From a virus (Duplodnaviria > Heunggongvirae > Uroviricota > Caudoviricetes): 64,000 nucleotides of DNA. Position 1 is the first letter of the stretch, and every line of letters begins with the position of its first letter. Positions 1 to 64,000 of the stretch are shown piece after piece. The translations under genes and the position numbers were made by a program. The stretch spans positions 8,095 through 72,094 of the IMG/VR virus record IMGVR_UViG_3300022555_000023; one strand, written 5' to 3'. The notes under the pieces were generated by a model. The model did no database searches. It saw nothing but the letters and a program-made list of their open reading frames with translations, and had not been told where the DNA came from.

Positions 1-1115
1 CCACCAAAGTCACGGGCGATCTTGGCGGGCATTTTGCCTGCGGGTGTGGGGCGATCAGCAGCCTGCCGCACACCAATGCGAGCACGGTTCGCGTCGGCGG
101 CTGCCTTATCGGCGGCCTGCACCCGCCGCGACATCGCCTCGTCGGTCGTGCTCAGTTGCGGTTTGGCAGCCGGTGGCGGAGCAACCGGGGCAGGCGGTGC
201 CACTGGTGCTGGGTTGGCAGCCTGCCACATGGCCTTGTGAGCGTCGTAAGCCTTCGCCGCCATGCGGTGGTGATTCTCGTTTTCCAGGGCCAGGGCGAAC
301 ATGGCCATCTTGTCGGGATCTTTGATCTTGCCGATGCGACGTTCCAGGGCGGCGTCGTCCATCGTCCTGAGACGCTTGTACTCATGGTCCATCGCCTTCT
401 CATAGGCACGCTCGCCCATGCGGTTGCGTAGATCGTCATGATCCGGCATTCGGTACTTGGCTCGTGGGGCGGCACCGCCGGATCCACCGCCGTTATCCGG
501 AGCCAACTTTGCTCCGCCCGCACCGCCCGACCACTGGTTACCGTGGAAAGGATGACCCGCAAGATCACCAAGCTCAAGGTCAAGGCCGCGGGAAAGCTTG
601 CCCGTGGACGACTTGTCGTCGTGATCAACGGCGGCGTCTTCGTGGGCACGGGCTAACGCACTGTAGGCCGCAGAAAGCTTCTCGTGCATGTCCTGGTGGT
701 TCGCGCCGTGCTCGGATGCCTCGCGACTATCGGCACGGTTATACTCCCTGCCGCGTAGCGGGCCGTCCGTGGGGCCGTCCTCGGCTGACTGACTGTATTT
801 GGCCGCCATCTTCTCAGCGTAGTCCTGGGCCGCACCGTGTGCGTTGGAGGCGGTGTCGTGATCGCTGCTGTTGCACTTCGGGCCGCACTTGCTGCTGGCC
901 TTCTGGGCATCATCTGAGGACGCCGTTACCTCGTCATCGTCATGGGTATCGACGCCCCGTTTGTCCGCTACACGCTTCAGGCGTTCGACGGTGTCGCGAG
1001 CCTTACCTACAGCGGCCCAGCGACCGTTCTCGTCGCGGGCCTGGTCGCCGCCCAGAGAAATAGCCTTGCCGCTAACCGGAAGGCTGAGAAACATATCGAC
1101 GATGAAGTTCTGCAT
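1..1115 (-). CDS. virion-associated protein with GHxFHGNQ[YW] module (C-terminus beyond window edge)
   Basis: Hand translation: ATG at 1115 with AAGGTGG SD stays open to base 1, so it is missing from the ORF track. N-terminus MQNFIVDMFLS is paralogous to 1125..1646. LELGDLAGHPFHGNQW is encoded at 531..578. Confidence 0.75.
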   Translation of the reverse strand, partial: MQNFIVDMFLSLPVSGKAISLGGDQARDENGRWAAVGKARDTVERLKRVADKRGVDTHDDDEVTASSDDAQKASSKCGPKCNSSDHDTASNAHGAAQDYAEKMAAKYSQSAEDGPTDGPLRGREYNRADSREASEHGANHQDMHEKLSAAYSALARAHEDAAVDHDDKSSTGKLSRGLDLELGDLAGHPFHGNQWSGGAGGAKLAPDNGGGSGGAAPRAKYRMPDHDDLRNRMGERAYEKAMDHEYKRLRTMDDAALERRIGKIKDPDKMAMFALALENENHHRMAAKAYDAHKAMWQAANPAPVAPPAPVAPPPAAKPQLSTTDEAMSRRVQAADKAAADANRARIGVRQAADRPTPAGKMPAKIARDFG

Positions 1116-1124
1116 GATACCACC

Positions 1125-1646
1125 TTATTCGTAATATACGCCGCCCAGGTCTCCCCGCACCTTCTTCAGGCCGGCATCCAAGTTGGCTTGCTCCCGAGCA
1201 CTAACGCGTCGCGGCTTGGACTTGGCTTCAGGATGATCGGCCTCGATGGATTTGGCGGCAGCCTCGTTGGCTGCCTTGGCCTTCATCTGGGCACTGGCGG
1301 CTTCACCGTCACGAGTTACGTCGCGGTAGTCGACGTGATTGTAAGTATCCTCGTGCTCCAGCCACGCCTTCTTATGATATTTTGCTGCGGAACGGTAAGC
1401 CACAACGGCCTTGCCGAACTTGCCTTTGGCGAGATGACCCTTAGCCTCGTCTGCCTTGGCCTGGGCCATGTCCGCATGATTCTTGGCACCCATAGCACCG
1501 TTCAGTGCTCTGGTCTTAGCGTTGGCCTCGGACGACGCGGTCTCGGCTGATGCAGTATACTGATTGCCGTGAAACGCGTGACCCGCCACGTCGCCCAGAA
1601 CGAGCGACGGCTGGCTCAAGAATAGATCGACGATGTAATTCTGCAC
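1125..1646 (-). CDS. small Ala/Lys-rich protein with N-proximal GHxFHGNQY module
   Basis: GTG start after AAGGAGA. MQNYIVDLFLSQPSLVLGDVAGHAFHGNQY, module at 1557..1604. Confidence 0.75.
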   Translation of the reverse strand: MQNYIVDLFLSQPSLVLGDVAGHAFHGNQYTASAETASSEANAKTRALNGAMGAKNHADMAQAKADEAKGHLAKGKFGKAVVAYRSAAKYHKKAWLEHEDTYNHVDYRDVTRDGEAASAQMKAKAANEAAAKSIEADHPEAKSKPRRVSAREQANLDAGLKKVRGDLGGVYYE

Positions 1647-1664
1647 GGCGGTCTCCTTTGATAT

Positions 1665-3203
1665 TTACTTCGCCAGAGCAGCCATACGCTCGGCCATCAC
1701 CACTGTCGCGGGACGTTCCAGAACCCATGCACCCTGGCTGAACACCAGAGGCAGGTTCTCGCCACGGCTCAGGGACACCAAACGTTCACCCGCGGCCTTG
1801 GCGAGGTCGTGTTTTCCCGCCCGCTTAAGGGCACCGACGAAGCGTTCCAGTTTGTCCTTGTTCTTGATCTTGTTGATGCGAGTGGCCAAGTCGCGGTCGT
1901 TCATGGTCAGAATTCGCATCTGCTCATGCTCTTCATTCGATGTGGCGGCCACCACCTTCTTCTCGGCCCGCCCGTAACTCTTGGTCTGACGGGCAGCCGG
2001 CTTGACGTCGCTGCGGAGAACGGGCTTGCCTTCACCTGGGGCACGCTCGACAATCCGCTTGGCCGCCGCACGGGCTCCCACCGCAGCACCAGCCTCGCCA
2101 CCGGCGTACTGGTTGCCGTGGAACGCGTGCCCGGCCTGTTCGAGAACGAGGTCGCCGTGGCTCAGGGAGGTGTCCTGACCACCGCCCTTCGCGTCCCACT
2201 TGTCGCAGTCGGCATCGTGCTTGGCCATCAGGGCGTTCATGGACGCACGGCTCGGGGCACCCTTCTTGCCGAAGGCCAGTTTCAGATCACCGCGACTCAG
2301 GGCTGCCGGTGCGGCTGCGGCTTCATCGTGGGACGCCTGGTTGATTTTCTTCCATCCCTTGTCGCGGCTGGCCCGCAGGGAATAGATATCCTCTAGCGGG
2401 ATGGCCCGCACGGGAATCTTCTTCTCGATGCCGCCCTGCTCCGCTGCCTTGGGCTTGCTGTTGCCGCCTTGCAGGAGATTCTTCTTGAGTTCCTTCACCT
2501 CTTCCGCCGGCAGGACGCGGCCCGTGGCATTGTCACGCCACTGCTCGTGCTCGCGTCGCACGTTGCCCTTGGCGTCGGTGTGCGGACGAAGCTGGAGGTA
2601 TTCACGTCCGGTATCGACGTGCTTGATGATCTGGGGGTTGTCGGCATCGTGCTGGCCGGCACCTTCGGGATGGGCCTTCGAGACCCACATGGGCTGCTTC
2701 TCGAAGTCCTGATCGAGACCCTCACGGCCCTGCTGGGCCTGCACGTTCTTCTCGTAATTGAACCCGACGTGGAAACGACCGACCGCTTCGCGGGTGACGC
2801 CCTGCGGGTACAGCTCCTCGGTCTTCTTGCCCTTGTTCGGATGCTCGCCGCCGTCCGCTGCGATGCCACGGTGCTTCTTGACCAGTTCACCGTTGGCTGC
2901 GGAGAAGACCTTACGGTGGGCGACGCTGATGATGTTGTTGCCCTTCTTGAGGTCGTTGTTCAGGAACTCGCGGGTCTTCGCACCGTGGATGCTGCCCGGC
3001 CCGTACTGGTTCCCGTGGAACTCGTGTCCCGTCACATCGCCCAATCGAAGAACTTCAAACTCGCCGCAGCCAAGGGACAGAAGGAGAACATCCGTCGTCG
3101 GCTTGCTGCTCGTGCCCAGCTTGATTTCCTTCGTACCGAAAAGCTGGTTACTCAGGCTCATGGCCCAGTCACCCACCGGACGGTTATCGAACATCCTCGT
3201 CAT
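1665..3203 (-). CDS. large protein with two GHxFHGNQY modules
   Basis: ORF 1665..3293 trimmed to ATG 3203 (AAGGAGAA SD, 5-nt spacer). LRLGDVTGHEFHGNQY at 3003..3050 and LVLEQAGHAFHGNQY at 2106..2150. Confidence 0.75.
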   Translation of the reverse strand: MTRMFDNRPVGDWAMSLSNQLFGTKEIKLGTSSKPTTDVLLLSLGCGEFEVLRLGDVTGHEFHGNQYGPGSIHGAKTREFLNNDLKKGNNIISVAHRKVFSAANGELVKKHRGIAADGGEHPNKGKKTEELYPQGVTREAVGRFHVGFNYEKNVQAQQGREGLDQDFEKQPMWVSKAHPEGAGQHDADNPQIIKHVDTGREYLQLRPHTDAKGNVRREHEQWRDNATGRVLPAEEVKELKKNLLQGGNSKPKAAEQGGIEKKIPVRAIPLEDIYSLRASRDKGWKKINQASHDEAAAAPAALSRGDLKLAFGKKGAPSRASMNALMAKHDADCDKWDAKGGGQDTSLSHGDLVLEQAGHAFHGNQYAGGEAGAAVGARAAAKRIVERAPGEGKPVLRSDVKPAARQTKSYGRAEKKVVAATSNEEHEQMRILTMNDRDLATRINKIKNKDKLERFVGALKRAGKHDLAKAAGERLVSLSRGENLPLVFSQGAWVLERPATVVMAERMAALAK

Positions 3204-3231
3204 GACGATTCTCCTTTGTAAGATCATTTGA

Positions 3232-4299
3232 TTAGACAATACCCTGCAGCACGGCTGCTGTGCGTCCAACCATAGACGCGATGGTGACTCCAATCGGGTT
3301 CAGTAGCTGGCCCGCGTTCTTGGTTCCGCCGTTGGGCAGGATGACCCAATACGGATCGGTGCCCGCTGCTGGTGCGGCTATGCCAAGAATCTTACAGAAG
3401 TTGTAGGGACCGATGAGACCCGTAAGACCCAGACCGTTCGGGATGCCGGCGGCGGTCGGTGCTGTGCCGGTAATCGCCCGGTAGCACATGTAGGTGCTGC
3501 CGTTTGTCGCAAGCATCCCAGGAACGTAGGACGTACCGCCCGCGTAGGCTCCGGGCGAACCGATACTGGTCGTGGCCGTGATGCTGGTCAACCACCGCAT
3601 CGTGGTGTTGGGGTTGCCCCAGTCCTTGATGTTGTAAGCCTCGCTGTACTGAGCCAGACTTCCGCCCGTCGTCAGCAAGGTTCCAGGCTGGCGAGCGTTA
3701 CCGGACACTCCGTAGCCGTCGCTGACACCCTGCGAAACGTTGGGTCCGAAAAGCTGGGAGGTCTGACCTGCGGCGATGTTCTGCACGTCAACCCGCACCT
3801 GATCGAGGACGTCCACCACCGTACCGTAGACCGCCCGCAGTCCGATGACCGCACCCGTGCCGCTGCTGGCCGCACCGGAGGAGTTGACAGCCGTGGTCGT
3901 GGCGAAGCCCGCCTTGTATCCCGTACCGGGAACCAAGGGCAAGACGGCGGTCACACCGCCCGTCGCGCTGATTCTGGCCACCACCACCTTGCCGCCCGAC
4001 GCCCCGGTCTGCACCAGGGTCAGGATGTCGCCGATGCGGTAGTTCTGCCCCGCACCGCCCGGCTGTGTGGCAGCCTTGGCCCAGGGTAGAAGGTCCGAGC
4101 CTGACGTCAGCACCGCCCGTCGAAACGGCTTCTTGTAGAAGGCGTCGATGGCCGCGTACTGCGTGGCCGAGATGTAGCCCGCTGTCGTGCCCGGCCCAGT
4201 GTACATGAGGCGGGCCATTCGCAGCAGGGCGAACTGGAAGTAGCGAATCTTCCGCCGCGGCGGCATTTCGCTGGACTGGTAGGTCTTCAATGTGGCCAT
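3232..4299 (-). CDS. putative virion structural protein, Gly/Thr/Ala-rich
   Basis: 355-aa ORF with ACGGAG SD. The composition resembles beta-rich fibre or decoration proteins. No family recognised. Confidence 0.6.
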   Translation of the reverse strand: MATLKTYQSSEMPPRRKIRYFQFALLRMARLMYTGPGTTAGYISATQYAAIDAFYKKPFRRAVLTSGSDLLPWAKAATQPGGAGQNYRIGDILTLVQTGASGGKVVVARISATGGVTAVLPLVPGTGYKAGFATTTAVNSSGAASSGTGAVIGLRAVYGTVVDVLDQVRVDVQNIAAGQTSQLFGPNVSQGVSDGYGVSGNARQPGTLLTTGGSLAQYSEAYNIKDWGNPNTTMRWLTSITATTSIGSPGAYAGGTSYVPGMLATNGSTYMCYRAITGTAPTAAGIPNGLGLTGLIGPYNFCKILGIAAPAAGTDPYWVILPNGGTKNAGQLLNPIGVTIASMVGRTAAVLQGIV

Positions 4300-4320
4300 T
4301 GTAATGGTGCTCCGTATGGT

Positions 4321-4824
4321 TTACTGAACTTCGGCGTCCGCCGTGCCGGTGACACGCGCTTGCAGGCCCGCTTCCCGCATGGCACGCACCACGCGTGCCC
4401 CGCAGTCGATGATCACGATCATAGCGTCCGTCTCAATGCGGGCCTGTGCGCCATTTCGCGAGACGGTTTGTTGAATTGCGTAGGTGTCCGTTGACCGGCG
4501 ACGCAGAGTGGCCAGGGTGCGTTCCAACGCGTGCAGCCTGTTCACAATGGTCGGATCCGGTTCGGGCACGCTGCCCACCACCGTGGGATCGCCGAAGCGG
4601 CGTCGCAGGAGGATGCCCTGCATTTCCCAGATGGCTCGGGCCAATTCCGCCGTGCGGCTTGCCAGGCCATCACCTGTGGCGATGTCCTCGATATCGGCGA
4701 GGAGGACGTCAAGGACAGCCTCGTCGGGATATGGCGTGCGGGGCGGCGGAGTGTATTGCGGCTGCTCGCGGATGATGCGACGGCGGCTGCTGGTGTTCGT
4801 TGTTGATTCGGCTACTTCTGGCAT
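4321..4824 (-). CDS. hypothetical protein
   Basis: 167-aa ORF with TAGGAGA SD. Confidence 0.65.
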   Translation of the reverse strand: MPEVAESTTNTSSRRRIIREQPQYTPPPRTPYPDEAVLDVLLADIEDIATGDGLASRTAELARAIWEMQGILLRRRFGDPTVVGSVPEPDPTIVNRLHALERTLATLRRRSTDTYAIQQTVSRNGAQARIETDAMIVIIDCGARVVRAMREAGLQARVTGTADAEVQ

Positions 4825-4863
4825 TTCGGAAATCTCCTAATTCGGCTTCGGATGATCGCGGGC

Positions 4864-5559
4864 TTATTTGCCCGCCTTGTGCTGCTCCCATGCAGCTTTG
4901 TTGACGTAGTACTGGCTGTGCTCATGCACGCTTGGCGACTGCCCCTTGGGCGTGACCAGCACCTGATTGTTTTGGGATCGCGTCGCGCTGCCACCGGCGG
5001 GATTGTGCTCGACGTAATCGCCTGCGGGAAGATGACCCGCGTAGGGCACACCGGCCTGATATCCGTGCGACGGGATTTTGCCGGCGGGAACGGTGACGGC
5101 TGACGCGAGCTTTGTTGCTTCGGCGTCGTGATTGGCCGCCTCTTCGAGATGACCCTTGACCTTGTTCTGATACTCCCGCTTGTTCTCCTGCCACTTTTCT
5201 AATGGCTCGTAACCTTCATCCTCGTACCGTGACGCGGGGTATGGAACCTTGGGGGCGGCTGGGAAATCGTCGAGGGCCTCGTTGATGACACTGGCCGCAC
5301 GCCGGTTCAAGTCGGCTGCGGTCTTATGGGCCTCGGGCGTGTTCTTATCGTAAGCATCGTTCGTGGCGTCGATGGCCTTATCGGAAGCCTTATCGGGATC
5401 GCCGCCGTCCGTGTACTGATTGCCGCGAAACTTGTGGCCGGCAACATCACCCAGAACCAGGTCACCGCCACGAAGGTTATCATGACTCAAGGTCATGTCG
5501 GAAGCGTGGCCCGGCTTGATTCCCAAAAAGGTGTCAATGGTCTTGTTCAGGCTCGACAT
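4864..5559 (-). CDS. protein with GHxFRGNQY module
   Basis: ORF trimmed to ATG 5559 (MSSLNKTIDTF). LVLGDVAGHKFRGNQY at 5413..5460. Confidence 0.7.
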   Translation of the reverse strand: MSSLNKTIDTFLGIKPGHASDMTLSHDNLRGGDLVLGDVAGHKFRGNQYTDGGDPDKASDKAIDATNDAYDKNTPEAHKTAADLNRRAASVINEALDDFPAAPKVPYPASRYEDEGYEPLEKWQENKREYQNKVKGHLEEAANHDAEATKLASAVTVPAGKIPSHGYQAGVPYAGHLPAGDYVEHNPAGGSATRSQNNQVLVTPKGQSPSVHEHSQYYVNKAAWEQHKAGK

Positions 5560-5613
5560 GATGTTACCTATGATACGATATGACGCAGCAGCACTGCAAG
5601 GGCTTAACTGCAT

Positions 5614-5689
5614 TGACTTCCATAATACACGGTTGGGGCAATCTTAGCGATACCATTACTTTTCTCATTTTACAATGATCTAAGTATGA
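5614..5689 (-). promoter_or_regulatory. AT-rich intergenic spacer, candidate promoter
   Basis: One of the few AT-rich gaps in the window. The minus strand contains TTGTAA-N17-TATCGC and TGTATTATGG (extended -10-like). Confidence 0.3.
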
Positions 5690-8600
5690 TCAACCCTTGG
5701 CATGCTGCTCAGCTTGGCGACGATAGAATCGTGCCCGACCGAAGTGATTACTCGCTCGGTTCGTGCTGCCGGCAGCTCGGTGCTTCACGGCAGAATCGGC
5801 AAACGCCTCAGATGCCCTGACTGCCAACGAGGCTTTCTCGCCCGGTGATGCCGTGGATGCTCGGTACGCCTTGCCCGCCTGCTGGGCCGTCTTCATGGCC
5901 GCGTCAGCACGCTCCTGCATGGCCGCGTAAGCTGGATGATCCTTGAGCTTGCCCTTGCGGTCTTCAAACTCGTGGTCGCTGGCCCCGTGCTCGTGCAGGT
6001 GCATGAAGGCCATCAGGGCTCGGGCCTGCTCGTCATGGTCTTCGGTTCCGGGCTGGTCTCCGACCGCCTCGGCCAGCTTGGCGGCCTTCATGTGCTTCAC
6101 CGCGGCATCGCCCAGGCGGTTGCCGATCCAGTGGTGCATGGAATCCTCGATGTCGGGCGTCAGGGCCTGCGGCGGTCCACCGTGGTGGTGGGCGTTCATG
6201 GCCTCGCCCGCAGCTATGCGGGCGGCGTAGTCGGCCTGCTCGTACTGGATAGCCTTCTTCGCGTCGGGCTCCTTGGGCTGGCCAGCACTGTACTGATTGC
6301 CGCGGAATTCATGCCCCGCAACGTCACCAAGCTCCAGCGGCACATCCAGACTCAACCGAGCGTCGCGGGGGCGGCGGGGAGGATGGGCTTCAGCCTGGGC
6401 CTTGGCCGCGTTATCTCGCAGGGCCTGCATCCTGCCGGCGGATGGCAGTCTGACCACGTGCTCGCCTGCTCCGCGTATGCGTCGCGATTCCTCCTCGTGT
6501 TCGCGAGCCGCAGAGATTGCTGCCTTCTGGGCGGCGTGGTGCATGCTGGCGAACTCCAGGCTGACGTCACTGCCGTCTTCTTCATGATGCTGGGCGGCGA
6601 GAACATGACCTTTAGCAGCCTTCTGGAACTGCTCGGCGGCCTTATCATGATCTGCCGCCGCACCGGAGGCAATGGCTTTCTTCGCCGTCACCAGGGCCAC
6701 GTTGTTATCGCTGGTCGACGCGATGCTCTTGGCTAGTGCGCCCTTCTGCACCGTACCGGCTAGGGGGAACAACTTATAGTTCCGGATGGCGGCGTTAGCC
6801 TTGGCAGATGATTCTGTTGCCGTGAACTGGTTGCCATGAAACGCGTGCCCTGCGACGTCACCAAGCTCGATAGGTAGATCATGACTCAGGCCCTTGATCT
6901 GGAAATCATTCTGACGGCCCTGCACGTTGGCATTGTGAGCATCCCCGTACTTGCGACCATGCTCGTCATCATCTTCCGGGTTCCAGCCGGCGGCAATGGC
7001 CTGCCTACGCATCTCATCTGCCTGGAGACTCATGCGTTTTCCCTGAGCCATCGAAGTATGACGTGTTGCCAGGTCTTCCAGCTTCTCAGGATCATTGGCA
7101 GCACTCTTCGCCACGGGCAAACCACGGTTCTCATACACGCCCCGCACGGTTCTGCCGACAGCCGCAGCCTCCCTCAGATGACCCGCAGCATCGAGATGAT
7201 GCTGTATGGCCTCGGGTGTATCCCCGGCAGCCAGAGCCCGTGATGCTGCTTGTCCAGCCTGCGTTGTATGGTACTTGTGCTCAACGTAGGCTGACATACT
7301 TACATCATTTGCCGCCGCGTGCGTATCATCATGAAGTTGCTGAGCTGCCGTGACTGCATTGCTTTGCGCTACCGCCGGCAATGCAGTCAAATCTGTCTGG
7401 GGACGGTCATGATACGGCTCGATCATATTCTTACCCACGCTTTGCTGCGGGTTTATGGGCAGTCCCGCATCGTGCGTGATCACAACAGCATTGCCGCGGT
7501 CTTCGACGACCCGGAAGTCACGAGCATCATCTCCGGGATCCTGCCACTCCGGTTTGATGGCTACCCGCTGGCCTGCCAGGTACTGGCCGTGCTGCTCGGC
7601 GGCTCCCTCCAGATACTTAGCCGTCTCAATATGCTCTCGTGCCGCCATTCTGTGCTGGCCGCGTTCAAGCTGGGTCAGCCTTGGTGCCTCAGAGGCATTC
7701 GCATGACCTTCGGCGGCGTCGCGACAACGTGATGCTGCGGCAGAATACAGGCCGTCCTTGACGAGACGCTTCGCATCATCTGAAGCGTCCACATGACGTT
7801 TGCCAGCCCGTGCGCCCTTCGTACTGTTGGTGGCGTCACTAGCCTTCTTCACAGCATCAACGGCTCCCTGGTGCGTGTACTGATTCCCGTGGAACTCGTG
7901 ACCTGCAACGTCACCAAGCTCAAGATCAATATTTAGGCCATGACCTAAATTTAGGTCATCGGCTAACGCGGTGTCAGTTTGGCTCATGGCCATATCCTCT
8001 GGTTTGGTACTTCCAGTCCAAGACTGGAGATGATGGTTCGCCAGTTCCTGTAGGGCCTCGCCGGCAGAGCGACAGGCGTCGGCGGCGTCTTCATGATATG
8101 AATCGTGACCATCGGAACTGTTCAGGTCAGCATCGTTGTGCAGGTCGGCTGTGTGATGATACTCGTTCGCAGCCCTCGCACAGGCTTTGAAAGCAGCGTC
8201 GTTCGACCGGCCCGAGGCTGACTCCTTCAGGGCGACCACGGCTGCCGTGTTGGCCGCACCGTGTGCGTCGCGTGCGGCTGCTCCGCGGCGACCGGGCGGT
8301 GAGCCAATGGCTTCCTTGCTGGCCTTGGCGGCGTAGTCTACGGCCTCCTGTGCGGTCGCGGCGAACCTCCCACGGGCGTCCCGTTCCTGGCCCTCGCCGT
8401 GGCTGGCCCGCAGATCTCCCCGCAGGGCGGTAGCTCCGTCGCCAACAGCGTCGTCCTTGGGCTGGCACGTCTGGCCGCAGGTCGGGCACTTACCATCCTG
8501 ACACGCACCCTTGCAGGCCGGGCAGGTGGCATCCTGGCTCAATGCGGCGTCCTTACCGCCACCGATGAGAACCGGGTGTCCGTTGATCGTGACCCAATGA

Positions 8601-9442
8601 GCATCGTCCGGAAGTTTGGATCCGGCGTTGTGCGTGCGGGCCTTCACGCGGTGCTGGGATGCTGCATCGGACAGGCCCGCCTTCTCGGCCTTGCGGGCTG
8701 CGTCATTCCGGTCTAGATAAGCGTTCCTGTGCGCCCGCCGCAGGTTGACCAGATTGCCGTGGGACGGATCCGCACGGTGGGCGTCCTCGGCGGATTTGAC
8801 CTGGGACGCACGACGGTCGGCCCGTGCAGATGCCGTGGCGTGCTTCTTCAGGTTGCCAGCCTTTTCCTTTTCGGCCTTCTTGGCAGCTTCGGCCTTCGCC
8901 TTATCATCTGCAACCTTTTTATCGGCGGCGGCCTTCTCCCTGGCCAGTCGTTGGCTGCGGGCCACGAAGCCCTCCTGTGGAGTCTGGGCGAGATTTCTGC
9001 GGCCCACGTTAAGAACGCGTCCAATAGCACGGTCGCCAAACACGTTCGTGTTCCAGGCCCCGCCCCGTCCGCGGTTGCGGCCCGCGTCGGTTCGGTCCTT
9101 GACGAACTTCTGCCAGTGCTTCTTGTCGGCTGCGGACATCATATCATGGGAGATCTCGTGATGCCCGCCGGGGTTGGCCTCCTGGTCATGCATCATATCG
9201 TATGCATGGTCGGCAGACTTGGCCGGGCCGTACAGGTTACCTTCTGATATTCCGGGCTGCTCGATGTAGTCGCTGTGGAAGTCGCTGCCCATCTCCGACC
9301 GCATGCGGTCGGCTTTATCTTCATCGGGATAAGGTGCGACGGCGCAGTACCATTTGCCCTTCTCGGGTTCAAAGACCACGCAGTCCCGCTGCACGGACAG
9401 AATCAGGGCGGGCATCTCAACGGGGATATCTAGGGCTGACAT
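5690..9442 (-). CDS. very large Ala-rich protein with three GHxF[HR]GNQ[YF] modules and a Cys-rich knuckle
   Basis: Start moved to ATG 9442 (AAGGATG SD), giving 1250 aa. Modules at 7877..7924, 6824..6871 and 6290..6337. CPACKGACQDGKCPTCGQTC cluster. Confidence 0.8.
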   Translation of the reverse strand: MSALDIPVEMPALILSVQRDCVVFEPEKGKWYCAVAPYPDEDKADRMRSEMGSDFHSDYIEQPGISEGNLYGPAKSADHAYDMMHDQEANPGGHHEISHDMMSAADKKHWQKFVKDRTDAGRNRGRGGAWNTNVFGDRAIGRVLNVGRRNLAQTPQEGFVARSQRLAREKAAADKKVADDKAKAEAAKKAEKEKAGNLKKHATASARADRRASQVKSAEDAHRADPSHGNLVNLRRAHRNAYLDRNDAARKAEKAGLSDAASQHRVKARTHNAGSKLPDDAHWVTINGHPVLIGGGKDAALSQDATCPACKGACQDGKCPTCGQTCQPKDDAVGDGATALRGDLRASHGEGQERDARGRFAATAQEAVDYAAKASKEAIGSPPGRRGAAARDAHGAANTAAVVALKESASGRSNDAAFKACARAANEYHHTADLHNDADLNSSDGHDSYHEDAADACRSAGEALQELANHHLQSWTGSTKPEDMAMSQTDTALADDLNLGHGLNIDLELGDVAGHEFHGNQYTHQGAVDAVKKASDATNSTKGARAGKRHVDASDDAKRLVKDGLYSAAASRCRDAAEGHANASEAPRLTQLERGQHRMAAREHIETAKYLEGAAEQHGQYLAGQRVAIKPEWQDPGDDARDFRVVEDRGNAVVITHDAGLPINPQQSVGKNMIEPYHDRPQTDLTALPAVAQSNAVTAAQQLHDDTHAAANDVSMSAYVEHKYHTTQAGQAASRALAAGDTPEAIQHHLDAAGHLREAAAVGRTVRGVYENRGLPVAKSAANDPEKLEDLATRHTSMAQGKRMSLQADEMRRQAIAAGWNPEDDDEHGRKYGDAHNANVQGRQNDFQIKGLSHDLPIELGDVAGHAFHGNQFTATESSAKANAAIRNYKLFPLAGTVQKGALAKSIASTSDNNVALVTAKKAIASGAAADHDKAAEQFQKAAKGHVLAAQHHEEDGSDVSLEFASMHHAAQKAAISAAREHEEESRRIRGAGEHVVRLPSAGRMQALRDNAAKAQAEAHPPRRPRDARLSLDVPLELGDVAGHEFRGNQYSAGQPKEPDAKKAIQYEQADYAARIAAGEAMNAHHHGGPPQALTPDIEDSMHHWIGNRLGDAAVKHMKAAKLAEAVGDQPGTEDHDEQARALMAFMHLHEHGASDHEFEDRKGKLKDHPAYAAMQERADAAMKTAQQAGKAYRASTASPGEKASLAVRASEAFADSAVKHRAAGSTNRASNHFGRARFYRRQAEQHAKG

Positions 9443-9672
9443 GATACATCCTTGGTTAGCGGCGGGCATGCTTCATGCGGTTCATGGCATGCCAAACATC
9501 GCAGGCATAATGATGCTGCGATGAAATTTGTGGCTTCAGTGATGAACTTCTCACGACGAGACGCTTCGTCCTTCTCATAGCGGCGGAACTTCTCATACAG
9601 GTTCTCAGCCAGGCGGCGAGCAAACTCGTCGTGATTACGCATCGCATCTCGGGCCTCCGTATCACATAGCAT
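9430..9672 (-). CDS. hypothetical small helical protein
   Basis: Part of ORF 9430..9735. RNHDEFARRLAENLYEKFRRYEKDEA looks protein-like. Start uncertain. Confidence 0.4.
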   Translation of the reverse strand: MLCDTEARDAMRNHDEFARRLAENLYEKFRRYEKDEASRREKFITEATNFIAASLCLRCLACHEPHEACPPLTKDVSCQP

Positions 9673-9698
9673 AACGGATGAAGGCCGTTCAGGCGACG

Positions 9699-10139
9699 TT
9701 ATGGCTTGGGGCACGGCCCGCCCGCGGGGCAGCACGCTTTCTCTAGCGGCACCTTGATGGCGTAAGTGCAGACCGACTGATCGAACTTGCCCAACTGCTT
9801 AGCCTTATCATTGGAGTAGCTGGCTTCACATGTTCCCGGATACTCGCCGTTGGGCACGCAGGCACATAGCTCGTGTTTGACCACGCAGCCGCAGGGACTG
9901 ACGCTCTTGATCATGTGCAACGTCTTGGGCTGCTCGGGATTGGGCTTGCCGTCTTTGAACGCCGGCGGCTTGGTCATGTAGTCGTAGACCGTGGCTTTGC
10001 ACGGCCCATTCTTATGCGGGCACTCGGCAGGCACGGGAGCCGAGATGATGACCAGGCCGGGGTGCGTGACGTCGGGACATTCAATCTCGAAGTCGGCCCC
10101 AATGAAAGATGCTGCCAGTAGTAACGCTGCGGTTAACAT
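9699..10139 (-). CDS. secreted cysteine-rich protein
   Basis: TAGGAGA SD. Signal-like N-terminus MLTAALLLAASFIGA. 12 Cys in 146 aa. Confidence 0.7.
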   Translation of the reverse strand: MLTAALLLAASFIGADFEIECPDVTHPGLVIISAPVPAECPHKNGPCKATVYDYMTKPPAFKDGKPNPEQPKTLHMIKSVSPCGCVVKHELCACVPNGEYPGTCEASYSNDKAKQLGKFDQSVCTYAIKVPLEKACCPAGGPCPKP

Positions 10140-10160
10140 GATCTGTCTCCTAGAGGTTAG

Positions 10161-10337
10161 TTACTCAGACCAATCTGAGATTTGAGCGTAACGCTTTGCG
10201 ATATCCAGTTCGATCTGGAGCCGCTTGTTTTGTGCCCCGCTGCTGCACGCCTCGCCGCACCAATGATTCGCGGCGGCCAGCAAGATGATATTCAGGCAGA
10301 CAGAAATAATTAGGGCTGTGAGTAATACGGCGATCAT
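10161..10337 (-). CDS. small membrane protein (58 aa)
   Basis: Below the ORF-track cutoff. GGAGGAAAT then ATG 10337. MIAVLLTALIISVCLNIILLAAA transmembrane helix. 4-nt overlap with 10334..10579. Confidence 0.55.
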   Translation of the reverse strand: MIAVLLTALIISVCLNIILLAAANHWCGEACSSGAQNKRLQIELDIAKRYAQISDWSE

Positions 10338-10579
10338 ATTTCCTCCGTGTTGGTTCGACAGGTCGCTTCCTCCATACGAATGATCATGTCGTAGATACGA
10401 CGTGTTGACTCGTTGCAGGTTGCATCTGGCCCGGCCCGGCTGCCTACTTCATCGGTCTGCAACCACGATTCGTCTACGGCGGAGACCTTCGTATCGACGT
10501 GCGTGCGAGTGTTGGTCTCACGTATCCGCCCCAGGGTATTTTCCATGCGAAGCAAACGCTGCTTCAGGCTGTGTATCAT
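10334..10579 (-). CDS. hypothetical protein
   Basis: 81-aa ORF, AGGGGG upstream of ATG. Confidence 0.6.
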   Translation of the reverse strand: MIHSLKQRLLRMENTLGRIRETNTRTHVDTKVSAVDESWLQTDEVGSRAGPDATCNESTRRIYDMIIRMEEATCRTNTEEI

Positions 10580-11283
10580 ATTGAGCCCCCTGGAAATGCA
10601 GCCCGCCCAGTCATTGGGCTTAAACGTTGCTCGCCTCGGGTGCTTCTAGATTTAAATGTGGGGCGGGGGCCTGAATCTGTTGCCGGGTCGGAAAAGCGAG
10701 TGGCGGCTGTGTTTGGCGCGTCCGACCCGATTTTCAAAGCTGTAGTCCCCGTGACCCCCCGTCCATGAGAAGCATCACGTCTCCTGTCTACATAGATACT
10801 GTCTACATAGATACTGTCTACATAGATACTGTCTACATAGATACTGTCTACATCCGCCCCCATGACTTCCGTTTGCTTCGGTATGATATCCTTATCATAT
10901 TGTTGTTGAATCAACGTGTGACGCGACGCACAACCACGCAACATGTCTATACAGATCTTGTTACGTCGCTGTGCGTTCATTACGCTACTCCTGTACACCG
11001 TCTTCGATCACGCGACGCAACCGTGATCTCCTGCGATCACTGGATGTCTTGCGTTGCACACGTCCATTAGATTACAGTTACTGTTCGCGTGTGTATGATC
11101 TTCATTCATCGTTCGTTTCATGAAGACGCGTCCTGTCACGCGTCTCACGCTCGTCCTTGGGTTTAAATCTTCCCTTAGAGTTGCCCAGCCATCTGTATGA
11201 CGTACACATCGTGCAACGCACGCTGCGTCTACGCTTACCGTTGGTCTTACGTCGTGTGCCCATGTGCGTGTGTGATCTCGTGG
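10580..11283. other. ~700-bp non-coding gap with tandem repeat and hairpins (candidate origin or regulatory hub)
   Basis: Only low-complexity or Arg-rich ORFs here. Inverted repeats GATCACG-N9-CGTGATC (~11007) and GACGCGT-N6-ACGCGTC (~11124). Stem GGGTCGGA..TCCGACCC (~10686-10729). Confidence 0.5.
10784..10854. repeat. 15-bp tandem repeat CTGTCTACATAGATA x 4.7
   Basis: Perfect head-to-tail copies read directly from the sequence. Confidence 0.95.
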
Positions 11284-11478
11284 CTAACAGATGATCTTGG
11301 GTTGTTGGTCAGGCAGCGGGTCTCCAGTCGTTACCCTATTGGGCACACGTGGGTCCTGGATAGGCGGGCCAACAGGAAACGTCCCTAGCCCAGGCTGCAC
11401 TGTAGGCCCGCATGCACACGACCGCACCCACGGGGCGTTGGCCCTTCCACACTTCGGGCACGTCCATCCTTCGTTCAT
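11284..11478 (-). CDS. small zinc-ribbon protein
   Basis: WTCPKCGRANAPWVRSCACG, a RanBP2-like CxxC..CxC pattern. Confidence 0.65.
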   Translation of the reverse strand: MNEGWTCPKCGRANAPWVRSCACGPTVQPGLGTFPVGPPIQDPRVPNRVTTGDPLPDQQPKIIC

Positions 11479-11666
11479 GGCTTGGCTACCTCATGTGCCG
11501 TAATAGTGATACTGCCGCCCGCGTCAACGACCGGCTTATCGTTGGCGACCAATTGGCGTAACAGGCCGATGGCACTTAGGCCGTGAAATTGGGCCTCTGT
11601 GTAACTGGCCTGTGTGATGATCATGTTGTCCTTGTCCTTGGCGACAACGTTGTAGGTCATGGTCAT
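11475..11666 (-). CDS. hypothetical protein
   Basis: Trimmed to ATG 11666 (GGAGCC SD, ATGA overlap with the stop of 11663..12226). Confidence 0.55.
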   Translation of the reverse strand: MTMTYNVVAKDKDNMIITQASYTEAQFHGLSAIGLLRQLVANDKPVVDAGGSITITAHEVAKP

Positions 11667-12226
11667 GATTTCGGCTCCTGTGATGTTGAAAAGTAAATAC
11701 AATCGCTCTCGTGAAAATGCCTTGTTGTTCCGCCCTTGTAAATCTTGATTTCGGCCTGTGGGAATTCCTCGTGGAACATGGCCTCAGTTAATACGTGCAA
11801 ATGCAACTTGTCTGTGGGCCAGTTAATCGGCTCGAAGACTCGCAGCACTTTTGCACATGACTTCGCCTTCCTTAGTATCATTCTGGGATCGACTACATGC
11901 TGCAGCACGTTGAAGATCCACGCTTCATCGAAAATCGAGGGTGCCTCGTACTGCTCGAACGGCAGGGGGATGATCTCGACGTCGTCTCGTTGCAGCTTGT
12001 CATGATACGCGACCCACAGCGGATCAACGTTCACGGCTCTGCGAAACATCGGCAAGTTGCCGCATACCGGAAAGTTTCCACCGCCGATCTCCAGGATCGT
12101 TCTGTCTGCTACGTCCTCGGCTGTGATGGCGAGATACTGGAAAACCTCATAGTTTCGGCGACTAACATCAGCGTTCTGGCCGTGATGCTTCTCATGGCTC
12201 TGGGCCTCGATCCATTGTTTGTTCAT
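11663..12226 (-). CDS. class I SAM-dependent methyltransferase
   Basis: Motif I ILEIGGG. Later AWIFNVLQHVVDP is typical of Methyltransf_11/23-like folds. Confidence 0.75.
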   Translation of the reverse strand: MNKQWIEAQSHEKHHGQNADVSRRNYEVFQYLAITAEDVADRTILEIGGGNFPVCGNLPMFRRAVNVDPLWVAYHDKLQRDDVEIIPLPFEQYEAPSIFDEAWIFNVLQHVVDPRMILRKAKSCAKVLRVFEPINWPTDKLHLHVLTEAMFHEEFPQAEIKIYKGGTTRHFHESDCIYFSTSQEPKS

Positions 12227-12471
12227 TTTGGCCCCTTCAAGCTCGTCATACTATCGTACAACAGGAAAGCGGTTCGTTGAAATTCTCGCACTGCCTTTCT
12301 CAACTTGGTCTGGGCCTCGCTGGATGCGGCTTTAATATCCATCATTTTTAAGGCCCTTGTGTCGGCCTCGATATTCGCGGCCAGATGAGCGGCCCTCAAA
12401 TTGGCTTGTGGATCCGGCTCGGGTTTTACGGGATTTTCGGGCAAGCTGGCTATGGTCAGTTTACGATCCAT
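12223..12471 (-). CDS. hypothetical protein
   Basis: 82-aa ORF, 4-nt overlap with downstream gene. Confidence 0.55.
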   Translation of the reverse strand: MDRKLTIASLPENPVKPEPDPQANLRAAHLAANIEADTRALKMMDIKAASSEAQTKLRKAVREFQRTAFLLYDSMTSLKGPK

Positions 12472-12475
12472 GATA

Positions 12476-13177
12476 TTACGCCAGCCTGTACTTCGTGAAC
12501 GTCCAGAAGGTCTCGAACAATGGGCAGTAGCGGCAGAACCTGTGAAACTCCGCCGTAGCCTCGTCCTGGAGAAGCCTGATGATTCTGGTTTCAGACTTCG
12601 ACTTGTGCTCGCCGGTTTGTGATATGACCCACTTGCCGCGGAAGGCCCGCGCTAGATTGAGCCTGTAATCCTCGGATGCATGAGTCGGCTCGACAGTCAT
12701 ATCATCAAAAACAACGTCGTACTTGTCGGCGTTCTCGTACAAGTATCGGAACGCGTCACCTACGTTCACGTGCAGCTTGTGGGCCTCGCCGTTAAGGCTT
12801 ATGGGAAAGTGCCGCCGGCAAACGTCGAGAACCTCGCTATCAATCTCACAGCATGTGACTCGTGCCACGTTGGGCAGGTCGCATAGCTCGGCTGCCAGGC
12901 TGCCGTCGCCTCCGCCCATGATCAAGACCCGCATGTGATCCATGTCGGGCAGCAGGTCGAGCATAGCCCGATCATACTCAGTATCACTGTTGGCCGACAT
13001 AACATCGTCGCCCACGATGAGGGTCTTGCCATGAGCCTCATGATCCATGACCCTAATGATCTGAAAAGGCGACTTGCGCTCTTCGAGAATTCCAGAGAAC
13101 TTGTACCTGACCGGCCCGACGCGGTCTTCACTGTAGATAGTCAGGGATAATCCGTCATCGTCCCACTGTGAGTTCAT
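12476..13177 (-). CDS. spermidine synthase-like aminopropyltransferase
   Basis: SPFQIIRV..GKTLIVGDDVMSANSDTEYDRAM, VLIMGGGDGS and CEIDSEVLDVCRRHFP match the spermidine synthase (SpeE) family pattern. Confidence 0.7.
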   Translation of the reverse strand: MNSQWDDDGLSLTIYSEDRVGPVRYKFSGILEERKSPFQIIRVMDHEAHGKTLIVGDDVMSANSDTEYDRAMLDLLPDMDHMRVLIMGGGDGSLAAELCDLPNVARVTCCEIDSEVLDVCRRHFPISLNGEAHKLHVNVGDAFRYLYENADKYDVVFDDMTVEPTHASEDYRLNLARAFRGKWVISQTGEHKSKSETRIIRLLQDEATAEFHRFCRYCPLFETFWTFTKYRLA

Positions 13178-13718
13178 TTGTCTTTCCTGTCAGGTCATCG
13201 TGAGGTGCATCCCGATACAGGAAGTTAACTTTCCTGAACTTGGGCTTGAATCGTTCGTCGATCATCTTCAGGACGACCGACTGGTCATACGGCTTGCACG
13301 AGAAGATATCGAAGTACATGCTGCCGATGCGGTTGTCGCCGTGCATGGAGATGTTACTGGTTGTGATAAGCTGTAACGCACTCCAGCCACCATCGGAATC
13401 CGTGCCGAAGTTATACAGGAACGGCTCGCCCACGGCGGTCATCTTGATGGCCGCGACCAGATCCTTGATGAACTTCTTGATCTGCTTGCCGTCGTCGATG
13501 TTCTTGTTGCAGCCGGAGCAGTCCACCATCATGTGAAAGCCCCAATGCTCCTTGCCGTCTTCGCCCGTGAACAGATCATTTCGGGGATCGCGTTTGAGGT
13601 CGACTACGGGCGACTCGGGAATCGCGGCGGCATCTACGGGAGCGTCGCCCTGGGCCAGTTTGAGGTCGGCCTCGCGACCAGGCCGCAGGGACAGGAAAGA
13701 ATTCAGTTCGTGGTTCAT
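13155..13718 (-). CDS. S-adenosylmethionine decarboxylase-like (pyruvoyl proenzyme type)
   Basis: GFHMMVDCSGC.., LQLITTSNISMHGD.. and YFDIFSCKPYD resemble class 1 AdoMetDC. T-S sits where the E-S self-cleavage site normally lies. Confidence 0.6.
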   Translation of the reverse strand: MNHELNSFLSLRPGREADLKLAQGDAPVDAAAIPESPVVDLKRDPRNDLFTGEDGKEHWGFHMMVDCSGCNKNIDDGKQIKKFIKDLVAAIKMTAVGEPFLYNFGTDSDGGWSALQLITTSNISMHGDNRIGSMYFDIFSCKPYDQSVVLKMIDERFKPKFRKVNFLYRDAPHDDLTGKTNELTVGR

Positions 13719-14008
13719 ACTATTGCGCCTCTCGTGATATGAAAATGAGCGTGGCCCGCACTCGATGCGTCGATGCTCGGCTCGATGGTTATCGTGTCAA
13801 AGTCCTCGTCGCCAATCAACGTCCACGTATGATCCTGTCGTGCCGGATGGCACAAGATGTACTGGTCGTCGATGGCTTCGCGTCCCTTATGATGAAACTG
13901 TACCGCCAACCTGATATTCCTGCAACAGGGACAGTCGAACGTCAGGCCCACAAGTACGGTCTCGCCGGCGAAGGTCCACCACCGCGGGTTCAGTTCTCTC
14001 AGCCTCAT
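13715..14008 (-). CDS. DUF6527-like protein
   Basis: CPCC..W..IGDEDFDTITIEPSI..H.HFHITRGAIV pattern as I recall it for DUF6527. Confidence 0.45.
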   Translation of the reverse strand: MRLRELNPRWWTFAGETVLVGLTFDCPCCRNIRLAVQFHHKGREAIDDQYILCHPARQDHTWTLIGDEDFDTITIEPSIDASSAGHAHFHITRGAIV

Positions 14009-14607
14009 GATTTCCCTTCATGAAACTCGATGCCCACAATCCTGGGCACGCTGCCTTCGTACATCGTGGCTTGTTCGTTGGCTCGCCGGATGTCAACTTC
14101 GGTCTGCTTGAAGGGCAGGGTCAGGCATCGGAACCAGGCCGACACGACCTTGCCGTTGTGGGTCTCGATATCGAGGTAGTTACCCTCGCTATGCACGCTG
14201 CCGCCGTAGTATCGCGTGCCCTTGGCCCGGCAGGCGGCCTGTTGGTGCTTATGCCCACCGAAGGCCAGCAGGCCCGCTAGAAAGCCGTGTATGCGAGCCA
14301 GGGCCGTGGGCTTGGGCTGTTGTTCGCTTACAAAAGGCGGCTCGACGAGATGCTCGATGATATTGCGGGCGTCGCGTAGCAGGTCGCACGACATCCAGCG
14401 GCCCGCGTCTTTGTGCTGGCGGGACGCCTCGTCGAGTTGCTCCAGAACCGGCACTTCTTCGAGATTCTCCCGAATGAACACGGCCTTCTTCTCTGGGAAC
14501 CAGGCGGGCCACGAGCATACCATACAGTCGACTCCGCGATAGCCTTCGACTCGCAGCATAGTACCGTCGCCGGCACGATCACGAACGATACTGTTCTCGC
14601 GGATCAT
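14005..14607 (-). CDS. hypothetical protein
   Basis: ORF trimmed to ATG 14607 (ACGGAGA SD), which removes the overlap with 14621..15130. Confidence 0.6.
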   Translation of the reverse strand: MIRENSIVRDRAGDGTMLRVEGYRGVDCMVCSWPAWFPEKKAVFIRENLEEVPVLEQLDEASRQHKDAGRWMSCDLLRDARNIIEHLVEPPFVSEQQPKPTALARIHGFLAGLLAFGGHKHQQAACRAKGTRYYGGSVHSEGNYLDIETHNGKVVSAWFRCLTLPFKQTEVDIRRANEQATMYEGSVPRIVGIEFHEGKS

Positions 14608-14620
14608 AATATGATCTCCG

Positions 14621-15130
14621 TTAGGGCTTGTTGGCCTTCGGAATTTCCGGAGCCAGCGGGATATCAACCAGAGGAACCGTAGGATGCGGGCTATGCGTTC
14701 CCTGCCGCGACATCACGATCTTGACGGTCGATAGCACCTCGTCGATCTTCTTCTCGTTGTTCGCGGCGATACTGGCCGCAGCGTCGATCTTCTTGTTGCC
14801 GTCCTCGACTTTGGCGAGGGCTTTGTCGACATCGGTCTTGATGGCCGTAACAGTGGACTCGATGCCAGCCACCTTGGCCGATGTTTCGACTTGCCGAGTG
14901 CTCACCGTAGTAAGCCAAGTCTTCATGCTGTCCACCGTGACCTCGTCCTTGGTCTGCTGCACGAGCTTCGCGTCATGATCGGCCTGGCAATGGTTGCGAT
15001 ACTCGATATAGCCGATGACCACACCGATGCATCCGAACAGTCCTAACCACAATTCCCAACGGGTGTTGGTCTTTGGGCCGTGTTTGCTGGTCATCTTGAT
15101 TTCAACGTCGTTGGCGTCGGTCGACATCAT
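14621..15130 (-). CDS. single-pass membrane protein with coiled-coil ectodomain
   Basis: WELWLGLFGCIGVVIGYI transmembrane helix followed by heptad-like repeats. Confidence 0.6.
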   Translation of the reverse strand: MMSTDANDVEIKMTSKHGPKTNTRWELWLGLFGCIGVVIGYIEYRNHCQADHDAKLVQQTKDEVTVDSMKTWLTTVSTRQVETSAKVAGIESTVTAIKTDVDKALAKVEDGNKKIDAAASIAANNEKKIDEVLSTVKIVMSRQGTHSPHPTVPLVDIPLAPEIPKANKP

Positions 15131-15501
15131 TTGCCTCCAGTGGACTTGCCCTTCAGTTCTTCGATTTCTTTCTGCATATTCGAGATGACCACGCCTCGAT
15201 CAGAAAGTACCTTCTTCATGTCGTTGATATCTTCCTGCATGGTTTTCATATACTCGCCATTCTTGGCGATAGCTGCCGCATTACTCTTCATCTGGCTGGG
15301 CACGTATCCCGAGTCGCTGGCCAGATTGATCAACAGGATCGCGAGGAGCAAACCCATGAAGCCCAGCACCGCATATAGAATCTTGCGTAACGTCCTGATT
15401 TCCGGATCCGTGTATCGGCTCGCCTCCTGATGATTTGTGGGCTTAGTGCGAAGCCTCAGACAGCATCTTACCGTTTTCAGGAAATAACCGCCACATCGCA
15501 A
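15127..15501 (-). CDS. single-pass membrane protein with coiled-coil
   Basis: ILYAVLGFMGLLLAILLINL transmembrane helix plus helical tail. Start codon uncertain. Confidence 0.5.
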   Translation of the reverse strand: MRCGGYFLKTVRCCLRLRTKPTNHQEASRYTDPEIRTLRKILYAVLGFMGLLLAILLINLASDSGYVPSQMKSNAAAIAKNGEYMKTMQEDINDMKKVLSDRGVVISNMQKEIEELKGKSTGGK

Positions 15502-15502
15502 A

Positions 15503-15616
15503 TTACGGGCTGATAACTCGACGAAAAGATTCGCAGTGCATCAACACATAAACCGTAAGGCACGAGGTCATGATAGAAACTATCGCAGCCACGATCATAA
15601 CATAAGCCAACTTCAT
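15503..15616 (-). CDS. small membrane protein (37 aa)
   Basis: MKLAYVMIVAAIVSIMTSCLTVYVLM. Trimmed from ORF 15503..15700. Confidence 0.45.
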   Translation of the reverse strand: MKLAYVMIVAAIVSIMTSCLTVYVLMHCESFRRVISP

Positions 15617-15624
15617 GATATGCC

Positions 15625-15972
15625 TCACGCGAACAGTATGAACACCGAAAGCAGGGCTTCCAGTGCCGATAGGATCTGTGGCAAGTGACCCTCGATCCAA
15701 GTGATGATACTGCCCCAGTTGAACGTGGCCATCATCAGTTCGCCGATGCCGTAGCCGAGGTTATCAGCGGCGGCCATCGATGCGACCTTACCATGCATGA
15801 CGTCGATCAGGTTGCACGTCTCGCCTTTGTCGTTCTTCCGCATGGGCCGGGCTAGGGCTTCATGCACCGTGTCGGCCTGCTGCTGCGTGATCTTGCCCGC
15901 CCGCAACTGCGTGTGGGTCGCCCGATACATTGCCAAGCTGAACAGCGGATGGTGGAATAGGGCTTCGCTCAT
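15625..15972 (-). CDS. hypothetical protein
   Basis: ATG 15972 has an AAGGGA SD. Alternative start at 16047. Confidence 0.55.
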   Translation of the reverse strand: MSEALFHHPLFSLAMYRATHTQLRAGKITQQQADTVHEALARPMRKNDKGETCNLIDVMHGKVASMAAADNLGYGIGELMMATFNWGSIITWIEGHLPQILSALEALLSVFILFA

Positions 15973-16059
15973 GTTAAAAATCCCTTGGGTTTCAGGTGCG
16001 TTCCAGCCTAAGTAGCCAGTCGCGTGCGTGGTTTCGATACCGCCCATTATAGCCTGCTA

Positions 16060-16458
16060 TCAGAAACCGTCCTGAGCCTCGTTGCGGGCCGCAACCAGGC
16101 GTTCCAGTTCGGCCTCCAGATCGCGGACTCGCTCCTCGGTAGCAAAGTCGGCAACCCTGCCGCACATGCGTTCCATGAGGCTGAGCAGGTACATGCTCTT
16201 GCCACTGCGGGCATGACGGATCCAGTCGGCCACGAAGCCCTCCAGAACTTCATCCGTCATCTGGGCTCGGATAGCCGCCTGGATGCGGTTCTGCTCGCGC
16301 ACATACGGATTGCCGCCACTGCACCGATTACCTCTGAGAAACTTGCCCGACACCGGATCCCTGCCCGATGATGTCGACGTTGCTGCTTCGGTGGGCAACG
16401 CCGGCGGATCCTGCTTCGTATTCGGGTCGGAAGTGATACGCCTTCGATTGATACTCAT
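16060..16458 (-). CDS. hypothetical protein, possibly small-terminase-like; N-terminal RRRI tag
   Basis: MSINRRRITSDP. The GNRCSGGNPYVRE stretch is reminiscent of DUF5681-type small terminases (weak). Confidence 0.5.
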   Translation of the reverse strand: MSINRRRITSDPNTKQDPPALPTEAATSTSSGRDPVSGKFLRGNRCSGGNPYVREQNRIQAAIRAQMTDEVLEGFVADWIRHARSGKSMYLLSLMERMCGRVADFATEERVRDLEAELERLVAARNEAQDGF

Positions 16459-16607
16459 TATCGTCCTACCAGTTGAATTACCGGCTGCGTTCCGGTCGCC
16501 GTAGATCGCTACCGCGTGCGGCAGCCAGGCAACCCACAGATAAAAACGCAGCATCCATAACCATCGATCTTACATCGGGACCGGACTGCGTCAATACAAG
16601 TTAGCGG

Positions 16608-16850
16608 TTATTTCAGATCTTTCATCCAAAGATCATACTCTAACGCCACGTCGCGGTACTGCCTATGAAAGTGTTCCACGCTTTCGGCATCCCGCAGTTC
16701 GCTTGCGATCTGCATAGCACAAATGTTCCTGATCATTCGCAGATGGTAACCGATTACGCGTCGCAGTTGTTTGCACGCTTTGATCAACTGCCACGCACAT
16801 GCCAGGTTGATGAACGCGGCGGCGATAAAAACGAACCACATAACGGTCAC
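16608..16850 (-). CDS. small membrane protein
   Basis: MTVMWFVFIAAAFINLACAW transmembrane helix. Confidence 0.6.
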   Translation of the reverse strand: MTVMWFVFIAAAFINLACAWQLIKACKQLRRVIGYHLRMIRNICAMQIASELRDAESVEHFHRQYRDVALEYDLWMKDLK

Positions 16851-17599
16851 AGTTCACCACCGTTGGGCAGATTCTGGATGCGTCGTCGCTTCGGGCGTAA
16901 CTGCGGAGCAGTCGCACCAGGCGGGTCACGCAGATTGGGAATGCACGGCTCTTGGTCGATTTGCCGAATGCTGGCAAAAACGGCGGGCGGTATCTGCATC
17001 GCACGCATCACTCGCTGTTCTAACTCACGCATCTCCTCGGTGATATCTCGGGCTCGCGGCGTATTGGGGTTGCGCGGCTCACACGTCGGCCCAGTTGGTA
17101 CGACGTAGCGAAGATCGAGGGCGTCTTCAATACTACCGCCGTTGTGGACGCTTGGAATGACCGCGACCACCGAATCATGCATTGGGGCCGCTGTATAGCG
17201 GTGCCGATCCATCGCGTCGCGGAACGGCTCCATCGCTTCAAACGCACCATTCAGTGCCGTATCCAGGCCCGTACCAGCGAACACGTCCATCAGGGTGCGG
17301 CCCTGCGGCGGGTCTCGCAGTTCGGGCGGCTCAGGCCGCGGCGTTGCGCTCTGCACAGCCCACCGTAGACAATGCAAAGAGTTGATCATACAACTGCTCC
17401 ATCCCGATGGTGACGACGGATCAGGACTTGAATGTCTGATCACAGCTTCGCCCGCTTCCTTCAGAGCATCGCGATGCTGGGTGATGCGGGCGACGAAGTT
17501 GACCAGTTCATGATACTCCTCAGACGACGCATGGTTGCGTCGGGCTTGGTTGTAATTCCCCAGCAGTCTGTCCAGCGTTCGTCGTTCGTCTTGCGTCAT
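16847..17599 (-). CDS. hypothetical protein with C-terminal RRRIQ tag
   Basis: 250-aa ORF ending ..PKRRRIQNLPNGGEL*. Confidence 0.65.
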   Translation of the reverse strand: MTQDERRTLDRLLGNYNQARRNHASSEEYHELVNFVARITQHRDALKEAGEAVIRHSSPDPSSPSGWSSCMINSLHCLRWAVQSATPRPEPPELRDPPQGRTLMDVFAGTGLDTALNGAFEAMEPFRDAMDRHRYTAAPMHDSVVAVIPSVHNGGSIEDALDLRYVVPTGPTCEPRNPNTPRARDITEEMRELEQRVMRAMQIPPAVFASIRQIDQEPCIPNLRDPPGATAPQLRPKRRRIQNLPNGGEL

Positions 17600-17603
17600 G
17601 ATT

Positions 17604-18068
17604 TTACTCCATCCATGCCAGACACCCCGGCGTGCTACATCGTCCCCAGCAATGCCCGTTGATAGCCGCTATCGATAGCGTCAGCCGCCCGCCGCAGCCA
17701 GTCGGGCAATCTACGGTCTCCTGAGCGTTCTGGCGTTTGTGGCGGCTCCTGAAGGCATCCACGGTATCGGCGGCCATAGCATGACGTTCGAGAATACGGA
17801 TTAGTTCGATGTTCCTGGCTCGGCCCTCGGCCCGCGTGAACATAGCGAAATGATCACACGGCACGCGGTTTGAGTCCGATGCGTCGCTCAGTTTCCGGCA
17901 CGGTGCACGCAGTGCCCAGCCGATGTCAACCCCGCCTATCAGTCGCCTGATATCGATGTCCATAGCACACGGACGATCCTCTAACATGCCGCGAAAATGT
18001 CGGCATATCTGATCAGGCCCGGCCATCTTCGGGGCGGTTCTCATCCTGCGTCGTTCAGGCATGGTCAT
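17604..18068 (-). CDS. Cys-rich protein with N-terminal ERRRM tag
   Basis: MTMPERRRMRT.. CPTGCGG..GHCWGRCSTPGC. Confidence 0.65.
   Translation of the reverse strand: MTMPERRRMRTAPKMAGPDQICRHFRGMLEDRPCAMDIDIRRLIGGVDIGWALRAPCRKLSDASDSNRVPCDHFAMFTRAEGRARNIELIRILERHAMAADTVDAFRSRHKRQNAQETVDCPTGCGGRLTLSIAAINGHCWGRCSTPGCLAWME
17618..17625 (-). promoter_or_regulatory. GTGTCTGG junction motif
   Basis: 18 nt upstream of ATG 17599. Confidence 0.5.
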
Positions 18069-18111
18069 CTTTCAGTGGCGACGGCTTCATCATACGATGA
18101 CGCAATCACGA

Positions 18112-18963
18112 TCATAGTTCACCACCTTCACCCACGGGATTGTCGATGAAGTCCAGAAACTGTCGGCGTTGGTGGCCAGTCATGCTGCGAACTTGGTCTA
18201 CTGTCCAGCCATAGTATTCAGCCAGGCGTAGCTCGATGCAATCCTCGGGCGGTCGCAGGCCGATCATTACGATGTCCCACACGTTAGTGTTGTTGTTTCC
18301 GTTGCGGCCAACCAGCATGACCGTGCCCAGGGATAAGCTGCGTCGGACCGTGCTGGGCGACTCGCGGCCCGCACGAATGTTCTCCACGATGACTCCAGTA
18401 TCACGCACCTTGATCCGCACGCCAGACGGCTCCATACGGTCGGACATCAGCATCATGGCGTGTGCTTCGCCCAGTGGCCGCAGTTCCTCCAGCAGCACGC
18501 ACGACAGTATCTGGCTATATGAATCCGACCGCCGTCTGGTGAAGCATGACGTCATTTTGCGTCGTTCGACTGTTCTCGTGATTCGGAGTCGCTCCGGACG
18601 CTGCCGAACGTCATTGATCTCGATAACGATGAGGTTTTCTACAGTGCCACGATCACACCGCGGGTTAAATCGTGGGTCAGCAAACGTATTGCGATAACGT
18701 GGGTTTGGGTAGTTCTCATTCACGAGAGCATCACGACCATCGGAGAAACAGATCTCAGTCTCGGTTATGATCACCAAGTTTCGCGGCCCGCCAAAGTTGG
18801 ACCAGGCACATCGTAGCTCGACATCGTAGACTGACGGCACGCGTCCACCGACCAGAAGCGGCCTGATGTACATAACCAGGGCATTGACGTTGTGGCCCAG
18901 GCTGTCGGCGATGACCTTCATCATCACCTTGCCCGCCTTCGTGATCACGAGCATACCCGTCAT
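18112..18963 (-). CDS. hypothetical protein
   Basis: 283-aa ORF ending ..GEGGEL*. Confidence 0.65.
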   Translation of the reverse strand: MTGMLVITKAGKVMMKVIADSLGHNVNALVMYIRPLLVGGRVPSVYDVELRCAWSNFGGPRNLVIITETEICFSDGRDALVNENYPNPRYRNTFADPRFNPRCDRGTVENLIVIEINDVRQRPERLRITRTVERRKMTSCFTRRRSDSYSQILSCVLLEELRPLGEAHAMMLMSDRMEPSGVRIKVRDTGVIVENIRAGRESPSTVRRSLSLGTVMLVGRNGNNNTNVWDIVMIGLRPPEDCIELRLAEYYGWTVDQVRSMTGHQRRQFLDFIDNPVGEGGEL

Positions 18964-19247
18964 AAACTACACCGTAATCTTTCTAGAGTTGGATCGTAGC
19001 GATAGTTGTGCTTGACGCAGATATCCTGACACTGCTCCCAGGTGATGTTGCCCGCCTTGTACTGAGCAATCGCGTCGTTGGCCGCCGCCCGGTCGGCGTT
19101 CAGTTCGGCCCGCAGCTTCACCACCATATCGTGTAGCGGGCCGCGGTGCGGCTGGCACTTGTGCAGGGGCAGGCCCAGTGCCTGGAAGAACCGGCCCAGC
19201 CAGCCGATCTGGTCACCACACTTCTGACAACAGCTACTCGGGTACAT
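18960..19247 (-). CDS. hypothetical protein (N-terminal CxxC)
   Basis: 95-aa ORF, 4-nt overlap. Confidence 0.6.
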   Translation of the reverse strand: MYPSSCCQKCGDQIGWLGRFFQALGLPLHKCQPHRGPLHDMVVKLRAELNADRAAANDAIAQYKAGNITWEQCQDICVKHNYRYDPTLERLRCSL

Positions 19248-19518
19248 GATCTTCTCCTGGGCCTATCGCGGCCATCACTCGATGGTAGAGATCTTCAGGG
19301 AACTCGGGAAGCTGTAGTTCGCTTCTCACAATCTTCCCGATATCGGCACGCTCCAGTTCCAAACACGTGCGGATAATATCGTTTTGGGCGACGACGAACT
19401 CATCGTAGGGCTTCGTCGAGTCAAACTCGTTCTGGAACCGAATCAGCGTCTGCTGCGATACGCCCGATAGGTTCTTCCACACCTCACGCATCAACACAAC
19501 TCGATCATTTTCTGTCAT
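19234..19518 (-). CDS. hypothetical protein
   Basis: 94-aa ORF. Confidence 0.6.
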   Translation of the reverse strand: MTENDRVVLMREVWKNLSGVSQQTLIRFQNEFDSTKPYDEFVVAQNDIIRTCLELERADIGKIVRSELQLPEFPEDLYHRVMAAIGPGEDHVPE

Positions 19519-19570
19519 GATTTCGCCTTACAAATTAATCGTGGATCTCTTGTTTAGTAACGCCACCCAT

Positions 19571-19798
19571 TTAATTTGCCACCCATCCCAGGTTGTTGTG
19601 CCATACCACGTCGCCGCGCTCCCGCGGCGTCAGTTCACGATAGTAGTCTCGATGCGACCAGTGATAGTTACGATCCTCACCATCGTGGTGAACCCGCGGC
19701 TTCACATGCAGGAGGTTGCCGTCCACGTCACCGACAATGAACTCGCATCCCGCACGCGGGCCTTGTATCTGGATCACTATGTCACCCGCTTCGATCAT
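19571..19798 (-). CDS. hypothetical protein
   Basis: 75-aa ORF. Confidence 0.55.
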   Translation of the reverse strand: MIEAGDIVIQIQGPRAGCEFIVGDVDGNLLHVKPRVHHDGEDRNYHWSHRDYYRELTPRERGDVVWHNNLGWVAN

Positions 19799-20756
19799 TA
19801 TTTCGTACCTTCACGCAACGGTCCCACGACTCACCAAACACCCTCTCCCAGTCATTGCTGCTCACATCGAGGTAGCGGGCAACCCAGGATCGCACGTCAA
19901 GCCGGGTTTGCAGGCCCTCGCGGTGCTTGATCAGGGACAGGCCGGCGTCTGGCGTACCGGGCCGCAGGTCGTCGATGCTCAGGCGGGGCACGTCGGGCAG
20001 CAGTGGCCGCACCACGTCGCTGAAGGCCCGATAGTAGTCCGGAATGCCTGTGTCGCTAGGCAGGGCCAAACTGAACGCCAGGGGCGGGTATAGCTGGCCG
20101 TGCATTTCATCCTCCAGCCAGCAATGTACCTCCCGCACCTTGCCGCGAGCAAGCCTTCGCAGGGGCACGACATGCTCCTTCCACGTGAACTCGCCCGTGC
20201 CTTGCCAGATATCGAAGAATCCGCTGTCGTATGATCCCGGCTGGCAGTCCTTCAGGAACTGGAACAGGTCGGCTCGCACCACGCGTCGGTATTCCTTCCG
20301 CAGGGCCATGCGGCACAGATTCGGCCACACCAAGTCGATGATACGCTGGTCGTTCTCCACGACGGTGATGCCCTTGACCCGGCGATTGTAAGTCGCGTAT
20401 GTGGGAGCAACTCCCAAGCCCAGACCGCCGATCAGGGTATTGCCGTGCAGATACTGGACGGCGTCGTCCATCTGCCATAGCTCGCAGGGCACTGTGGACA
20501 TCCACGTGCCGCCCTCGTACTTCAGGGCGTTCGTGATGACGTCACTGGAGAACCGCAGCGAGACTGGTCGCTTTCCCATCAGAATCGCGTTACGCATCGA
20601 CACCAGATCGATGGGTACGCCGGCCTTGATGGTACTGATCACCACCTCGACGTCCTCGATCTTGCCGGGAGGTATCATCGGCATGCGTCGCAGCAGGCGG
20701 CACATGCGAGTGTTCGTATCCTCGGGCGTCTTGTTGCGTACCAGGGTTCGGCTCAT
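19782..20756 (-). CDS. Rossmann-fold SAM-methyltransferase/spermidine-synthase-like protein
   Basis: LIGGLGLGVAPTYA..GITVVENDQRIIDL..DSGFFDIW resembles motifs I, II and the post-I acidic residue. Confidence 0.5.
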   Translation of the reverse strand: MSRTLVRNKTPEDTNTRMCRLLRRMPMIPPGKIEDVEVVISTIKAGVPIDLVSMRNAILMGKRPVSLRFSSDVITNALKYEGGTWMSTVPCELWQMDDAVQYLHGNTLIGGLGLGVAPTYATYNRRVKGITVVENDQRIIDLVWPNLCRMALRKEYRRVVRADLFQFLKDCQPGSYDSGFFDIWQGTGEFTWKEHVVPLRRLARGKVREVHCWLEDEMHGQLYPPLAFSLALPSDTGIPDYYRAFSDVVRPLLPDVPRLSIDDLRPGTPDAGLSLIKHREGLQTRLDVRSWVARYLDVSSNDWERVFGESWDRCVKVRNNDRSG

Positions 20757-21016
20757 TGTCCATCACTCCTTTTCGTAAAATCACCGGGAAACACAGCACG
20801 TTCCAAACGATCAATACGTGCAAGTATGTCCGCACTAGCGGTCTCCGTAATAACTGAAATATTCGCTAGTGCGGAATCCAGCAGTTCATCGATGGCTTGT
20901 GATCTGTACATCCGCCTGCCGATCTGACCCTGACGCATAACACGATATGCCTCGATCTTTTGATACCGAGTTTTGCGAATTCGAGCGTCTTTCGATAGTT
21001 TTGGAACGTTCTCCAT
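20753..21016 (-). CDS. hypothetical protein
   Basis: 87-aa ORF, 4-nt overlap. Confidence 0.6.
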   Translation of the reverse strand: MENVPKLSKDARIRKTRYQKIEAYRVMRQGQIGRRMYRSQAIDELLDSALANISVITETASADILARIDRLERAVFPGDFTKRSDGQ

Positions 21017-21387
21017 TAGTCTCCAAGCTCCTCTTCGATCTGCTGGTCGATACCCGCCAGAAGCGTCGCTACCTGTATCTCGACCGAATGACGCAGGGCA
21101 CGCAGGGCCAGCAGCCGTGTCGAGTACAGAAACTTCGGATCCTGCGTCGTCGTATGATCATCTTGCCCAAAGGCATGGCTGACGCAGCCTGAACAGGCGG
21201 GCTCAACATGCGGCCCGCTGTGGCCACCGATGTAGTTGTTGTAGAGAAAGCCCTTGGTCAGGCCGCTGCCGCTGGGCGGGGCAACGTCGGGCCTCACGTC
21301 CTCGGTAAACCGCATGGCCTTCGCCAGCCTGAGTTCCTGCTGCAGGTCTGCCATTGCCTGCTGTTCCTTCTTCGTCATAGCCATCAT
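21016..21387 (-). CDS. hypothetical protein
   Basis: Trimmed to MMAMTKKEQQ (AAAGGA SD). Confidence 0.55.
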   Translation of the reverse strand: MMAMTKKEQQAMADLQQELRLAKAMRFTEDVRPDVAPPSGSGLTKGFLYNNYIGGHSGPHVEPACSGCVSHAFGQDDHTTTQDPKFLYSTRLLALRALRHSVEIQVATLLAGIDQQIEEELGD

Positions 21388-21532
21388 ACGTCCTTTACTC
21401 GGAAAGTGATCTTCAGTACGCCCGCCATCAACCGCTTTGCCACGGGTTCCCAAAGCTGGCCGTCGTAAAAGCGTGTACGGGGCCGCTGGTTACAAGAATA
21501 TTGGTCACGATAGTGATTCTCCTATGCCTTAT

Positions 21533-21540
21533 CCAGACAC
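21533..21540 (-). promoter_or_regulatory. GTGTCTGG junction motif
   Basis: 13 nt after stop 21554. Followed by ATAAGGCATAGGAG. Confidence 0.5.
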
Positions 21541-21553
21541 GGGAGGTTCAATA

Positions 21554-21733
21554 TCATTTGTGAATCAAATAGATCGTCGGCTGCGGCTGAGGTGATTCAG
21601 GCGTGCCACGGTAGTACTTAGCCGTAACCAGAGTGTTCTCGTCCAGGCGACCAAGCTCCAGGATTACCTGAGTCTGATCCAGTTCCTGCCGCGGTATCGC
21701 CTCAAGCCATTGCAGAAGTTGCAGGCCAGTCAT
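21554..21733 (-). CDS. small hypothetical protein (59 aa)
   Basis: Below the ORF-track cutoff: MTGLQLLQWLEAIPRQELDQ.. A junction motif follows its stop. Confidence 0.5.
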   Translation of the reverse strand: MTGLQLLQWLEAIPRQELDQTQVILELGRLDENTLVTAKYYRGTPESPQPQPTIYLIHK

Positions 21734-21747
21734 GATTTGTCACCTTA

Positions 21748-22098
21748 TCAGATCATCTCCACGATATCGTGGGCCAACTCATCGGGCCAACGGTCACCAC
21801 GACGTTGATCTTCAGCCAATTCAGTACCAAGCCATCGAATCTTCAGATCGGCGGCTGTCGGCCACACACGCTTGTACTTTACGGCGTTATGCATAACGTC
21901 GTCGGTGACACTCGTGTCGTATTCATCGACAACCGCGTTTGGAACGAAAACAACGGCGTCACGACCACGATGGCCGTACCACGGCTGATCTAGTCCGACG
22001 CTAAGGCGTCCTTTGGCGTTAGCTATCGCGTCCGATTTGCTCGTATGAATCGAACACATATAGCCATCTTTCAAGTTCTTAACAGCGTAAAGCAACAT
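21748..22098 (-). CDS. hypothetical protein
   Basis: 116-aa ORF. Confidence 0.65.
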   Translation of the reverse strand: MLLYAVKNLKDGYMCSIHTSKSDAIANAKGRLSVGLDQPWYGHRGRDAVVFVPNAVVDEYDTSVTDDVMHNAVKYKRVWPTAADLKIRWLGTELAEDQRRGDRWPDELAHDIVEMI

Positions 22099-22143
22099 GA
22101 TTCATACCTCCTATCACACTGGACACGGCCCGCCAATATGATA

Positions 22144-22455
22144 TTAGTTCATTTCGGGGCCGAAATGCGGAGAATTCGGATCGCCGACCGCCTGGTTCAG
22201 GCTTTCCGCCGGCGGATCCGCGATCACCTCGATGCCGGGCGGCGGTTCGGTCCACTGATCGCCCAGTTGCGATTTCCAGAACTCGATCATGCCGGGCAGG
22301 CAGTGTGCCGCGGCGTCAGCCCAGGTCGGCCAACGGCCACGCAGTTCGCGGAACCGCATTTGATAGTAGATGCTGCTCGCGTTATGAGGGAAATGCGGCT
22401 CATGTTTGTGGCCGCAGACCGGGCACATATCCTTGGACGGAGGGAGTAGAAGCAT
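22144..22455 (-). CDS. hypothetical protein (CxxC..H)
   Basis: MCPVCGHKHEPHFPHN..PTWADAAAHC. Confidence 0.6.
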   Translation of the reverse strand: MLLLPPSKDMCPVCGHKHEPHFPHNASSIYYQMRFRELRGRWPTWADAAAHCLPGMIEFWKSQLGDQWTEPPPGIEVIADPPAESLNQAVGDPNSPHFGPEMN

Positions 22456-23078
22456 TACGGTGCGAACTCCAGAGTTTCCATGTGCCTTCGACTCCTAAGT
22501 ATATCTTCGTGCGACACGCGAGGTGGTCTGAACTCGTTGCGCACCACGCGACCGTTCATGAGTTCGTTGTAATCAAAACGAACTTCAGTGGCCTGTCTAA
22601 ATGAGACGTCCTCACAGGCGAAGTCACACAGAGCGTTCTTAAATATGATAGCTATTCGTGGAATAAGAAGTTCGCCGCGAATGAACCTGCGTCCTCGATC
22701 ACGCAGACGATACCAGCCCTTCTTCAATACGCGTTCCTCGCGCCCGGCCACAATGATCAACTCAAATCGCTGCTCGACTACACCCCAGTGTCGCATATAC
22801 GATGAATCGCCCCATGATCCACTCGTGGTGTTATCGTGACCCTCAACTAGCCTGACAATCTCAATCCACTCCTCGCCGGTATTGTCGGTATATTCCTGCA
22901 TCCACTTCAGTATGCAGCAGTATTCACTAACGAATGGCCGTGGATAGAGACAGCACAGCCCTCCGCACACCTCACAGTGAAACTTCTCGCAGTCCCATAG
23001 ACGTCTCTCGTAATCTTCCTGCGTCTGGCGTATAACCGTCTCACGAGTAATAGTTTGCATCCGGCGTCGTTCGGGCAT
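22455..23078 (-). CDS. hypothetical protein with N-terminal ERRRMQT tag
   Basis: MPERRRMQTITRE after AAGGAGAA SD. Confidence 0.7.
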   Translation of the reverse strand: MPERRRMQTITRETVIRQTQEDYERRLWDCEKFHCEVCGGLCCLYPRPFVSEYCCILKWMQEYTDNTGEEWIEIVRLVEGHDNTTSGSWGDSSYMRHWGVVEQRFELIIVAGREERVLKKGWYRLRDRGRRFIRGELLIPRIAIIFKNALCDFACEDVSFRQATEVRFDYNELMNGRVVRNEFRPPRVSHEDILRSRRHMETLEFAP

Positions 23079-23235
23079 CGCGTTTCTCCTTCTCGTAAGC
23101 TAAGGCCAACGTCAGATTTACCGTTAGCACCGAGGATAAATGCTGCTGTTCAGGCGGCGTATTGATGTACCGCTGCACGGCTTCGCGGGCCGCTGGCGAT
23201 AGACTTTCAAGATAGCGGTCGATGTCGAACATCAT
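23041..23235 (-). CDS. hypothetical protein
   Basis: 64-aa ORF. Confidence 0.5.
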   Translation of the reverse strand: MMFDIDRYLESLSPAAREAVQRYINTPPEQQHLSSVLTVNLTLALAYEKEKRDARTTPDANYYS

Positions 23236-23420
23236 CCTATCCAGACATGCGGGTAGTCGCTCATGTGGCCCTCGTAAATCAACCAGAACACTTCGTCTCC
23301 GCCGATGGTCTCACCGCTTTCGGATGCATAATCATCGATCATGTTTCTGATCTCGGTTGGGCCGACGTTCTGGCCTGCGGTCAGGCGTTGCTGTAAGTAG
23401 TCTAGTAGGCTCATGATCAA
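23232..23420 (-). CDS. hypothetical protein
   Basis: 62-aa ORF, 4-nt overlaps on both sides. Confidence 0.55.
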   Translation of the reverse strand: MIMSLLDYLQQRLTAGQNVGPTEIRNMIDDYASESGETIGGDEVFWLIYEGHMSDYPHVWIG

Positions 23421-23794
23421 AGCTCCCAGCCAGGCCGCGATGATGGCGGCGGTGCAGGTGGTTCGGGCGGCGGTGTCTGCATGCGGCGGCGTACTATGAC
23501 TGGCCTCGTCAGTTCCCGTACCAGGGCGATCATAGCGTTTGTGGCAGTCTCAACGTCGGGCATGCGGCGACTCATGAAGGCCGCCTGCCTGTCTTCCAGT
23601 ATCTGCTTAATGCGGTTCTTGACGTCTTCGTCGGACATAACCTCGCGGCCACGCACGAAGTCCTCGGAGAACCGCATGATCTGGCCACGATACTCTGACT
23701 TACGATAGGCATCGTTGGCCGCGACGAGGCGGGTTAGTAGATTATGCAGAAAGTCGGTGTCGCCTTGGTTCATGCCTAACCAGACACGGCTCAC
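23417..23794 (-). CDS. hypothetical protein with C-terminal RRRMQT tag
   Basis: ..VRRRMQTPPPEPPAPPPSSRPGWEL*. Start is GTG 23794 or ATG 23773. Confidence 0.6.
   Translation of the reverse strand: MSRVWLGMNQGDTDFLHNLLTRLVAANDAYRKSEYRGQIMRFSEDFVRGREVMSDEDVKNRIKQILEDRQAAFMSRRMPDVETATNAMIALVRELTRPVIVRRRMQTPPPEPPAPPPSSRPGWEL
23780..23787 (-). promoter_or_regulatory. GTGTCTGG junction motif
   Basis: Between stop 23791 and ATG 23773. Confidence 0.5.
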
Positions 23795-24003
23795 CGAGAT
23801 GATTCAGGCACTGTCCCGCCCTGGGGTTTGGCTCGCTCTAGATTAGCCTCGCGTGCGCTCAGGTTGATGGGCTTCGACCGGCAGCCATGACACAGCGTGT
23901 GGTACTTTTCCTTCGGCTGGAACGTCTGATAACACCGCATACACGGTCGCTTCGGGGGCAGGTCTTCTGCGTCATCTTCTTCGATTAGAACGTCCGTGCT
24001 CAT
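23791..24003 (-). CDS. small zinc-ribbon protein
   Basis: CMRCYQ..CHGCR. Confidence 0.6.
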   Translation of the reverse strand: MSTDVLIEEDDAEDLPPKRPCMRCYQTFQPKEKYHTLCHGCRSKPINLSAREANLERAKPQGGTVPESSR

Positions 24004-24256
24004 GCTGCTTCCTTATTTCTACAAGTCGGCGGGCCGTCACCTCGATGGCCCCGGCTCGCACAGCTACTGCCCGCCGTGCTCGGGTTAGGTCGTAATGATC
24101 GCCGTGCCGCCATCCCCTTCGCAAGCCGATACTGCGGGCGAACGCTTCGAGTTCCGCGTCGCTGTCGGCCATAAGATGACAGGCTTCAGCATAGGGCCAG
24201 TTGCGGATAAACGCCATAGACGTATCACGTAGATCATCCACGTAGACCGACATCAC
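23972..24256 (-). CDS. DUF4031-like protein
   Basis: CHLMADSDAELEAFARSIGLRRGW..DHYDL..R..AVRAGA matches my memory of DUF4031. Confidence 0.5.
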   Translation of the reverse strand: MMSVYVDDLRDTSMAFIRNWPYAEACHLMADSDAELEAFARSIGLRRGWRHGDHYDLTRARRAVAVRAGAIEVTARRLVEIRKQHEHGRSNRRR

Positions 24257-24560
24257 TACTCTGCTGCCTCTCCATCCTGGCCATCATTTCGTTGTAGCTC
24301 GTCACGTCACGCGGCAGGATGGGTCGAGGCTGCCTCCCAGTGTAGTGCGTAAATAACTTGGCGTGTTCCTCGCAGTAGAACGTCGTCCAGCCCATCACAT
24401 AGTCCATAACCGACTTGCCGCCCAGGCCACTGAAGAACACCGGCGTCTGAATTTCCTCAAAGGCCAGGGTGGGTTTGGTCCTGCACTCCTCGCCTGGCTT
24501 ACCGAGAAACTTACCATAGAAGTTATGGTTGTGCTGACAAACGTGAATATCTGTGCTCAT
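24234..24560 (-). CDS. hypothetical protein
   Basis: 108-aa ORF. Confidence 0.6.
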   Translation of the reverse strand: MSTDIHVCQHNHNFYGKFLGKPGEECRTKPTLAFEEIQTPVFFSGLGGKSVMDYVMGWTTFYCEEHAKLFTHYTGRQPRPILPRDVTSYNEMMARMERQQSSDVGLRG

Positions 24561-24901
24561 GACTTCGGCTTTTGCTTCAGTTCGTCGATGTATCGGCCCA
24601 GACGTTCAGACACGTGCAGCAAGTCCTCGTTCTCATATACGGCGTTGCAATCCTCCTCGGTTTCGCACGGCAGCACGGCGCAGCACAACAGTTCGTACCG
24701 CAGCCGGCGGTTGATGATGTGCATCTCCGATAGCTGGCACTCCAAGGAGTGTTGGTCCCGTCCATCGGAATCGATGCGGCTGCCACACACCCATGCGTAT
24801 GGCATGCCGCTGATTCTCCTGGTCGGCTGGGCACCACACTTCTGACAGTGATCCTTTGGAAACTTACTGTCGGGGCAGTAGTTCTGTAGATCGGTGTTCA
24901 T
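24557..24901 (-). CDS. Cys-rich hypothetical protein
   Basis: Trimmed to MNTDLQNYCPD.., ATGA overlap with 24898..25041. Confidence 0.55.
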   Translation of the reverse strand: MNTDLQNYCPDSKFPKDHCQKCGAQPTRRISGMPYAWVCGSRIDSDGRDQHSLECQLSEMHIINRRLRYELLCCAVLPCETEEDCNAVYENEDLLHVSERLGRYIDELKQKPKS

Positions 24902-25041
24902 GATCGCGGACTCATTAGAACGAGGCAAACCAGAGCGGCTACAGTCAGCACCACCATCACGATAAACGTCCAGCAGCCCATCGCGTTGCAGCGGCACGGC
25001 CAGTAGCCGCACTCCTGGCACTTCATAGTTCGGTCGTTCAT
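24898..25041 (-). CDS. small zinc-ribbon/transmembrane protein (47 aa)
   Basis: MNDRTMKCQECGYWPCRCNAMGCWTFIVMVVLTVAALVCLVL. ATGA overlaps at both ends. This is the last 47 codons of the spurious long ORF 24898..25419. Confidence 0.5.
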   Translation of the reverse strand: MNDRTMKCQECGYWPCRCNAMGCWTFIVMVVLTVAALVCLVLMSPRS

Positions 25042-25328
25042 TGTCGCGGGGCTGGCTTGTCGGCGGGGCCATGATGACCCTCGGCAACGGGGCCTTCGAC
25101 GTAGTCGGGCTGCGTCATGACCGGCTTCTCGCTGATCACGTTCAGGCGGCACACATCCATCCAGTACTGGTCGAGGCGTTTGCCGTCTTTGTCGAAGCCG
25201 AGGTCCAGGGTCGCCTGGATGCAACCGTACAGGTCGAACGAGATCGACGAGCAGACGCCCTCCAGTCCGGTGACCTTGTCTTTGACCTTGTGGCCCAGCA
25301 GGGCCAGATGCTGTTGTACGTTCGTCAC
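25038..25328 (-). CDS. hypothetical protein
   Basis: 96-aa ORF, GTG after AAGGAGA. Confidence 0.6.
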   Translation of the reverse strand: MTNVQQHLALLGHKVKDKVTGLEGVCSSISFDLYGCIQATLDLGFDKDGKRLDQYWMDVCRLNVISEKPVMTQPDYVEGPVAEGHHGPADKPAPRQ

Positions 25329-25844
25329 TTATGATTCTCCTTGGGTTTGTATTTTGCGTCGTTCGATCACCTTCTCCTCGGCGGCGATGCGGCGTGCCAG
25401 GCTGGCAACAAATCTCCACGTCGGGGCCGAGGAATCGAACCAGGGCGCACTTACGGTTACCTTACCAAACACCGTAGCACCAGGGGCTCCCCACCATCTC
25501 TGGCCACGAGTTGTGATCGGCATGATCTCGATGAGCCCAGCCCACTGTGGGATATCATCGTGCGTCAGCAGGCCACCAGGCGTTGCGTAGTAAAACTCGT
25601 TGCACAGCATCCTGGCCCGGCGTTGCTTCATGCGATTCTTAACGTCGCTGCGAAAATCGGGGCGTGATACTTTGATCTCGATGGATACCCGCCGGCAGCG
25701 ACGGTCGGATTCTATTCCCCATAAGTCCATCGTGCGCTCGCCGTCGTCGCCGAAGCCTGACCCGACACGCATCTGCCGCATCCAGATCATTTTTCCCCAG
25801 GCCCGCATGTTCCGCACGGCGTGTTCGACTTCATCGGCAGTCAC
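25329..25844 (-). CDS. PD-(D/E)xK nuclease-fold protein (MmcB-like), C-terminal ERRKIQT tag
   Basis: D..SIEIKVSRPDF..NEFYYATPGGL pattern. Ends VIERRKIQTQGES*. Confidence 0.55.
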   Translation of the reverse strand: MTADEVEHAVRNMRAWGKMIWMRQMRVGSGFGDDGERTMDLWGIESDRRCRRVSIEIKVSRPDFRSDVKNRMKQRRARMLCNEFYYATPGGLLTHDDIPQWAGLIEIMPITTRGQRWWGAPGATVFGKVTVSAPWFDSSAPTWRFVASLARRIAAEEKVIERRKIQTQGES

Positions 25845-26028
25845 GCAGTATCTCCAGCATGGTGTCGGTGATCTCGACGTTGGTGGCCAGCAGCCTGCCG
25901 TTATGCAGTACGCGACCGTCCGCTTTGAACCGCAATTGGTTATCAGGGCCGGCAGCCAAGACGATCTCGTTAGATTCGGTGGCCTTAGCGTGGCGACCGA
26001 TCACTATCGTATCGTGTACGTCGATCAT
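25831..26028 (-). CDS. hypothetical protein
   Basis: 65-aa ORF. Confidence 0.5.
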   Translation of the reverse strand: MIDVHDTIVIGRHAKATESNEIVLAAGPDNQLRFKADGRVLHNGRLLATNVEITDTMLEILRDCR

Positions 26029-26234
26029 CTCGACCTCACGGGCTTCAGCACGGGGCGACCGTTCTCGATCACAGACTGCACCATATCATCGGAGAAGTCC
26101 GGGGCGTCGATGGCCTCGGTTAGAATGACTCCCGTGACGGTGGCTCCATCACGAACGGATCCGTCTGGAACCACCATCGTCAGCGGCGGGCCATTATTGA
26201 ACTCAAGCGTCAGCATGCGTACCTTCATTTGCAA
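26025..26234 (-). CDS. hypothetical protein
   Basis: 69-aa ORF, 4-nt overlap. Confidence 0.5.
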   Translation of the reverse strand: MQMKVRMLTLEFNNGPPLTMVVPDGSVRDGATVTGVILTEAIDAPDFSDDMVQSVIENGRPVLKPVRSR

Positions 26235-26590
26235 TGAATCCTTACCTTACGTGATGCGTCCTCAAACTTCCGCAGGCCGCTCAGGAACTTCGCGGTATCC
26301 CGCTGACTGCGGGCCGCCTTGACTGTAATGGCGTTGATTTCAGCACGCACGACGCCCTCCGCCCGCCTCTCGATCTTCAGCAGAGCCTTGGCCATCATCC
26401 AGCAGTGCCAATGCGCTTCTTCAAGCGTGAACTCGAACCCGCGACCGAAGTCGAAGTACTGATTGCCAACCACAAGCCATGTGCGGCACTCCTTGCGGCC
26501 CGTGACGCGAATCCAGCGATCAGCACAGTCCCGTTCTTGCACGGTAGCCTTTGGCGGAAGTACCGGCTTGTAATGTCGCGTCGTGATCAT
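26225..26590 (-). CDS. hypothetical protein
   Basis: Trimmed to ATG 26590 (ATGA overlap with upstream stop). Confidence 0.55.
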   Translation of the reverse strand: MITTRHYKPVLPPKATVQERDCADRWIRVTGRKECRTWLVVGNQYFDFGRGFEFTLEEAHWHCWMMAKALLKIERRAEGVVRAEINAITVKAARSQRDTAKFLSGLRKFEDASRKVRIHCK

Positions 26591-26793
26591 AGTTGATGCC
26601 TCCAGTGCGTCGGTTGATAGTAAACGTACATGCCACCATCCATGAACCACAGTCGCCCGTTCGAGCCACCACGCCGCATCCGCTGGATGTTCCGTTCGCC
26701 CTCGTGGTCGCTGATTTTGGTCTCGACGGCTACATCCATCGGCGGCGAAGTGTCCGTGATCGGCTGCCAGGTTTGTATGTAGCGTCGGGTCAT
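26587..26793 (-). CDS. DUF551-like small protein with N-terminal TRRYIQT
   Basis: Trimmed to ATG 26793 (ATGA overlap). W.PI..P...THW pattern. Confidence 0.45.
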   Translation of the reverse strand: MTRRYIQTWQPITDTSPPMDVAVETKISDHEGERNIQRMRRGGSNGRLWFMDGGMYVYYQPTHWRHQL

Positions 26794-27221
26794 CGCTTCA
26801 TCACCTTCGTTAGTGTTCGGATCGCGTAGCAAACATGGCTGCCGCAGGCACAGTTCTCACCATGCAGCAGCACCGGAGCAGGCAGGTCGCGTCTCAAGGC
26901 GGCAATAGATTCATCGATAGCCGCAGCAAGCTCACCCTGACGGTTGCTGACGGCCAGGGCGGGCCGCAGTAGGGCATCGAGTTTTGGCAAAGGAAAGAAC
27001 TTGTGTGCCTTACCTCCCTTGCCTACGTTCATCATGGCCATCACTGCCTCGCCGGGATTATTCTTGTCCGGCGGCATCCGAGACCACAGGCCCTGCTTGC
27101 CGTCGATCATGAACACCTGTCGCCCGCAATGAATGATGCGTGCCGAGACTGTGTTGGGGTAGTTTTCGATATGGGCCATTTCTCGCACGTCGATTTCTTT
27201 TTGACAGTGAGGACACTTCAT
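26790..27221 (-). CDS. zinc-ribbon protein
   Basis: MKCPHCQ.., later CACGSHVC. Confidence 0.6.
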   Translation of the reverse strand: MKCPHCQKEIDVREMAHIENYPNTVSARIIHCGRQVFMIDGKQGLWSRMPPDKNNPGEAVMAMMNVGKGGKAHKFFPLPKLDALLRPALAVSNRQGELAAAIDESIAALRRDLPAPVLLHGENCACGSHVCYAIRTLTKVMKR

Positions 27222-27625
27222 TTACACGTTCCCATGTTCTGGCCGCACCGCGGGCATACGCCTTCGATGGTCTTGCCGCACACGCATACGAGGTCGGGCT
27301 GATCCTTCATGACGTTAGTCCCTCGTGCCATATTTGCAACCGCTAGGTCTACGGGCGGCTTCGACATCTCCTCCACCCAGGCAATCCATCTATCCCATCG
27401 AGCCACCGTCGCCATCTGCTTCTCGTACCGGCGGGCACGTTCGCCGTCGCTCAGGCAGCTATGCGGCTTCGCAAACTTGTCGGCCCACTGCTGGCTCTTC
27501 GCCCGCTGGGCCTTCAGGTAGATCAGCAGGCCGATAGCCGGGGCCTTCTCCGCATCAGTCTGCTTGAATCCGCAGGCCGGGCAATAGGGCGTCGTGACTT
27601 CGGTTCCGCAGCGGCAAGTGCTCAT
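27218..27625 (-). CDS. double zinc-ribbon protein
   Basis: Trimmed to ATG 27625 (GGAGGAG SD, ATGA overlap). CRCG..CPACG and CVCG..CPRCG. Confidence 0.6.
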   Translation of the reverse strand: MSTCRCGTEVTTPYCPACGFKQTDAEKAPAIGLLIYLKAQRAKSQQWADKFAKPHSCLSDGERARRYEKQMATVARWDRWIAWVEEMSKPPVDLAVANMARGTNVMKDQPDLVCVCGKTIEGVCPRCGQNMGTCK

Positions 27626-27840
27626 GTGGGCTCCTCCATCGCCTTGCGGTTGCTGTGCTGGTACTGAGCGAATGTATCGGCCAGCCAGTATGAGCGACTC
27701 GCCAAGCAGTCCACGCACACCAGGGTGATGCTGGCGTTCCCCGGCATGTTGGCCCGCGGATGCGGGATCTCGCCGTAGGTCGCCAGTCGCCACGTGCGAT
27801 GGCCGCAGAACAGCCTCTTCAAGAAGTGGATGATTCTCAT
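27622..27840 (-). CDS. hypothetical protein
   Basis: 72-aa ORF. Confidence 0.5.
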   Translation of the reverse strand: MRIIHFLKRLFCGHRTWRLATYGEIPHPRANMPGNASITLVCVDCLASRSYWLADTFAQYQHSNRKAMEEPT

Positions 27841-28082
27841 GGCTTCTCCGCCTTCATGCTGATCACGCAGAACGACTCGCTGCGGGAAATCTGGCCACCG
27901 TTCTGATAGTTGAACTTGTGGTACAAAATATGATGCCCCTGCCAGTCGAAGGTAGACCAGCCGTTGCCCACCTCGCGGACGTTCGTCGCTCCCGTGGGAA
28001 GGGTGTCACTGGTCGGGGCCACCGTGGTTTCGCCGCAGCCGATACATAAAACCAGCAGGGCTAGAGCTAGAAGTCGTTTCAT
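27837..28082 (-). CDS. lipoprotein
   Basis: AAGGAGGA SD, MKRLLALALLVLCIGCG lipobox. Confidence 0.7.
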   Translation of the reverse strand: MKRLLALALLVLCIGCGETTVAPTSDTLPTGATNVREVGNGWSTFDWQGHHILYHKFNYQNGGQISRSESFCVISMKAEKP

Positions 28083-28474
28083 GTTTGGATCCTCCTTCGC
28101 GTTGGGGTGGCAGGGGCCGCTGTTTGGCCCCACAGGCGGTCAAAGTCACTGGCCAGCCGTTCTATCGACCTGCGGGCGACGGGCTCACGTGCGGCCACAG
28201 GCGGCGTCACAGCGGGTCGTGACGGGGCCTGGGCTGGCGTTCGGGTAGTTAAGGCCGATACATCGGCCAGGGGCTTGTCCCAGGCGGGCAAACCGGCGTC
28301 TTCCTCGCCCCACGGCAAATGGCCGGGAGCCTCGCCGGTCTCGGACCTCGTGTACTGGCCGAACTTGTCCCGAACCATGACCACCGGCGGCCCAGACTTA
28401 TTTATGAGCCCGTGGAAGATGATCTCGGCAGTAGCTTGGTCGATGTCGTGCATGGTGCTTTCAATACTGGACAC
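28079..28474 (-). CDS. hypothetical protein ending in RRRIQT
   Basis: ..ATPTRRRIQT*. Here the tag codons CGA AGG AGG ATC CAA ACA double as the SD of the lipoprotein gene. Confidence 0.6.
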   Translation of the reverse strand: MSSIESTMHDIDQATAEIIFHGLINKSGPPVVMVRDKFGQYTRSETGEAPGHLPWGEEDAGLPAWDKPLADVSALTTRTPAQAPSRPAVTPPVAAREPVARRSIERLASDFDRLWGQTAAPATPTRRRIQT

Positions 28475-28617
28475 CGCTGCGGCGTATGATTATCCCAGGG
28501 CAGCCTCTCGTATTCACGATCTGGATGATGACAGGAGAACCCGCCGTGGCTGTCCAGGTTATGAACGCAGCCCCAGCAATACGGCCCATCGTCGCACTGC
28601 TTCGGTCCAACTTGCAT
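28402..28617 (-). CDS. Cys/His-rich small protein (71 aa)
   Basis: MQVGPKQCDDGPYCWGCVHN.., TGATG junction with 28617..28889. Its 3' end overlaps the next gene. Confidence 0.45.
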   Translation of the reverse strand: MQVGPKQCDDGPYCWGCVHNLDSHGGFSCHHPDREYERLPWDNHTPQRCPVLKAPCTTSTKLLPRSSSTGS

Positions 28618-28889
28618 CACCCGTCCTCCATCAGTCGCACGTTGTTTTCTTCCCACGGGCTTGGATCGTCGCTCCCGCCATGTTCCATCGGACAGCCTGG
28701 GCCGGCTGAGAATAGCTGGGCCGGTCGGCTGCTGATCGTGTCGCGGAACAGTTCGTCGGCACACTCACGGCAGTACATCATCTCGTGGCAGTGCGGCGTG
28801 ATGCCGGCTCGCGATAGCTTATCCATACGATTTGATGGATCGAATCTACACCGGCACGCTTTGCAGGTAGGCCGCAGGTCACTCATCAT
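28617..28889 (-). CDS. zinc-ribbon protein
   Basis: CKACRC..HCH..CREC, ATGA overlap with the upstream gene. Confidence 0.6.
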   Translation of the reverse strand: MMSDLRPTCKACRCRFDPSNRMDKLSRAGITPHCHEMMYCRECADELFRDTISSRPAQLFSAGPGCPMEHGGSDDPSPWEENNVRLMEDG

Positions 28890-29251
28890 AGCCCCTTCTG
28901 ATCACGCTCCAGTTTGATGCGGGGACTGTTCAAGTACCTGTGCATCTCACGCCACAGGCGGCGGGACTCATCGGTCAGCCATATTAGGTAGTCCAGTGGA
29001 ACAGCATCGATACGCTTACCCTCGTACTTCCCAAACCTCATGGTCGCCGTCTGGCCATAGGCTTTGGCCTCGACATCGTTCATGGGTACGGTCGCCGCAG
29101 TTCCCTGTTCCGGACGAACAGGTGCTGGTAGCCAGGGACTTATCAGTTCGCCTAAACGATTAGCAACAATACGACGACCGAGATCATTCATATCACTAAC
29201 TTCGCTAATGACCAAGGCTGCCAACTCGGATGCAACTTCACCTGGACTCAT
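28886..29251 (-). CDS. DUF3820-like protein
   Basis: MRFGKYEGKRIDAVPLDYLIWL signature. The N-terminal 42 aa are paralogous to 30046..30177. Confidence 0.6.
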   Translation of the reverse strand: MSPGEVASELAALVISEVSDMNDLGRRIVANRLGELISPWLPAPVRPEQGTAATVPMNDVEAKAYGQTATMRFGKYEGKRIDAVPLDYLIWLTDESRRLWREMHRYLNSPRIKLERDQKGL

Positions 29252-29793
29252 TTAGGTTGATTCCTTACTAAATTCCGTTCCACAATCGCCTCTGCAACTC
29301 GAAGTAAAGGCCCCTCACCCCAGACACCCATAGCGTTATTCACTAGTAACCAAACAATTCTAATGTTACCCTGAACGTAACCACACGATGGATCAATACG
29401 ATCTAACGACATCTTTCCGTAGTCAGTAGTTTGCTCAAACGGCATAGCCGTTATAGCACAAACACCGCCCTGTAAATCATAAACCTGACGCAGGTATTCT
29501 AGCGATATGTTGCAATCCAGGTTACGTCTGGCACTACGAGCACGTGCGTTTCGCATCATACACTCTAACGCTATGGAAACATCTACGTGACGACGATCTC
29601 GATGCTTGCGTTGACTCTTGCCAATTATCGCCCTTGCCTTGTCTGGATCATTCTTCCAAAGTTCTGCCCATCTTTTTGCACTACGCATATTTATAGATTC
29701 ACGATTCCGTAGGTAACACTGGCGATTTGTGTACCTCTTTCTAGCCTTCCTAATTTCTTCAGGACTTGTTTGAATTCGTCGTCGTTCTAGCAT
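29248..29793 (-). CDS. HNH homing endonuclease, N-terminal ERRRIQT
   Basis: TAAGGAGC SD before ATG 29793 (MLERRRIQT). ..SLDRIDPSCGYVQGNIRIVWLLVNNAMG. Locally AT-richer than its surroundings. Confidence 0.75.
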   Translation of the reverse strand: MLERRRIQTSPEEIRKARKRYTNRQCYLRNRESINMRSAKRWAELWKNDPDKARAIIGKSQRKHRDRRHVDVSIALECMMRNARARSARRNLDCNISLEYLRQVYDLQGGVCAITAMPFEQTTDYGKMSLDRIDPSCGYVQGNIRIVWLLVNNAMGVWGEGPLLRVAEAIVERNLVRNQPK

Positions 29794-29926
29794 GGCGATG
29801 CTCCTTATGCAGTCCGCCAGAGGCCCTGGAGCATCGCCAAACGCAGACAGGGCGTGGCGGACATGATTTGGGCATTGGCGATGCTCGACTAGACTCATGG
29901 TACATTAAACCACAGCCGATAGCAAC

Positions 29927-30177
29927 TCACGGCTTCACCTTCGCTTTCGCCGCCTTCTCCCGCATCGCCGCGGTCGCCCGCAGGAACGCCTCGGCGTAGT
30001 CAAGCTGGCCCTGAACGTAGCCGTCGTGCCAGTCCTGCGAAGAGTTTACATCAGGAAGGGCTGGATGACCTCGGCGAGCCTATTGGCCACAATACGCCGA
30101 CCAAGGTCGTCCATACCCTTCACCTCATCGTTGAGGATGGCTACAAGCTCGGCTGCGACTTCTGCTGGGCTGTTCAT
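29927..30177 (-). pseudogene. frameshifted paralogue of the 5' part of 28886..29251
   Basis: The 43-aa ORF 30046..30177 (MNSPAEVAAELVAILNDEVKGMDDLGRRIVANRLAEVIQPFLM*) is about 60 percent identical to the N-terminus of 28886..29251. Similarity (LPDVN vs LPAPV) continues in another frame down to stop 29927. Confidence 0.5.
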
Positions 30178-30410
30178 GGCATGTGTCCGAAATAGCGGCT
30201 AACCGCGGTATATGATGCTTCGCCGTAGCACACGTGCATCCAAATGGCAGCAGCGATCCACCGAGGCAATTGTGCCCAAGATTTATCCCATTGATAGAGT
30301 GCCCAACTAATCGTTGACCACCCAAAGTAAAACGCCAAAGCATCGTATCCCACGGACAGAACGACCGCCGTGCAACAGATGCTCGCTAGTATGATCGATA
30401 GCGTGCTCAT
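30174..30410 (-). CDS. membrane protein
   Basis: Two or three hydrophobic helices, ATGA overlap downstream. Confidence 0.6.
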   Translation of the reverse strand: MSTLSIILASICCTAVVLSVGYDALAFYFGWSTISWALYQWDKSWAQLPRWIAAAIWMHVCYGEASYTAVSRYFGHMP

Positions 30411-30463
30411 GTTTGTTAACCTCCTACGTTCAGGTTAACAGTCATCCGCAAGCCGTGCAAGGC

Positions 30464-31177
30464 TTACGGCATCGTTGTCATTCTCCGTTTGCTCATGAGC
30501 TTGGTGTAGACATGCTGGAGGCCACCCTGCACCTCGGCGAAGAACTCATCGTCGGCATCGCAGCGGTCCAGAAGCTCCTCCAGCCAGGCGTTGGCCCACT
30601 TCGTGATCTTCTTGCGGCTACCCTCGGCCACCTCTTCCAGTTCAGCCACCTTCTTCTTCAGGTCGGTGATGGTTTTCTCGTGCAGGCCGATGAGCTTCAC
30701 CAGTTGCAAGGCTTCGGGCTTGTCTGTGTCGCAGCCCCACACCAGGGCATGGATGATATCCCGCAAATCCGGGTAACCTTCGCCCTTAACGCCGGTAGCC
30801 TTGACGACGATGTTGCAGCACGCGATGTTCTTCGCCACCAGCATCTCGGCCAGTTCCTTCACGCCCGTGCCGGGCGGGACGTCCTTCGGGTTGAGGTGAT
30901 GCTCCATGATCGCCTTCGCCCGGTACATGGCCTCGACGCTACAGTGCTTGGCCGCGGCCAACTGCTCGTTCGCCTTGTCGAGTTCCATGCCACGCAGGTT
31001 GGACTCGAAGCTGTGATGATCTTTCAGGCGTTCGGCGTTCTTCAAACGAGACATCACCGCTTTGGCGGCGTCCACGATGTCGACGATGCTGTCGTCAGGC
31101 TCGGGTATCAGAACGTCCCGCACCTCCTTCAGTATCTTGGAAAGGTCGTGGGCCGGTCCTACGCTACTATCGCTCAT
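30464..31177 (-). CDS. hypothetical helical protein
   Basis: 237-aa ORF with AAGGAGAA SD. Confidence 0.7.
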   Translation of the reverse strand: MSDSSVGPAHDLSKILKEVRDVLIPEPDDSIVDIVDAAKAVMSRLKNAERLKDHHSFESNLRGMELDKANEQLAAAKHCSVEAMYRAKAIMEHHLNPKDVPPGTGVKELAEMLVAKNIACCNIVVKATGVKGEGYPDLRDIIHALVWGCDTDKPEALQLVKLIGLHEKTITDLKKKVAELEEVAEGSRKKITKWANAWLEELLDRCDADDEFFAEVQGGLQHVYTKLMSKRRMTTMP

Positions 31178-31199
31178 GGTTTGTTCTCCTTATGCTGTA

Positions 31200-31207
31200 C
31201 CAGACAC
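31200..31207 (-). promoter_or_regulatory. GTGTCTGG junction motif
   Basis: 22 nt upstream of ATG 31177, just after two hairpins. Confidence 0.5.
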
Positions 31208-31223
31208 ATGCTAAATGAGGGCA

Positions 31224-31250
31224 GGGAGTAGAACGTGAGATACTACTCCC
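31224..31250 (-). terminator. 8-bp stem hairpin GGGAGTAG/CTACTCCC
   Basis: Lies after the stop of 31284..32711. A second hairpin GCGAAT/ATTCGC sits at 31262..31276. No clear U-tract. Confidence 0.4.
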
Positions 31251-31283
31251 CTGACAATGCTGCGAATACAATTCGCGGCTTGT

Positions 31284-32711
31284 TTACTTCACGGCCTCGG
31301 CGGTCTTGACCGCAGCCTTGGCCTTCGCGGGCGGCACGTCCGCTGTGGGCATCGACAATAGCATGGTTGGCCCTGCACCGCTGCTGCCGTTCATTAGGTA
31401 CACCGGCATGCGGCCATCCCAGGTCTCCAGCATGCGGCTCTGGATTTCAAGCTGCTTCAGCATCAGGTACGCCTGCGGGTTCTCCTGAAGTTTCTGTAGC
31501 TCATACGCCTTGGCGTCGGCGACAGCCTGGATGCCCTTGGCTTCGCCCTGCTTGATGGCCAGCACCTTGGCTGCCTCGCCCTCGCCCACGGCCTGCAAAG
31601 CCTTCTTACGCTCCGTGGCGGCTTCCTGTTCGGCCTTGGCGACGTTCTTGTCCTGCTGCTGCTGGAAGACCTTGTCAATGGATGTCTGGATGTTAGGATT
31701 TGCGTAGGTCAAACCACCCTTCATACCAATGCTTGTGATGGTAATTCCTCGCTCGACGAAGTACTTCTGAGCCTCGTCTCGCATCGCCTTCAGGAACTCG
31801 GTCTTCCTATTGCGACCTTCATCCATCGTGTACTTGGCCGCCTCGTCGGAGAAAACCCGCTGGAGAACGGCTCGCACCTCGGTATCCATGACGTCTTCAA
31901 GCCCTACGGTCTTAACGACGTAGTCATCCTTGTATCCGCCGCCCGCCTTGATGACCCTATCCTTGTTCGCCGGATAGTTGAAGAAGAACTTAACCGCGTC
32001 TTCCTCAGTCAGAATACGGGCAACGATGGAGATGCCGCAGGAGAAGTTCACCGAATCACTGGACTCGACGTCAATGGCCTGGTCCCTGAACGACGTTCCT
32101 GTGTGCGGGGCTGCGGTCCACTCTCGCGTACATGGAACGCGATCTACAATGAAAACCTGAGCGTCGGGGATAAACTTGCCGTTGTTCCAACCATGACCCA
32201 TGTCCTGCCAGCGGTACGGAATAAGGATGCGCTTCGACTGCACCCAGGGTTTGCCCTCGGCAGTCTGCTGAATGAACATCTGCGTGGTCTTCGTCGCCGT
32301 TTGCTTGCTGTTGTCCTCCTTCTTCACCATGAATGCCGTCTCGGAATTACCGACATCGACGAAGACCGGAGTATCGTAGGGCGACTGACACCCACCGACA
32401 AGCAATAGCAGCAACAACGCTGGTGACATACTGGTCGCAAAGGTTTTGCCCGCCTTCGTGGCGCGCTTCAGTTCGGGCATGAAGGTCAGCAAGGTCAGCA
32501 GGGAGAACGAAGTCCAGATGATCGTGCCTGGGTACTGCTTGGCGACTTGCCAGAATCGCATGTTCTGCTGCTCATGCCGGGAGCGACTGTGATCAAGCTG
32601 GTTGTAAGCCATTTGGTCGTTCACCTCCGGAACGACAGCGTAGTGCCAGTAGCTGTGAGCCACCAATGCAGCCACGAACATGAATCCTATCAGAAACACT
32701 TTTGCAAACAT
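31284..32711 (-). CDS. SPFH/band-7 (prohibitin/HflK-like) membrane protein
   Basis: N-terminal transmembrane helices and an internal lipobox-like LLLLLVGGC. The SPFH core and Ala/Glu/Lys-rich coiled coil (..QQQDKNVAKAEQEAATERKKAL..) are typical of the family. Confidence 0.8.
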   Translation of the reverse strand: MFAKVFLIGFMFVAALVAHSYWHYAVVPEVNDQMAYNQLDHSRSRHEQQNMRFWQVAKQYPGTIIWTSFSLLTLLTFMPELKRATKAGKTFATSMSPALLLLLLVGGCQSPYDTPVFVDVGNSETAFMVKKEDNSKQTATKTTQMFIQQTAEGKPWVQSKRILIPYRWQDMGHGWNNGKFIPDAQVFIVDRVPCTREWTAAPHTGTSFRDQAIDVESSDSVNFSCGISIVARILTEEDAVKFFFNYPANKDRVIKAGGGYKDDYVVKTVGLEDVMDTEVRAVLQRVFSDEAAKYTMDEGRNRKTEFLKAMRDEAQKYFVERGITITSIGMKGGLTYANPNIQTSIDKVFQQQQDKNVAKAEQEAATERKKALQAVGEGEAAKVLAIKQGEAKGIQAVADAKAYELQKLQENPQAYLMLKQLEIQSRMLETWDGRMPVYLMNGSSGAGPTMLLSMPTADVPPAKAKAAVKTAEAVK

Positions 32712-32753
32712 AAATCACCTCCGGGTCTAGAAATAGGGTAAAACGTCATTGAG

Positions 32754-32789
32754 CATCCAGACACGTCGGGTTCGTATGACGCCTGGATG
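32754..32789 (-). promoter_or_regulatory. hairpin CAUCCAG-G-CGUC/GACG-UGU-CUGGAUG containing the junction motif
   Basis: Imperfect inverted repeat read from the sequence, between lipoprotein stop 32792 and SPFH start 32711. Confidence 0.5.
32757..32764 (-). promoter_or_regulatory. GTGTCTGG junction motif
   Basis: 45 nt upstream of ATG 32711. Forms the 3' arm of the hairpin. Confidence 0.5.
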
Positions 32790-32791
32790 AT

Positions 32792-32938
32792 TTAGCGAGC
32801 CACCTCAACTGCGACGGTGGTCGCTACGATATCGGGGTGGCCGTCCTGATGAGTGTCGGTGATCGCGTACCGCGTCACCACCTTCGATCCTGCACAACCC
32901 GCACATACTAACAGAACCAGAATAGCTACGATCCGCAT
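32792..32938 (-). CDS. small lipoprotein (48 aa)
   Basis: Below the ORF-track cutoff. MRIVAILVLLVCAGCAG lipobox. Confidence 0.55.
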   Translation of the reverse strand: MRIVAILVLLVCAGCAGSKVVTRYAITDTHQDGHPDIVATTVAVEVAR

Positions 32939-32968
32939 GATATCATCCTTGACTCTAGGGTTTGTAAT

Positions 32969-33385
32969 CTACTCGCACACTGGTTTGATTCGGCTGCCCG
33001 GCACGTTGTTCTTGAGGCACGCGGGACACAGCACCGGGTCTTCGGTCTGCCAGCCCTTGGCCTCGTGGTCGTCCTTGCGTTGCAGGCGGGTGCAGTAATG
33101 GCACTGGAGGCGTTGCGGCTTCCCACGTCGCACACGCAGGCCCGACAGTGGCATACCTGCGGCGGCCATAGCCAGTAGCGGCGAGAAGGACATCGGGCGT
33201 CGTTTTACGGGCATGCCGGTCTTGGGCGGGCCTGCTATCTGTACCATAACGGCGTCTTTGCCAGTCTCGTCCTTCACCACCTGCATGGCATCTTCCAGGT
33301 TGGCGGGCGGTATGCTGCTGTCGGAAGTATTCACAATAATCGTTCCTCCATTATTGATGATGTCGCGTAAGCGTTCTTTGTCCAT
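32969..33385 (-). CDS. hypothetical protein
   Basis: 138-aa ORF, C-terminal CHYC..CPAC. Confidence 0.6.
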   Translation of the reverse strand: MDKERLRDIINNGGTIIVNTSDSSIPPANLEDAMQVVKDETGKDAVMVQIAGPPKTGMPVKRRPMSFSPLLAMAAAGMPLSGLRVRRGKPQRLQCHYCTRLQRKDDHEAKGWQTEDPVLCPACLKNNVPGSRIKPVCE

Positions 33386-33428
33386 TGGTCACCGTACTAA
33401 GTTGAAGCAGTGGTCGTTCAGCCGTACC

Positions 33429-33626
33429 TTATCTCCTGGTTTCACGTTTGTCCCGCACTAGACGCCGGCGGTCGGTCGAAACTGGATCGGCCTTGCGTCG
33501 TTCTTTGGCCCTGGTGGCTCGACGGGCGTCCCGCCACCATACCATACGATGATACGTTACGTCTATAAACACCACCAGCAGTAGACCCAGGCCACCACCT
33601 ATCATCACGCACATGATCTCACGCAT
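33429..33626 (-). CDS. small membrane protein
   Basis: MCVMIGGGLGLLLVVFIDV transmembrane helix. Confidence 0.55.
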   Translation of the reverse strand: MREIMCVMIGGGLGLLLVVFIDVTYHRMVWWRDARRATRAKERRKADPVSTDRRRLVRDKRETRR

Positions 33627-34609
33627 TACAGTTCTCCCGTGGACTGAATCCTTCGTCGCACGACGGTTCGCTTGCCGCGTGTAATCTTTCTTCGTTTGAC
33701 TGGTTCCGGACCAAGACGGTTCAACGTCCAGCCGACCGGCAGGACGATGCCATGCTCGGTTTCTCTGTCCATCAGGCCGGCAAGTATCGTGATAGCCAGT
33801 TGGCTGTTGCTGACAACTCGGCTGCCCTGGCGAGACTCACCGGGCGGGTATGTCAGCACCCATATCACGCGGTCGGTATTTGCCTCGACGTGGGCAATAA
33901 TACGTTGTTCAGCATTAACGAACGTTCGCGGCAGCGTGTAGCCCACGGGAAGCCGCTGGACGTTCGGCTCGGCGGGCGTCACCTGGCTGTGGGATCGCAG
34001 TCGTCGCAGATCGGCTTCTGTAATATAGGGCTGATGTTGCTGCTCAACTGCTGCTTCCAGTCGGCGTATAAACTCCGCTCGCGGTACGTCACCACGACCG
34101 AAAAGGTTGCTGAATGACATCGCGTCAGCGTGTGCGCTCGAATAGTTACTGTCCTGCGTCAGCAAGCTGCCCGGTATTCCCAGCGACTCATTAGCCCGCC
34201 GTGCGGCGTCGGTGGTAACAGCGGCTATGGCCTCGGGCGTCGGTGGTGGCGGTGTTGGCCCCAAGCGATGCTGTCGCCGCTCGGGTGGCCGGGCTCCATA
34301 CATAGGCGGAATATCCAGTCGGGATCCACGTCGACGGGCTTCGATGATGTTGGCCGCATGACCGTAGTCCTCACGGTTCCGCTGCGGGTAGAGATGAATA
34401 ATACTGTCAGTATCACTAATCTGCTGACCAAACGGCAGCCCTTCCTGAATAACGATGTATTCTCCGGTTCGCAGGCCGTAGAGGGACACAAGGTGCATGG
34501 CGTCGATGAAATGGCGGTCGCCGTCAGACATGCTGGTGACGTAGCCGGGATGCACTGCGTACCGCGGCCCGTTCATCGGTTCAGGATTGTTTGGGTTCTG
34601 CTGTGGCAT
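33626..34609 (-). CDS. hypothetical protein, YPPG-domain paralogue with C-terminal RRRIQS tag
   Basis: ..VIWVLTYPPGESRQGSRVVSNSQLAITILAGL.. and ..VVRRRIQSTGEL*. Paralogous to 37026..37583. Confidence 0.7.
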   Translation of the reverse strand: MPQQNPNNPEPMNGPRYAVHPGYVTSMSDGDRHFIDAMHLVSLYGLRTGEYIVIQEGLPFGQQISDTDSIIHLYPQRNREDYGHAANIIEARRRGSRLDIPPMYGARPPERRQHRLGPTPPPPTPEAIAAVTTDAARRANESLGIPGSLLTQDSNYSSAHADAMSFSNLFGRGDVPRAEFIRRLEAAVEQQHQPYITEADLRRLRSHSQVTPAEPNVQRLPVGYTLPRTFVNAEQRIIAHVEANTDRVIWVLTYPPGESRQGSRVVSNSQLAITILAGLMDRETEHGIVLPVGWTLNRLGPEPVKRRKITRGKRTVVRRRIQSTGEL

Positions 34610-34764
34610 GACGCTAAGCTCCTACCTTCGACGCGAAAGATCACTGCCCCGCACCCAGGTTAGTCCGCCACCTCGATGATTTCCGTTGTGTCCTTGCCAG
34701 TACGAGCATCGACAGCCGCGACACTCTTCTGGACACGGGCCGAACAGCCATCGTAAGAGTCTCT

Positions 34765-35175
34765 TCACGGCTTCACCGCAATCTGTCGTTCCAATTCGTG
34801 GATACGGGCCTGGGCCTGCCGGTACAGCTCAACCGGCACGGTCGTGGGGTCGACCTTCACCGCCCGGTTCTGGAGACGCTGAATGGCTCGCAGATCTTCC
34901 AGGCTTTTGTCGCGGCGACGATTGAGAATGGCACGAAGCTGAAAGTTCTCATCCTTGATCTCCTCCAGAGCCTCGACCAAGGGTATGCCGCCGTACTGCA
35001 AGGTCACGCCCGCCAGGAGCCCTTCCAGTTCCTCGATGCGGTTACGGGCGGCCTGAGCCATCTCGGAGCAGTGTGCCCCGTACAACGGCCCCTTGCGGGC
35101 GATCTCGGCCAGGGCTTGCAAGAGAAGTTCGTTAGCTTCATCTACCGGATCGGCATTGTCGATGGGCGGTTCCAC
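34765..35175 (-). CDS. hypothetical coiled-coil protein
   Basis: Start moved to GTG 35175 (AAGGAGA SD). Confidence 0.55.
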   Translation of the reverse strand: MEPPIDNADPVDEANELLLQALAEIARKGPLYGAHCSEMAQAARNRIEELEGLLAGVTLQYGGIPLVEALEEIKDENFQLRAILNRRRDKSLEDLRAIQRLQNRAVKVDPTTVPVELYRQAQARIHELERQIAVKP

Positions 35176-35255
35176 GGCGTTTCTCCTTTTGGGCCAGCAC
35201 ACGGCGGCCACGTTCGGTAATCGTGATGCTGCAGTATCGTCGCCGCACCCACCGT

Positions 35256-35693
35256 TTAACCAGACACTGCACTTCTATCACGGTAATGTACTTTGCGATG
35301 ACAGTTTGAACAAAGCACTATGCACTTCCGAACCTCGGCTATGATTAGATCAATGGGAACACTAGTATTTATCATGTGCCTAACGCTATCAACTTTCTCG
35401 CCAGTAACATGATGAAAATCTAAACACGCAATATGCGTTTCCCCACACGAGCATCTATCAACACCGAGCACAGCAAGTAGACGTAACTTCATGTTCTCGC
35501 TACGCTTCCGATAACGTATACGACATGATTCCCGTGCATAGCTCGTTCTTACATAAATCCTCGCAGCCTCTCTTCGGCATGATAGACACGTGGATACGGG
35601 CCGACCGCGTGACATACAGAAGTTGCCCGTAATCGGTTTAGTGTACCCACATTTAGCACATCGCTTCGTTGCTATTTTCTGTCGTTCAACCAC
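35256..35693 (-). CDS. HNH homing endonuclease
   Basis: CSCGE..LDFHHV..N..CSNCHRKVH. N-terminus MVERQKIAT. AT-richer than its flanks. Confidence 0.8.
   Translation of the reverse strand: MVERQKIATKRCAKCGYTKPITGNFCMSRGRPVSTCLSCRREAARIYVRTSYARESCRIRYRKRSENMKLRLLAVLGVDRCSCGETHIACLDFHHVTGEKVDSVRHMINTSVPIDLIIAEVRKCIVLCSNCHRKVHYRDRSAVSG
35260..35267 (-). promoter_or_regulatory. GTGTCTGG junction motif
   Basis: Overlaps the last codons and stop of HNH gene 35256..35693. Confidence 0.5.
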
Positions 35694-35715
35694 GACTGTT
35701 CTCCAAACGCCGCCC

Positions 35716-35760
35716 GCCCCACCAGCAGAAGTAGCCGCGAAGTTAGATCGCTGGTGGGGC
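35716..35760 (-). terminator. perfect 11-bp stem hairpin GCCCCACCAGC/GCTGGTGGGGC
   Basis: Read from the sequence, 23-nt loop, about 20 nt upstream of the HNH start. Confidence 0.4.
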
Positions 35761-35822
35761 GTTTGGCGTGTACGGGAGTTCGCGGCTACCGTCGAGTTAA
35801 CAACTCAGTATAGCTTATCATA

Positions 35823-36005
35823 TCAAACAGTACAACACATATCCACGGTTCGGCGTTGCAGCAACTCATCCAGACACCGCGACTCAAATCGAGACACCCG
35901 TATCATCTGCCTGAATCGCAGTCCGTAGACACTGTCCCAGATATAGGCCATGTCCCAGCCGTACTTGGCCGTATCCCGCAGGATTTGTAGCTGCCGGCGG
36001 GTCAT
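35823..36005 (-). CDS. small hypothetical protein
   Basis: 60-aa ORF, MTRRQLQIL.., 4-nt overlap with the epimerase stop. Confidence 0.45.
   Translation of the reverse strand: MTRRQLQILRDTAKYGWDMAYIWDSVYGLRFRQMIRVSRFESRCLDELLQRRTVDMCCTV
35870..35877 (-). promoter_or_regulatory. GTGTCTGG junction motif
   Basis: In or near small ORF 35823..36005. Degenerate copy GTGTCTCG at 35890..35897. Confidence 0.4.
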
Positions 36006-37012
36006 ATCGTGTCATGCACCGTGCGTTTGCCGGCCTTGCGGTCGTGATACTGAGCTTCTATCCAAGCAAATGTTCGTGCCAGGCCGACGCGGAACGATGT
36101 CCGTGGCTGCCAGCCCAGGTAGTGCTGAATCATCGTGTTGTCGCTGTTGCGACCAGCCACACCCTTGGGGGCACTGAGATCGTACAGTCGCTTCAGCTTC
36201 ACGCCTCCGATTTCCTCGGCGATATCCACCAAGTCATTGACAGAGATCGACTCATTGGATCCGAGGTTGATGGGCGTCGCGATAAGATCACTGCATTGCG
36301 TAATACGGTCGATGCCGTCCAGACAGTCCTCGATCCACATGTAGCTGCGATTCTGCGTGCCGTCGCCCCATATCGTGATCTCGTGCTTGCCGGTTTCCCT
36401 GGCCTCGATCACCTTGCGGCAGATAGCTGCTGGTGCCTTCTCACGGCCACCGTCCCACGTGCCGTGCGGGCCGTAGACGTTGTGGAAGCGGGCGATGAAG
36501 GTCTTCATGCCGCGTTCGGCCCAATACTCCTGACAGAACATCTCCGAGAGGAGCTTCTCCCAGCCGTAACCACGCTCCGCCATCGCGGGGTAGGCATCAG
36601 TCTCCTTCAGTGCCAGGCACTCGGCAGTCTTCTGCAAGTTGATGTTGTAGGCACAGGCTGACGATGAGTAGAAATACTTCTGGCAACCAGCACGCCAGGC
36701 GGCTTCGATCATGTGAGTATTAATCAACACGCTTCGCAGGCACTGGATACGGAACCTCTCGATGAAGCCCATGCCACCCATATCGGCTGCCAGGTTGTAG
36801 ACTGCGGTCGCGCCCTCACATACGCGATGGCAGTTCTCCTCGATGCTCACATCAAGACTCAGGTTCTCGACGCCGTCGCTGACCTGATACCAGTCGGGCA
36901 GTGGCTTCTTATCCACAGCCCTGATGTGAACATGACCTTTCTCGTTAAGTCGTCGCACTAATGATCCGCCGATGAACCCACCGGACCCTGTAACCACAAT
37001 CACGTCGCTCAC
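36002..37012 (-). CDS. NAD-dependent sugar-nucleotide epimerase, GDP-mannose 3,5-epimerase-like
   Basis: Start moved to GTG 37012 (TAAGGAGAA SD) just before VTGSGGFIGG. NLAADMGGMGFI, YSSSACAY, YGWEKL and GTWDGGREKAPAA closely match my memory of the GDP-mannose 3,5-epimerase (GME) family. Confidence 0.8.
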   Translation of the reverse strand: MSDVIVVTGSGGFIGGSLVRRLNEKGHVHIRAVDKKPLPDWYQVSDGVENLSLDVSIEENCHRVCEGATAVYNLAADMGGMGFIERFRIQCLRSVLINTHMIEAAWRAGCQKYFYSSSACAYNINLQKTAECLALKETDAYPAMAERGYGWEKLLSEMFCQEYWAERGMKTFIARFHNVYGPHGTWDGGREKAPAAICRKVIEARETGKHEITIWGDGTQNRSYMWIEDCLDGIDRITQCSDLIATPINLGSNESISVNDLVDIAEEIGGVKLKRLYDLSAPKGVAGRNSDNTMIQHYLGWQPRTSFRVGLARTFAWIEAQYHDRKAGKRTVHDTI

Positions 37013-37025
37013 GCTTAATTTCTCC

Positions 37026-37583
37026 TTAGATTTCACCACTATCGGGTAATGTTTGAATACGTCGCCGCACCGGCCTGGGTGCGTCTTCCATCGCTGGCGT
37101 CCATAACTGGCCACCGTTGGTTTCGATCCACTGCGGAATCACAGGCGGACCTACGCTCTCCAGCCGCCATCCTATTTCACCAGGCTCGGAGGCAGGAAGG
37201 GCTACACCCACCGGCCAGCGGTCGCAGCTTTCCAGGGCCTGTAGTATTTGAACCGATAATTCACAGTTTTCGACTTCCCTGCCACCCTGATAAGATCTGC
37301 CGGGCGGATAGTACAGCACCCAGGCACGCTGGTTCGACGGGCAGGCTGCGGCGATTGCCGACTCTGGCCTGTTCGTGTGCCGCCGGCGGTCGATCCACTC
37401 CCGCATCTTCTGGTAGGCTTCACTCGATGGCAACACGCTCAGATACACGCAGTCACCTACATAATTGGCTGTTGGCATGAATACGTCGTATTCACCAACC
37501 ACCAAACCGTAGTTCTGCACTAGCATACGGGCTTCGGTTATGTCACCGTTCCGTTGCGGGCATATTATATAGTGACTCGGCAT
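37026..37583 (-). CDS. hypothetical protein, YPPG-domain paralogue with C-terminal RRRIQT tag
   Basis: ..AWVLYYPPGRSYQGGREVENCELSVQILQAL.. and ..PVRRRIQTLPDSGEI*. Confidence 0.7.
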   Translation of the reverse strand: MPSHYIICPQRNGDITEARMLVQNYGLVVGEYDVFMPTANYVGDCVYLSVLPSSEAYQKMREWIDRRRHTNRPESAIAAACPSNQRAWVLYYPPGRSYQGGREVENCELSVQILQALESCDRWPVGVALPASEPGEIGWRLESVGPPVIPQWIETNGGQLWTPAMEDAPRPVRRRIQTLPDSGEI

Positions 37584-38210
37584 TTACTTCACGCCAGAAA
37601 ATACCCACGCCGACAGCCTCTGGTACGTTCCGCCGAACATATTAACGACGTGTCGAATGCCCTTCATCACCACCTCGCTGGCAAACGTCCACACGAAGCT
37701 CCAGGGCCACAGGGTCACCCAGGCCACGAGCCTCTTGCGGTTCGGAGCGAACGACGGCGGCTGAATGTGCGGTGGCTTGTCCTCCGACCACTTCATGCCG
37801 TAGTTATTAATGAACCGATAGGATCCGTTCTTGACCCAACCGTCCTCGGTGTTGGGGTTATCAACGTAGTGATCGTTGACGTAGTTACGTGACACGCCGT
37901 TCAGATACGCAGCGTGTGCAGCGTTATATTCCTTCAGCACCCGCTTCAGGAATATGATCCATCGGGGAAAGCTCCAGAGCATTCCAAGAACCACCCAGGC
38001 AATCGGATAAAGCACAAAGTGCCAGGGATGCTCCAGCATCAGCGGCCACAGATTGCCGAATAACAGCCAGGCCAACAGGAATGCGACCACACCGAATACG
38101 GTCCAGCCGGGAGCATCATCGTTCTCGGCACAGAAAAAGAACATGGCGGTTGCCACCACCAGCAGCAAGTAGAATGCTAGGCTGCCGAGGACAAAGATCG
38201 AGGTAAACAT
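37584..38210 (-). CDS. multi-pass membrane protein
   Basis: Trimmed to ATG 38210 (AAGGAGA SD). Several hydrophobic helices. Confidence 0.65.
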   Translation of the reverse strand: MFTSIFVLGSLAFYLLLVVATAMFFFCAENDDAPGWTVFGVVAFLLAWLLFGNLWPLMLEHPWHFVLYPIAWVVLGMLWSFPRWIIFLKRVLKEYNAAHAAYLNGVSRNYVNDHYVDNPNTEDGWVKNGSYRFINNYGMKWSEDKPPHIQPPSFAPNRKRLVAWVTLWPWSFVWTFASEVVMKGIRHVVNMFGGTYQRLSAWVFSGVK

Positions 38211-38226
38211 GACGTGTCTCCTTGTG

Positions 38227-38412
38227 TTAAGATTCTTCCTCGCCTTCGGTTTTGTCCGATAGGCTTTCCATCCAGCGTGCGATACCGTCTCGCTCACCAG
38301 CATCATCAGTGTAACGCATCGCCAGCCGCAGGGTCACCAGGGCGTCGGCGTAATGCCCACCCTCCTGCTGCTGCGATGCTTGTCTCAGAAGGTCATCGTA
38401 TCGCGGGCTCAT
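38227..38412 (-). CDS. small hypothetical protein
   Basis: 61-aa ORF. Confidence 0.5.
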   Translation of the reverse strand: MSPRYDDLLRQASQQQEGGHYADALVTLRLAMRYTDDAGERDGIARWMESLSDKTEGEEES

Positions 38413-38681
38413 GCTTCGTACTTCGCCTCGGCGACGCGGGCCTTGGCCTCCATCTCCCTCGCGGCAGAGGTGTACTTCGTCATCTCTACGCTGTCACCGT
38501 CTGCATCCAGGTGCGACGGGGGCCATCCGTGCTTGCGAACGGAAAGCATCATGCGGTTCCAGCACTTGAGTAACGTATTACAAACGGCGGTGATAACACC
38601 AGCAAACAGGGCCAATATCATGAACGTCCCGCAAAACGACCAGAAGCCAGCGGTGCCATGTTCCAAGATGTTCTCGATCAT
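38409..38681 (-). CDS. membrane protein
   Basis: Trimmed to MIENILEHG.. FWSFCGTFMILALFAGVITAV transmembrane helix. Confidence 0.5.
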   Translation of the reverse strand: MIENILEHGTAGFWSFCGTFMILALFAGVITAVCNTLLKCWNRMMLSVRKHGWPPSHLDADGDSVEMTKYTSAAREMEAKARVAEAKYEA

Positions 38682-38683
38682 AT

Positions 38684-38881
38684 TTATTGTCCTGCCAAGT
38701 ACAGCCCCAGGCGTATCGACGTCAGAATTACGGCGGATAGCACGCAGAGCACTACTGCACCTAACACGCACGCATGACGACAGTCACAATCAGGATGACG
38801 TTTGATCTGCACCAGGGCATAGATACTCAGTATCAAGGCTAAGGTCACAGACGAGAGAACGGCGACGCATACGATTATCAT
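38684..38881 (-). CDS. small two-helix membrane protein
   Basis: Trimmed to MIIVCVAVLSSVTLALIL (GAGG SD). Confidence 0.5.
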   Translation of the reverse strand: MIIVCVAVLSSVTLALILSIYALVQIKRHPDCDCRHACVLGAVVLCVLSAVILTSIRLGLYLAGQ

Positions 38882-38889
38882 ATTATACC

Positions 38890-39108
38890 TCACCAGCTTC
38901 TCTGGCGACATTCGGTCACCAGCCTCTGCCAACATGCATCACAGTGTACACCAGCAACCAGTCCGTTGTCGATACGCCACTGACCGGGCCTACCACAAGA
39001 ACATAACCGTTCCTTCTTCAATTTGGCCTTTCGCTTCTTCATCATACGACGGTAGTCTCTCCACGTCCGCCGGCGTTCGCTGCCGTTCATGTATCGTCGA
39101 GGGTTCAT
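38890..39108 (-). CDS. basic Cys4 protein
   Basis: CSCG..CDAC, Arg/Lys-rich N-terminus. Confidence 0.5.
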   Translation of the reverse strand: MNPRRYMNGSERRRTWRDYRRMMKKRKAKLKKERLCSCGRPGQWRIDNGLVAGVHCDACWQRLVTECRQRSW

Positions 39109-39137
39109 GGGGGATATGAGGCAGTTGTGTTGTCGCC

Positions 39138-40289
39138 TTACGTGGCATCTGGACCCCGCCGTGCATAAGCATCCCAGCCAAGGGCCGTAACGTCCTCATG
39201 CGAGGCTTCCGATATCATCACCAGAGCGTCGATCAGCTTCAAGTCTCGCAAAGCGGCCAGATGCTGCTTGATGCCGTCCAGTAGGGTAACGCAGCCCTCG
39301 CTTTGCAGATGCTCTAGAAACAGACTGCGAATCTCCTGCCGTTCACGATGATACACTTCATTCATGCGTTCCACCTCGGTGATACTGAGGTGAACCTCCT
39401 GCATGAGATCGTCCACCATAATCTCGATGTTCGGATCCTTGTCCTGGAGCTTGCGGCAGTTCCGCCACCAGAACACGGCGTTCTCCCGCAGCTTCTTCGC
39501 CTCGCCATCCAGCTTCTGACGTTCCTGCATAAACACCATGAGGTTGTGGAACTCGATAGACCAACCGTGCTGACCTTCCTGGAGATCGATCTCGTCACCT
39601 CGCAGGCCGTGGGCGATAGCCTGGAATTTAGCCCGCACTGCTTCGTATTCTACTCGTGTAGCGTTGTAATCTGTCTCCAGTGCCGCCATCTTCCGCGTAA
39701 TCTCGTGGCACTTCTTTTCCCAAGTGTCACGACTGAGTTTCAGGCCGTGAACCATCGTCAGCACGCGACCCAGCGTCGGGTTGCCTGGTTTGCTGGCAAC
39801 GTACTGGTCGCAAATCTTGTCGATGCTGTTCAGCACACCCAGGGCTGCATGCAGCTTCTTGAACAGGACGTCGGAGCAGGAATGCCCACCGTGCGTGCCT
39901 GTGGGCCACGCGTAGCCGCACGTGCAGCATACGCTAGTCTTCGGGTCGCGTACCGGCTGCATGAACGCAGGCTGCTGCTTCTCCTCCAGGCCGATAGCTC
40001 GACGAATGATACGGTTCAAAGCCTCCAGAGGTTTCACGCGGGCTTCCGGTTCCAGGTTGAGCAGGGAGGCACAGATCACCTTCTCGTCCATGCACTCGTG
40101 GCACTCGCAGGGCCTGCCCGTAGGCTCGCCACGCACCGTAGCCTGCATGCCGTGGCAGCGATGCTCCCAGCCGTCCCGCACGTTACAGCCGTCGCAGATG
40201 TTCGGCGGCAGGTCGATGTGGGCTACCGTGCAGCCCTCGGCCTGTAACTCAGCGGTCGTCTTCTCTGGTTCATCGATCAGGTCGGCCAC
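39138..40289 (-). CDS. hypothetical protein (N-terminal Cys/His cluster, helical C-terminus)
   Basis: 383-aa ORF. Confidence 0.7.
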   Translation of the reverse strand: MADLIDEPEKTTAELQAEGCTVAHIDLPPNICDGCNVRDGWEHRCHGMQATVRGEPTGRPCECHECMDEKVICASLLNLEPEARVKPLEALNRIIRRAIGLEEKQQPAFMQPVRDPKTSVCCTCGYAWPTGTHGGHSCSDVLFKKLHAALGVLNSIDKICDQYVASKPGNPTLGRVLTMVHGLKLSRDTWEKKCHEITRKMAALETDYNATRVEYEAVRAKFQAIAHGLRGDEIDLQEGQHGWSIEFHNLMVFMQERQKLDGEAKKLRENAVFWWRNCRKLQDKDPNIEIMVDDLMQEVHLSITEVERMNEVYHRERQEIRSLFLEHLQSEGCVTLLDGIKQHLAALRDLKLIDALVMISEASHEDVTALGWDAYARRGPDAT

Positions 40290-40710
40290 GGTCCTGCCGC
40301 AGTGCGAGCATCCGCCGGTGCAGACAGCCGTGCGGGGTCATCGGCCCGTGACAGGTTGGGCATGTATTCATAGCAGTCTCCTTTACAAGATTCGGGTAGG
40401 GCATACGGGCCAGCAGCTTGTCGGCCTCCTCGGGCGTGACGCTGACCGGAAGATCGTAATCTTCGGTGTTGGCCAGGATGCCGTCCGCACAGAAGTCAAG
40501 GGTGATGTCGCTGTGCCGCACCGCCTCTTCGACCACGCGGATGGCGTCGGCCCGCGTGAAGCACAGGGCGAACTCCTGCGAGTCATAAGCCTTGATGATC
40601 GTATCGACGGCGAGGCAGTGATCCGAAGCGCACTGGAGAACGCCAGTGCGGTTGCGTGCCCGCAGGAACTCGATGGCCTGCTGCAACGATGACTTGACGG
40701 TATCGCTCAT
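40270..40710 (-). CDS. hypothetical protein
   Basis: 146-aa ORF. Confidence 0.6.
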   Translation of the reverse strand: MSDTVKSSLQQAIEFLRARNRTGVLQCASDHCLAVDTIIKAYDSQEFALCFTRADAIRVVEEAVRHSDITLDFCADGILANTEDYDLPVSVTPEEADKLLARMPYPNLVKETAMNTCPTCHGPMTPHGCLHRRMLALRQDRGRPDR

Positions 40711-41354
40711 GATTTATCCTTGGGAAGTAGTTTGAACTCTTCGGGCTTGTAACCACCGCGGGTGCCATCGTCGAAACGGATGGTGTACAACAAACCGATC
40801 ATCTCGTTGAACCCCACGATCTCGCCAGGTACGCCCCACTTACGTTCGCCGAGAAGATCGGCAAACAACTGATTCTCGGTCTCGGTGCGAACGGTACGCG
40901 ACCTCGTCGTCACGACTCGCGTGCCCAGCGGTATCGGGGGCCACATCACCTCAACATCGCTGGCGTCCTCCAGCGTCTCCAGTTCGGCCCGTTCGTATTC
41001 ATAGCTGGAACGATCTCGCAGGATGTGCCAGGCCAGCCAGCCGTTGTTGGTGTCGATGGCCCGCTTGATGCGGTTGTAATCATCGGTCTCCTGCTGCCAG
41101 GCGTTCAGCGACCGCCGGTACTGCTTGAACGTCTCCTTCGCCGCAGCCTGCATGGACGCTGGCATCTTCTCGATGTCGGCCTCCGCGAAGTCGGGCTTCG
41201 TGGGAGCGACGCCAGGGGCGTAGTACCAGCCGCCCTCATCGAAACGGGCCTTCAGGACTGACAGTGCAGCCTGGGCCAGCAGTTTGTCGGTCGATGCGTC
41301 GAAGTGGCGGGTGCCGTGCTTTTCTTCCAGAACGAGAATGCGTTTCATGATCAT
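40707..41354 (-). CDS. hypothetical protein
   Basis: 215-aa ORF, 4-nt overlaps. Confidence 0.65.
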   Translation of the reverse strand: MIMKRILVLEEKHGTRHFDASTDKLLAQAALSVLKARFDEGGWYYAPGVAPTKPDFAEADIEKMPASMQAAAKETFKQYRRSLNAWQQETDDYNRIKRAIDTNNGWLAWHILRDRSSYEYERAELETLEDASDVEVMWPPIPLGTRVVTTRSRTVRTETENQLFADLLGERKWGVPGEIVGFNEMIGLLYTIRFDDGTRGGYKPEEFKLLPKDKS

Positions 41355-42040
41355 CCACGGGGTTCGTCGCCGGGAACGACAGCTTCGCCCAGCGGCATGG
41401 GTCGGTTCTCAGGGTATTCGGGATACGTCTTGGGATGGGCGGCGTGCCATGCAACAGCAGCCTCCTGATTCTTGCGATCCTCGTCGTCGCGGGCCTGTGT
41501 AATACGCTTGTGGGCCTCGATCAGTTCCAGGCGGGCCTCCTCCTTCTTCGCCTCTTCATCCAGGTCGGGGGCGATCTCCACAACCGCCTCGGTATCCGGG
41601 TCGGTTGCCGGCAGTTCGGTCTGATCGTCGCCGCTGCTGTGGCTATGCTCCATCTCGGCGGGCATATCACCGAACGTCTCGCCCAGGTAGCGGAAGACGT
41701 AGTCGAGGATGCTCTTGGCATACCGCACGCACGTCTCGCCCTTGGTGTAACCCATAGGCTCAAACTTCGTGTGGCTGAACTTCTCCACGAGCTTGTACAG
41801 CGGCCACCCGCTTTGCAGGCAGAAGCTGGTCAGGGTGGCGATGCCGTCGAGCAGGCCGTCGATGGTGCTGCCCTCCTTCCGCGTCGTCAGGAAGATCTCG
41901 CACAGCCTGCCGTCAGGAAAGGTGTTCGAGATGATGAAGAATTCGACCGGATCGGGCGACGTGCCGTCATCGGACATGGCGAGGATGGTGGCCTTGTGCG
42001 TCAGGCCAAATCGGGTCTCGGTTGGTTTTTCACGGTTCAT
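41351..42040 (-). CDS. TSCPD-domain-like protein
   Basis: Trimmed to ATG 42040 (AAGGAGA SD). GRLCEIFLTTRKEGSTIDGLLDGIATLTSFCLQSGWP..AKSILDYVFRYL resembles the ribonucleotide-reductase-associated TSCPD domain. Confidence 0.5.
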   Translation of the reverse strand: MNREKPTETRFGLTHKATILAMSDDGTSPDPVEFFIISNTFPDGRLCEIFLTTRKEGSTIDGLLDGIATLTSFCLQSGWPLYKLVEKFSHTKFEPMGYTKGETCVRYAKSILDYVFRYLGETFGDMPAEMEHSHSSGDDQTELPATDPDTEAVVEIAPDLDEEAKKEEARLELIEAHKRITQARDDEDRKNQEAAVAWHAAHPKTYPEYPENRPMPLGEAVVPGDEPRG

Positions 42041-42189
42041 ATCGGTCTCCTTGATAAGGGCGGAACGGGCGAGCGACGCCTCCGAATCACAGAGAGTCAC
42101 TAGGCCCGAAGGCCACGCCATTCTAAGGGATGCCGTGCGTAGCGATCCCAACCATCCCTGCGTCGTAACGCCGCCCGCACCATGCATCA

Positions 42190-42197
42190 CCAGACAC
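42190..42197 (-). promoter_or_regulatory. GTGTCTGG junction motif
   Basis: 3 nt after the stop of 42201..42686. Confidence 0.5.
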
Positions 42198-42200
42198 GAA

Positions 42201-42686
42201 CTACATACCGGAAAACACAATAATCCAGTCGTGCAATGAACTGCCTGACGATACGTTAGCTACATAAACTTGCTGGCTTTTTAGCCCGAGGGCATTCACA
42301 TACAGCTCCTTGACCACCCAGTGTTCATCCTGCCACGCCAACTGAACTGTAATTGGTGATTTAAGGCTTGCCGCACGAGCATCGTCTTTCCATTCGGATG
42401 ACGGTATAGAGTACTCGTCGCGGAACGTAACCGTCGCCGTGTACGGCGTTATCATCGAATCCGTCTTCTTGACATCATAATGCAAGTCATGAGCAGTCGC
42501 ACCACGCGGCGTGCCGCGTGCCACGCGAGCCAGAATATCCTTCATGGCCGAGACTGGATCGGGTTTGACCGGAACGGAAACCAGGACAGGATCAGCAGAC
42601 TGTTTGGCGTTGGGTGTCGACGTTACGGATGTCTCGAACGAGCATCCGGCAACGATCAACAAAAGTACGAGACTCGCAAACTTCAT
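42201..42686 (-). CDS. lipoprotein
   Basis: Trimmed to MKFASLVLLLIVAGCS lipobox. Confidence 0.7.
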   Translation of the reverse strand: MKFASLVLLLIVAGCSFETSVTSTPNAKQSADPVLVSVPVKPDPVSAMKDILARVARGTPRGATAHDLHYDVKKTDSMITPYTATVTFRDEYSIPSSEWKDDARAASLKSPITVQLAWQDEHWVVKELYVNALGLKSQQVYVANVSSGSSLHDWIIVFSGM

Positions 42687-42732
42687 GATACTACCTTTCG
42701 AGTTAGTGGAGATGTAAACCTGCATCACGTCA

Positions 42733-42740
42733 CCAGACAC
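42733..42740 (-). promoter_or_regulatory. GTGTCTGG junction motif
   Basis: Abuts stop TAG of 42740..43669, 46 nt upstream of ATG 42686. Confidence 0.5.
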
Positions 42741-43669
42741 TACTCAAGCGGTGCATTTCCGATATCATATCTCCCGTCACCGGCTCGCGTCAGGGTGCGG
42801 TACTGAAACGGCATTACGCCAGCGTTGGGCGGGGATTGGCTATCGGGTACGATATCGAACGATGGATGATATACAATGAACGCAAACGCCGCACGATGCG
42901 GCTCGTGGTGAACGCTGCGTATGACAGCCCCGTGCGGCAATTCGGGGTCGATGCCGACCACGATGTAGTCGGGATCCTCGCGGTAGAAGGCGATCAGCAG
43001 TTCTCGCTCGCGGATGTAGTATATCATCTCGCGGCGTTCCCGGTTGGGGGCATGGGACATGTCCATGACTCGCCCGCGGGCCACGCCACGCAAATCTTCA
43101 CCGATGGCGGGGCATCGCGGTTGGGCCTCGCAGATGACTCCCGATTGACCGTTTCCCATGTGGAACGCTAGGTTCTCGGGGCCACCCAGCGGTAACGGGG
43201 CTGCCCGCCCGCCTGAACGCGGCACGTTGCTCACGTTGGGCCTTGCGGAAGATACGCGGCCCGTTTCCGTACTATGCCACTGAAGCCGCCTGTCGAGGTT
43301 TACGGCCTCGTCAAAGGCTACGCCGCTGATCTCCTGTCCGCGAAGCGGTACGTTATCCGGTGGAACCCACAGCCCGGCGATACCGGCACGCTGCCCTGGC
43401 GGGTAGGCCACCTCCATGTTCAGCACCACCTGACCGTTACACACATAAGCTGTACAGTTCCTAACCGTCGCCGGCTCACCGTTGATGTTGATGAATCGGT
43501 TCATCAAGTCGACGTTGATGTTGCCCGGGTCAGGGCTCGCGATCCTCATACCGAATTGACCGGCACGCATCGGTTCGGGGCGTAGGGACGGCGGAACGGG
43601 TGGCGGACCACCTGTGTTCATACGTCGTCGAACTACAGGCGGTGTCTGGATGCGTCTACGTTCGGGCAT
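42740..43669 (-). CDS. hypothetical protein with doubled N-terminal tag
   Basis: MPERRRIQTPPVVRRRMNTGGPP.. after TAGGAGCA SD. Confidence 0.7.
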   Translation of the reverse strand: MPERRRIQTPPVVRRRMNTGGPPPVPPSLRPEPMRAGQFGMRIASPDPGNINVDLMNRFININGEPATVRNCTAYVCNGQVVLNMEVAYPPGQRAGIAGLWVPPDNVPLRGQEISGVAFDEAVNLDRRLQWHSTETGRVSSARPNVSNVPRSGGRAAPLPLGGPENLAFHMGNGQSGVICEAQPRCPAIGEDLRGVARGRVMDMSHAPNRERREMIYYIRERELLIAFYREDPDYIVVGIDPELPHGAVIRSVHHEPHRAAFAFIVYHPSFDIVPDSQSPPNAGVMPFQYRTLTRAGDGRYDIGNAPLE

Positions 43670-43697
43670 GACTTGCTCCTATACGACGTCTAGACAC
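43642..43697 (-). promoter_or_regulatory. imperfect inverted repeat bracketing SD and ATG of 42740..43669
   Basis: Minus strand: GTGTCTAGACGTCG..TAGGAG..ATG..GACGCATCCAGACAC. Outer 6-8 bp plus an inner CGUC/GACG pairing are possible. Confidence 0.4.
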
Positions 43698-44519
43698 GAA
43701 GATTCGCTTTACTTCGTCCACATCGGTGCGGAGCGTAACCAGTTGCCGCATGATTGCCAGTCCATCATCGCGGAACTTCAGCAGGGCGGCCCTGCGGGAC
43801 GCGCTGACCTTAACTGAATCGATGTTATCGTAAATAGCGTCGATGCTGCCCCACTGCCGAATAGCCTCGCTGGCCGTCTTCTCGCCCCATCCCGGACAAC
43901 CAGGCACACCGTCTCCAGAATCACCAGCGAGGGTCTGATAATCAATCCACTGACGCGGCGTCAGGCCCTTCTGATCGAGAAGAAGCTGCGGCGTCATCCA
44001 CTCAATGTTTGTGATACCCGATCCCAACAGGTGGAACTTCTTGATGATCGTTACGCGGTCGGCAACCAAGCACTGGTTGAGGTCTTTGTCGGGCGACGCG
44101 AGCACGGCATCACTGCCCACGGCGACCGCCCTGGCGGCTAAGGCAGCTAGGCAATCATCCGCTTCAAAACCGTTTACCTGAACCACCACGGCCCAGTCCT
44201 TCAGCACGCCCAGAGCATTCTCCAGTACGAAGTGCAGGTTCTCGTCGTGCGGGCGTTCGCCCCGTTTGGCCTTATAGGGCGGATAGAGATCATGCCGGAA
44301 GCTCCTGCGGTCGAGGCACACCACCACCAGCTTCGGCTGTAGGTTCCGCGTCAGGGCGTCGATGCGGCGCACCACAGTCTCCAGCACATCGTGCCCGTTG
44401 TTGGCATGGTAGATAGTGTGCAGCCAGTTCGTACCGTCGATGCCGAGATAGACTTGACGGCTGGCCCGTGTGGTAGCGACATCGAACAATGATCGATCCG
44501 GGCGGCGGATTGCCATCAT
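43656..44519 (-). CDS. 5'-3' exonuclease / flap endonuclease (Pol I N-terminal domain family)
   Basis: IDGTNWLH, YKAKRGERP, GFEADDCLAALA and a helix-3-turn-helix segment LAGDSGDGVPGCPGWGEKTA. C-terminus ..SRRRIGASHART*. Confidence 0.85.
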   Translation of the reverse strand: MMAIRRPDRSLFDVATTRASRQVYLGIDGTNWLHTIYHANNGHDVLETVVRRIDALTRNLQPKLVVVCLDRRSFRHDLYPPYKAKRGERPHDENLHFVLENALGVLKDWAVVVQVNGFEADDCLAALAARAVAVGSDAVLASPDKDLNQCLVADRVTIIKKFHLLGSGITNIEWMTPQLLLDQKGLTPRQWIDYQTLAGDSGDGVPGCPGWGEKTASEAIRQWGSIDAIYDNIDSVKVSASRRAALLKFRDDGLAIMRQLVTLRTDVDEVKRIFVSRRRIGASHART

Positions 44520-44995
44520 ATCCTCACGGATACGTGAACTCCGGTCAGCAGCGACTTGGTCACTCCCGCCGGCATCTCGGAGCTTGAATATTCCTTGCGG
44601 CCCAGCGATATGCTCAGCACGGTCAGGCCGGTCCGTAGCTCGAACTCTCGCACCAGCGTGCCCACCGATTCAGCTAACGCTATTTTGGCTCGCTTGGCCT
44701 CGTCGATGTTCATGCTTTGGATTTCCGGTACTTTGACCTCGTTCATCAGGGCGCACATCTTACGGATGGCCTTCTCCTCGATCTGGCGGATGCGGGCGAC
44801 GGTGGTCTTGAAGATGTGGGCCACCTCCTGAAATGTGTAGCAGTAGCCATCGCCAAAACCGAACCGCAGCTTGAGTATCTCACGCTCGCGATAGGTGATC
44901 TTGCTGAGATGAATCACTACAGCGTCTTTGCCCAGCACGGAGATCGCCGTGCCGAACTTTTGCAGTACTTCAGATCTTGTTGGTTTTTTGGTCAT
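44516..44995 (-). CDS. sigma-70 region-4-like helix-turn-helix protein
   Basis: Trimmed to ATG 44995. REREILKLRFGFGDGYCYTFQEVAHIFKTTVARIRQIEEKAIRKM is a region 4.2 signature. I recognise no region 2. Confidence 0.65.
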   Translation of the reverse strand: MTKKPTRSEVLQKFGTAISVLGKDAVVIHLSKITYREREILKLRFGFGDGYCYTFQEVAHIFKTTVARIRQIEEKAIRKMCALMNEVKVPEIQSMNIDEAKRAKIALAESVGTLVREFELRTGLTVLSISLGRKEYSSSEMPAGVTKSLLTGVHVSVRI

Positions 44996-44996
44996 A

Positions 44997-46211
44997 TTAC
45001 TTCTTTCCGAATCTAAGCCAAATATCACTGCCACTACCACAGGCCGGGCTGAACCAAACACGCTCGCGGCCCGCGTTCCCGCGAAGAAACTGCCCGCCCT
45101 TCTCTACCTTCTTGTTAGCCCCATCCTGACCCTGGTTTCCGTAGCCTCCTGCGGCTGTCCACGCGTGAACTGCCCATCCGTTCTGCTCAAGGATATCACC
45201 TTCCGGTGTATAGCCGCAGTACGCGATGCGGTAGATATTCGTGTCTTTGTTCGCTCGGCACCACGCGGGGTCGGTATGCTGGATGCACCACTCCTTGATC
45301 TTGGTGCTGATGTCGGCATCCTGATTTGTGTATAGGGTGCCGTTGAAGTTGGCATCAGCACCGTAGGGCGGGTCGAACATGATGCCTATTTTGCCCGTTC
45401 CCGTGAACGCGGGCGTCACGGCCCGCGACCAGTCACCGCTGAGGACTAATGTCTGTCGCATGCGGTACGACAGGGCTCGCATCCACGACTTGAGGTAGTC
45501 AAGCTCCTGCCGCAGCACGCCCCGGTTCCCCACGCAGGGCACGCTACAGGTGATGCCGTTGCCGTCCCGTCGCGGGTCGTCCTTCTCCAGGCACACAAGC
45601 TCGTCGTTGATGACGTACCACGGGCCGTCGCCGCTACAGAACCCACCGCCCAGCTTCATGCAGATGCCCCACAGCCACCACGCGCCGAGCTTCACGTCAC
45701 AGAAGTCGGTACTGCCGCCCACGAGCTTCCGCATGCGATCCCTGGATCGCGTGAGGTGCGAGTGGATGGCGTGCAGTTCCATCTCGGCCAGCATGATACC
45801 GTTGCAGATCTCAGCCACCTCGTCGGGATGACGGCTGATGGCCCTCCACGCGTTCACCAGGAGGGCATCGTAGTCGTTGAGGACTTCACGGCCCACCCAC
45901 GGCTGTGGTCGCACGAGGTACGTTGCTGCGGATCCCATGCACGGCTCGATATAGCAGTCGAGGGTCTTGGGATCCAGGCGACTCCATATCTCATTAGCGA
46001 CACCGCTTTTTCCGCCGAAGTACGGATAGGGGGCAACAAGTAGCTTCTCGTCCACGTTCCCGCTATCACCAATATGCCTGCGAGCAGGGGTCGCAATCGA
46101 GCGACGGACGAGGGTACGCTGGTCGGATGTCGGTTCTTCCGCGACGGGAACCTCCACGGACGAGATGATGCGGCGTCGTGTAGGTACGGTTTCGATATTT
46201 CGGCGTTCCAT
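44997..46211 (-). CDS. Dam-like (D12 class) N6-adenine DNA methyltransferase
   Basis: YPYFGGKSGVANEIW..YIEPCMGSAA..NDYDALLVN and catalytic DPPY (IMFDPPYGA). N-terminus MERRNIETVPTRRRII. Confidence 0.8.
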   Translation of the reverse strand: MERRNIETVPTRRRIISSVEVPVAEEPTSDQRTLVRRSIATPARRHIGDSGNVDEKLLVAPYPYFGGKSGVANEIWSRLDPKTLDCYIEPCMGSAATYLVRPQPWVGREVLNDYDALLVNAWRAISRHPDEVAEICNGIMLAEMELHAIHSHLTRSRDRMRKLVGGSTDFCDVKLGAWWLWGICMKLGGGFCSGDGPWYVINDELVCLEKDDPRRDGNGITCSVPCVGNRGVLRQELDYLKSWMRALSYRMRQTLVLSGDWSRAVTPAFTGTGKIGIMFDPPYGADANFNGTLYTNQDADISTKIKEWCIQHTDPAWCRANKDTNIYRIAYCGYTPEGDILEQNGWAVHAWTAAGGYGNQGQDGANKKVEKGGQFLRGNAGRERVWFSPACGSGSDIWLRFGKK

Positions 46212-46442
46212 TTACTTCGGCTTTCCTTTACTCCCTAGTTTAGACGCGGCCCATTCCAGTCGATCCTGGGCGACGCGAGCGATGCGTCGTAGCTCAGCCG
46301 AATCAAACCGGCTGGCCTGCATAACTTCAACAAACTCAACATCGGTTTTGGCCATCCGAGCCATATCAAGGGGATCGGTGGGCCACAGAGATTCACTGTG
46401 AATTCTGTTCGTGGGTTTGTGCGGCTGCGGCCTGGGCTTCAT
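46212..46442 (-). CDS. hypothetical protein
   Basis: 76-aa ORF. Confidence 0.55.
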   Translation of the reverse strand: MKPRPQPHKPTNRIHSESLWPTDPLDMARMAKTDVEFVEVMQASRFDSAELRRIARVAQDRLEWAASKLGSKGKPK

Positions 46443-46552
46443 GGTGATCTCCTATTCCATCGCCTGACTGCTTCGGTCAGGCCCGCGGCTGCGATCTTGG
46501 GATACCAGTAGCTCAGACAGTTCTTCTGAATGTTGTCGATGATACTACTCAT
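46439..46552 (-). CDS. small hypothetical protein (37 aa)
   Basis: AAGAGGA SD before ATG 46552. Confidence 0.35.
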   Translation of the reverse strand: MSSIIDNIQKNCLSYWYPKIAAAGLTEAVRRWNRRSP

Positions 46553-46682
46553 CGGAATCCTCTTCGTTACAGATTTCTTTGTGACCACAGTCGACGTTCC
46601 TCGCCTTTCTTCTTGTACGGGGCTCGATATAGTGATTTGCATACAGGGCAAGGTTGGCAACCGTACATATTGCTGTTTGCAT
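46545..46682 (-). CDS. small hypothetical protein (45 aa)
   Basis: MQTAICTVANLALYANHYIEP.., the tail of ORF 46545..46826. Confidence 0.35.
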   Translation of the reverse strand: MQTAICTVANLALYANHYIEPRTRRKARNVDCGHKEICNEEDSDE

Positions 46683-46699
46683 GGTCGTGCTTGATGATG

Positions 46700-46882
46700 T
46701 TACTCGCCAGCTTCGGCATGTCTCGTCACCCATGTCGCCCGGCGTACCCGTCGCTGGCGACGCTCGATGTCGTGGTGTCGCTGGCAGTACCGCCCGGCCA
46801 CGGCCTTCTCTGGGCACTTGATGCACAGACCGGCCCGCTGGTGCAGTATCTGGTACTTCCGCTGCCGCGATACATGTTCCAT
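46700..46882 (-). CDS. small CxxC..CxxH protein
   Basis: Trimmed to MEHVSRQRKY..CIKCPEKAVAGRYCQRHH. Confidence 0.5.
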   Translation of the reverse strand: MEHVSRQRKYQILHQRAGLCIKCPEKAVAGRYCQRHHDIERRQRRVRRATWVTRHAEAGE

Positions 46883-46884
46883 GA

Positions 46885-47106
46885 CTAACCTATACCCGGC
46901 ACCTGAATAGAGCAGACCGTGTCGTTCGGCGTCGTACTGCTCCACGTGTCGCCGCGTTCATGGCCGACCACGTATGCTTGCAGGAGGCTCAGGCCCTTCT
47001 GAATCACCAGGGATGGTGTAAGGTCGTAAGCATCGCACATGTGGTCGATGAAGGCTTCGGCTTCCGGTGTGAACTCTATTTCCATGATATTACATCCATT
47101 GTCCAA
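46885..47106 (-). CDS. hypothetical protein
   Basis: 73-aa ORF. Confidence 0.55.
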   Translation of the reverse strand: MDNGCNIMEIEFTPEAEAFIDHMCDAYDLTPSLVIQKGLSLLQAYVVGHERGDTWSSTTPNDTVCSIQVPGIG

Positions 47107-48949
47107 GGTGGGATCCGCTTTCGTCGCGGGTCACGGTAAGTACACCATCAAACAACCCGCTGTCCAGGCTGCGGTGATCGACGATAAAGATTCGTTTGTT
47201 TTCCACGCGGGCTCGCGTGCGTAGAAAGTCCAGCAAGTCGGCAACACCCTGCACGTTCAGGTGTGCTGTCGGCTCGTCCCATATCTCGCAGTCGCACATC
47301 ACGCCTGCGTAGTCGCTGACCAGCTTCATCATGCCAACCGTAGTCGCTATCCGCAGACGCTGCACCTCGCCGCCGCAGTATGATTCCCACTTCGACGCAA
47401 TCTCCGAACCCGGAGGTGCGATCATGGTCTGCATGCCGTGGGATAAAGTGCCGGCCTTGGTTTTGCGTTCGACGACGAACTCCACATTCCATCCGTCCAG
47501 GCCGAGGGTCGCCACGTCGCTGTTCACGTGCGTTTCAAGCTGACGGAGAGCGTCCTCCATGATGCTCAGCCGCAGGTTCTTGAAGCCGCGGGTGGCCCAG
47601 AACTCCATGAACCGCTCATTCCGCTTCGCCACCCGCAGGTCGAACAGGCAGTCCCGCATGCTTTCGCCGAGGGCTCGCATGTTCTCCAGAGTTTCCTCAT
47701 ATTCCAGGGTGCGTTCACCGCTGGCACTAGCAGTCGCCTCCAGCCTCGCGATATCGGCCCGCACATGACGCAGATCGGCCTCGGATTGCTCGCGGGCGGA
47801 ATCGGTGCGGCGTACCTGGGTCTCCATCTCCTGCCGGGACCGCTGGAGGGTACTGACCGTGCGGTCATGCCCCGCCACCGTCTGGCGGATTTCGGTGAGG
47901 GATCGGCGGGCCTCAGTTTCAACGGTCTCCAGTTCCTGCCGTTTGGTCTTGGCCGCGGCCACCTTGTTCGCCCGCGTTGCAAGCTCGGTGTCGAAATGAT
48001 CTCGCGACACCACCTGCCCGCACTCCACGCAGCGGGGGAATGCCCGCTTCAGGCGTTCTACCTCGCCGCTCAGGCGTATGATCTCGGTTTTCTGGGCGGT
48101 TACCTTGGCCGACGCCCCGGCCTGTGCCGCCACAAGGTCTTCCACCTGTATCTGGGCCTCACGTCTCGCCGCTGTGGCCTCGTCTACGGCCCGCTGGGCT
48201 ATGTGTACCTTTCGCCGCATCCAGGCCACGTCCCGCCGCATAGAGGCTATGTCGGCCTCGTATTGGGTCGCTTCGGCCTCCAGGCGTGTACGGTCTTCCT
48301 CAAGCTGACGGCGGCTGCGGGTGATAATGGCGTCGAGGCTCGCCAATCGGTCGGCCACCTCCTCGTAACGGCCCTTCACCTGGGCTTGGTTGGTGCTGGC
48401 CTCCGCCGCCTTGATGGCTGCGGCGTTAGCGGCGTCCCTGGCTCGGGCAGCACACTCCTGCCAATAGTCCAGGCCAAGAACGAAACTGAACAGGGCCAGT
48501 TTCTCGGCGGGTAGCAGGTCAACGAAGTGGCGGGCGAACTGCCCAACCAATGCTGCGAAGCTGAAGCAATCGAAGTTCAGACCGATGGCTTGGTTCGCTG
48601 CGTCCTGATCGATTTCCTGGCCGTCGAGGGTGATGCTTCCGGGCTGCGTAGACCGCCGCATGATATGCTGCTGGTTGCCCTTCAGGTACTTCACCTCGAC
48701 CGCAGATGATCGCGGCCCGTTCCACGATGCCACTTCCCCGCCACGCAGGCCGCGTGACGTCTTGCCATAGAAACACCACGGGATGGACTCGACGAGGGTA
48801 GACTTGCCCGCACCGTTGGAATGTAGCTGGGGGGCGACGGTGTTGTCACCCCCAATCATGTATAATCCGGGACGTTCAGGAAGAACCCAGCGTGTTTCCT
48901 CGGCGAACGACTTGAATCCCTTCAGGGTGACTTCCTGTATATGCATCAT
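47090..48949 (-). CDS. Rad50/SbcC-like SMC-type recombination ATPase
   Basis: Walker A SNGAGKST, long coiled coil with a central CVECGQ hook-like CxxC, and C-terminal Walker B/D-loop RIFIVDH. Confidence 0.8.
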   Translation of the reverse strand: MMHIQEVTLKGFKSFAEETRWVLPERPGLYMIGGDNTVAPQLHSNGAGKSTLVESIPWCFYGKTSRGLRGGEVASWNGPRSSAVEVKYLKGNQQHIMRRSTQPGSITLDGQEIDQDAANQAIGLNFDCFSFAALVGQFARHFVDLLPAEKLALFSFVLGLDYWQECAARARDAANAAAIKAAEASTNQAQVKGRYEEVADRLASLDAIITRSRRQLEEDRTRLEAEATQYEADIASMRRDVAWMRRKVHIAQRAVDEATAARREAQIQVEDLVAAQAGASAKVTAQKTEIIRLSGEVERLKRAFPRCVECGQVVSRDHFDTELATRANKVAAAKTKRQELETVETEARRSLTEIRQTVAGHDRTVSTLQRSRQEMETQVRRTDSAREQSEADLRHVRADIARLEATASASGERTLEYEETLENMRALGESMRDCLFDLRVAKRNERFMEFWATRGFKNLRLSIMEDALRQLETHVNSDVATLGLDGWNVEFVVERKTKAGTLSHGMQTMIAPPGSEIASKWESYCGGEVQRLRIATTVGMMKLVSDYAGVMCDCEIWDEPTAHLNVQGVADLLDFLRTRARVENKRIFIVDHRSLDSGLFDGVLTVTRDESGSHLGQWM

Positions 48950-48964
48950 TTCTCCTTGAACCGA

Positions 48965-49312
48965 CTACCACGTGCGGTAGATGATCGGGTCGTCCACCCA
49001 CACCACGCGGCGGGTATATCCGTGACGTTGCTCGATGTAAGACGGCGGCTGAACTTGCTTCTTGCAGTTTCGCTGCTCGATACGGGACGGCGGCTGTACC
49101 TGATGCCAGACACCGCACTCGCCGCACTTCCGCCACTCGGGAGCAGGAACCACGGTGATCTCATACGTTGATTCCACCCACACCGGGGCCGGATAGACGG
49201 TGACGTTGTATGTCGTCTCGTCCCACACCTCTTGCCACGCCGCATTCGCCGTTCCGCAAAGCAGCATCATGGCACAAATCAAACCAGCAAACCACTTCAT
49301 GATGACCTCCAC
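48965..49312 (-). CDS. secreted protein with short internal repeats
   Basis: Signal-like MKWFAGLICAMMLLCGTANA. VQPPSRIEQR/VQPPSYIEQR duplication. Confidence 0.6.
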   Translation of the reverse strand: MEVIMKWFAGLICAMMLLCGTANAAWQEVWDETTYNVTVYPAPVWVESTYEITVVPAPEWRKCGECGVWHQVQPPSRIEQRNCKKQVQPPSYIEQRHGYTRRVVWVDDPIIYRTW

Positions 49313-49346
49313 AAGTTAGTATAGACCGACTGCCGCCGGCGTTCAA

Positions 49347-49646
49347 TCAACCACTACCGTCGCGGTAGTTTATTTCGTTATCGTCGTCATCTCCACCCGC
49401 AGACGCGTGCAGTAGCACGGCCTCACGTATGCCGCATGCAGCCGCCTGCTGAAAGAACCTAATTGCCTGGTCGGGGAACTCCGTGAACCGCCGGCGTACT
49501 GATTCCACGTCCTCGGTAGCCAGCCAGTTAAATAGGAAGTCCTGCACAGCATCATCTGTTTTCTCCCAGACGCTGCGTAGCTCCTCCAGAGCCATGTCCT
49601 GGTTCGACCGGCCACGCAGGAAAGCAATGCGTTCGTCTTCATTCAT
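49347..49646 (-). CDS. hypothetical protein
   Basis: 99-aa ORF. Confidence 0.6.
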   Translation of the reverse strand: MNEDERIAFLRGRSNQDMALEELRSVWEKTDDAVQDFLFNWLATEDVESVRRRFTEFPDQAIRFFQQAAACGIREAVLLHASAGGDDDDNEINYRDGSG

Positions 49647-49882
49647 GATTTCACCTCAGCCGCGTATGCGGCGTCCTCCTCGGCCTGGTTTCGTAAACCA
49701 AGCTCGACGTCCCATGTATTACCTCGTTGTAGGCTACACCACATGAACGATACATTCTTCCCACTATCGGTTTTTACTACATAAGTTTTACCGCTAGGTC
49801 CGCACTCATCGATAACGCCATGTAGCCCACGATGTTCCGCGGGATCGCATAGGACTTCTTCGCCTACACTGAACGTAGTCAT
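49643..49882 (-). CDS. hypothetical protein
   Basis: 79-aa ORF, 4-nt overlaps. Confidence 0.55.
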   Translation of the reverse strand: MTTFSVGEEVLCDPAEHRGLHGVIDECGPSGKTYVVKTDSGKNVSFMWCSLQRGNTWDVELGLRNQAEEDAAYAAEVKS

Positions 49883-50175
49883 GATTTCTTTTTCCCACCT
49901 CGGCGTTCCTCAATCCAGCCTGTAGCCCACTTCCGAGTCACATTCTCCAGAGCCTCACTAGCCAGCTTGGATTCCTTCGCTATGCGGGTCACGTCCTTCG
50001 TCATCTTCTTGGCGATCACGTCGCCGTGCTTGGCCATGATTCGCATGTAGCTGGCATGGCTCGCGAGCTTACCCACTCCCTCAGCCAGAGCGTAACGGAT
50101 GGTGTTCAACTGCGACAGAGTCATGGTCAAGGTGACCACGCTGGTTCGTTTGCTAGAATCAACGCTGATCTTCAT
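49879..50175 (-). CDS. hypothetical protein
   Basis: 98-aa ORF. Confidence 0.55.
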   Translation of the reverse strand: MKISVDSSKRTSVVTLTMTLSQLNTIRYALAEGVGKLASHASYMRIMAKHGDVIAKKMTKDVTRIAKESKLASEALENVTRKWATGWIEERRGGKKKS

Positions 50176-50468
50176 GATCTGCCCCGCTTTTTCTGTTCCG
50201 GATTACCAGTTCGCACTGCCCGATGCCGTTCACCCATACGTTCCAGCACCATATCAGCCAGCGTGCCCTTAACCCAGGACCGCTTGGCGAAGAACTCGAT
50301 TCTCAGTCGGGTTGCCGGAGGCGAGCAGCCGTTGTGATCGAAGAACGGTGTCTCGTTGCAAAAGTCGCCAACCTGATATTCCTTACCCCGATAGTAGATC
50401 GGGTCTTGGCCGCACCCAAGTGCGTCCAGAATATAGGCGGCCACCTCGGCTGTAACGTAGTTCGTCAT
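50172..50468 (-). CDS. hypothetical protein
   Basis: 98-aa ORF. Confidence 0.55.
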   Translation of the reverse strand: MTNYVTAEVAAYILDALGCGQDPIYYRGKEYQVGDFCNETPFFDHNGCSPPATRLRIEFFAKRSWVKGTLADMVLERMGERHRAVRTGNPEQKKRGRS

Positions 50469-50830
50469 GATTGGTCTTTCTTCTCTCGCCGGGCTGCTAT
50501 CAGCTTATGCAAAGCATGCCGGGCAGGCGACTGTGGGTCTTTGACCTTCTCGACAGCATCCTTCGACTCCTGGCGGCGGGTCTTGCGTGCTTTGCTGATC
50601 TTCGCCTGGTCGCCGGCATCCAGAAGTTCTACGATGCGGACAGCCAATTCGGTGTAGCGGGCCGCAATAAGATCAGCATGAGCAATCCTACCCGCAGCCA
50701 CCTCCTCGCTGGTCTTGCCAGCGGCGAGATCCTTCCGGACGTATCGCTTCGAGTGTCGCCGATAAGCTCGGGCTTGTTGCAGGGCCGCAAGCGTCGTCAG
50801 CAAATCGTAGCGGGACAGGTGCAGGAACAT
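50465..50830 (-). CDS. hypothetical protein
   Basis: 121-aa ORF. Confidence 0.55.
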   Translation of the reverse strand: MFLHLSRYDLLTTLAALQQARAYRRHSKRYVRKDLAAGKTSEEVAAGRIAHADLIAARYTELAVRIVELLDAGDQAKISKARKTRRQESKDAVEKVKDPQSPARHALHKLIAARREKKDQS

Positions 50831-51183
50831 CAGCGGCTACTCCGGGTCGATTCGGCCATAATGATTTCGCGGCAAAAACTACATGTGTGGGAGTAAAACA
50901 CGGCGTTCACGCACCCACATCGAACACAGGTCTCGTCTACAGAAACTCCACGCCTTATCAGACACTCGTAGCCGTCAGCGTTGGACGTTAGATCATCCAC
51001 GGCGATCCAGTATTCGGACGTTCCGCGGCTCGCACACCACACGTCCCAGTTCAGGTACAGATCGCCGGGCTTCACCGCACCACGCCATACACGATAGTGT
51101 CCTATCGGCAGTTCAATGACCGCTGGTTTGCCCTCCCGTAGTGGATCGTTGCCGAACTCCTGCGTGATGACCAAGGTATTCAT
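50830..51183 (-). CDS. hypothetical protein
   Basis: 117-aa ORF, C-terminal CVRCGC..CSFC. Confidence 0.55.
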   Translation of the reverse strand: MNTLVITQEFGNDPLREGKPAVIELPIGHYRVWRGAVKPGDLYLNWDVWCASRGTSEYWIAVDDLTSNADGYECLIRRGVSVDETCVRCGCVNAVFYSHTCSFCREIIMAESTRSSR

Positions 51184-51404
51184 CGTTTGCCTCCGATGTT
51201 CACGCCAAACATGGTTTCACCGTGCAGGCAGCGGCAGCACGGGCACATGCACGCAGGCTGGCACGGCATGTTGCCAGGATGACCGATATAGCCCTTGTGG
51301 CCACAGCCTAGATACATGCACTGCACGCCGGTGCTGCCGTCATCCAGCTTGCAGGCCCGGTACGATGGGAAACCCGAAGGTGCTGTGCCGTCGCCGATGA
51401 TCAT
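51180..51404 (-). CDS. small Cys-rich protein
   Basis: 74 aa with 10 Cys. Confidence 0.5.
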   Translation of the reverse strand: MIIGDGTAPSGFPSYRACKLDDGSTGVQCMYLGCGHKGYIGHPGNMPCQPACMCPCCRCLHGETMFGVNIGGKR

Positions 51405-51847
51405 ACTTGCCTCTCGACGTAAGTTGTGGAATCTCCCCAGGCCACGCCGGTCATATCCATGCTGATTAATCCTGCCTTGCGAACGTAATGCGTCACCAGC
51501 AAGTCGTTCTCAGGTTCGGGCAGGTAACCTATCGGCAGGCCCAGTTCCGCAGCGAAGAGTCGCTCCTCTCGCAGACCGACCGATTCCTGCCATCCCTCGA
51601 TCTCCGTGATCAGCATCGCCTGGCTACGTTCCAGCATCATGTGGTCGAACCGCTTCCAGTATTCCCAGTCCAGAGGCAGCCCGTGGGCCACAGCAATTGG
51701 GTGAGCATGCACGATAGGTGCGAACACGAAGCACCCGGCCCGCTTCAGAATCGATGCGCAGTGCGTCACGATCTCAAACCGCCGTCGCCTCACATCAGCG
51801 TCCTTGTGCGTGTACGGCGACGATAGGTAGATCAGCTTCCCTGTCAT
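51401..51847 (-). CDS. DUF1937 / nucleoside 2-deoxyribosyltransferase-like protein
   Basis: IYLSSPYTH..VFAPIVHAHP..W..D..GWQESVGLREE pattern. Confidence 0.5.
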   Translation of the reverse strand: MTGKLIYLSSPYTHKDADVRRRRFEIVTHCASILKRAGCFVFAPIVHAHPIAVAHGLPLDWEYWKRFDHMMLERSQAMLITEIEGWQESVGLREERLFAAELGLPIGYLPEPENDLLVTHYVRKAGLISMDMTGVAWGDSTTYVERQV

Positions 51848-52149
51848 TCTTCGTTACTCCCTAATCCCATGCCCGGCCTTACGCATGGCGGTACGGGCAA
51901 ATGATCGACGGTGCAGACCGTGTGGAACTCGCTGTGCTGCCCACGCGTCGTAACCTTGGATCCCAGGTAACTGGCGAGGTTCTCGGTAACCTCCTCCTGC
52001 GTTGCCTTCTTGCTCGTGTATAACTTCAACACCTTGCGAATCTCCTCAACCATGATTTCTCTGGTGAGGGTGATGTCCACCTCGTAGCAGTCAACGTCAT
52101 CGTTGATGGGACTGATGCATCTCAGGTCGGTGGTGTGTGTTACAATCAC
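51844..52149 (-). CDS. hypothetical protein
   Basis: 101-aa ORF. Confidence 0.55.
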   Translation of the reverse strand: MIVTHTTDLRCISPINDDVDCYEVDITLTREIMVEEIRKVLKLYTSKKATQEEVTENLASYLGSKVTTRGQHSEFHTVCTVDHLPVPPCVRPGMGLGSNEE

Positions 52150-52490
52150 AGCCCGCGCCTCCCTAGTATGCGACGGATGTCGGAAACTCCACTAATCGTG
52201 TTACCAACATTCCGAAACGGGGTCATGTTCCCTGGACGCAAACCGGATGAATTCGTCATCGGCGGTATTGGTTCCAGTTCCCGTTCCTCGGTGATCGGAG
52301 GCCCGCCCACGATGTTACCGTTTCGATTCTTCGCCGGGCGGGCAAGCAAATGCGTCACGGTGTCGTAACGAAGCACGTCGACCTGCTGACGGGTAGTTTT
52401 GTCCCGCACGCCGCGTCGCCATTCAGCAGGAATAGGGACGACATTGTCGTTGTCGTCGAATGCATGTCCCACCTCCCAGTCGATCAGCAT
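52146..52490 (-). CDS. hypothetical protein
   Basis: 114-aa ORF. Confidence 0.55.
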   Translation of the reverse strand: MLIDWEVGHAFDDNDNVVPIPAEWRRGVRDKTTRQQVDVLRYDTVTHLLARPAKNRNGNIVGGPPITEERELEPIPPMTNSSGLRPGNMTPFRNVGNTISGVSDIRRILGRRGL

Positions 52491-52741
52491 GACTTCAGTC
52501 TCTTTGCTATCGCGTCCAGTTCATCGAGCTTAGCCTTTAACCCACGCCACGCCTGAAGTTCGGTATCGGCCATGAACCCTTGATCCTTCAAGCCGTCGCT
52601 CCACGCGACATAAACCCAATACCGACCGTTGGCGTACCGCGTAATATCGTAATTAGAGAATCCGGGCAGCTTCATGCACTGCCGCTTGATGCTGTTGATC
52701 TCGTTGGCTGGTGCCCGTCTACTTGTTCCCATTGCCGACAC
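52484..52741 (-). CDS. hypothetical protein
   Basis: 85-aa ORF, start GTG 52741 or ATG 52732. Confidence 0.55.
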   Translation of the reverse strand: MSAMGTSRRAPANEINSIKRQCMKLPGFSNYDITRYANGRYWVYVAWSDGLKDQGFMADTELQAWRGLKAKLDELDAIAKRLKSC

Positions 52742-52765
52742 CTTACAGGTTATTTCTTATGCTAT

Positions 52766-52773
52766 CCAGACAC
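52766..52773 (-). promoter_or_regulatory. GTGTCTGG junction motif
   Basis: 13 nt after stop 52787, 24 nt upstream of start 52741. Confidence 0.5.
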
Positions 52774-52786
52774 TTGGCTGTCCGCG

Positions 52787-53149
52787 TCAGCCGCCACGCC
52801 GATAGTCGCGGGCGGCTTCATTGTAGCCAGCCGCGTTGCCCTCGGCAATCACGTCCTGTAGAAACCACCAGTACTTCTTCTTGATTTCCTGCCAGGCCGT
52901 CTCACCAGCAATCAGCTTGGCGTACACTTCATCATTCGTCCCATCACACTCCAGGCAAACGAACGGGTTGCCGCCCGGAACGCCAAGCTGGCAACACTGC
53001 GGCGTATTGGTCATGATGAACCGCAGTACATCGCCCTCCACGAAGTCATGCCCGCACAGGGCACAGGCAAACTGGCGATGCCTCGACCACGCCACCACTG
53101 TTGCGGCGTCAACTACATGCTGCTCTCCGTCGCACATTCCCCTGGGCAT
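52787..53149 (-). CDS. Cys-rich hypothetical protein
   Basis: 120-aa ORF, CALCGH..CLEC. Confidence 0.6.
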   Translation of the reverse strand: MPRGMCDGEQHVVDAATVVAWSRHRQFACALCGHDFVEGDVLRFIMTNTPQCCQLGVPGGNPFVCLECDGTNDEVYAKLIAGETAWQEIKKKYWWFLQDVIAEGNAAGYNEAARDYRRGG

Positions 53150-53151
53150 GA

Positions 53152-53511
53152 TTAATCCAACCGTTCTACCTTGTCCACAGTGTACTGCGATCCCTGCTGG
53201 GCCGGTGCAATCATGTACTGGTGATAATGAATCTTGACCTTGTGTCCGTCCAGGGCTTCCAGTTGCTGGCCGATGCCGTCGTCGCGGCTGGAGAACTCGA
53301 ACACATTCGTGCCCTTGTCCTCGCCGGACTTCCGCAAGTTGAAGTCGGACAGCTTCAGTTCGCCCTCCCAGGACTTCCAGATCACGCCCTTATTACTGAT
53401 CTTGTAAAGCTCGCCTGTACGCGAACCATCCGAATACTCGGGCATGAAACCGCCGCCTAGCTTGATGGCGGCACAGGACGGGATGAGAATTAGGGCTGCG
53501 ATAATAACCAC
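53152..53511 (-). CDS. lipoprotein
   Basis: VVIIAALILIPSCAA lipobox. The true start may lie upstream, because AAGGAG sits at about 53570 with no canonical start codon. Confidence 0.55.
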   Translation of the reverse strand: MVIIAALILIPSCAAIKLGGGFMPEYSDGSRTGELYKISNKGVIWKSWEGELKLSDFNLRKSGEDKGTNVFEFSSRDDGIGQQLEALDGHKVKIHYHQYMIAPAQQGSQYTVDKVERLD

Positions 53512-53615
53512 GATGCCCAGCTTGGCATTGCCGTCGAGGCGTCTGGGGGACTGATAGGAACGCGTAATGATCTCCTTGGGTCTGGTGTGCCTCGCGTTAC
53601 GTTACGCCCGGCTGA

Positions 53616-54686
53616 TCATTCAGACACAGATGATTCTAGACGTCGCCGCGTCAATTGCCGGCCTACGGTTTCCTCCGGGTTGGCCCGTGGAAACTGCGGG
53701 CCGGCCAAGCACGCCTTGCCCGCTGCCTTCAGGTCGTCGCTGATCTGGTCGGCGTTGCTGGCGCAGTAGTGATTGAACAGGTCACCGGGCGGCAGACGCC
53801 GGGCGGCCAAGTCCATCGGGCTCATGTGGTGAACATCGCGTTCCACGAGCCTGCACCCGCACAGCACGGCCCTTTGGCGTTCGGCAAACTCCTGCACCCG
53901 CCGGCGGCACTCGTTCCAGGTGTCAAACTCGGCCCGCTTCAGCCGCACCTCGATCTTGATCATGTCGCCGGGGTTCACCCGCATATCGGTAAGCCGGTCG
54001 GTGCCATCGATGACCAGCTTCCGCTTGGCCGGGAACGGCGGGTTGATATCCTCGTAGTCCCGACCACTGTCGAAGATCACCCGCGGTATGTATTCATCGC
54101 CGAAGTCAACGTGGTACGGTGCCCCGACATACTCGATGTTCGCCAGCCGCTGCGGAACATGAACGTCCCCGCAGTATACCCTCGCCCGCGTACCCGAGAA
54201 CGTCGAAGTCGGCAGGCCATCTAAACGCTTCCCGCCGCCGATACTGGCCCCGTGGAATGTCTGGTGGGCGAATATGTAGTCGAAGTCGGACATCCTGTAG
54301 CCTTCGGCGTACTGCCGCACAGCCCGCGTGTGAGGCAGGAACAGGCACTTGGACTCGCCGAGGGTGCGCTTGGTAGGCTCCAGAAAGAACTCCACGCCCG
54401 TATGCCGCAGCCAACGGAAGTAGGGCACGTCGGGGTTCACGTAATCGTGGTTGCCCATCAGAACGATAGTCGGAGCGGCGTCGTCGAGGAGTTTCAGCCC
54501 ATCGGCAATAGCGTTCGCCAGGGCCGAAGAGTGTCGATCCTTGGATTCCGTCAAATCCCCAAGGATTATGATATAGTTCACGTGCCGCCGCGTCGCCTCA
54601 CCCGCCAGCCACTCAAAGATTCTCAATCGATAGGCGTCTCGCAGGTTATCGGTCTCGTGCAGGTCGCTGGCTATCAGTAAGTTCAT
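53616..54686 (-). CDS. Mre11/SbcD-like metallophosphoesterase nuclease
   Basis: LIASDLHE, ILGDLTE, MGNHD and FAHQTFHGA calcineurin-like motifs. C-terminus ..LTRRRLESSVSE*. Confidence 0.8.
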   Translation of the reverse strand: MNLLIASDLHETDNLRDAYRLRIFEWLAGEATRRHVNYIIILGDLTESKDRHSSALANAIADGLKLLDDAAPTIVLMGNHDYVNPDVPYFRWLRHTGVEFFLEPTKRTLGESKCLFLPHTRAVRQYAEGYRMSDFDYIFAHQTFHGASIGGGKRLDGLPTSTFSGTRARVYCGDVHVPQRLANIEYVGAPYHVDFGDEYIPRVIFDSGRDYEDINPPFPAKRKLVIDGTDRLTDMRVNPGDMIKIEVRLKRAEFDTWNECRRRVQEFAERQRAVLCGCRLVERDVHHMSPMDLAARRLPPGDLFNHYCASNADQISDDLKAAGKACLAGPQFPRANPEETVGRQLTRRRLESSVSE

Positions 54687-54808
54687 GATGGTTCCTTAAC
54701 TCCGTAGCGGAACGGGCTTGTGATGTAGCCGTCAGTTCCTTCGCATAGTTCGGGCGTGTTCAGGTGGCGGATACATTCACGATACTTGTTGTATCGGGTG
54801 CTGTCCAC
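54683..54808 (-). CDS. small hypothetical protein (41 aa)
   Basis: GTG 54808, ATGA overlap with the Mre11-like start. Below the ORF-track cutoff. Confidence 0.35.
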   Translation of the reverse strand: MDSTRYNKYRECIRHLNTPELCEGTDGYITSPFRYGVKEPS

Positions 54809-54833
54809 CCGTACTAACAGACACCCGCACCGT

Positions 54834-55451
54834 TCACATCGCGGCTGAATTGATTCCGCCATTCGTCACCACGCCATAGTATGTGATCAGCAGGGCGTCG
54901 CATACCGCCATTTGCTCCTTCTTCGTCTTCTGCCACACGTCCAGATCGGGCATCAGTTCCTGAGCCCGCTTGCGGATATCCTCTTTGTGTTCAGCCTGGA
55001 GCAGTGCTTTGACCGCCTTGGTCGTCCGTGTGCTGCCGTCCTGCTTGCGGAAGTCCACGGGCACTGGCTTGCGGGTCGTCGGGATGTTCATGGCCCGCTG
55101 CCAAGTGGCGGGCTGCACCTTAACCGGGATGATATCCAGAGCTGTCATGAACGCCAGAAGTCGCCCGTAACCTACGCCAAACTTGAATGCCCCAGCCACG
55201 CCCATCGCATAGGCATGCACGGCCTCGATGTAGACGCTGACGTTGCTTGGATCCGCGATATGCTGCCGCAGCCAAGCCCACAGTTCGTCGTTCCCTTCGG
55301 GCATCCGCTTGACCAACATGATCGCGTTGGGTCCGGTCTCGGTGACAGCCAAGCCACCGTTCATGCCGGGATCGATACCCATGATCAGTCTGCGTTCGGG
55401 AGTGATCACCTCACGCCAGTCGGTAGTTTTAATGCGGCGGCGTTCGGTCAC
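54834..55451 (-). CDS. RuvC-like Holliday junction resolvase, N-terminal ERRRIKT
   Basis: IMGIDPGMNGG, VYIEAV, ..PATWQRAM.., VCDALLI catalytic pattern. Confidence 0.75.
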   Translation of the reverse strand: MTERRRIKTTDWREVITPERRLIMGIDPGMNGGLAVTETGPNAIMLVKRMPEGNDELWAWLRQHIADPSNVSVYIEAVHAYAMGVAGAFKFGVGYGRLLAFMTALDIIPVKVQPATWQRAMNIPTTRKPVPVDFRKQDGSTRTTKAVKALLQAEHKEDIRKRAQELMPDLDVWQKTKKEQMAVCDALLITYYGVVTNGGINSAAM

Positions 55452-55699
55452 GCGGTCTCCAGTTTATGCACCAGCCGTAGAAGCTCGATACCGACGTCCT
55501 TCAGGTCTGGGTAGTGCTGGCTTGCGGCAGCATAGGCCACAGCAGCCTCGCGGCACGAGGCGATGTGGCCTATGCTGCCACCACTGTCCAGACGCAGTAC
55601 GAAGTACACGGCGTTCGGGTCGCACGTCGTACCATCGGCCTTGGTGACCTTATACCGCTGGTGAAGTCCGTTAGGATTCTCTTCGGCTGTTGGTATCAT
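55448..55699 (-). CDS. hypothetical protein
   Basis: 83-aa ORF. Confidence 0.55.
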   Translation of the reverse strand: MIPTAEENPNGLHQRYKVTKADGTTCDPNAVYFVLRLDSGGSIGHIASCREAAVAYAAASQHYPDLKDVGIELLRLVHKLETA

Positions 55700-56013
55700 C
55701 CTATCTCATCCCTTGGGGTTCGGTTGCTCGGAACTTCACGATCACGCATGGCGTTGATCGCCTCCTGTGCCTTGCCTACGTTGGCGAAGGTACGAATGCC
55801 ATCAGTCTTGGCCACGTGATGCCGGCACCAGCCCGCACCATCGATAGGGAGATGCAGGGCTGGGTTCAGTTCGCAGTGCTCGGCCTCGGCGTTGTGGTTG
55901 CCGCTACAGTCGCTCTCCCTGTAATGAACACAGGTCGAACAGCAGCGTACCGGGTCATGGTAACCCATCTCATCCAGCAGGGCCTTCACCACGCTATCGT
56001 TCTTACTTCTCAC
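55696..56013 (-). CDS. Cys/His-rich hypothetical protein
   Basis: CCSTCVHY..C..HC..CRHH. Confidence 0.55.
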   Translation of the reverse strand: MRSKNDSVVKALLDEMGYHDPVRCCSTCVHYRESDCSGNHNAEAEHCELNPALHLPIDGAGWCRHHVAKTDGIRTFANVGKAQEAINAMRDREVPSNRTPRDEIG

Positions 56014-56024
56014 CTTCGACCTCC

Positions 56025-56564
56025 TTACGAATCTGCTCGCACTAAACCACCGTTTCGTATCTTCACCAGCATCGGGTCACCGTGCCGCTTGAACCGCTGG
56101 TAGTGCTTCCGACACATTCCTAATTCAAAGGACTGATCACCACAAAAACATACTACACTAGTTTTCCGCTTTCCTCGTTTCCCGTGCTGCCAGTGCCACT
56201 TAGTATGACATCGCGGGCATAGCGTCATTCGGTTAGACGGATCGTTGTTCTCTTTGTCGCCATCGATGTGATGTGTTCCTAACCGCTTCCGCTGTCGTTT
56301 GCACATCTCGCACCGCCGTTTCTTCGGCAGTTTGCTGTTCCTGGTTGCTACGGTCTCCAGAGACAGCTTCGGCACCTCGATCAGCTTGTAGCCGATGCGC
56401 TCGTTACGGCACAAGGCGACCTGCCGGTCGGCGGGCACGTGCGGCGTCTCGTTGCCGGCACCGACATAGGTCTGCTGCGATACGCCCCACACGTAGAAGG
56501 GCATGATGTATTCACCGTCCACGATCACGTGAACCGTATCGCCGGGTTTCGGTAAGGTAATCAT
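56025..56564 (-). CDS. HNH homing endonuclease
   Basis: CEMCKR..THHIDGDKENNDPSNRMTLCPRCHTKWH plus C-terminal CG..MCRKHYQRFKRHGDP. Confidence 0.85.
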   Translation of the reverse strand: MITLPKPGDTVHVIVDGEYIMPFYVWGVSQQTYVGAGNETPHVPADRQVALCRNERIGYKLIEVPKLSLETVATRNSKLPKKRRCEMCKRQRKRLGTHHIDGDKENNDPSNRMTLCPRCHTKWHWQHGKRGKRKTSVVCFCGDQSFELGMCRKHYQRFKRHGDPMLVKIRNGGLVRADS

Positions 56565-56731
56565 CCTAAGTCTTCTCCACAGTTATTACAGCGCATGTCA
56601 GGCTCCAGGGCGTTCACGTTATACCACACCACGCCGCCTGGATGATTTCGCACGCGGCACCAGAAATTCGTCCAACCCGTGCAGCCGTCGAACAGGTATA
56701 GCCACCAACTTAAACTAAACCATTTCATCAT
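56561..56731 (-). CDS. small hypothetical protein (56 aa)
   Basis: MMKWFSLSWWLYLFDGC..CNNCG, ATGA overlap with the HNH start. Confidence 0.45.
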   Translation of the reverse strand: MMKWFSLSWWLYLFDGCTGWTNFWCRVRNHPGGVVWYNVNALEPDMRCNNCGEDLG

Positions 56732-56821
56732 CGCATCCACAGGGTTGTTGCTAAATCACCCGGCACTTCGCGGGCCAGACGCACCTTGAAGTCGGGGAAC
56801 GGTACGTCATACACAACCAGT

Positions 56822-56829
56822 CCAGACAC
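56822..56829 (-). promoter_or_regulatory. GTGTCTGG junction motif
   Basis: Intergenic, 90 nt upstream of ATG 56731. Confidence 0.45.
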
Positions 56830-56863
56830 GGTGGCGTTGTACGCGTTGCAGATACGTGGTATA

Positions 56864-56871
56864 GTGTCTGC
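56864..56871 (+). promoter_or_regulatory. GTGTCTGC variant co-oriented with a plus-strand gene
   Basis: 1 nt upstream of ATG 56873 of the plus-strand HNH gene. Confidence 0.4.
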
Positions 56872-56872
56872 T

Positions 56873-57265
56873 ATGGATATCACGTGTAACCTCTGCGGCG
56901 TTCCTCAACCGACCACCGAATTTTCGGGACTACGCAACCGTTCGTATAGATGTAAAACGTGCTGCACAAAAAGGAAAAACGAGTGGCGACGTCAGGTACG
57001 GGTTGCTGTACTACAAATGCTCGGCGGATGTTGCTGCAAATGTGGGTACAACAAACATCCTGAAATATTACAAGCAGATCATATTGTTGCTATCGGCGGC
57101 GGACGTCATAGAACTGGTGATAACACGGTCAGGGCCTATAAAAACCCCGAACTCTACCAACTCATGTGCCCAAACTGCCATGCTCTGAAAACTATCAAGG
57201 ATAAGATCATTCTTCGGAACAAACAGACTAAACATTCAACGCCAAAGGCTACACCCGCCGCTTAG
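56873..57265 (+). CDS. HNH homing endonuclease (plus strand)
   Basis: Trimmed to MDITCNLCG. CCKCGY..ADHIVAIGGG..NPELYQLMCPNCHALK. GTGTCTGC lies 1 nt before the ATG. Confidence 0.75.
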   Translation: MDITCNLCGVPQPTTEFSGLRNRSYRCKTCCTKRKNEWRRQVRVAVLQMLGGCCCKCGYNKHPEILQADHIVAIGGGRHRTGDNTVRAYKNPELYQLMCPNCHALKTIKDKIILRNKQTKHSTPKATPAA

Positions 57266-57934
57266 AATGACCGACATCACCACGTCGCTCGGCACGTCTG
57301 GAAGCAGTTGTATCCTAAGATTCGTAAACTCAACATCATAGACCTTCAGCTTTGGTACGATCACTCGCGTACCACCCATCGCACGCCATTGTTGGAGTGG
57401 GATATTCCACCCATAACCATATCCAAAACTGCCCCATCCGATGGTCTTGCCGTTGCGGGACAGTGCGTTGTTCAGCAGCTTCGGCCCGCGATGTCCGTAA
57501 GCCTTCCAGATCATTCGCAGCGGAACCACAATCACGTCTTGCATTAGCCTGGCAATTTCATGATATAGCTCGGTCTTACTCTCAGCCTTCGAGACCTGGC
57601 AGTGGTGATGCCAGAACCAGTAGCATAACTGGTAGCCGCGGAGGCAGAAGTCGGCGTCCTTGCGCAGGCGGCTCTGATAGATGATCGCCTGGTCAGTGTT
57701 GCCGACCGACTTGCTCTCGAAGAACAGCCGGCGGGAATACTGGATGTCTGGACAAATCTCGCAGCGGCAGTCCGTCCGGAGTCGCACGCTGCTGGTGAGG
57801 CATGCGGTTGCTTCCTCCATGAAATCGCCCACCATCACGCGACACATACCGTGCGTCATCTCTTGCGTATCAAACATCATACGTTGACGTTCAACTGATC
57901 TCGGCTTCGGGAGTTGGTGTCGATTCAGCCTCAT
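57236..57934 (-). CDS. putative PD-(D/E)xK nuclease-fold protein
   Basis: CPDIQYSRRLFFESKSVG fits a D..(E/D)xK motif. N-proximal SVERQRMMF. Start uncertain. Confidence 0.4.
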   Translation of the reverse strand: MRLNRHQLPKPRSVERQRMMFDTQEMTHGMCRVMVGDFMEEATACLTSSVRLRTDCRCEICPDIQYSRRLFFESKSVGNTDQAIIYQSRLRKDADFCLRGYQLCYWFWHHHCQVSKAESKTELYHEIARLMQDVIVVPLRMIWKAYGHRGPKLLNNALSRNGKTIGWGSFGYGYGWNIPLQQWRAMGGTRVIVPKLKVYDVEFTNLRIQLLPDVPSDVVMSVILSGGCSLWR

Positions 57935-58005
57935 GATATCGTCTTTCCGTAACAACTCTTGCGTATTAGCAATAGCTTTGCTACAATAAAGCAAAGGAGA
58001 TAACT

Positions 58006-58479
58006 ATGTCCCGCCACGCCATACCACTTGATGTTAGATTCCACACTGTGCCCAAACGCCGAAGAATCGGAGGATGTTTGATCTGGATGGGCGGAACCAG
58101 AAGTGGCTATGGAATGATAGGATCCGGTGGCACGAACTCGAAGCCACTGTACGCCCACCGCGTCGCTTATGAACTCGCTTACGGCCCAATACCGGATGGT
58201 ATGTATGTCTGTCACCACTGTGATAACCCACCGTGCGTCGAGCCTACACACCTGTTCCTCGGAACACAGCAAGATAACGAAGACGACTGTGTTTCCAAAA
58301 GACGGCACATGCACGGAGCCACCCACTATAACGCTAAGATGACTACACCCCAGGTTATTGAAGCTCGTCTCCTTTACGCGACTGGTGAATTTGGGTACTA
58401 CCGACTCGGAATACGATTTAACGTCAACCCCACAACGATTCGTAACATCATCAAGGGCTATACACGACAGCTTGAATAG
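58006..58479 (+). CDS. HNH_3-type homing endonuclease (plus strand)
   Basis: AAGGAG SD. YAHRVAYELAYGPIPDGMYVCHHCDNPPCVEPTHLFLGTQQDN. Confidence 0.85.
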   Translation: MSRHAIPLDVRFHTVPKRRRIGGCLIWMGGTRSGYGMIGSGGTNSKPLYAHRVAYELAYGPIPDGMYVCHHCDNPPCVEPTHLFLGTQQDNEDDCVSKRRHMHGATHYNAKMTTPQVIEARLLYATGEFGYYRLGIRFNVNPTTIRNIIKGYTRQLE

Positions 58480-58483
58480 ACGT

Positions 58484-59044
58484 TCAAAATGGGACATCGT
58501 CCACCCTACCACGGTTCGCGGCTATGGTTCGCAGCCTAAGATTCCTATAAGAACAGTTCGCCCTATTCTTATCTCGATGATCTACATCGTAACCATCCGG
58601 TATTAGTTTTCGGCGAACGGCCATGTAAACTAATCTGTGAACCATAGCACCCTTGCGGTGACCGTTCCAGTAGATGCGGACGCTGGGGTAACCATTACGG
58701 TCTAAATCCTGCTTGAGGATGACCCACTGCTTCGTCCACTCGTGACAAACCTTGCGGTGCTTACGAACCACGCCGGTTATCGGATTGACCTTGAGATGAC
58801 CTTCCTCGATCAGTTGTAGTATTTGATCATCGGTCATCCTGCGGTATTTGCGCTCGCGGTAGTTTCGCAGCTTCTCGACGTAGACTGCGTCGGTTCGCCA
58901 TTTGCCGCCGCAGGCAAGGCACTTCACCTCGGAATACTTACTGGCCACCTCGTCGCCGGTCGTCGATGTAGCCACGAACCGCCGCGTGCAAACGTAGTTA
59001 CTCCGGGTTCTACATCCCGGCAGACAGCGGCAGCCTTGAGCCAT
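58484..59044 (-). CDS. HNH_3-type homing endonuclease
   Basis: NGYPSVRIYWNGHRKGAMVHRLVYMA..DVDHRDKNRANCSYRNLRL. Confidence 0.8.
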   Translation of the reverse strand: MAQGCRCLPGCRTRSNYVCTRRFVATSTTGDEVASKYSEVKCLACGGKWRTDAVYVEKLRNYRERKYRRMTDDQILQLIEEGHLKVNPITGVVRKHRKVCHEWTKQWVILKQDLDRNGYPSVRIYWNGHRKGAMVHRLVYMAVRRKLIPDGYDVDHRDKNRANCSYRNLRLRTIAANRGRVDDVPF

Positions 59045-59048
59045 AGTC

Positions 59049-59198
59049 TCATCCCTTGGTATTCCTGATGAATGGGCGTAGGAACCACCAGGGACGGCGT
59101 TCGGGCTGACCTGGGATATGGTGAACGAGACCCCACAGCCTGTCGTATTGTTGCTCGCTGAGCTTCAGGCCGTTAACGGCCCGGATAAATGCCCACAT
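59049..59198 (-). CDS. small hypothetical protein (49 aa)
   Basis: MWAFIRAVNGLKLSEQQYDRLWGLVHH.. Below the ORF-track cutoff. Confidence 0.4.
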   Translation of the reverse strand: MWAFIRAVNGLKLSEQQYDRLWGLVHHIPGQPERRPWWFLRPFIRNTKG

Positions 59199-59203
59199 GG
59201 TTC

Positions 59204-59416
59204 TCAGCGAGTCCACGGTTCACCTCTGTGGTTTAATCTCATGCGACGGTCGATGATACGTCGGGCCACACGCGATGCGCAGTCCAGATCTTCGGGCGAC
59301 AGAATACCTTGCTGTACAAGCTGAATCATGTGCATCGCCGCCTCATGAATCTTCGGATCATTCTGGTAACGCCGTTCGTCGTCCTCGGCCTGGCAGTTCA
59401 ACGGGTCGTCGTCCAT
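59204..59416 (-). CDS. hypothetical protein
   Basis: 70-aa ORF. Confidence 0.55.
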   Translation of the reverse strand: MDDDPLNCQAEDDERRYQNDPKIHEAAMHMIQLVQQGILSPEDLDCASRVARRIIDRRMRLNHRGEPWTR

Positions 59417-59417
59417 A

Positions 59418-59672
59418 TCATTCGTACCTCGGCTTTATTAACCACAGGTCGGGTCGGCCCTGAACTGATGTGATGCTAATAGAATGGGCGAAGGGAAACA
59501 TGGCCTTCGCCTGCTCCATCGCCTCGCCCGTGGTTTTGCCCAACACGATATGAGAATCGGGACGCGTGCTATCGTAAATCTCCGGTGATGACTCCAGCAC
59601 GCCGCGGACGACGAAGCCCACCACGTATCCTACAGCCACCGCAATTCCGGTTACGATCCACATGGCCGTCAC
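59418..59672 (-). CDS. small membrane protein
   Basis: MTAMWIVTGIAVAVGYVVGFVV transmembrane helix. Confidence 0.55.
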   Translation of the reverse strand: MTAMWIVTGIAVAVGYVVGFVVRGVLESSPEIYDSTRPDSHIVLGKTTGEAMEQAKAMFPFAHSISITSVQGRPDLWLIKPRYE

Positions 59673-59675
59673 CTC

Positions 59676-60248
59676 CTAGCGACGTCCGCGTCGTGCCGCC
59701 CAGCGAGCAAATAGGCCCTGGCGTTCGCGCCCGCCCCGTGACGATCCGTACTGATCACCCTGCGGTGTCGTTTCAGGGGCGACGGCTGGGGGCGTCTGGC
59801 CGACTTCGCGTCGGGCCTCGGCTGTTTGCAGGGGATGCGTGATAGCCCGCACAGCGTTTGCCACAGGGCCGTTGGGTCGATTGCCCACGAATAACTGGCA
59901 GAACTTGACCCCGTTGTTGTATGACGCTGCGGCCCCGGCGTAGGTAAAGTTGCCGGTTGTATTGCACGCCAGCCAGCCACTGCTGATAGCTCCGCCGTCG
60001 CAGCCGCCGAAGTCGGCCCATGATCCCCTGGGCAGGAACGCGAAGTCGTTCCCGGTGTGGTGATGCATGCCGTAACTGGCACGATAGTCGGCGCAGGCCA
60101 TCGCACCCTGCGTCATCGCTGCGTCCCGCTGGAATGCAGGCATACCGTGCTGGGCACGAATTGCGTTCACTTCATCGAGAGCATCGGTCGCGGCATTGGC
60201 AATGCCCGCAATGCATACGACCACAAAGAACAAAACTGACTTCATCAT
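59676..60248 (-). CDS. secreted CAP/SCP/PR-1-like protein
   Basis: Trimmed to ATG 60248 (TAGGAGGA SD). Signal MMKSVLFFVVVCIAGIANA. ALDEVNAIRAQHGMPAFQRDAAMTQGAMACAD resembles the SCP-like family. Confidence 0.55.
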   Translation of the reverse strand: MMKSVLFFVVVCIAGIANAATDALDEVNAIRAQHGMPAFQRDAAMTQGAMACADYRASYGMHHHTGNDFAFLPRGSWADFGGCDGGAISSGWLACNTTGNFTYAGAAASYNNGVKFCQLFVGNRPNGPVANAVRAITHPLQTAEARREVGQTPPAVAPETTPQGDQYGSSRGGRERQGLFARWAARRGRR

Positions 60249-60276
60249 CTTCTTCCTCCTAATGGTGAAATTCGCC

Positions 60277-61470
60277 TTAGCTACCGTACTTCGAGAAGTT
60301 CGGCGAGAATGACTCCTCGATCTTGTCCCACTCGGCCCGCACCACTGCGGACATACGCTTGGATTCGCTAATGTACATTTCACGCGGCTGTTTGTCCAGC
60401 CACTTCAGGTACGTTCCAGGTTTTCGTTCATCGAACAGTTCCCACTTCTTCACCTCAACTAACCAGTCTGCCATCGATTCGATGTCATCGATGCCGTAGT
60501 CAAAGATCACGGGGAACTCGCACTCGCGGAACGGCGGGCCACACTTGTTCTTCTTGCACTTGGCCTTGATGCGAACACCGACCACGCGTTCGATGCCGTT
60601 GACCGAGCGTTTGATCTGGCCAATATGCGACAGCCACACCACCCACGAAGCGTAGAAGTCCAGGGCTTTGCCGCCGGCACGCGTCGCCTTCTCGCCGAAC
60701 GATACATTCAGCTTGTCGCGTAGCTGCGAGATGACTATCAGGGTCACCTTGGCGGAGTTCAAAGGGCCGGCCAGGGTGCGGAAGAACTGTGACATGCGTT
60801 TGGCCTTCGCCATACCGTAACTGGCCTTGTCCATACCGCCATCCAGTTCGGCCTGATCGCTCAGGGCATCAAGGCTATCGATGATATACAAGCCTGGCAC
60901 GCGACGGCGTTCACACTCGGCAATGAAGTCCTTCACGTCCTGAAAGAACACCTCGACGATACGGCACTCCTCGACGAAGCTGATTCTGTCCATCGGCAGT
61001 CCCATGCGGCGGGCATAATTCACATCGAACGCGGCCTCGGCGTCGTTATATCGCGTGATGCCGGTCGGATAGGCGATGGAAAAGTTGGCACACGCCTCGA
61101 TGCATACGCCTGTCTTGTTCGTTGACTGCCAGCCAGCGAAGTTCACCACGCGGCCTTCAGGGAACGCTCCGCCACCACCACCACCAATCTCGCAGTCCAG
61201 AAGGGTACAGCCCGAACCGAATCGTTTAACACGGATATCCTCCATGTCGCCCGTGAGCCCGTAGGCCCCACCGTCGCGTACCAACGGCTCGTCATCGGTA
61301 TCGCGGGCGGTCTTGCGGCGAGTAGCCTTAGCCGTGCGACGTGGGGCTGCACGTGACCCGCGGGCCGGTGTTTCATCTTCGGTTGACTCGACGTCTTCGT
61401 CCTCTTCCTCACGCTGCGGAGGTGGGGGCGTTGCCGTTACGAGACGTCGTCGAACTATTTTCTTCGCCAT
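60277..61470 (-). CDS. RecA-fold recombinase-like ATPase
   Basis: Degenerate P-loop GWQSTNKTG, Walker B LYIIDSLDAL, GGKALDFYAS as in RecA. Acidic N-terminal region preceded by MAKKIVRRRLVT. Confidence 0.65.
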   Translation of the reverse strand: MAKKIVRRRLVTATPPPPQREEEDEDVESTEDETPARGSRAAPRRTAKATRRKTARDTDDEPLVRDGGAYGLTGDMEDIRVKRFGSGCTLLDCEIGGGGGGAFPEGRVVNFAGWQSTNKTGVCIEACANFSIAYPTGITRYNDAEAAFDVNYARRMGLPMDRISFVEECRIVEVFFQDVKDFIAECERRRVPGLYIIDSLDALSDQAELDGGMDKASYGMAKAKRMSQFFRTLAGPLNSAKVTLIVISQLRDKLNVSFGEKATRAGGKALDFYASWVVWLSHIGQIKRSVNGIERVVGVRIKAKCKKNKCGPPFRECEFPVIFDYGIDDIESMADWLVEVKKWELFDERKPGTYLKWLDKQPREMYISESKRMSAVVRAEWDKIEESFSPNFSKYGS

Positions 61471-61613
61471 GATCTAACCTTCCTGATGCCCCGTATGCAC
61501 AGTCCTATGAAGAAGACATACAACATTCCGGGTGCGGTCAAAATGATGAACGGGAAAGTCCAAATCTTGTGAACTTTCTCCGCCTCGTCGCATACGTCTA
61601 AAAACCAGTTCAT
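61455..61613 (-). CDS. small membrane protein (52 aa)
   Basis: GAGG SD, MNWFLDVC..FPFIILTAPGMLYVFFIGLCI. Overlaps the recombinase start. Confidence 0.45.
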   Translation of the reverse strand: MNWFLDVCDEAEKVHKIWTFPFIILTAPGMLYVFFIGLCIRGIRKVRSWRRK

Positions 61614-61638
61614 AGTTACCTCGGCTGACTAGACACGA

Positions 61639-61887
61639 TCACGGTTGCTTTCCCGTTTCCGTAGTCTGATACCGCATCCGCATCTCGACGCCTGACATAC
61701 CACAGCGAGGACAGCGTTGCCTGATGGAATCGTACTTGAACCAGTACGGCATGAAGAAGCACGGATGCGGTAGGCCACGGAGGCGTTCGCCTGGATCCAT
61801 CCGGTCAGCACTCGCCTGTCGAAGAAGTAGATCGATCTCGGCATCGTCATTATCGACAGGCGAGGTGACCGGACTCGCTGGAACCAT
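61639..61887 (-). CDS. hypothetical protein
   Basis: GGAGA SD 9 nt upstream. C-terminal CPRCG. Confidence 0.55.
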   Translation of the reverse strand: MVPASPVTSPVDNDDAEIDLLLRQASADRMDPGERLRGLPHPCFFMPYWFKYDSIRQRCPRCGMSGVEMRMRYQTTETGKQP

Positions 61888-61989
61888 AGCTCATGATCTC
61901 CATATAAAGCGAGCCCGGCTATTTCGGAATCGCCGCCGGGCGGGGCACGTGCAGGCCCCTCAGAGACCGTCGTCATCTGCATGCCTGCA

Positions 61990-62457
61990 CTTGTTCATTC
62001 TGCCGTAGAACGATCATATCGTTCGCGCCTGCATGTCGTTGACGCATTGCTGGCTTAACCGTTTTCGATACCATCGGTCGCTACGAGCTACCTACTGCAT
62101 CGTTCGTATCTAACCACCTCCGCTATCACCGTAGTATGCTAGGTAGGAGTGCAAACCCAGCGCGTCTACGAGCACATCGTCGTCTGATCCAAGAACAAAC
62201 CCGTCGCTTCGCAATCGGGTGGTGAAGGCTGGTCTCGCAGGCAACCCTGCCGCCTTGCGTTGACAGGCCATGCTGCGGTCGAGTGGAACGCCCATCAGGT
62301 GTGCTCAAGCGCGTCCATCCCAATCCGTCCTGATTCCGGCCAGCCCTCACCACCCGCCTCTCCCCCACTGGGACTGAGAGGCGAAGCCTTGCGGCTACCC
62401 ACCAGTCTACCCGTCGCCGGGTTTTCCTTCTAGTGCAGGTAGTCGCAATCATTCGGT
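61990..62457 (-). ncRNA. candidate structured non-coding RNA
   Basis: No convincing ORF. 17-bp long-range helix (62340..62356 with 62215..62232; its G-U pair is only valid on the minus-strand transcript). GCAA tetraloop hairpin at 62385..62396. 7-bp hairpin at 62356..62382. Confidence 0.35.
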
Positions 62458-63780
62458 TCAGCTTTCGCTGCGGCGGCGTCCCTCGGCCACGCGATCCCGC
62501 AAGCTCGTGCGTGCGGGCGGGGCGTCGTCGGCATCGGCGTCGCGGCTTCGGCTGCGGGTCTCGCGGGCCGGTGGGTCAGTAGCCTCCTCGGCAGCACGGC
62601 TGCTGCGGCGGCGGGCTGGCGGGGCGTCGTCGTGGCCCGTGTCGCGGGCTGGCGGCGGGTCACGGTCGTCATCGACGTCCGCGTCGGCTTCTCGGCTGCG
62701 GCCCCCGTTGCGGCCAGCACGGGCCGGTGGCGGGTCATCGTCGTGGTCGTCGCGGTCGCGTCCTCGCCCACGTGCGGGCGGCGGATCATCATCAACGTCA
62801 GCGTCGCGTCCCCGGATCGCCGGTCGGCGGGCTCGGTTGTCGTCATCGTCGTCGGCGATATCGCGTGCTCGGCTACGGCTGCCGCGATCACCATCGTCGT
62901 CGTCGCGGGCGTGCCTGCGGTCGTCACCGCGATTTCCACCGCCTCGGCGATCATCTCCACCTTCGTCGCGGTTGCGGCGTTGCCCGGCCAGAGCAGCCTT
63001 GATGTGCTCATAGTCGTGGAAGGTGAGAAGCTCGGGAATCGGATTCTCGGCGATGGTACGCAACCAGTCGTCCTGACGGTCAGGGTTGTCGCTCAGCGGC
63101 GTGCTGCGGCGAGCAATGGCGATGCCACCGTACTTCGTCTTGATGCCGGTGCCGGTCACAGAAAACTCGATGTCGAATCCCTCCTCGGGATGATCGATGC
63201 ACACGGCTTCGCGGGTTTCCTTGTCCATGCTCAGCTTGTTCAAGTCGCGGTCCATCGACCACGCCATGTTCCAAAGCTGCGGGCCACTGTTGCGTTCGTC
63301 GCGGTCGATCACGTATGCGATCACCCGCTTTGTCGGCTGAAGGTTGCGGATGTAATCGTCGAAGTCCTTATCCGCCATCGACATCCCAGCAGCACCCAGT
63401 GCGGCGACGCGTTCACGCTCTTCGCACACCGGGCAGGCTTCGCCCTTCATCTTCTTCAGGCAGAAGTACTTCTGATTGTCCGCGCCCACGCTGAAGTGAA
63501 CATAGACCTCCAGGCCAAAGTCATCGGCACCTTCCGGATCCCAGTCGTCGGAACGTGTGGGATGGACGATCCCCAGTTCTTCCAGCAGATGATCGTTCCA
63601 CGACGGCGGGCAGATACGCAGCCGCCAGTCGCCCTCCTTGATGGAGACGACGTCAACATCGCTGCGGAACAGCGAGTCGAAAGCACCACCGCTCTGGTTG
63701 GCACGCCGCTGTACGGTGGCCGATGAGCGTTCGCGGTATTGAAAACCGCCGCGATTTCGGTCGTTGCCTCTTGTAGGCAT
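62458..63780 (-). CDS. gp32-like single-stranded DNA-binding protein with repetitive Asp/Arg/Pro tail
   Basis: H-x11-C-x8-C-x2-C (YVHFSVGADNQKYFCLKKMKGEACPVCEE) mirrors the T4 gp32 zinc site. The C-terminal ~170 aa carry six D-rich (P)PPAR repeats. Confidence 0.75.
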   Translation of the reverse strand: MPTRGNDRNRGGFQYRERSSATVQRRANQSGGAFDSLFRSDVDVVSIKEGDWRLRICPPSWNDHLLEELGIVHPTRSDDWDPEGADDFGLEVYVHFSVGADNQKYFCLKKMKGEACPVCEERERVAALGAAGMSMADKDFDDYIRNLQPTKRVIAYVIDRDERNSGPQLWNMAWSMDRDLNKLSMDKETREAVCIDHPEEGFDIEFSVTGTGIKTKYGGIAIARRSTPLSDNPDRQDDWLRTIAENPIPELLTFHDYEHIKAALAGQRRNRDEGGDDRRGGGNRGDDRRHARDDDDGDRGSRSRARDIADDDDDNRARRPAIRGRDADVDDDPPPARGRGRDRDDHDDDPPPARAGRNGGRSREADADVDDDRDPPPARDTGHDDAPPARRRSSRAAEEATDPPARETRSRSRDADADDAPPARTSLRDRVAEGRRRSES

Positions 63781-63885
63781 GGGTTCACCTCATTGGTTAC
63801 AGGTTCTTGGTTCCAGCGTTACGGGTCGCCTTATCGTCCCGCTTGCTACTCCTACACTAAACACATCTGCCGTTGGCTTCCGCGA

Positions 63886-63999
63886 TCATTCTCGCGAGGT
63901 GCTGTTCATGCGACGTCGCTGGTCCGCCACGGCTTGGCGGGCCTCGTCACCTGCACGTTCTTCGGCGGCACGTCGGTCACCGGCGAGGCTTGCGTTGGC
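63886..63999 (-). CDS. hypothetical protein, 5' end beyond window
   Basis: Open frame from the window edge to TGA at 63886..63888. Confidence 0.4.
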   Translation of the reverse strand, partial: ANASLAGDRRAAEERAGDEARQAVADQRRRMNSTSRE

Positions 64000-64000
64000 C

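Follow-up and report, generated by a model that had tools for sequence, protein, structure and literature searches.

Free-standing homing endonuclease genes are thought to shape the mosaicism of phage genomes. Ordinary homing replaces sequence without duplicating it and, to our knowledge, natural scars that record the repair of an invasion are rarely described. [quoted passage not shown] A "one-sided" form of T4 homing, as recounted there from Parker et al. 1999, involves illegitimate repair of the double-strand break at microhomologies. Outside of these enzymes, T4 Srd, called an "anti-sigma factor", has a reported role in stimulation of host RNase E (PMC4980113), and active-site roles have been assigned in the restriction enzyme PacI to Asp, Asn and Tyr, with Tyr the proposed general base (PMC4081073; PMC5714182).

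The locus described here resembles those of segB/F/G and mobE. It likewise has an intergenic nuclease gene beside a conserved gene, sporadic in relatives, with a flank that appears to have travelled along, a repair set of the UvsX/gp32/gp46-47 type in the phage and a predicted RBS hairpin. Unlike SegB/F/G and MobE, the protein of 181 aa is neither a GIY-YIG nor a canonical HNH enzyme; it displays a PacI-like Asp-Tyr-Asn site, and a homing function is putative.

The source is an uncultivated T4-like phage of ~190 kb, whose recombination set comprises RecA/UvsX (7.7e-40), gp32-like, SbcC-like and Metallophos proteins. The window, i.e. the whole stretch of 64 kb analysed, displays on the minus strand the order 78-aa gene, resident-type A 5′ module joined to B 3′ end, spacer, nuclease gene, gene A and zinc-finger gene (Table 1). 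An earlier interpretation, termed here the sequence-only reading, had described an HNH gene between two diverged copies of one 5′ gene segment, and the open reading frame (ORF) listing gave these ORFs at the same coordinates. Homologues of the 78-aa gene are found at the same position in L001- and L007-type relatives; the zinc-finger gene follows A in the window and precedes A in the L001 and L020 relatives.

Table 1. Features of the locus in window coordinates.
Feature	Positions	Strand	Basis or remark
78-aa membrane-protein gene, conserved left anchor	30174..30410	-	ORF listing; stop overlaps next start (ATGA)
A_up, 43-aa ORF, resident-type copy of the A 5′ module with premature TAA end	30046..30177	-	BLASTP, GC3
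Junction patch TCATCCAGCCCTTCCTG, to which A-type and B-type sequences both align	30052..30068	-	Codon and nucleotide alignments
B remnant, 3′ third of gene B (LPDVNSSQDWHDGYVQGQLDYAEAF...KP-stop), -1 frame relative to A_up	29927..30058	-	BLASTP
GC-rich structured spacer, 133 nt	29794..29926	-	Absent in relatives (no blastn match in L001 or L007)
Free-standing gene for a 181-aa PacI-like His-Me-finger (HNH-superfamily) putative nuclease	29248..29793	-	Stop overlaps ATG of gene A
A_dn-N, low-GC 5′ part of gene A (codons 1 to ~41-51), probably a co-imported module copy	29100..29251	-	GC3, change points
Intact gene A, 121 aa: N-terminal helical module, Pro-rich linker, DUF3820/QSregVF_b domain	28886..29251	-	Pfam, orthologues
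90-aa Cys-rich zinc-finger-like gene, right anchor	28617..28889	-	ORF listing

Some 20 contigs, assembled independently in several projects and by different assemblers, share this arrangement at 100% identity, down to the premature stop at 30046 and both junctions; a contig of 192.5 kb and a Logan assembly are among them. This identity rules out an assembly or sequencing error. Among the matches listed, every contig that shares an identical 78-aa or 90-aa neighbour and reaches the site contains both the nuclease gene and the ORF of 43 aa. When the neighbouring proteins were looked up by exact match, no nuclease-less variant of this lineage (78-aa gene, A, zinc-finger gene) was found, which counts against the origin proposed below. 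A blastn search with positions 28000-31500 against 50,697 phage records gave no match. The tail of contig L013 is a PolA-like chimera and that of L023 consists of 31 unplaced nt; both are uninformative.

Four related lineages have no nuclease gene at this locus. In L001-L006 and L020 the zinc-finger gene is followed by A, and in L007-L012 and L021 gene B is followed by A; the HMM of the nuclease family finds no copy in either set, thus presence of the gene at this conserved locus is sporadic. The gene pairs (B/A or zinc-finger/A) abut with an ATGA stop/start overlap. The module HMM scores two and only two hits in the window and a single one at each locus of the relatives. The comparison with nuclease-less relatives which the sequence-only reading had proposed therefore gives a single-copy module in all four lineages, and the arrangement it had named as contrary evidence, with both paralogues intact and adjacent and no HNH gene, was not found in them. 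Gene B of the relatives is a single-frame gene with an N-terminal transmembrane segment. The region is otherwise mosaic, i.e. the zinc-finger gene is before or after A, and B and an EndoVII-type gene are each present or absent.

The assignment of gene A as DUF3820-like is borne out by PF12843, with a score of 23.9 bits (cut-off 22) over residues 69-94 only. Orthologues P0002, P0003 and P0006 display 57%-74% identity, and no relatives of gene A were found in IMG/VR, JGI metagenomes or GTDB genomes. The two flanking segments are paralogous as had been proposed: A_up and the gene A module (~41 codons) share 26 of 40 amino acids (65%, BLASTP E = 5e-17) and 80 of 123 nt. They are in the same orientation, ~0.9 kb apart. 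Differences between A_up and A_dn-N, which affect 14 of 41 residues, had been thought to be mainly synonymous. This is so per site (pS 0.69, pN 0.26) but not by count, there being 20 synonymous and 25 non-synonymous differences. The dS between the copies, a comparison that had also been suggested, is 1.9, which is near saturation and similar to that of orthologues from different lineages. A_up has 66%-71% nt identity to the A genes of relatives, against 56%-58% for the downstream 5′ part (pS of A_dn-N to relatives 0.83-0.93), and its GC3 of 0.69 is close to the 0.66 ± 0.08 of 102 window genes. A_up is thus the resident-type version.

The upstream copy does not continue as gene A. The sequence-only reading had similarity to A going on in another frame, with a loss of one nucleotide in a C-run as a possible cause. 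The continuation (~43 codons) however has an E-value of 8.3 to gene A, whereas for B genes it is 3e-20 (P0005) and 5e-16 (L007). Since it matches B, and B is directly upstream of A in relatives, the upstream copy is a chimera between an A 5′ module and a B 3′ end, fused 1 nt out of frame at a short microhomology. The junction patch is ambiguous over ~17 nt and is 1 nt short of an in-frame continuation of B (CCCC in B, CCC in the window). A resident-type A is seen split between the two sites: gene A of L001 aligns to window positions 30126..30056 (L001 6049-6119) and again to 29127..28886 (L001 6125-6366). The B remnant has no usable start codon of its own, and the ORF listing shows none of at least 30 aa in its frame. 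Its GC3 is 0.81; with B orthologues it displays a dN of 0.19 and a dS of 1.2, and most of this divergence may predate the event. The proposal of a decaying resident remnant is therefore right as to resident type, but the remnant is an A-B chimera and not a simple leftover. The chimera is most likely a non-functional scar which yields a 43-aa peptide at most.

The nuclease gene together with the first ~40-50 codons of A forms the longest low-GC tract of the 64 kb. The best two-boundary segment is 29138..29776, with a GC of 0.444 versus 0.575 outside, and no second 665-nt window is equally low. GC3 is 0.365 in the nuclease gene and 0.34 in A codons 1-41, and rises to 0.65 in A codons 42-121 and 0.69 in A_up; Fisher p is 0.002 for both contrasts. 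The compositional discontinuity that a GC and codon-usage scan was to look for is thus real. The proposed AT-richness of the first ~120 nt of the downstream copy agrees with this low GC3, but its boundary is diffuse and lies anywhere between codons 38 and 51 (change points at 29138 for GC and after codon 51 for GC3). The nuclease gene and the 5′ end of gene A constitute one compositionally foreign block, and its extent, from the nuclease ORF through A codon ~41-51, is that expected of co-conversion. Each of the other two clear low-GC islands in the window is likewise an HNH gene, and low GC therefore marks imported nuclease genes in this phage. No flank paralogy was found around these two genes.

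In a search of 5.8 billion proteins, IMG/VR and JGI metagenomes, no close homologue of the low-GC 5′ part of A and no donor lineage were found, which counts against the origin proposed below. The only close homologues of the nuclease gene there are identical copies; remote homologues are representative-library entries that are not placeable on contigs.

The nuclease gene had been called HNH. Membership of the His-Me finger superfamily stands, as the protein displays the ββα-metal core fold, but the label needs qualifying, and by its motifs the 181-aa protein is a PacI-like His-Me finger. It has no match at E<=1 to Pfam models (PF01844, PF13392 and others) and no relevant match in NCBIfam, and none of 40 relatives matches a Pfam HNH family. 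The sole matches are to PHROG families labelled endonuclease, HNH or Srd. The canonical catalytic His at the end of β1 is replaced by Arg132 (motif SLDRID), which is nearly invariant in the 40 family members. D131 and N152 are invariant in the family alignment and match D92 and N113, the metal ligands of PacI, and the invariant Y139 aligns with PacI Y100. Spacing is identical to that in PacI (PDB 3LDY/3M7K; His-Me finger group 20), i.e. D+8=Y and D+21=N, and His is changed to Arg in both. Unlike PacI, the 181-aa protein does not have the two Cys4 zinc sites of the PacI-like group: its only conserved Cys is C112, and the 181 aa contain no CxxC pair. It has in addition a long three-helix N-terminal extension, and is phage-borne and free-standing where PacI is a bacterial restriction enzyme. 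The N-terminal ~90 residues of T4 Srd belong to the same family (hhalign 98%, E = 1.6e-13; motif SLERFD..GY..GNV..YN). Srd, the best-studied relative, differs in having Glu for the metal-binding Asp and an unrelated C-terminal half. Endonuclease and homing activities of the family are putative. We know of no member of the PacI/Srd-like phage family with demonstrated nuclease or homing activity, which counts against the origin proposed below.

The spacer is highly structured. A 12-nt element b (29829-29840) is complementary both to element a (29875-29886) and to element c (29793-29804), and the latter spans the GGAG Shine-Dalgarno sequence of the nuclease gene and the A of its ATG. Inverted repeats (I3/I4) and a direct repeat (D4) are also present. 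Folding energies are -27.4 kcal/mol for b:c, -23.4 for a:b and -46.9 for the whole spacer, with z = -3.5 to -3.8. The predicted hairpin appears to sequester the RBS of the nuclease gene and so restrain its translation, as in T4 homing endonuclease genes.

We propose, with a probability of about 0.5, that a nuclease cassette was imported with a co-converted flank and that one side of the break was repaired illegitimately, comparable to experimental one-sided homing in T4. The nuclease ORF and the A 5′ end would have arrived as one block from a lower-GC relative with the nuclease gene just upstream of its A homologue. The block sits precisely where the B stop and the A start overlap, as would a homing endonuclease gene of the free-standing kind with its co-converted flank. 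A genome with the 78-aa gene followed by A would then have suffered a break around codon 42-50 of A, for which cleavage by the 181-aa nuclease during co-infection would be the simplest cause. For the downstream end, a donor with the order B, spacer, nuclease gene, A may have provided the homologous 3′ part of A as repair template. The upstream end, facing a sequence only ~65% identical, would have been joined illegitimately at short microhomology (TCATC..CCC..) within B, and the resident A 5′ module would thus have come to be fused to the B 3′ end with a frame offset of one nucleotide. The T4-type recombination set of the phage (UvsX, gp32, gp46/47-like) may support such repair. Homing with a co-converted flank from a lower-GC donor, as first suggested, is thus favoured by the single foreign block but is not sufficient: the module is duplicated, whereas ordinary homing replaces, and therefore an illegitimate, one-sided junction is also required.

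A_up ends at codon 42, roughly where the foreign tract in A ends (codon 38-51). The coincidence is only approximate, and codon ~42 is a domain boundary too, where recombinants may simply be tolerated; both points count against one-sided repair. Bona fide A and B genes moreover share a weak microhomology, which lies outside their best local matches. Since the B 3′ end and spacer are GC-rich, the donor itself would be mosaic and at least two events would be needed, which also weighs against the proposal.

In T4 one-sided homing, as reviewed (PMC2988022), there is homology on one side of the break and microhomology joining on the other, and donor sequence comes to lie beside retained recipient sequence; the present locus is alike, with TCATC..CCC at the join. 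The T4 event was however engineered with an intron-encoded enzyme, whereas the present event is deduced from a natural scar, and the scar displays very little resection on the illegitimate side. In the SegB-driven segmental amplification of phage T6 (PMC13096335), a homing endonuclease likewise causes adjacent phage sequence to be duplicated, but there whole functional segments are amplified in tandem under selection by host defence, while here the duplicate is single, partial, diverged and chimeric.

Mosaicism independent of any nuclease is a tentative alternative. A single illegitimate crossover at chance microhomology, between a co-infecting phage with the 78-aa gene and A and one with the 78-aa gene, B, spacer, nuclease-like gene and A, would be enough for the junction. 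The nuclease-like gene would then be a passenger (moron), possibly with an Srd-like role, gained earlier together with the A 5′ end. The highly mosaic region in relatives accords with this, as does the family membership of Srd, for which a homing role is unreported, and cleavage by the nuclease-like protein is itself hypothetical. A chance crossover leaves unexplained why the resident copy ends within ~10 codons of the end of the foreign tract. The catalytic Asp-Tyr-Asn positions of PacI, invariant in the family and retained in the 181-aa protein, the HNH genes in both other low-GC islands and an RBS-sequestering hairpin typical for homing endonuclease genes also argue against it.

That the upstream copy is functional is quite improbable. 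It could be expressed by a programmed -1 frameshift, an alternative raised in the sequence-only reading, as a fusion of the A module with the C-terminal part of B, or as a 43-aa peptide, e.g. a modulator of protein A. The B-derived frame is open for 43 codons with a low dN/dS (0.19/1.2) to B orthologues, translation from the ORF start is coupled to that of the 78-aa gene (ATGA) and the arrangement is stable across many samples; however the database copies are all 100% identical and thus uninformative on selection. Positions 30177..30040 contain neither an in-frame X XXY YYZ heptamer nor a homopolymer run for slippage, the fusion and its two-frame arrangement are found in no relative and no database protein, and the N-terminal transmembrane segment of B would be lost. 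A tandem duplication of the A 5′ part in situ, with long divergence of the paralogues and later insertion of the nuclease gene between them, would account for two nearby copies in the same orientation, but is most improbable: every relative has just one copy, the remnant has not decayed further in spite of a dS near saturation, GC3 differs by 0.35 between the copies as between resident and foreign composition, and it is a part of gene B, not A, that follows the upstream copy. An artefact, i.e. a chimeric contig or homopolymer error, has a negligible probability. Several short contigs begin or end within 29938..29996 and two have deviating tails (31 nt of alternative sequence in L023, foreign in L013), but the identity of the stop and both junctions across projects and assemblers contradicts it.

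The anatomy of the locus fits one-sided homing of the T4 type with illegitimate repair, and the event is of a known type, here recorded as a natural scar. If repair followed cleavage as proposed, gene A should be cut in the vicinity of codon 40-50. Current concepts are unchanged; what is added is one clean example from nature and a candidate family of enzymes. The locus points to the large, uncurated PacI-like family, T4 Srd included, as a candidate class of mobile nucleases; it counts at least 6,600 cluster representatives but is not covered by a Pfam model. These PacI/Srd-like Asp-Tyr-Asn nucleases might constitute a major, hitherto unrecognised family of phage homing endonucleases of the free-standing kind, with Srd a domesticated member and the present locus a natural snapshot, but this is doubtful. 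If true, such an enzyme could, through one-sided, microhomology-mediated repair, duplicate part of a gene and create a new chimeric ORF, i.e. nuclease-driven exon or domain shuffling in phages.

Several minor sequence elements were also considered. Scans for sigma-70 promoters and terminators gave no excess over shuffles. The window has a single match to a T4-type late promoter, TATAAATA; it lies within the nuclease ORF and is compatible with chance (18 of 100 shuffles). A 14-nt repeat, GG(T/C)TACGTTCAGGG, is common to the nuclease gene and the B remnant, where ~1 such match is expected by chance by our estimate. A possible leftover start codon of A at the left boundary of the insertion (CCGTGAGT) matches for just 1-2 nt beyond the ATGA overlap and was set aside. 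Gene A also weakly matches the C-termini of DnaQ/ExoX-type NCBIfam models.

In this part of the window every gene lies on the minus strand (Table). Gene A, which is DUF3820-like, matches PF12843 (DUF3820/QSregVF_b) with 23.9 bits, i.e. barely above the threshold of 22. The arrangement is genuine. Exact look-ups with the 181-aa, 78-aa and 90-aa proteins gave about 20 contigs from various projects and assemblers, including a 192,532-nt contig (ERZ27245846 k141_83342) and a Logan assembly. Over the locus all of these match the window with 100%, or at least 99.9%, identity, premature stop included, which makes an assembly or sequencing artefact unlikely. A nuclease-less variant of the window's lineage is absent from these contigs, and no DNA-level relative was found among 50,697 phage records.

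Features of the locus and other parts of the window, with third-position GC content (GC3)
Feature	Position	Strand	Length	GC3	Remark
Membrane-protein gene	30410..30174	minus	78 aa		First in 5′ to 3′ order
Upstream copy (ORF)	30177..30046	minus	43 aa	0.69	Start in ATGA overlap with stop of 78-aa gene
Open −1-frame stretch, B-derived	after 43-aa ORF, to stop at 29927	minus		0.81	
Spacer	29926..29794	minus	133 nt		
Elements a/b/c	29793-29886	minus			
Element a	29875-29886				
Element b	29829-29840		12 nt		
Element c	29793-29804				
Nuclease ORF	29793..29248	minus	181 aa	0.365	AAGGAG in front, spacing 7 nt
Gene A	29251..28886	minus	121 aa		ATG overlaps stop of 181-aa ORF
A codons 1-41				0.34	
A codons 42-121				0.65	
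Cys-rich gene	28889..28617	minus	90 aa		
102 minus-strand genes of window		minus		0.66 +/- 0.08	
HNH-type gene	35256..35693	minus		0.38	phrog_2255, 1.7e-22
HNH-type gene	58484..59044	minus			phrog_59, 1.1e-15
Small ORF	20753-21016	minus			
Small ORF	10576-10998	minus			
Small ORF	49643-49882	minus			
UvsX-like RecA	60277-61470				T4-type recombination/replication set
gp32-like SSB	62458-63780				T4-type recombination/replication set
SbcC/gp46-like gene	47090-48949				T4-type recombination/replication set
Metallophos/gp47-like gene	53616-54686				T4-type recombination/replication set
D12-class adenine methyltransferase	44997-46211				T4-type recombination/replication set

The N-terminus of A has a paralogue in the 43-aa ORF, with 26/40 residues identical (BLASTP E=5e-17) and 80/123 nt identical. 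When the 64 kb are searched with an HMM of this ~42-residue module, two copies and no more are found. The orthologues in related loci are as near to the upstream copy as they are to one another (66-71% nt identity, dN 0.19-0.29, pS about 0.7). The 5′ part of the downstream gene is the outlier, with 56-58% nt identity, dN 0.36-0.39 and pS 0.83-0.93. The dS between the copies, a value that the sequence-only reading had proposed to determine, is about 1.9, the divergence of orthologues from separate lineages. Judged by sequence divergence the two copies are not a recent duplicate, and an in situ duplication of the 5′ part of A is unlikely.

The similarity of the upstream copy to A had been thought to carry on in another frame beyond the premature stop. 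This is not the case: the −1-frame peptide LPDVNSSQDWHDGYVQGQLDYAEAFLRATAAMREKAAKAKVKP displays no similarity to A (E=8.3) and is the C-terminus of B, a protein of 101-106 aa with a hydrophobic segment at its N-terminus (E=3e-20 with B protein P0005, 5e-16 with the gene of related locus L007). A patch of about 17 nt, TCATCCAGCCCTTCCTG at positions 30068..30052, is alignable to both A-type and B-type sequences. These alignments show the upstream copy to be, in its sequence, a chimera and not a broken A: a resident-type A 5′ module is joined at a microhomology to the 3′ part of B. The C-run in the window is 1 nt shorter than in B (..TCATCCCACCCCTTCCG..), thus the B part is out of frame, and no start codon in the B-derived frame gives even 30 aa. 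Programmed frameshifting in the upstream copy is unlikely, as the 43-aa ORF has no slippery site of the type X XXY YYZ and no protein with a fused A-module/B architecture is present in a 5.8-billion-sequence collection.

Several short contigs end inside the B remnant (window 29938-29996), which could hint at strain heterogeneity there. Contig L023 has 31 nt beyond the break (2315-2345) that are absent from the window, and the tail of L013 (1520-1755), probably joined chimerically, codes for a PolA-like fragment; both tails are too short to interpret.

The GC content of the window is 57.7%. When two boundaries are fitted, the best low-GC segment around the duplicated module is 29138..29776 (GC 0.444 vs 0.575 outside), and no other 665-nt stretch in the window is as low. 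A codons 1-41 differ in GC3 from the rest of A and from the upstream copy (Fisher p = 0.002 each), so the compositional discontinuity noted from the sequence alone is borne out. The foreign block consists of the nuclease ORF and the 5′ end of A. Its right-hand edge is diffuse, not sharp: the GC change point in A is at codon ~38, similarity to the orthologue in related locus L001 starts again at codon 42, and the GC3 change point is after codon 51. Apart from this segment the window has two clear low-GC islands, both of them HNH-type genes, thus in this phage low GC is a mark of imported nuclease genes; paralogous flanks were sought at both and neither has any. Three small ORFs also display low GC3 (0.40-0.49) and have no PHROG match; these may be further imported genes.

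Homologues of A outside the window's lineage form three protein clusters (P0002, P0003 and P0006), which together with the A gene of L021, the contig carrying P0005, give four related lineages, all from ENA metagenome assemblies. The gene order is 78-aa gene, zinc-finger gene, A in L001-L006 and L020, and (78-aa gene), B, A in L007-L012 and L021, where the B stop overlaps the A start (CCATGA). These relatives are nuclease-less and single-copy for the module: the 181-aa gene is absent between these neighbours in every related locus of the four lineages, an HMM of the nuclease family finds no copy in the related loci, and the module HMM finds one copy in each, always within gene A. In the window the spacer and then the 181-aa ORF come after the B stop, and with its own stop this ORF restores the ATGA overlap with A; the insertion is thus exactly intergenic relative to the B-then-A relatives. 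In blastn, L001 positions 6049-6119 of gene A match window 30126..30056 in the upstream copy, and five nt further on positions 6125-6366 match window 29127..28886 in the downstream gene. Between L001 and the low-GC 5′ end of this downstream gene there is no alignment at all. The 133-nt spacer has no counterpart in the relatives by blastn.

The zinc-finger-like Cys-rich gene is 3′ of A in the window, 5′ of A in L001 (5735-6001) and L020 (1-130), and missing from the L007 type; by these gene orders, the boundaries between genes in this region are sites of small-gene shuffling. A 230-aa Endonuclease_7 (PF02945) gene is found between the 242-aa and 78-aa genes in L007 (4762-5454) and L008-L010; the window and L001 lack it there. 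This makes a second nuclease gene, one gene away from the insertion, whose presence is polymorphic. The gene that follows the zinc-finger gene (window 28082-28620, minus strand) is in three reading frames compared with an intact 181-aa L001 orthologue (residues 1-20, 28-49 and 55-181), identically in all contigs of the lineage. This may mean that a second gene close to the nuclease gene is disrupted, or the gene structure may differ; in L007 it is split too.

The foreign block may have been imported by co-conversion, and its donor would be a lower-GC relative that likewise has the nuclease gene in front of an A homologue. Resident A would have been broken near codon 42-50, and homologous repair on the downstream side only would have created the duplicate. 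The upstream end, facing merely ~65%-identical sequence, would have been joined illegitimately within the donor's B. In T4, ‘one-sided’ homing in which DSBs are repaired illegitimately at microhomologies, as described by Parker et al. 1999 according to PMC2988022, has this same architecture, and the phage encodes UvsX-, gp32- and gp46/47-like proteins. One-sided repair would explain why the end of the resident copy lies roughly at that of the foreign tract; this coincidence is approximate (about ±10 codons) and falls at a domain boundary, which is a weakness of the homing model. The B 3′ part and spacer are GC-rich, thus at least two events are needed. The main rival explanation is an illegitimate crossover between two mosaic phages, independent of the nuclease. 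An exhaustive search with the 181-aa protein gave 6604 representative homologues, none above 41% identity, and no donor was found in 5.8 billion proteins, IMG/VR or JGI metagenomes. Of the sequence-only reading, the paralogous copies, the low-GC block and its foreign origin stand; the out-of-frame continuation belongs to B. The homing footprint proposed there has partial support, corrected in that the supposed decayed A remnant is an A/B chimera. The locus would add one more case from nature to a type of event already known, with a nuclease family not recognised as mobile so far.

Element b of the spacer is a perfect complement of elements a and c, and c spans the Shine-Dalgarno GGAG and the first start-codon base of the nuclease gene. 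Predicted hairpins are stable, with energies of −27.4 (b:c), −23.4 (a:b) and −46.9 kcal/mol (entire element), with z = −3.5 to −3.8; by this folding model the elements look like an alternative-hairpin translational switch. A hairpin that sequesters the RBS is a documented translational control of I-TevI/II/III, segB and mobE (PMC2988022).

The 181-aa protein has no match to Pfam or NCBIfam nuclease models; PHROG matches are labelled endonuclease (2.8e-21), endonuclease VII, HNH endonuclease and Srd. Family members share the motif R.RA..G..F.L....L..LY..Q.G.CA.TG.PF...PSLDRID...GYV.GNVRLV...VN.A.G.WGE., with D131, Y139 and N152 as invariant residues and Arg in the canonical His position. The family profile matches PacI (E=0.006), and the three residues fall on PacI D92/Y100/N113 with identical spacing. 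In PacI, Asp and Asn hold the metal and Tyr replaces His as general base (PMC4081073, PMC5714182). The PacI zinc sites are missing here. The Asp/Tyr/Asn site with Arg for His makes an active PacI-like ββα-metal nuclease plausible. We know of no member of the family that is a demonstrated homing enzyme.

T4 Srd is a member of the nuclease family through its N-terminal domain (residues 11-99; T4T srd record L032, 820-1566; hhalign probability 98%, E 1.6e-13). At the position of the metal-binding Asp, Srd has Glu. A literature search found no paper linking Srd to the HNH fold. Srd is a reported stimulator of RNase E (PMC4980113) and is also annotated as an ‘anti-sigma factor’. A tblastn search for Srd gave 533 phage records, which appear to be mostly Tequatrovirus srd genes.

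Follow-up and report, generated by a model that had tools for sequence, protein, structure and literature searches.

The T7 R sites are simple irregular hairpins of ~60 nt at which RNase III processes the transcript between cistrons, and an RNase III site consists of about two helical turns of double-stranded RNA. The T4 gene 32 operator is a pseudoknot of about 30 nt in gene 32's own 5′ leader, is bound by gp32, and is followed by an unstructured A/U-rich ribosome-binding region. Intrinsic terminators have a GC-rich stem and a short loop with a U tract directly after. HDV-like ribozymes form a nested double pseudoknot with a 7-bp P1 made from the 5′ end and the strand following P3. MITE and IS200/IS605 elements have dispersed copies, terminal repeats or hairpins, and precise insertion and excision. 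Orphan structured RNAs have been found by comparative genomics, including the large phage-associated GOLLD and ROOL, and all are in Rfam (Weinberg et al. 2010, PMC2864571).

The window is the whole 64,000-nt stretch of DNA analysed here, from a large phage that is uncultivated. At its end all genes are on the minus strand, in the order SSB gene, gap, 82-aa gene, 52-aa ORF, and RecA gene. An initial annotation made from the sequence alone proposed one structured RNA of ~470 nt in the gap. Minus-strand structure does begin right after the SSB gene, but the unit is only ~242 nt long (62216–62457) and is here called module A. The features of the locus are as follows.

62458–63780, minus strand: gp32-like SSB gene, 440 aa, upstream neighbour of the gap
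62458–62460, minus strand: SSB stop codon UGA; the next base begins module A
62216–62457, minus strand: module A, structured RNA domain of ~242 nt, defined by fold z-score and a homologue in lineage G2
62191–62220, minus strand: terminator-like hairpin ACCCG.UUGC-GAA-GCGA.CGGGU, then UUUGUUCUU; specific to the window, putative role
61994–62190, minus strand: spacer with no excess structure, outside the structured RNA
61913–61993, minus strand: module B, two hairpins (Ba, 61947–61993; Bb, 61913–61941), z = −2.5
61639–61887, minus strand: gene for an 82-aa CxxC-motif protein, downstream neighbour of the gap
60277–61470, minus strand: RecA gene (PF00154, E = 7.7e-40)

The SSB gene was assigned by matches to the PHROG SSB family (E = 2.6e-11) and to PF08804 (E = 7.7e-5, just below the curated cut-off). 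The last 5 kb of the window (59001–64000) are identical to part of the 192.5-kb ENA contig ERZ27245846 k141_83342, and near-identical copies are present in several other assemblies.

Module A resembles the T7 R sites in being a sense-strand structure between cistrons, placed directly after an early or middle gene that is supposed to be highly expressed, in having long double-stranded segments (17–20 bp), and in being dispensable and variable between relatives. It differs from them in its length of ~240 nt, multi-helix junction, GNRA loops, and invariant core. Like the T4 gene 32 operator, it is tied to a gp32-like SSB gene, has a compact predicted fold that is pseudoknot-like, and lies beside an unstructured stretch and a ribosome-binding site; unlike that operator, it lies on the 3′ side of the SSB gene and is eight times the size. 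An autoregulatory operator of the T4 gene 32 type was rejected, given this 3′ position and SSB 5′ leaders that have no excess structure in three lineages (z from −0.5 to +0.7). Module A shares with GOLLD/ROOL-type orphans an ORF-free, phage-borne, strongly structured character with covariation and GNRA loops. Unlike GOLLD and ROOL, it has no Rfam match, is much smaller, and is found in two or three closely related lineages only.

Folding statistics set the limits of the structured region. Positions 62195–62460 (266 nt) fold at −125.5 kcal/mol (z = −4.71), and none of 200 shuffles folded as well. The whole 476 nt gave z = −3.5 on the minus strand versus −2.35 on the plus strand. In a sliding scan of the 64 kb, segment 62201–62400 (z = −3.7) ranked fourth lowest among 320, 200-nt segments starting at 62001–62151 had z from about −0.7 to +0.8, and segment 61801–62000 had the lowest value anywhere (z = −5.1). 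This second structured patch (61790–62010, z = −4.46) reaches into the downstream ORF, and a conserved hairpin is found inside the 82-aa gene (61799–61874). Because the signal is uneven along the scan, the 470 nt are read as module A followed by a spacer without structure and then by a second structured patch. The spacer has no similarity to any relative or to the remaining window and is missing from lineages G1, G2, and G3. A decayed gene at this place was considered and rejected, since tblastx found no similarity to the relatives or the rest of the window. The ribosome-binding site of the 82-aa gene comes shortly after module B.

For the SSB, the 82-aa protein, and RecA alike, a few relatives with 57–70% identity were found, all in ENA "GROS21-1" assemblies. 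These relatives have the following states of the locus.

G2 (contigs L136 and L137; fragments L003 and L125): complete module A; SSB 70% identical
G3 (contig L122): begins within module A; the 3′ half of A is followed 22 nt later by module B
G1, the commonest (L126–L135 and L141–L145): without module A; ~60 nt containing two small hairpins precede module B
L123: a 65-aa ORF at the place of module A
L124: SSB gene and RecA separated by only 82 nt, which contain one strong hairpin

Module A is a dispensable, optional cassette among close relatives, absent from G1, L123, and L124. In the window and in G2 alike, no more than 10 nt separate its start from the SSB stop codon. In G2, the start codon of the 82-aa gene is 12 nt past the 3′ arm of module A, and neither spacer nor module B is present. 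Module B is present in G1, which is without module A, and missing from G2, which has it; since B is found with or without A, the two are separate modules. Hairpin Bb has 92% identity over 39 nt in G1 and G3, and module B is identical in these two lineages. G1 keeps CCCGGUGGUCGGG, which is the complement of the G3 3′ arm CCCGACCACCCG except for one missing G, and on our reading G1 is therefore a deletion derivative that lost ~190 nt of a G3-like element. Several GROS21-1 contigs end or have gaps inside the element (L004, L003, L122, and L125), and we infer that this is because forms with and without it co-exist.

The predicted helices and other elements of module A are as follows.

62389–62448, minus strand: H1, long irregular hairpin with UUGCG/CGCAA, CUACC/GGUAG, and CACUAG/CUGGUG; has a G2 counterpart
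62410–62421, minus strand: inner hairpin of H1, CCCG-GCGA-CGGG; CCCG-GAAA-CGGG in G2
62356–62382, minus strand: H2, 7 bp, an AG(U) bulge, and 4 bp; GCCUCUC/GAGAGGC in the window
62340–62356, minus strand: P3 5′ arm CGGGUGGUGAGGGCUGG, inverted repeat; remnant in G1
62288–62339, minus strand: conserved core, with the small hairpin, P4, and the AUCAGG/CCUGAU complementarity
62325–62339, minus strand: small hairpin CCG-GAAUCAGGA-CGG, 3 bp with a 9-nt loop
62329–62334 with 62294–62299, minus strand: AUCAGG/CCUGAU complementarity, invariant
62288–62312, minus strand: hairpin P4, four one-sided changes versus G2, with wobble pairs keeping the pairing
62236–62277, minus strand: P5, irregular hairpin with a GCAA tetraloop; GNRA-capped in all three lineages
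62216–62232, minus strand: P3 3′ arm CCAGCCUUCACCACCCG; kept in G2 and G3

In the modelled layout, H1 and H2 are peripheral, and P3 closes a junction that holds the small hairpin, P4, and the GNRA-capped P5. The arms of P3 are 17 nt long and 94% complementary, and on the minus strand they form 17 uninterrupted pairs including one G·U. The longest uninterrupted helix in 100 dinucleotide shuffles of the region had 14 pairs, versus 17 in P3. This is the 17-bp helix with one G·U pair of the initial annotation, corrected in two details: the 3′ arm ends at 62216, not 62215, and there is no bulged C, since the extra C of that arm had been miscopied. P3 is extended in the window by GCUUCGC/GCGAAGC, its interior is 107 nt, and a U tract is absent. 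With 17–20 bp, P3 offers a candidate RNase III substrate.

The P3 3′ arm reads CCAGCCCCUCGACCACCCGG in G2 and UCAGCCUCCCGACCACCCG in the partial G3 copy. P3 spans 20 positions in G2, where the G·U of the window is replaced by G-C; the extra positions are a C-G pair on both arms, an A·C mismatch, and a C-G at the base beside H2. In mid-P3, the A-U of the G2 step 5′-GA-3′/5′-UC-3′ becomes G-C when the G1 5′-arm remnant is paired with the G3 3′ arm. At the position of P5, G2 has a different hairpin with a GAAA cap, and G3 has a minimal perfect one, GUUGCG-GCAA-CGCAGC. The inner-hairpin loops of H1 are GNRA in both the window (GCGA) and G2 (GAAA). Its outer stem has a wholly different sequence in G2 (CGGUGCCGU/ACGGCACCG) with pairing kept. 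H2 reads GGCCCUG-AGU-CUGG-GAUG-CCAG-CAGGGCC in G2; compared with the window, 6 of its 11 pairs changed on both sides, 1 of 11 on one side, and none is broken.

The near-invariant stretches of the core are GGGCUGGCCGGAAUCAGGACGG, CACACCUGAU-GGCGU-CACUC, CCAGCC, and ACCACCCG, and GGGCUGGCCGGAAUCAGGACGG and CACACCUGAU have the same letters in the window and G2. AUCAGG probably pairs with CCUGAU in a 6-bp loop-loop or pseudoknot contact, as its invariant complementarity suggests, and the proposed loop-loop contact involves GAAUCAGGA and CACACCUGA.

The G2 homologue of module A (L136:319–565) was folded independently and gave −125.5 kcal/mol (z = −4.56), with the helix order of the window. Matched helix by helix, by hand or by model fitting, which leans towards the structure, the 56 pairs comprised 36 that are identical, 13 with two-sided changes, 7 with one-sided changes that keep pairing, and none broken. 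The 5′ half came out misaligned when MAFFT and RNAalifold were applied to the window and G2, and hand matching and covariance models built from the window alone were used instead. Such a model finds the G2 core at 60.8 bits (E = 6e-9). With filters off, the G2 5′ domain is the best non-self match (23 bits, E = 0.0012) with all helices paired. The sequences of H1 and H2 have diverged past BLAST detection between the window and G2, and core identity is 78% over 79 nt, with 76% in the SSB coding sequence. P3, the small hairpin, and the AUCAGG/CCUGAU contact are almost invariant, and the comparison is therefore no test of them. On these comparisons, module A is a genuine, independently folding RNA domain with a core that is constrained in sequence and arms that are constrained in structure. 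Since the homologues are one full-length copy and one half copy, a statistical covariation test is impossible, and module A is a well-supported candidate motif from two to three sequences, not yet a discovery.

Several details of the initial annotation were borne out by these comparisons. The GCCUCUC/GAGAGGC hairpin at 62356–62382 is H2, which covaries in G2; the AUCAGG/CCUGAU complementarity is present; and covariation, which that annotation named as a check of the helices, is seen as two-sided changes in 13 of 56 pairs. A further nested helix, GGAA/UUCC, was lost on comparison, as it is not kept in G2, where UUCC is replaced by UGGC. The hairpin AGCC-GCAA-GGCU exists as described; it competes with the longer H1 supported by G2 and has no G2 counterpart.

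Strand assignment and coding potential were evaluated in the window and G2. By our count, the plus strand would have A·C mismatches in place of seven G·U pairs of the window and three of G2, and the reverse case is a single A·C in G2. GNRA loops are on the minus strand only, and sense-strand z-scores beat antisense ones in both sequences. The G·U pairs, GNRA loops, and better sense z-scores together indicate a sense-strand (minus) RNA, in agreement with the orientation deduced earlier from one G·U pair. The three gap ORFs have no Pfam match, and their sole PHROGs match is insignificant (E = 0.05). All three sense frames of module A in G2 are interrupted by stops. Tblastx of the window against G2 finds similarity in all six frames in the conserved core only, and the best frame shifts between segments. 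A small protein gene was rejected, as there is no reading frame conserved with G2 and no significant family match. The earlier view that the stretch has no convincing ORF therefore holds, and the check proposed with it, for conservation in sequence without a conserved ORF, was borne out in the core on comparison with G2. Phage genomes are gene-packed, and 240 conserved, ORF-free nt that keep their helices despite sequence change are thus selected as RNA.

Known RNA families and further copies were searched widely. Rfam 15, with its riboswitches, ribozymes, group I and II introns, RNase P, 6S, Y RNA, GOLLD, ROOL, HEARO, and other families, gave no match at gathering thresholds in the whole window. 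Permissive scans of 61500–62900, 62190–62470, and the G2 homologue returned only noise (E at least 0.058), with none within module A. ARAGORN detected no genes in the window for tRNA, defined by a cloverleaf, or for tmRNA, defined by a tRNA-like domain together with a tag reading frame. The empty Rfam and ARAGORN scans agree with the initial failure to match a known RNA family. A nucleotide search of GenBank phages with the region found no similar DNA, and a literature search did not identify the element. Exact and gapped motif patterns for the arm and core in IMG/VR, JGI metagenomes, and GTDB gave matches that are all unrelated and mostly coding. An IMG/VR scan with the SSB as a single protein found no relatives. 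A profile-based scan provided 80 IMG/VR loci with SSB identity of at most 47%, in none of which module A was found by BLAST or covariance model. The model has no other match in 92 sources (700 kb, with all 80 IMG/VR loci and the remainder of the window included), and module A is single-copy within the 64-kb window. It is a new candidate RNA motif that matches no known family and has so far been found in one narrow phage lineage.

A TnpB/IscB guide RNA (omega RNA), which would be located beside a tnpB or iscB gene or at its 3′ end, was rejected, since the neighbours are the SSB gene, the 82-aa and 52-aa ORFs, and RecA, with no tnpB or iscB, and the module A model has no match in the TnpB-bearing relative L124. 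The sequence GTGTYTAGWGTAG, conserved upstream of the SSB gene, was considered as a repeated promoter motif and rejected on its single occurrence in the window.

The preferred reading, held tentatively, is that module A may be a co-transcribed intercistronic RNA domain acting in cis on the processing or stability of the operon mRNA. It would be transcribed in the sense direction within the SSB-to-RecA replication/recombination operon. The long GC-rich helix and compact core would form a nuclease-resistant 3′ end for the SSB message, which is supposed to be highly expressed; alternatively, they would form a cleavage site for a double-strand-specific RNase. Module A would also control the amount of transcript or translation that is passed on to the 82-aa and RecA genes. 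Such gating would proceed through the adjacent weak terminator-like hairpin (62191–62220) in the window and through the direct abutment of module A on the next gene's ribosome-binding site in G2. No promoter-like sites were found in 61400–62700, and this result and the location inside an operon make action in cis the most likely mode. Any cis role is not essential, given that G1, L123, and L124 are without the element. If module A is only an mRNA end or processing signal, it would be another example of phages tuning SSB against recombinase expression.

The terminator-like hairpin folds at −10.4 kcal/mol with z about 0, no better than shuffles, and it shares its first 5 nt with the P3 3′ arm. 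It was not called by a terminator scanner and is missing from G2 and G3. Against a cis role, this hairpin is weak, is not conserved, and cannot compete with the 17-bp GC-rich helix. A stabiliser or terminator also needs neither an invariant core nor several GNRA loops, and these features suit specific binding or a catalytic RNA better.

The invariant core suggests recognition by a specific partner, protein or RNA. P3 could accordingly be a processing stem that releases a stable core of ~110–140 nt as a stand-alone accessory ncRNA. This RNA would act in trans and might, for instance, sequester a host or phage protein as its decoy or sponge, perhaps with a counter-defence role. The fast-evolving peripheral helices around an invariant core with GNRA loops fit such an RNA, as does the presence or absence of the element among near-identical phages, which is predicted of accessory functions. 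Flanks that differ among the window, G2, and G3 argue for a function independent of any fixed neighbour. Its own promoter or terminator was not detected, no partner gene co-varies with the presence of the element, and no second copy or distant member was found in the 92 sources (700 kb) or by pattern scans. This trans-acting RNA is judged unlikely, yet it is the strongest competitor; because the core and tetraloops suit a specific binding partner, it comes almost level with the cis role.

Somewhat less likely still, module A would be the first known member of a new class of compact phage RNAs, in which a junction core, a loop-loop contact, and GNRA-braced arms serve molecular recognition. Large phages might then carry it as an optional cassette of their replication/recombination module, where it could be catalytic, sense a ligand, or act as a decoy for a protein or defence system. 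Should a specific partner bind to the invariant core, module A would be a new phage RNA tool for which the G1 lineage provides natural knock-outs.

A riboswitch-like leader or translational operator, responsive to a ligand or protein and controlling the 82-aa and RecA genes, is improbable. Its binding domain would be shared and its expression platform would differ, terminator-like in the window and abutting the ribosome-binding site in G2. Like riboswitch aptamers, module A has a helix that closes a conserved junction core, peripheral stems that vary, and a different sequence after the 3′ arm in each lineage, and translational regulation by phage gp32-type SSBs through an RNA pseudoknot is known from T4 gene 32. 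Unlike aptamers, module A follows a stop codon and does not consistently occupy a 5′ UTR. About 330 nt of spacer and module B separate it from the start codon in the window, no Rfam riboswitch matches at E ≤ 10, and G1 has the same downstream genes without the element. A classical riboswitch is unlikely because the 17–20-bp GC-rich closing helix is far too stable for switching; riboswitch-style competition between terminator and anti-terminator was dropped on the same stability of P3.

A DNA-level or selfish element (MITE, IS200/IS605-type hairpin, replication origin, or recombination hotspot in a hyperplastic region) with an incidental RNA fold is highly improbable. Module A does resemble MITE and IS200/IS605 hairpin elements in size (about 140–240 bp), inverted repeat, and presence/absence polymorphism. 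Cassettes are swapped between the SSB and RecA genes, with modules A and B in all combinations, a 65-aa ORF at this place in L123, and nothing in L124. Assemblies break inside module A, and L124 has a TnpB-like gene 1.6 kb from RecA. Unlike mobile elements of these types, module A is single-copy in the 64-kb window with none elsewhere in 700 kb of related DNA, its repeat is internal with H1 and H2 outside, and its compensatory changes are of the RNA type. The G·U pairs and GNRA loops are features of an RNA and specific to one strand, iterons and an AT-rich unwinding region were not found, and the 5′ arm kept in G1 indicates loss by imprecise deletion, not excision.

A self-cleaving ribozyme that cuts the polycistronic mRNA between SSB and the downstream genes is the least credible reading: the intergenic phage site, the pseudoknot-like conserved core, the 3-bp hairpin with a 9-nt loop resembling HDV-like P3/L3, and a possible 7-bp P1-like helix in the window between an upstream UCCCAGU and AUUGGGA speak for it, but the HDV-like reading fails because P1 is not conserved (G2 has UGAGAAA with no partner, and the segment belongs to the covarying H2), no Rfam ribozyme model matches, and a length of 240 nt is more than is usual among the small self-cleaving classes.

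Other structures occupy the same position in more distant phages. Most of the 80 IMG/VR loci have no gap, and only a few bases at most lie between the SSB stop codon and the next ORF (about 330–380 aa, which we take to be RecA from its size). The loci with gaps mostly hold other long hairpins, some of them terminator-like. Strong hairpins are present in the post-SSB gaps of L010, L020, L041–L043, L063, L124, and G1, and this tendency of the relatives to put strong hairpins after the SSB gene agrees with a role in cis.

A long hairpin lies within the coding sequence of the 82-aa CxxC-motif protein, and further structured elements are found in its leader and in other genes of the window.

Structured elements in the window
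61799-61874, minus strand: long hairpin within the 82-aa ORF (61639-61887), 22 pairs in the window
61913-61993, minus strand: module B, two hairpins (Ba and Bb) just 5′ of the ribosome-binding site of the 82-aa gene
about 55490-55570, minus strand: near-perfect stem of ~28 bp in an 83-aa ORF (55448-55699), z = -4.6
about 23600-23700, minus strand: structured patch in a 125-aa ORF (23417-23794), z = -4.4

The hairpin at 61799-61874 was compared across the window, G2 (the relative with a full module A, the structured RNA domain 3′ of the SSB gene), G1 (the commonest sister lineage, which lacks module A), and L123, a further relative without it. The inner 13 pairs are conserved in all four lineages, with two-sided changes at 5 pairs. 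None of 500 shuffles reached the observed covariation score, and pairing drops to 33-49% in slid controls. The hairpin is placed in the first third of the coding sequence. Its resemblance to Antizyme_FSE, a frameshift-stimulating hairpin, is weak and sub-threshold (E = 0.058). Very strong hairpins are also present within the 83-aa and 125-aa ORFs, and long intragenic hairpins may characterize this genome.

Module B occurs independently of module A, being present in G1 and absent from G2. Over 39 nt, the window's Bb hairpin (GCCCGGC...GCCGGGC) shares 92% identity with its counterparts in G1 and in G3, the relative carrying module B and the 3′ half of module A. Ba also forms a hairpin in G1 and G3 despite a different sequence.

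Four independent contigs in the GROS21-1 assemblies break or have a scaffold gap within or adjoining module A (L003:5663-5672, the end of L004, and the starts of L122 and L125). Co-existence of strains with and without the module A cassette would explain these breaks. The pre-gap sequence of L003 diverges from L136, which has the full module, past GAACGCC, hinting at an additional variant.

Two IMG/VR relatives with about 47% SSB identity share another structured region 3′ of the SSB gene (L007:5222-5340 and L008:5144-5260). Their hairpins differ by compensatory changes, e.g., UACGGA...UCCGUA versus UAUGGG...CCCAUA, and the region has no sequence relation to module A. L124 (57% RecA identity), a relative without module A, carries a TnpB-like gene matching OrfB_IS605 and Cas12f1-like TNB (L124:6704-7768) within the same module of replication and recombination genes. 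At this TnpB-bearing locus the model of module A gave no match.

Two features concern the gp32-like SSB gene and its 5′ flank.

Features of the SSB gene and its 5′ flank
63852-63864, minus strand: motif GTGTYTAGWGTAG, also at about 4218-4230 of L003 and about 2447-2460 of L141
62458-62970, minus strand: low-complexity tail, C-terminal ~170 aa, of repeated Asp/Arg/Pro units

Kept in three lineages, the motif sits ~70-85 nt 5′ of the SSB start codon. Its single occurrence in the window rules it out as a repeated promoter consensus here. The SSB tail is long, with units such as DDDPPPAR... and RSRDADVDDD..., and its coding region has a very high GC content (0.70-0.77). A 70%-identical SSB relative likewise has a low-complexity Asp/Arg/Pro tail.

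Follow-up and report, generated by a model that had tools for sequence, protein, structure and literature searches.

A mixed-charge arginine/aspartate tail on a gp32-fold phage single-stranded DNA-binding protein, and basic terminal tags on DNA enzymes of the same genome

The tails of SSBs (single-stranded DNA-binding proteins) serve as hubs around which bacteria and T4 organise replication and repair, and the C-terminal tails of gp32-fold SSBs are known to regulate DNA binding and to recruit partners. An SSB gene with a long charged tail, located in 64,000 nucleotides of phage DNA (the whole stretch analyzed, hereafter the window), raises the question of what such a tail does and with which proteins it works. 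A sequence-only reading had described a gp32-like SSB ending in about 170 residues of low complexity with six acid-run-(P)PPAR units, and had linked these to about 19 proteins of the same genome bearing a basic RRRIQT tag. Worked out as a model, this would mean that each unit docks one tag and that the tail gathers up to six enzymes on SSB-coated single-stranded DNA; an analysis of disorder and repeats as well as a comparison of repeat number among relatives were proposed as checks.

The gene is complete within the window, and its folded part comprises the following features:

62458 to 63780, minus strand: complete SSB gene, 440 codons plus stop, taken from the list of open reading frames (ORFs)
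62986 to 63780, minus strand: gp32-like folded core, residues 1-265, defined by AlphaFold and Foldseek
63424 to 63498, minus strand: putative zinc-binding segment H95-x11-C107-x8-C116-x2-C119, read from the sequence

The ORF matches PHROG 34306 (E 2.8e-34) and PHROG 1192, annotated as "single strand DNA binding protein" (E 2.6e-11), and a set of 111 homologues was recovered. In the AlphaFold model, pLDDT is mostly above 90 across residues ~40-268, and the best Foldseek matches to this core were the RB69 gp32 core 2a1k (E 6.4e-8) and T4 gp32 (8gme and 1gpc), with E values between 6e-8 and 1.5e-6, a probability of 1.0, and target TM-scores of 0.55-0.62 for the three structures. The predicted core accordingly appears as an OB-type DNA-binding domain with gp32 topology. 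On the sequence level, the Pfam gp32 family (PF08804) reached 23.2 bits (E 7.7e-5), below its curated cut-off of 26.8, and a profile of the 111 homologues found no PDB sequence at E <= 0.01. The label "gp32-like" is thus well founded for the fold but weak for the sequence, and the window SSB, judged by these scores, belongs to a remote sister clade outside the core of the gp32-type phage SSBs (PF08804).

Within the putative zinc segment, C107, C116, and C119 are invariant in the seven closest homologues and 90% or more of the 111 retain H95, the cysteines being lost in some distant family members. We take the spacing of this His/Cys3 pattern to resemble that of the T4 gp32 site. The N-terminus reads MPTRGNDRNRGGFQYRERSS (MPTRGNDRNRGGFQY) and holds no Lys/Arg triplet followed by Ser/Thr, as the cooperativity motif (Lys/Arg)3(Ser/Thr)2 would have; the family instead keeps a basic-F-x-Y peptide at this end, which could be an analogue of the gp32 motif. 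Around the gene, no Rfam match was obtained and consensus scans for promoters and terminators remained at or below chance, so that a structured RNA, promoter, or terminator was rejected here.

The C-terminal part of the protein was divided as follows:

62461 to 62985, minus strand: disordered mixed-charge tail, residues 266-440 (175 residues), defined by composition, pLDDT, and dN/dS
62806 to 62985, minus strand: proximal R/D/G-rich part, residues 266-325, with the Asp runs DDDDGD and DDDDDN and without PPAR, from the translation
62770 to 62805, minus strand: unit 1, DADVDDDPPPAR
62719 to 62751, minus strand: unit 2, DDHDDDPPPAR
62644 to 62682, minus strand: unit 3, ADVDDDRDPPPAR
62611 to 62631, minus strand: unit 4, DDAPPAR
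62563 to 62589, minus strand: unit 5, EEATDPPAR
62509 to 62541, minus strand: unit 6, DADADDAPPAR
62461 to 62508, minus strand: conserved basic C-terminal segment TSLRDRVAEGRRRSES, predicted to form an amphipathic helix

Both the low-complexity tail and the six units, exactly as listed before, were borne out. The 175 residues include 42 R, 42 D, 23 A, 17 G, 16 P, and 7 E, with just 6 hydrophobic residues. With 49 acidic against 42 basic residues, the charged fraction is 0.52 and the net charge per residue -0.04, and charges are more segregated than in shuffled tails (z = 3.1, kappa ~0.25). These values correspond to the composition of Arg-enriched mixed-charge domains, i.e., R together with D/E, a high charged fraction, near neutrality, and blockiness. 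A net-acidic C-terminal domain is not found in the window tail, which has a basic end (...EGRRRSES), and the acidic-hydrophobic tip DDDIPF is absent from this C-terminus. Among the low-complexity regions of the 64-kb window, the tail alone is both long and acidic, a point in favor of the docking of tags on its units.

At least three PPAR motifs arose in only 1 of 20,000 shuffled tails, so their repetition exceeds what the composition of the tail gives. The six units are encoded by differing synonymous codons, and Tandem Repeats Finder returned only two unrelated short arrays and no DNA repeat matching them; a DNA tandem repeat underlying the units was therefore rejected, and the units appear to be maintained at the peptide level rather than by recent DNA duplication. 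AlphaFold gives a pLDDT below 50 over most of residues 269-419, without secondary structure, and the tail is thus predicted to be a disordered linker following the DNA-binding domain. The proposed disorder and repeat analysis hence yielded a tail that is disordered by pLDDT and a repeat that resides in the peptide. Inside this otherwise disordered region, DSSP assigns a helix to residues 427-439 at a pLDDT of 67-82, a moderate confidence that may reflect helix propensity only. That the tail ends in this conserved basic helix, and not in an acidic stretch, had been missed by the earlier description.

Comparison with a relative of 70% identity gave a dN/dS of 0.24 for the tail, at a dS of ~1.2, and of 0.155 for the core, showing that the tail is under purifying selection. 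The last 12 residues, SLRDRVAEGRRR, are identical in the relatives of 70% and 68% identity. About six units are retained in the close relatives (two to three compared) despite gain and loss of individual units, which is a further point for docking on them. Since the number of PPAR units is better conserved than a mere spacer needs, a specific partner for them may exist. A single-protein scan of viral contigs found no close relatives, and no near-identical DNA to the window was found among cultured phages. In all three relatives, the antisense frames of the tail run without a stop for as many as 422 codons; we regard this as an artefact of codon bias, with nothing supporting an overlapping coding gene at this place.

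The wider family comprises 1,988 clusters at 50% identity reaching E <= 1e-3, and tail statistics rest on the 140 members in which the limits of the tail could be set. All 140 are tailed, with a median length of 157 residues, a charged fraction of 0.53, and a net charge per residue of -0.07; at least three acid-Pro-base units occur in 57% and a basic end in 59% of them. Nearly all SSBs of a large phage clade with gp32 fold possess some version of this R/D mixed-charge tail. A terminal motif of the RxRL/RLRRMR type (e.g., RLRRMRERRD, SIRERVAAE, SLERLKP) was found in 81 of the 111 homologues. The shared design is one in which roughly half of the residues are charged, the net charge lies near zero, acidic and basic blocks alternate, and a basic amphipathic helix closes the chain, the prolines sitting at the acid-to-base junction and thereby giving the "DDDPPPAR" appearance. 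The canonical bacterial tip DD(D/E)IPF ends 4 of 251 SSB relatives, and DD[IVLP]P[FW] is present in the tail of 10 of the 111 homologues, two of them carrying it at the very end. By analogy to bacterial SSB, such tips in a few members suggest a recruiting role in the family. In one SSB subclade, a zinc knuckle is followed by KGRKLKRLA, an end that looks tag-like.

These data bear directly on the view that the tail is neutral low-complexity sequence generated by slippage and drift of composition. Its low complexity, together with the wide variation of length and sequence over the family, would fit such an origin. The dN/dS of 0.24 at a dS of ~1.2, the varied codons of units lacking a DNA-level repeat, and the presence of the tail in 140 of 140 delimited members, among which charge statistics stay constant and the terminal helix is conserved, render it extremely unlikely.

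The second component of the proposed recruitment system, the tags, amounts to 19 copies on 17 proteins of the window plus one weaker candidate (~18 proteins), which substantiates the earlier count of about 19 proteins in this more precise form. They sit at N- or C-termini on Pro-rich linkers, and the peptides include MPERRRIQTPP, VVRRRIQSTGEL, and MAKKIVRRRLVT. Wherever a carrier is annotated, it is a DNA enzyme: the recombinase RecA, the nuclease SbcD, a resolvase resembling RuvC, a methyltransferase, an HNH endonuclease, and perhaps a flap nuclease. Several copies illustrate their placement:

61435 to 61452, minus strand: RRRLVT, N-terminus of the RecA/UvsX-like recombinase (gene 60277-61470)
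53631 to 53648, minus strand: RRRLES, C-terminus of SbcD (gene 53616-54686)
55425 to 55442, minus strand: RRRIKT, N-terminus of the RuvC-like resolvase (gene 54834-55451)
46161 to 46205, minus strand: RRNIET and RRRIIS, N-terminus of the Dam-like DNA methyltransferase (gene 44997-46211)
29767 to 29784, minus strand: RRRIQT, probable N-terminus (MLERRRIQT) of an HNH/endonuclease-VII-like protein
43613 to 43660, minus strand: RRRIQT and RRRMNT, N-terminus of a 309-residue protein of unknown function
63901 to 63918, minus strand: RRRMNS, close to the C-terminal end encoded by the gene immediately upstream of the SSB gene, which is cut by the end of the window

At the position matching this last tag, the relative L002 reads QRRRLNSS. 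The copy at 28082-28099 overlaps the Shine-Dalgarno sequence of the next gene. The tagged enzyme classes are those which SSBs recruit elsewhere, namely recombinase, SbcD nuclease, resolvase, and possibly flap nuclease, with the clamp loader being added in relatives.

A tag matrix built from the 18 instances of the window recovered 15 of them in the non-overlapping ORF set, with 0.35 matches expected from shuffled ORFs, a result measuring specificity only because the matrix was trained on the same sequences. Codons for Arg, Ile, Gln, and Thr vary synonymously among the copies, and the reading of the tags as signals in DNA or RNA where genes meet (promoter, ribosome-binding site) was rejected on this ground. 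A hydrophobic residue (Ile/Met) is retained in the tags, usually along with Thr/Ser, and the tags of one genome co-vary (RecA vs SbcD, p = 5e-5 and 0.002; clamp loader vs RecA, p = 0.005). They are a genuine motif conserved at the peptide level. A search of the literature for the strings RRRIQT, RRRMQT, or RRRIKT returned no paper. We consider the tags to be a peptide separate from the SSB tail, carried by recombination and replication enzymes and presumably serving their docking, with the SSB as one plausible receptor among several.

The coupling of tags to PPAR units draws on real, terminal, linker-borne tags, on annotated carriers which are all DNA enzymes of kinds binding gp32 or SSB in model systems, and on the charge complementarity between Arg3 and Asp3-5. 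Across relatives, tags and PPAR tails were not found to go hand in hand: in 65 related loci, strict RRRIQT tags gave 2 matches in 270,000 residues against 1.4 expected by chance, so PPAR-type tails are present in tagless relatives. One of these relatives (L003) has eight acid-Pro-base units and an untagged RecA and SbcD, and in the two relatives with the tags most similar to those of the window (L023 and L026; TRRTITS, TRRAITS, ERRRIKSL) the tails are rich in R/D but lack PPAR units altogether. The latter comes close to the situation, tags kept beside an unrelated tail, that had been named as speaking against the model. In the proposed comparison of repeat number, genomes denser in tags likewise did not have more units (Spearman rho -0.39, p = 0.07, n = 22), and the number of acid runs was not correlated with tag density either. 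Furthermore, a featureless acidic run would not impose Ile/Met, Thr/Ser, or the co-variation between RecA, SbcD, and clamp loader; this conservation and co-variation point to a receptor pocket of defined shape and not to a simple string of acidic residues. The sequence comparisons thus offer no support for a specific PPAR-to-tag coupling, and the docking of one tag per unit is very unlikely, a looser electrostatic attraction between tags and tail being possible. What stands of the tag-to-tail idea is a real, disordered, and selected tail on an SSB of gp32 fold and the reality of the tags; the PPAR units as their docking sites are not supported.

A receptor pocket might instead lie on the SSB itself. 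The tags, of the form (Arg)3-x-x-Ser/Thr, recall the LAST motif (Lys/Arg)3(Ser/Thr)2 with which T4 gp32 binds the core of an adjacent gp32 (PMC12893549; PMC11551737), so they could dock on the SSB core surface or its terminal helix by mimicking the SSB's own cooperativity peptide. The client list fits the SSB interactome, the co-variation among the tags of RecA, SbcD, and the clamp loader implies that a single receptor protein evolves along with them, and a nearly invariant acidic loop, D-x-P-E-E-G-[YF]-D, is present in the family core. The N-terminus of the window SSB, however, is not tag-like, and the SSB terminal motif shows no within-genome co-variation with the RecA and SbcD tags (p = 0.81 and 0.21), so that we consider this mimicry unlikely. 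By the same values, the terminal motif was rejected as a further copy of the tag, which would have made the SSB a client and not the hub.

Alternatively, the SSB tail may be uninvolved and the tags may bind another hub, for which the phage's beta-type sliding clamp, the replicative helicase, proteins of the host, and DNA itself are candidates. Relatives encode a beta clamp and clamp loader just upstream of the SSB gene, and clamp clients are characteristically many different DNA enzymes with a short motif at their very ends. The DNA polymerases of relatives, in contrast, start with a conserved hydrophobic MGFF or MGLLF, which is far closer to the classical clamp-binding motif than the basic tags and is thus probably the clamp motif. 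Plain DNA binding would not explain the co-variation of tags within genomes, and a clamp gene was not found in the window, the corresponding region probably lying beyond nt 64000. Taken together, a different hub is possible, if somewhat doubtful.

From the anatomy, disorder, selection, and family distribution of the tail, together with the tags and their client list, and by analogy with T4 gp32 and bacterial SSB, we infer the following functional steps with moderate confidence: the family-wide R/D tail would act as a flexible arm for regulation and recruitment, with the terminal helix as its most likely docking element. Acidic blocks may, by folding back, contact the basic face with which the core binds DNA, or they may touch basic patches of neighbors, thereby tuning ssDNA binding and SSB-SSB association, and many alternating blocks could lead to multivalent self-association. 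Specific docking would most likely fall to the conserved terminal helix and not to the PPAR units, the helix acting like the amphipathic one of the T4 gp32 C-domain that binds Dda. The tails of gp32 and bacterial SSB are acidic, whereas this one is nearly neutral with a basic end, so the analogy may break down in its details.

A further-reaching version, which we hold to be quite unlikely, would turn SSB-coated ssDNA into a multivalent, condensate-like "replication and recombination factory" through the R/D tail, with the Arg3 tags as address labels for ~18 proteins. Its clients would be the recombinase, nucleases, resolvase, and methyltransferase, and also the clamp loader if tagged as in L002. 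The polarity of client sorting would then be opposite to that of bacterial SSB, with the peptide on the client and the acidic receptor on the SSB.

Leaving that version aside, about 2,000 clusters (50% identity) of unstudied phage SSBs depart from the textbook acidic tip by a neutral Arg/Asp block polyampholyte with a terminal basic helix. If this design supports self-association or client recruitment, it offers a compact natural system for charge-patterned disorder in DNA metabolism and, with the terminal tags, ready-made peptide and receptor candidates; if not, the tail is simply normal for this SSB family.

Among known systems, T4 gp32 gates DNA binding by means of its tail, which also recruits UvsX, gp46/47, RNase H, Dda, and others, enzymes of these classes being tagged in this phage. 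Its C-domain of ~48 residues is acidic, whereas the window tail is ~3.5 times longer, near-neutral with a basic end, and made up of R blocks that alternate with D blocks, with PPxR at the junctions. Identity of T4 and RB69 gp32 to the window SSB is just 11-14%, and the KRKST motif is missing from the N-terminus of the latter; shared are the core fold (Foldseek probability 1.0), the His/Cys3 pattern in the equivalent place, and a disordered C-terminal extension with a short amphipathic helix. In T4, the basic N-terminal LAST peptide binds the core of the neighbor and the C-domain binds partners (PMC12893549), Dda being bound by its amphipathic helix with the Ser/Asp-rich end staying disordered (PMC11551737).

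Sliding-clamp networks (bacterial QL[SD]LF, PCNA PIP box) resemble the tags in having motifs at extreme termini of many DNA enzymes on flexible linkers, the tags being 6-8 residues long. Clamp motifs are hydrophobic, whereas the tags are strongly basic, and the hub is a folded ring instead of the disordered SSB tail of the initial model. Arg-enriched mixed-charge domains, for which blockiness matters for behavior (PMC9324279), share with the window tail the dominance of R and D/E, the high charged fraction, and the near-zero net charge. They belong to a eukaryotic, RNA-related context, and the likeness is one of composition, implying no homology.

The bacterial SSB differs by its homotetrameric OB fold, the window fold being of gp32 type, and by its acidic-hydrophobic tip in place of the RRRSES end. 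The E. coli linker is largely uncharged Gly/Gln/Pro, unlike the window linker with ~52% charged residues. Alike are a long disordered region with Pro and Gly that follows an OB-type domain, a short element conserved at the terminus, which in a few family members even reads DD(D/E)IPF, and a multivalent tail of the kind implicated in partner recruitment and condensates, as in E. coli SSB, where disordered linker and tip drive partner binding and condensation (10.1101/797431).

Sequence searches connected the 440-residue SSB with PHROG 34306 (E 2.8e-34) and PHROG 1192, "single strand DNA binding protein" (E 2.6e-11); the Pfam gp32 match was weak (23.2 bits, below the cut-off of 26.8), and a PDB search with the SSB sequence profile gave no match. 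In an AlphaFold model using 111 homologues as input, the core was confident to residue 268 (pLDDT mostly >90), and Foldseek matched it to gp32 of RB69 and T4 (2a1k, 8gme, 1gpc) with probability 1.0 and E-values as low as 6e-8, despite 11-14% identity. Since the structural match is strong and the gp32 sequence match is weak, the label "gp32-like" from the sequence-only reading is right for the fold, and the protein is a distant sister clade of gp32. A His/Cys3 pattern (H95-x11-C107-x8-C116-x2-C119) occupies the place of the gp32 zinc site. The CxxC pair of this presumed site is replaced (e.g., by GEPDPIAEERD) in the homologues P0011, P0037, P0038, P0057, P0065, and P0099 (alignment A1); therefore, zinc binding is not universal in the clade. 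A core insertion of ~20 residues (NDHLLEELGIVHPTRSDDWDPEGADD; residues 62-82, window approx. 63535-63597), shared only with the two close relatives P0002 and P0003, causes other members of the family to align in HMMER as two separate stretches.

Relatives encode RecA directly after SSB, whereas the window has about 1 kb in between (61471-62457). The SSB gene and the stretch following it comprise:

62458..63780, minus strand: SSB gene, 440 aa, tail in the 3' third of the ORF
61983-62457: about 470 nt with no convincing ORF and no Rfam match
61629-61982: ORF with CPRC motif, 82-117 aa, ~75% DNA identity over 230 nt to L002, the locus encoding P0002
61455-61613: hydrophobic ORF, 52 aa

Antisense to the SSB gene (plus strand, 62458-63780), the frames are stop-free for up to 422 codons, also in the two relatives; we attribute this to codon bias at high GC3 and not to an overlapping gene.

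The tail (residues 266-440) comprises 42 R, 42 D, 23 A, 17 G, 16 P, 7 E, and six hydrophobic residues, with a charged fraction of 0.52, a net charge per residue of -0.04, and charge segregation exceeding that of shuffles (z = 3.1, kappa about 0.25). AlphaFold assigned pLDDT <50 across most of residues 269-419 and, within this low-confidence tail, a short helix at 427-439 (pLDDT 67-82). The six acid-run-PP(P)AR units were recovered exactly as previously listed, with verified coordinates; at least three PPAR occurred in just 1 of 20,000 tail shuffles. No corresponding DNA tandem repeat was found and synonymous codons differ among the six units, thus the repeat is kept at the peptide level. Compared with P0002 (70% identical), the tail had a dN/dS of 0.24 (tail dS about 1.2), and the core one of 0.155. 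The proposed comparison of repeat number revealed about six units in each of three close relatives, with individual units gained and lost among them, while the final 12 aligned residues (SLRDRVAEGRRR) are identical in close relatives. The repeat tail was described correctly, but its basic end had been overlooked.

A full scan with the core only yielded 1,988 clusters (50% identity) at E <= 1e-3 and 548 at E <= 1e-30. Each of the 140 members with a delimited core has a tail 30 residues or longer (medians: length 157 aa, charged fraction 0.53, net charge per residue -0.07). Of these tails, 57% contain three or more acid-Pro-base units and 19% six or more; over the final 12 residues, 59% have a net basic charge (+3 or more) and 6% are acidic. 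In 81 of the first 111 homologues, the C-terminus is a basic helix-like motif (such as RLRRMRERRD, SIRERVAAE, or SLERLKP), and about half contain a small helical insert (WESIHEMT..ELEDLI..LDINP..DLADWICEE) absent from the window SSB. DD[IVLP]P[FW] occurs at some position in the tail of 10 of these 111, twice as a terminal DD(D/E)IPF tip; this bacterial SSB tip is C-terminal in 4 of 251 sequences collected. Such tips are the best internal hint that tails in this family recruit partners. Among the cultured phages of the family are Vibrio phage SSP002-like phages and Edwardsiella phage ZHS, their SSB being mostly annotated "hypothetical" and in a few cases as single-stranded DNA-binding domain protein. 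The nearest clade (46-47% identity; L005, L006, L009, L010; P0004, P0009) harbors a CxxC-x10-CxC zinc-knuckle-like element within the tail, followed by KGRKLK(R/A)LA-type basic motifs resembling the RecA N-terminus of the same genomes (AKRLKLGG).

The RRRIQT-like tags on other window proteins also proved real, with 19 copies on 17 proteins and one weaker candidate. A tag matrix recovered 15 of 18 window instances in a non-overlapping ORF set (0.35 expected from shuffled ORFs), which measures specificity only, as it was trained on the same 18. Codons vary synonymously among copies, identifying the tag as a peptide rather than a DNA motif. It sits at the extreme N-terminus (MPERRRIQT..., with Pro-Glu directly before the Arg triplet) or close to the C-terminus, and mostly on linkers rich in Pro. 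The annotated carriers are the RecA/UvsX-like recombinase, SbcD, a RuvC-like resolvase, a Dam-like methyltransferase, an HNH/endonuclease-VII-like protein, and, with a weak copy, a 5'-3' flap exonuclease. After four of the seven C-terminal tags, a second mini-motif, G-(x)-E-[LI]-COOH, ends the protein:

16871-16888, minus strand: ...RRRIQNLPNGGEL-stop
23474-23491, minus strand: ...RRRMQTPPPEPPAPPPSSRPGWEL-stop
33641-33658, minus strand: ...RRRIQSTGEL-stop
37050-37067, minus strand: ...RRRIQTLPDSGEI-stop

The terminal RRRIQT-stop (28082-28099) of ORF 28079-28474 is encoded by CGAAGGAGGATCCAAACATGA, which also holds the start of the next gene, with its ribosome-binding site AGGAGG and its ATG. 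Ahead of the ATG at 30410 lies a similar stretch that would code for PERRRLTN but is untranslated. Between tag and core, RecA contains a 55-residue mixed-charge, Pro-containing insertion (TATPPPPQREEEDEDVESTEDETPARGSRAAPRRTAKATRRKTARDTDDEP; residues 13-70, window 61261-61434, minus strand), which is similar to the SSB tail and has no counterpart in the RecA of relatives.

Related phages carry short basic-hydrophobic peptides at the N-terminus of RecA, in SbcD (35-45 residues short of its C-terminus), and, in some cases, at the N-terminus of the clamp loader:

L038: RecA KPKIKG; SbcD KPKIQT; clamp loader, none seen
L013: RecA ARPRI; SbcD ARPRM; clamp loader, none seen
L026: RecA TRRAITS; SbcD ERRRIKSL; clamp loader TRRAIAT
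L002 (70% relative), clamp loader, 1805-3193: MAERRKLTRD (PHROG 5846 match)
L026, clamp loader, 2497-3477: MTTRRAIATR (PHROG 5846 match)
L041, clamp loader, 1496-2518: MATRRKITEQ
L029, clamp loader, 5373-6452: MNARRKITEE

In L026, the clamp-loader peptide nearly equals the N-terminus of that genome's RecA (MATRRAITSV). Permutation tests of within- versus between-genome similarity showed the peptides to be more alike within a genome, for RecA versus SbcD (p = 5e-5, n=21; different genome set, p = 0.002, n=19), clamp loader versus RecA (p = 0.005, n=10), and clamp loader versus SbcD (p = 0.02, n=14). Because of this resemblance, we take the tags to be a family-wide class of docking peptides whose protein receptor co-evolves with them. 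The lineage of the window has expanded the class to many more proteins; this network is more unusual than the SSB tail and merits separate study.

The sequence-only reading had proposed the PPAR units as docking sites for these tags. A tail acting as interaction and regulatory arm is plausible. However, the comparative tests do not mark out the tail as the tag receptor, and the specific tag-to-PPAR coupling is unsupported. At L003, the tail contains many acid-Pro-base units, yet RecA and SbcD are untagged, whereas L023 and L026 have the tags closest to those of the window and SSBs devoid of PPAR units, with RD/RS-rich N-terminal extensions and tails. In a set of 22 dereplicated loci, tag density was not positively correlated with unit number (rho -0.39, p = 0.07). 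Furthermore, a hydrophobic residue and usually a Thr/Ser are preserved in the tags; together with their co-variation, this suggests a shaped pocket as receptor. Several observations point in favor of the SSB as receptor in some form: the carriers resemble the interactome of gp32/SSB, no other long acidic low-complexity region than the SSB tail exists in the window, and the tags, of the form Arg3-x-x-Ser/Thr, are reminiscent of the LAST motif of gp32, (Lys/Arg)3(Ser/Thr)2, by which the neighboring gp32 core is bound (PMC12893549; PMC11551737). Against this, no co-variation with the tags was seen for the terminal helix of the SSB (p = 0.81 and 0.21). A beta clamp encoded by the phage would be the main alternative hub; relatives do encode one, although their DNA polymerases start with a conserved, hydrophobic MGFF or MGLLF, closer to the classical clamp-binding motif than the basic tags are. 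These peptides, MGFF(Y/F/E) or MGLLF, occur in L004-L066 (e.g., L013 4588-7173, L033 5190-7757, L060 4839-7493) and are chemically like the bacterial beta-clamp-binding motif; the same phages encode their own beta clamp and a gamma/tau-like clamp loader just upstream of SSB.

By analogy, the SSB tail would most likely act as a flexible arm for regulation and recruitment, of the type seen in gp32/SSB. Its acidic blocks could compete with ssDNA for the core or touch basic patches, the alternating charge blocks could provide multivalent SSB-SSB contacts, and the conserved terminal amphipathic basic helix would be the best candidate for a specific docking element. In T4 gp32, an amphipathic helix of the C-domain (residues 250-264) binds Dda, and the Ser/Asp-rich end stays disordered (PMC11551737). 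A condensate role is possible, since the tail shares its composition with mixed-charge domains that are enriched in Arg and drive condensates in eukaryotes (PMC9324279), and E. coli SSB condenses via its disordered tail (10.1101/797431). What is new is a tail that is neutral, block-charged, and basic-tipped rather than acidic.
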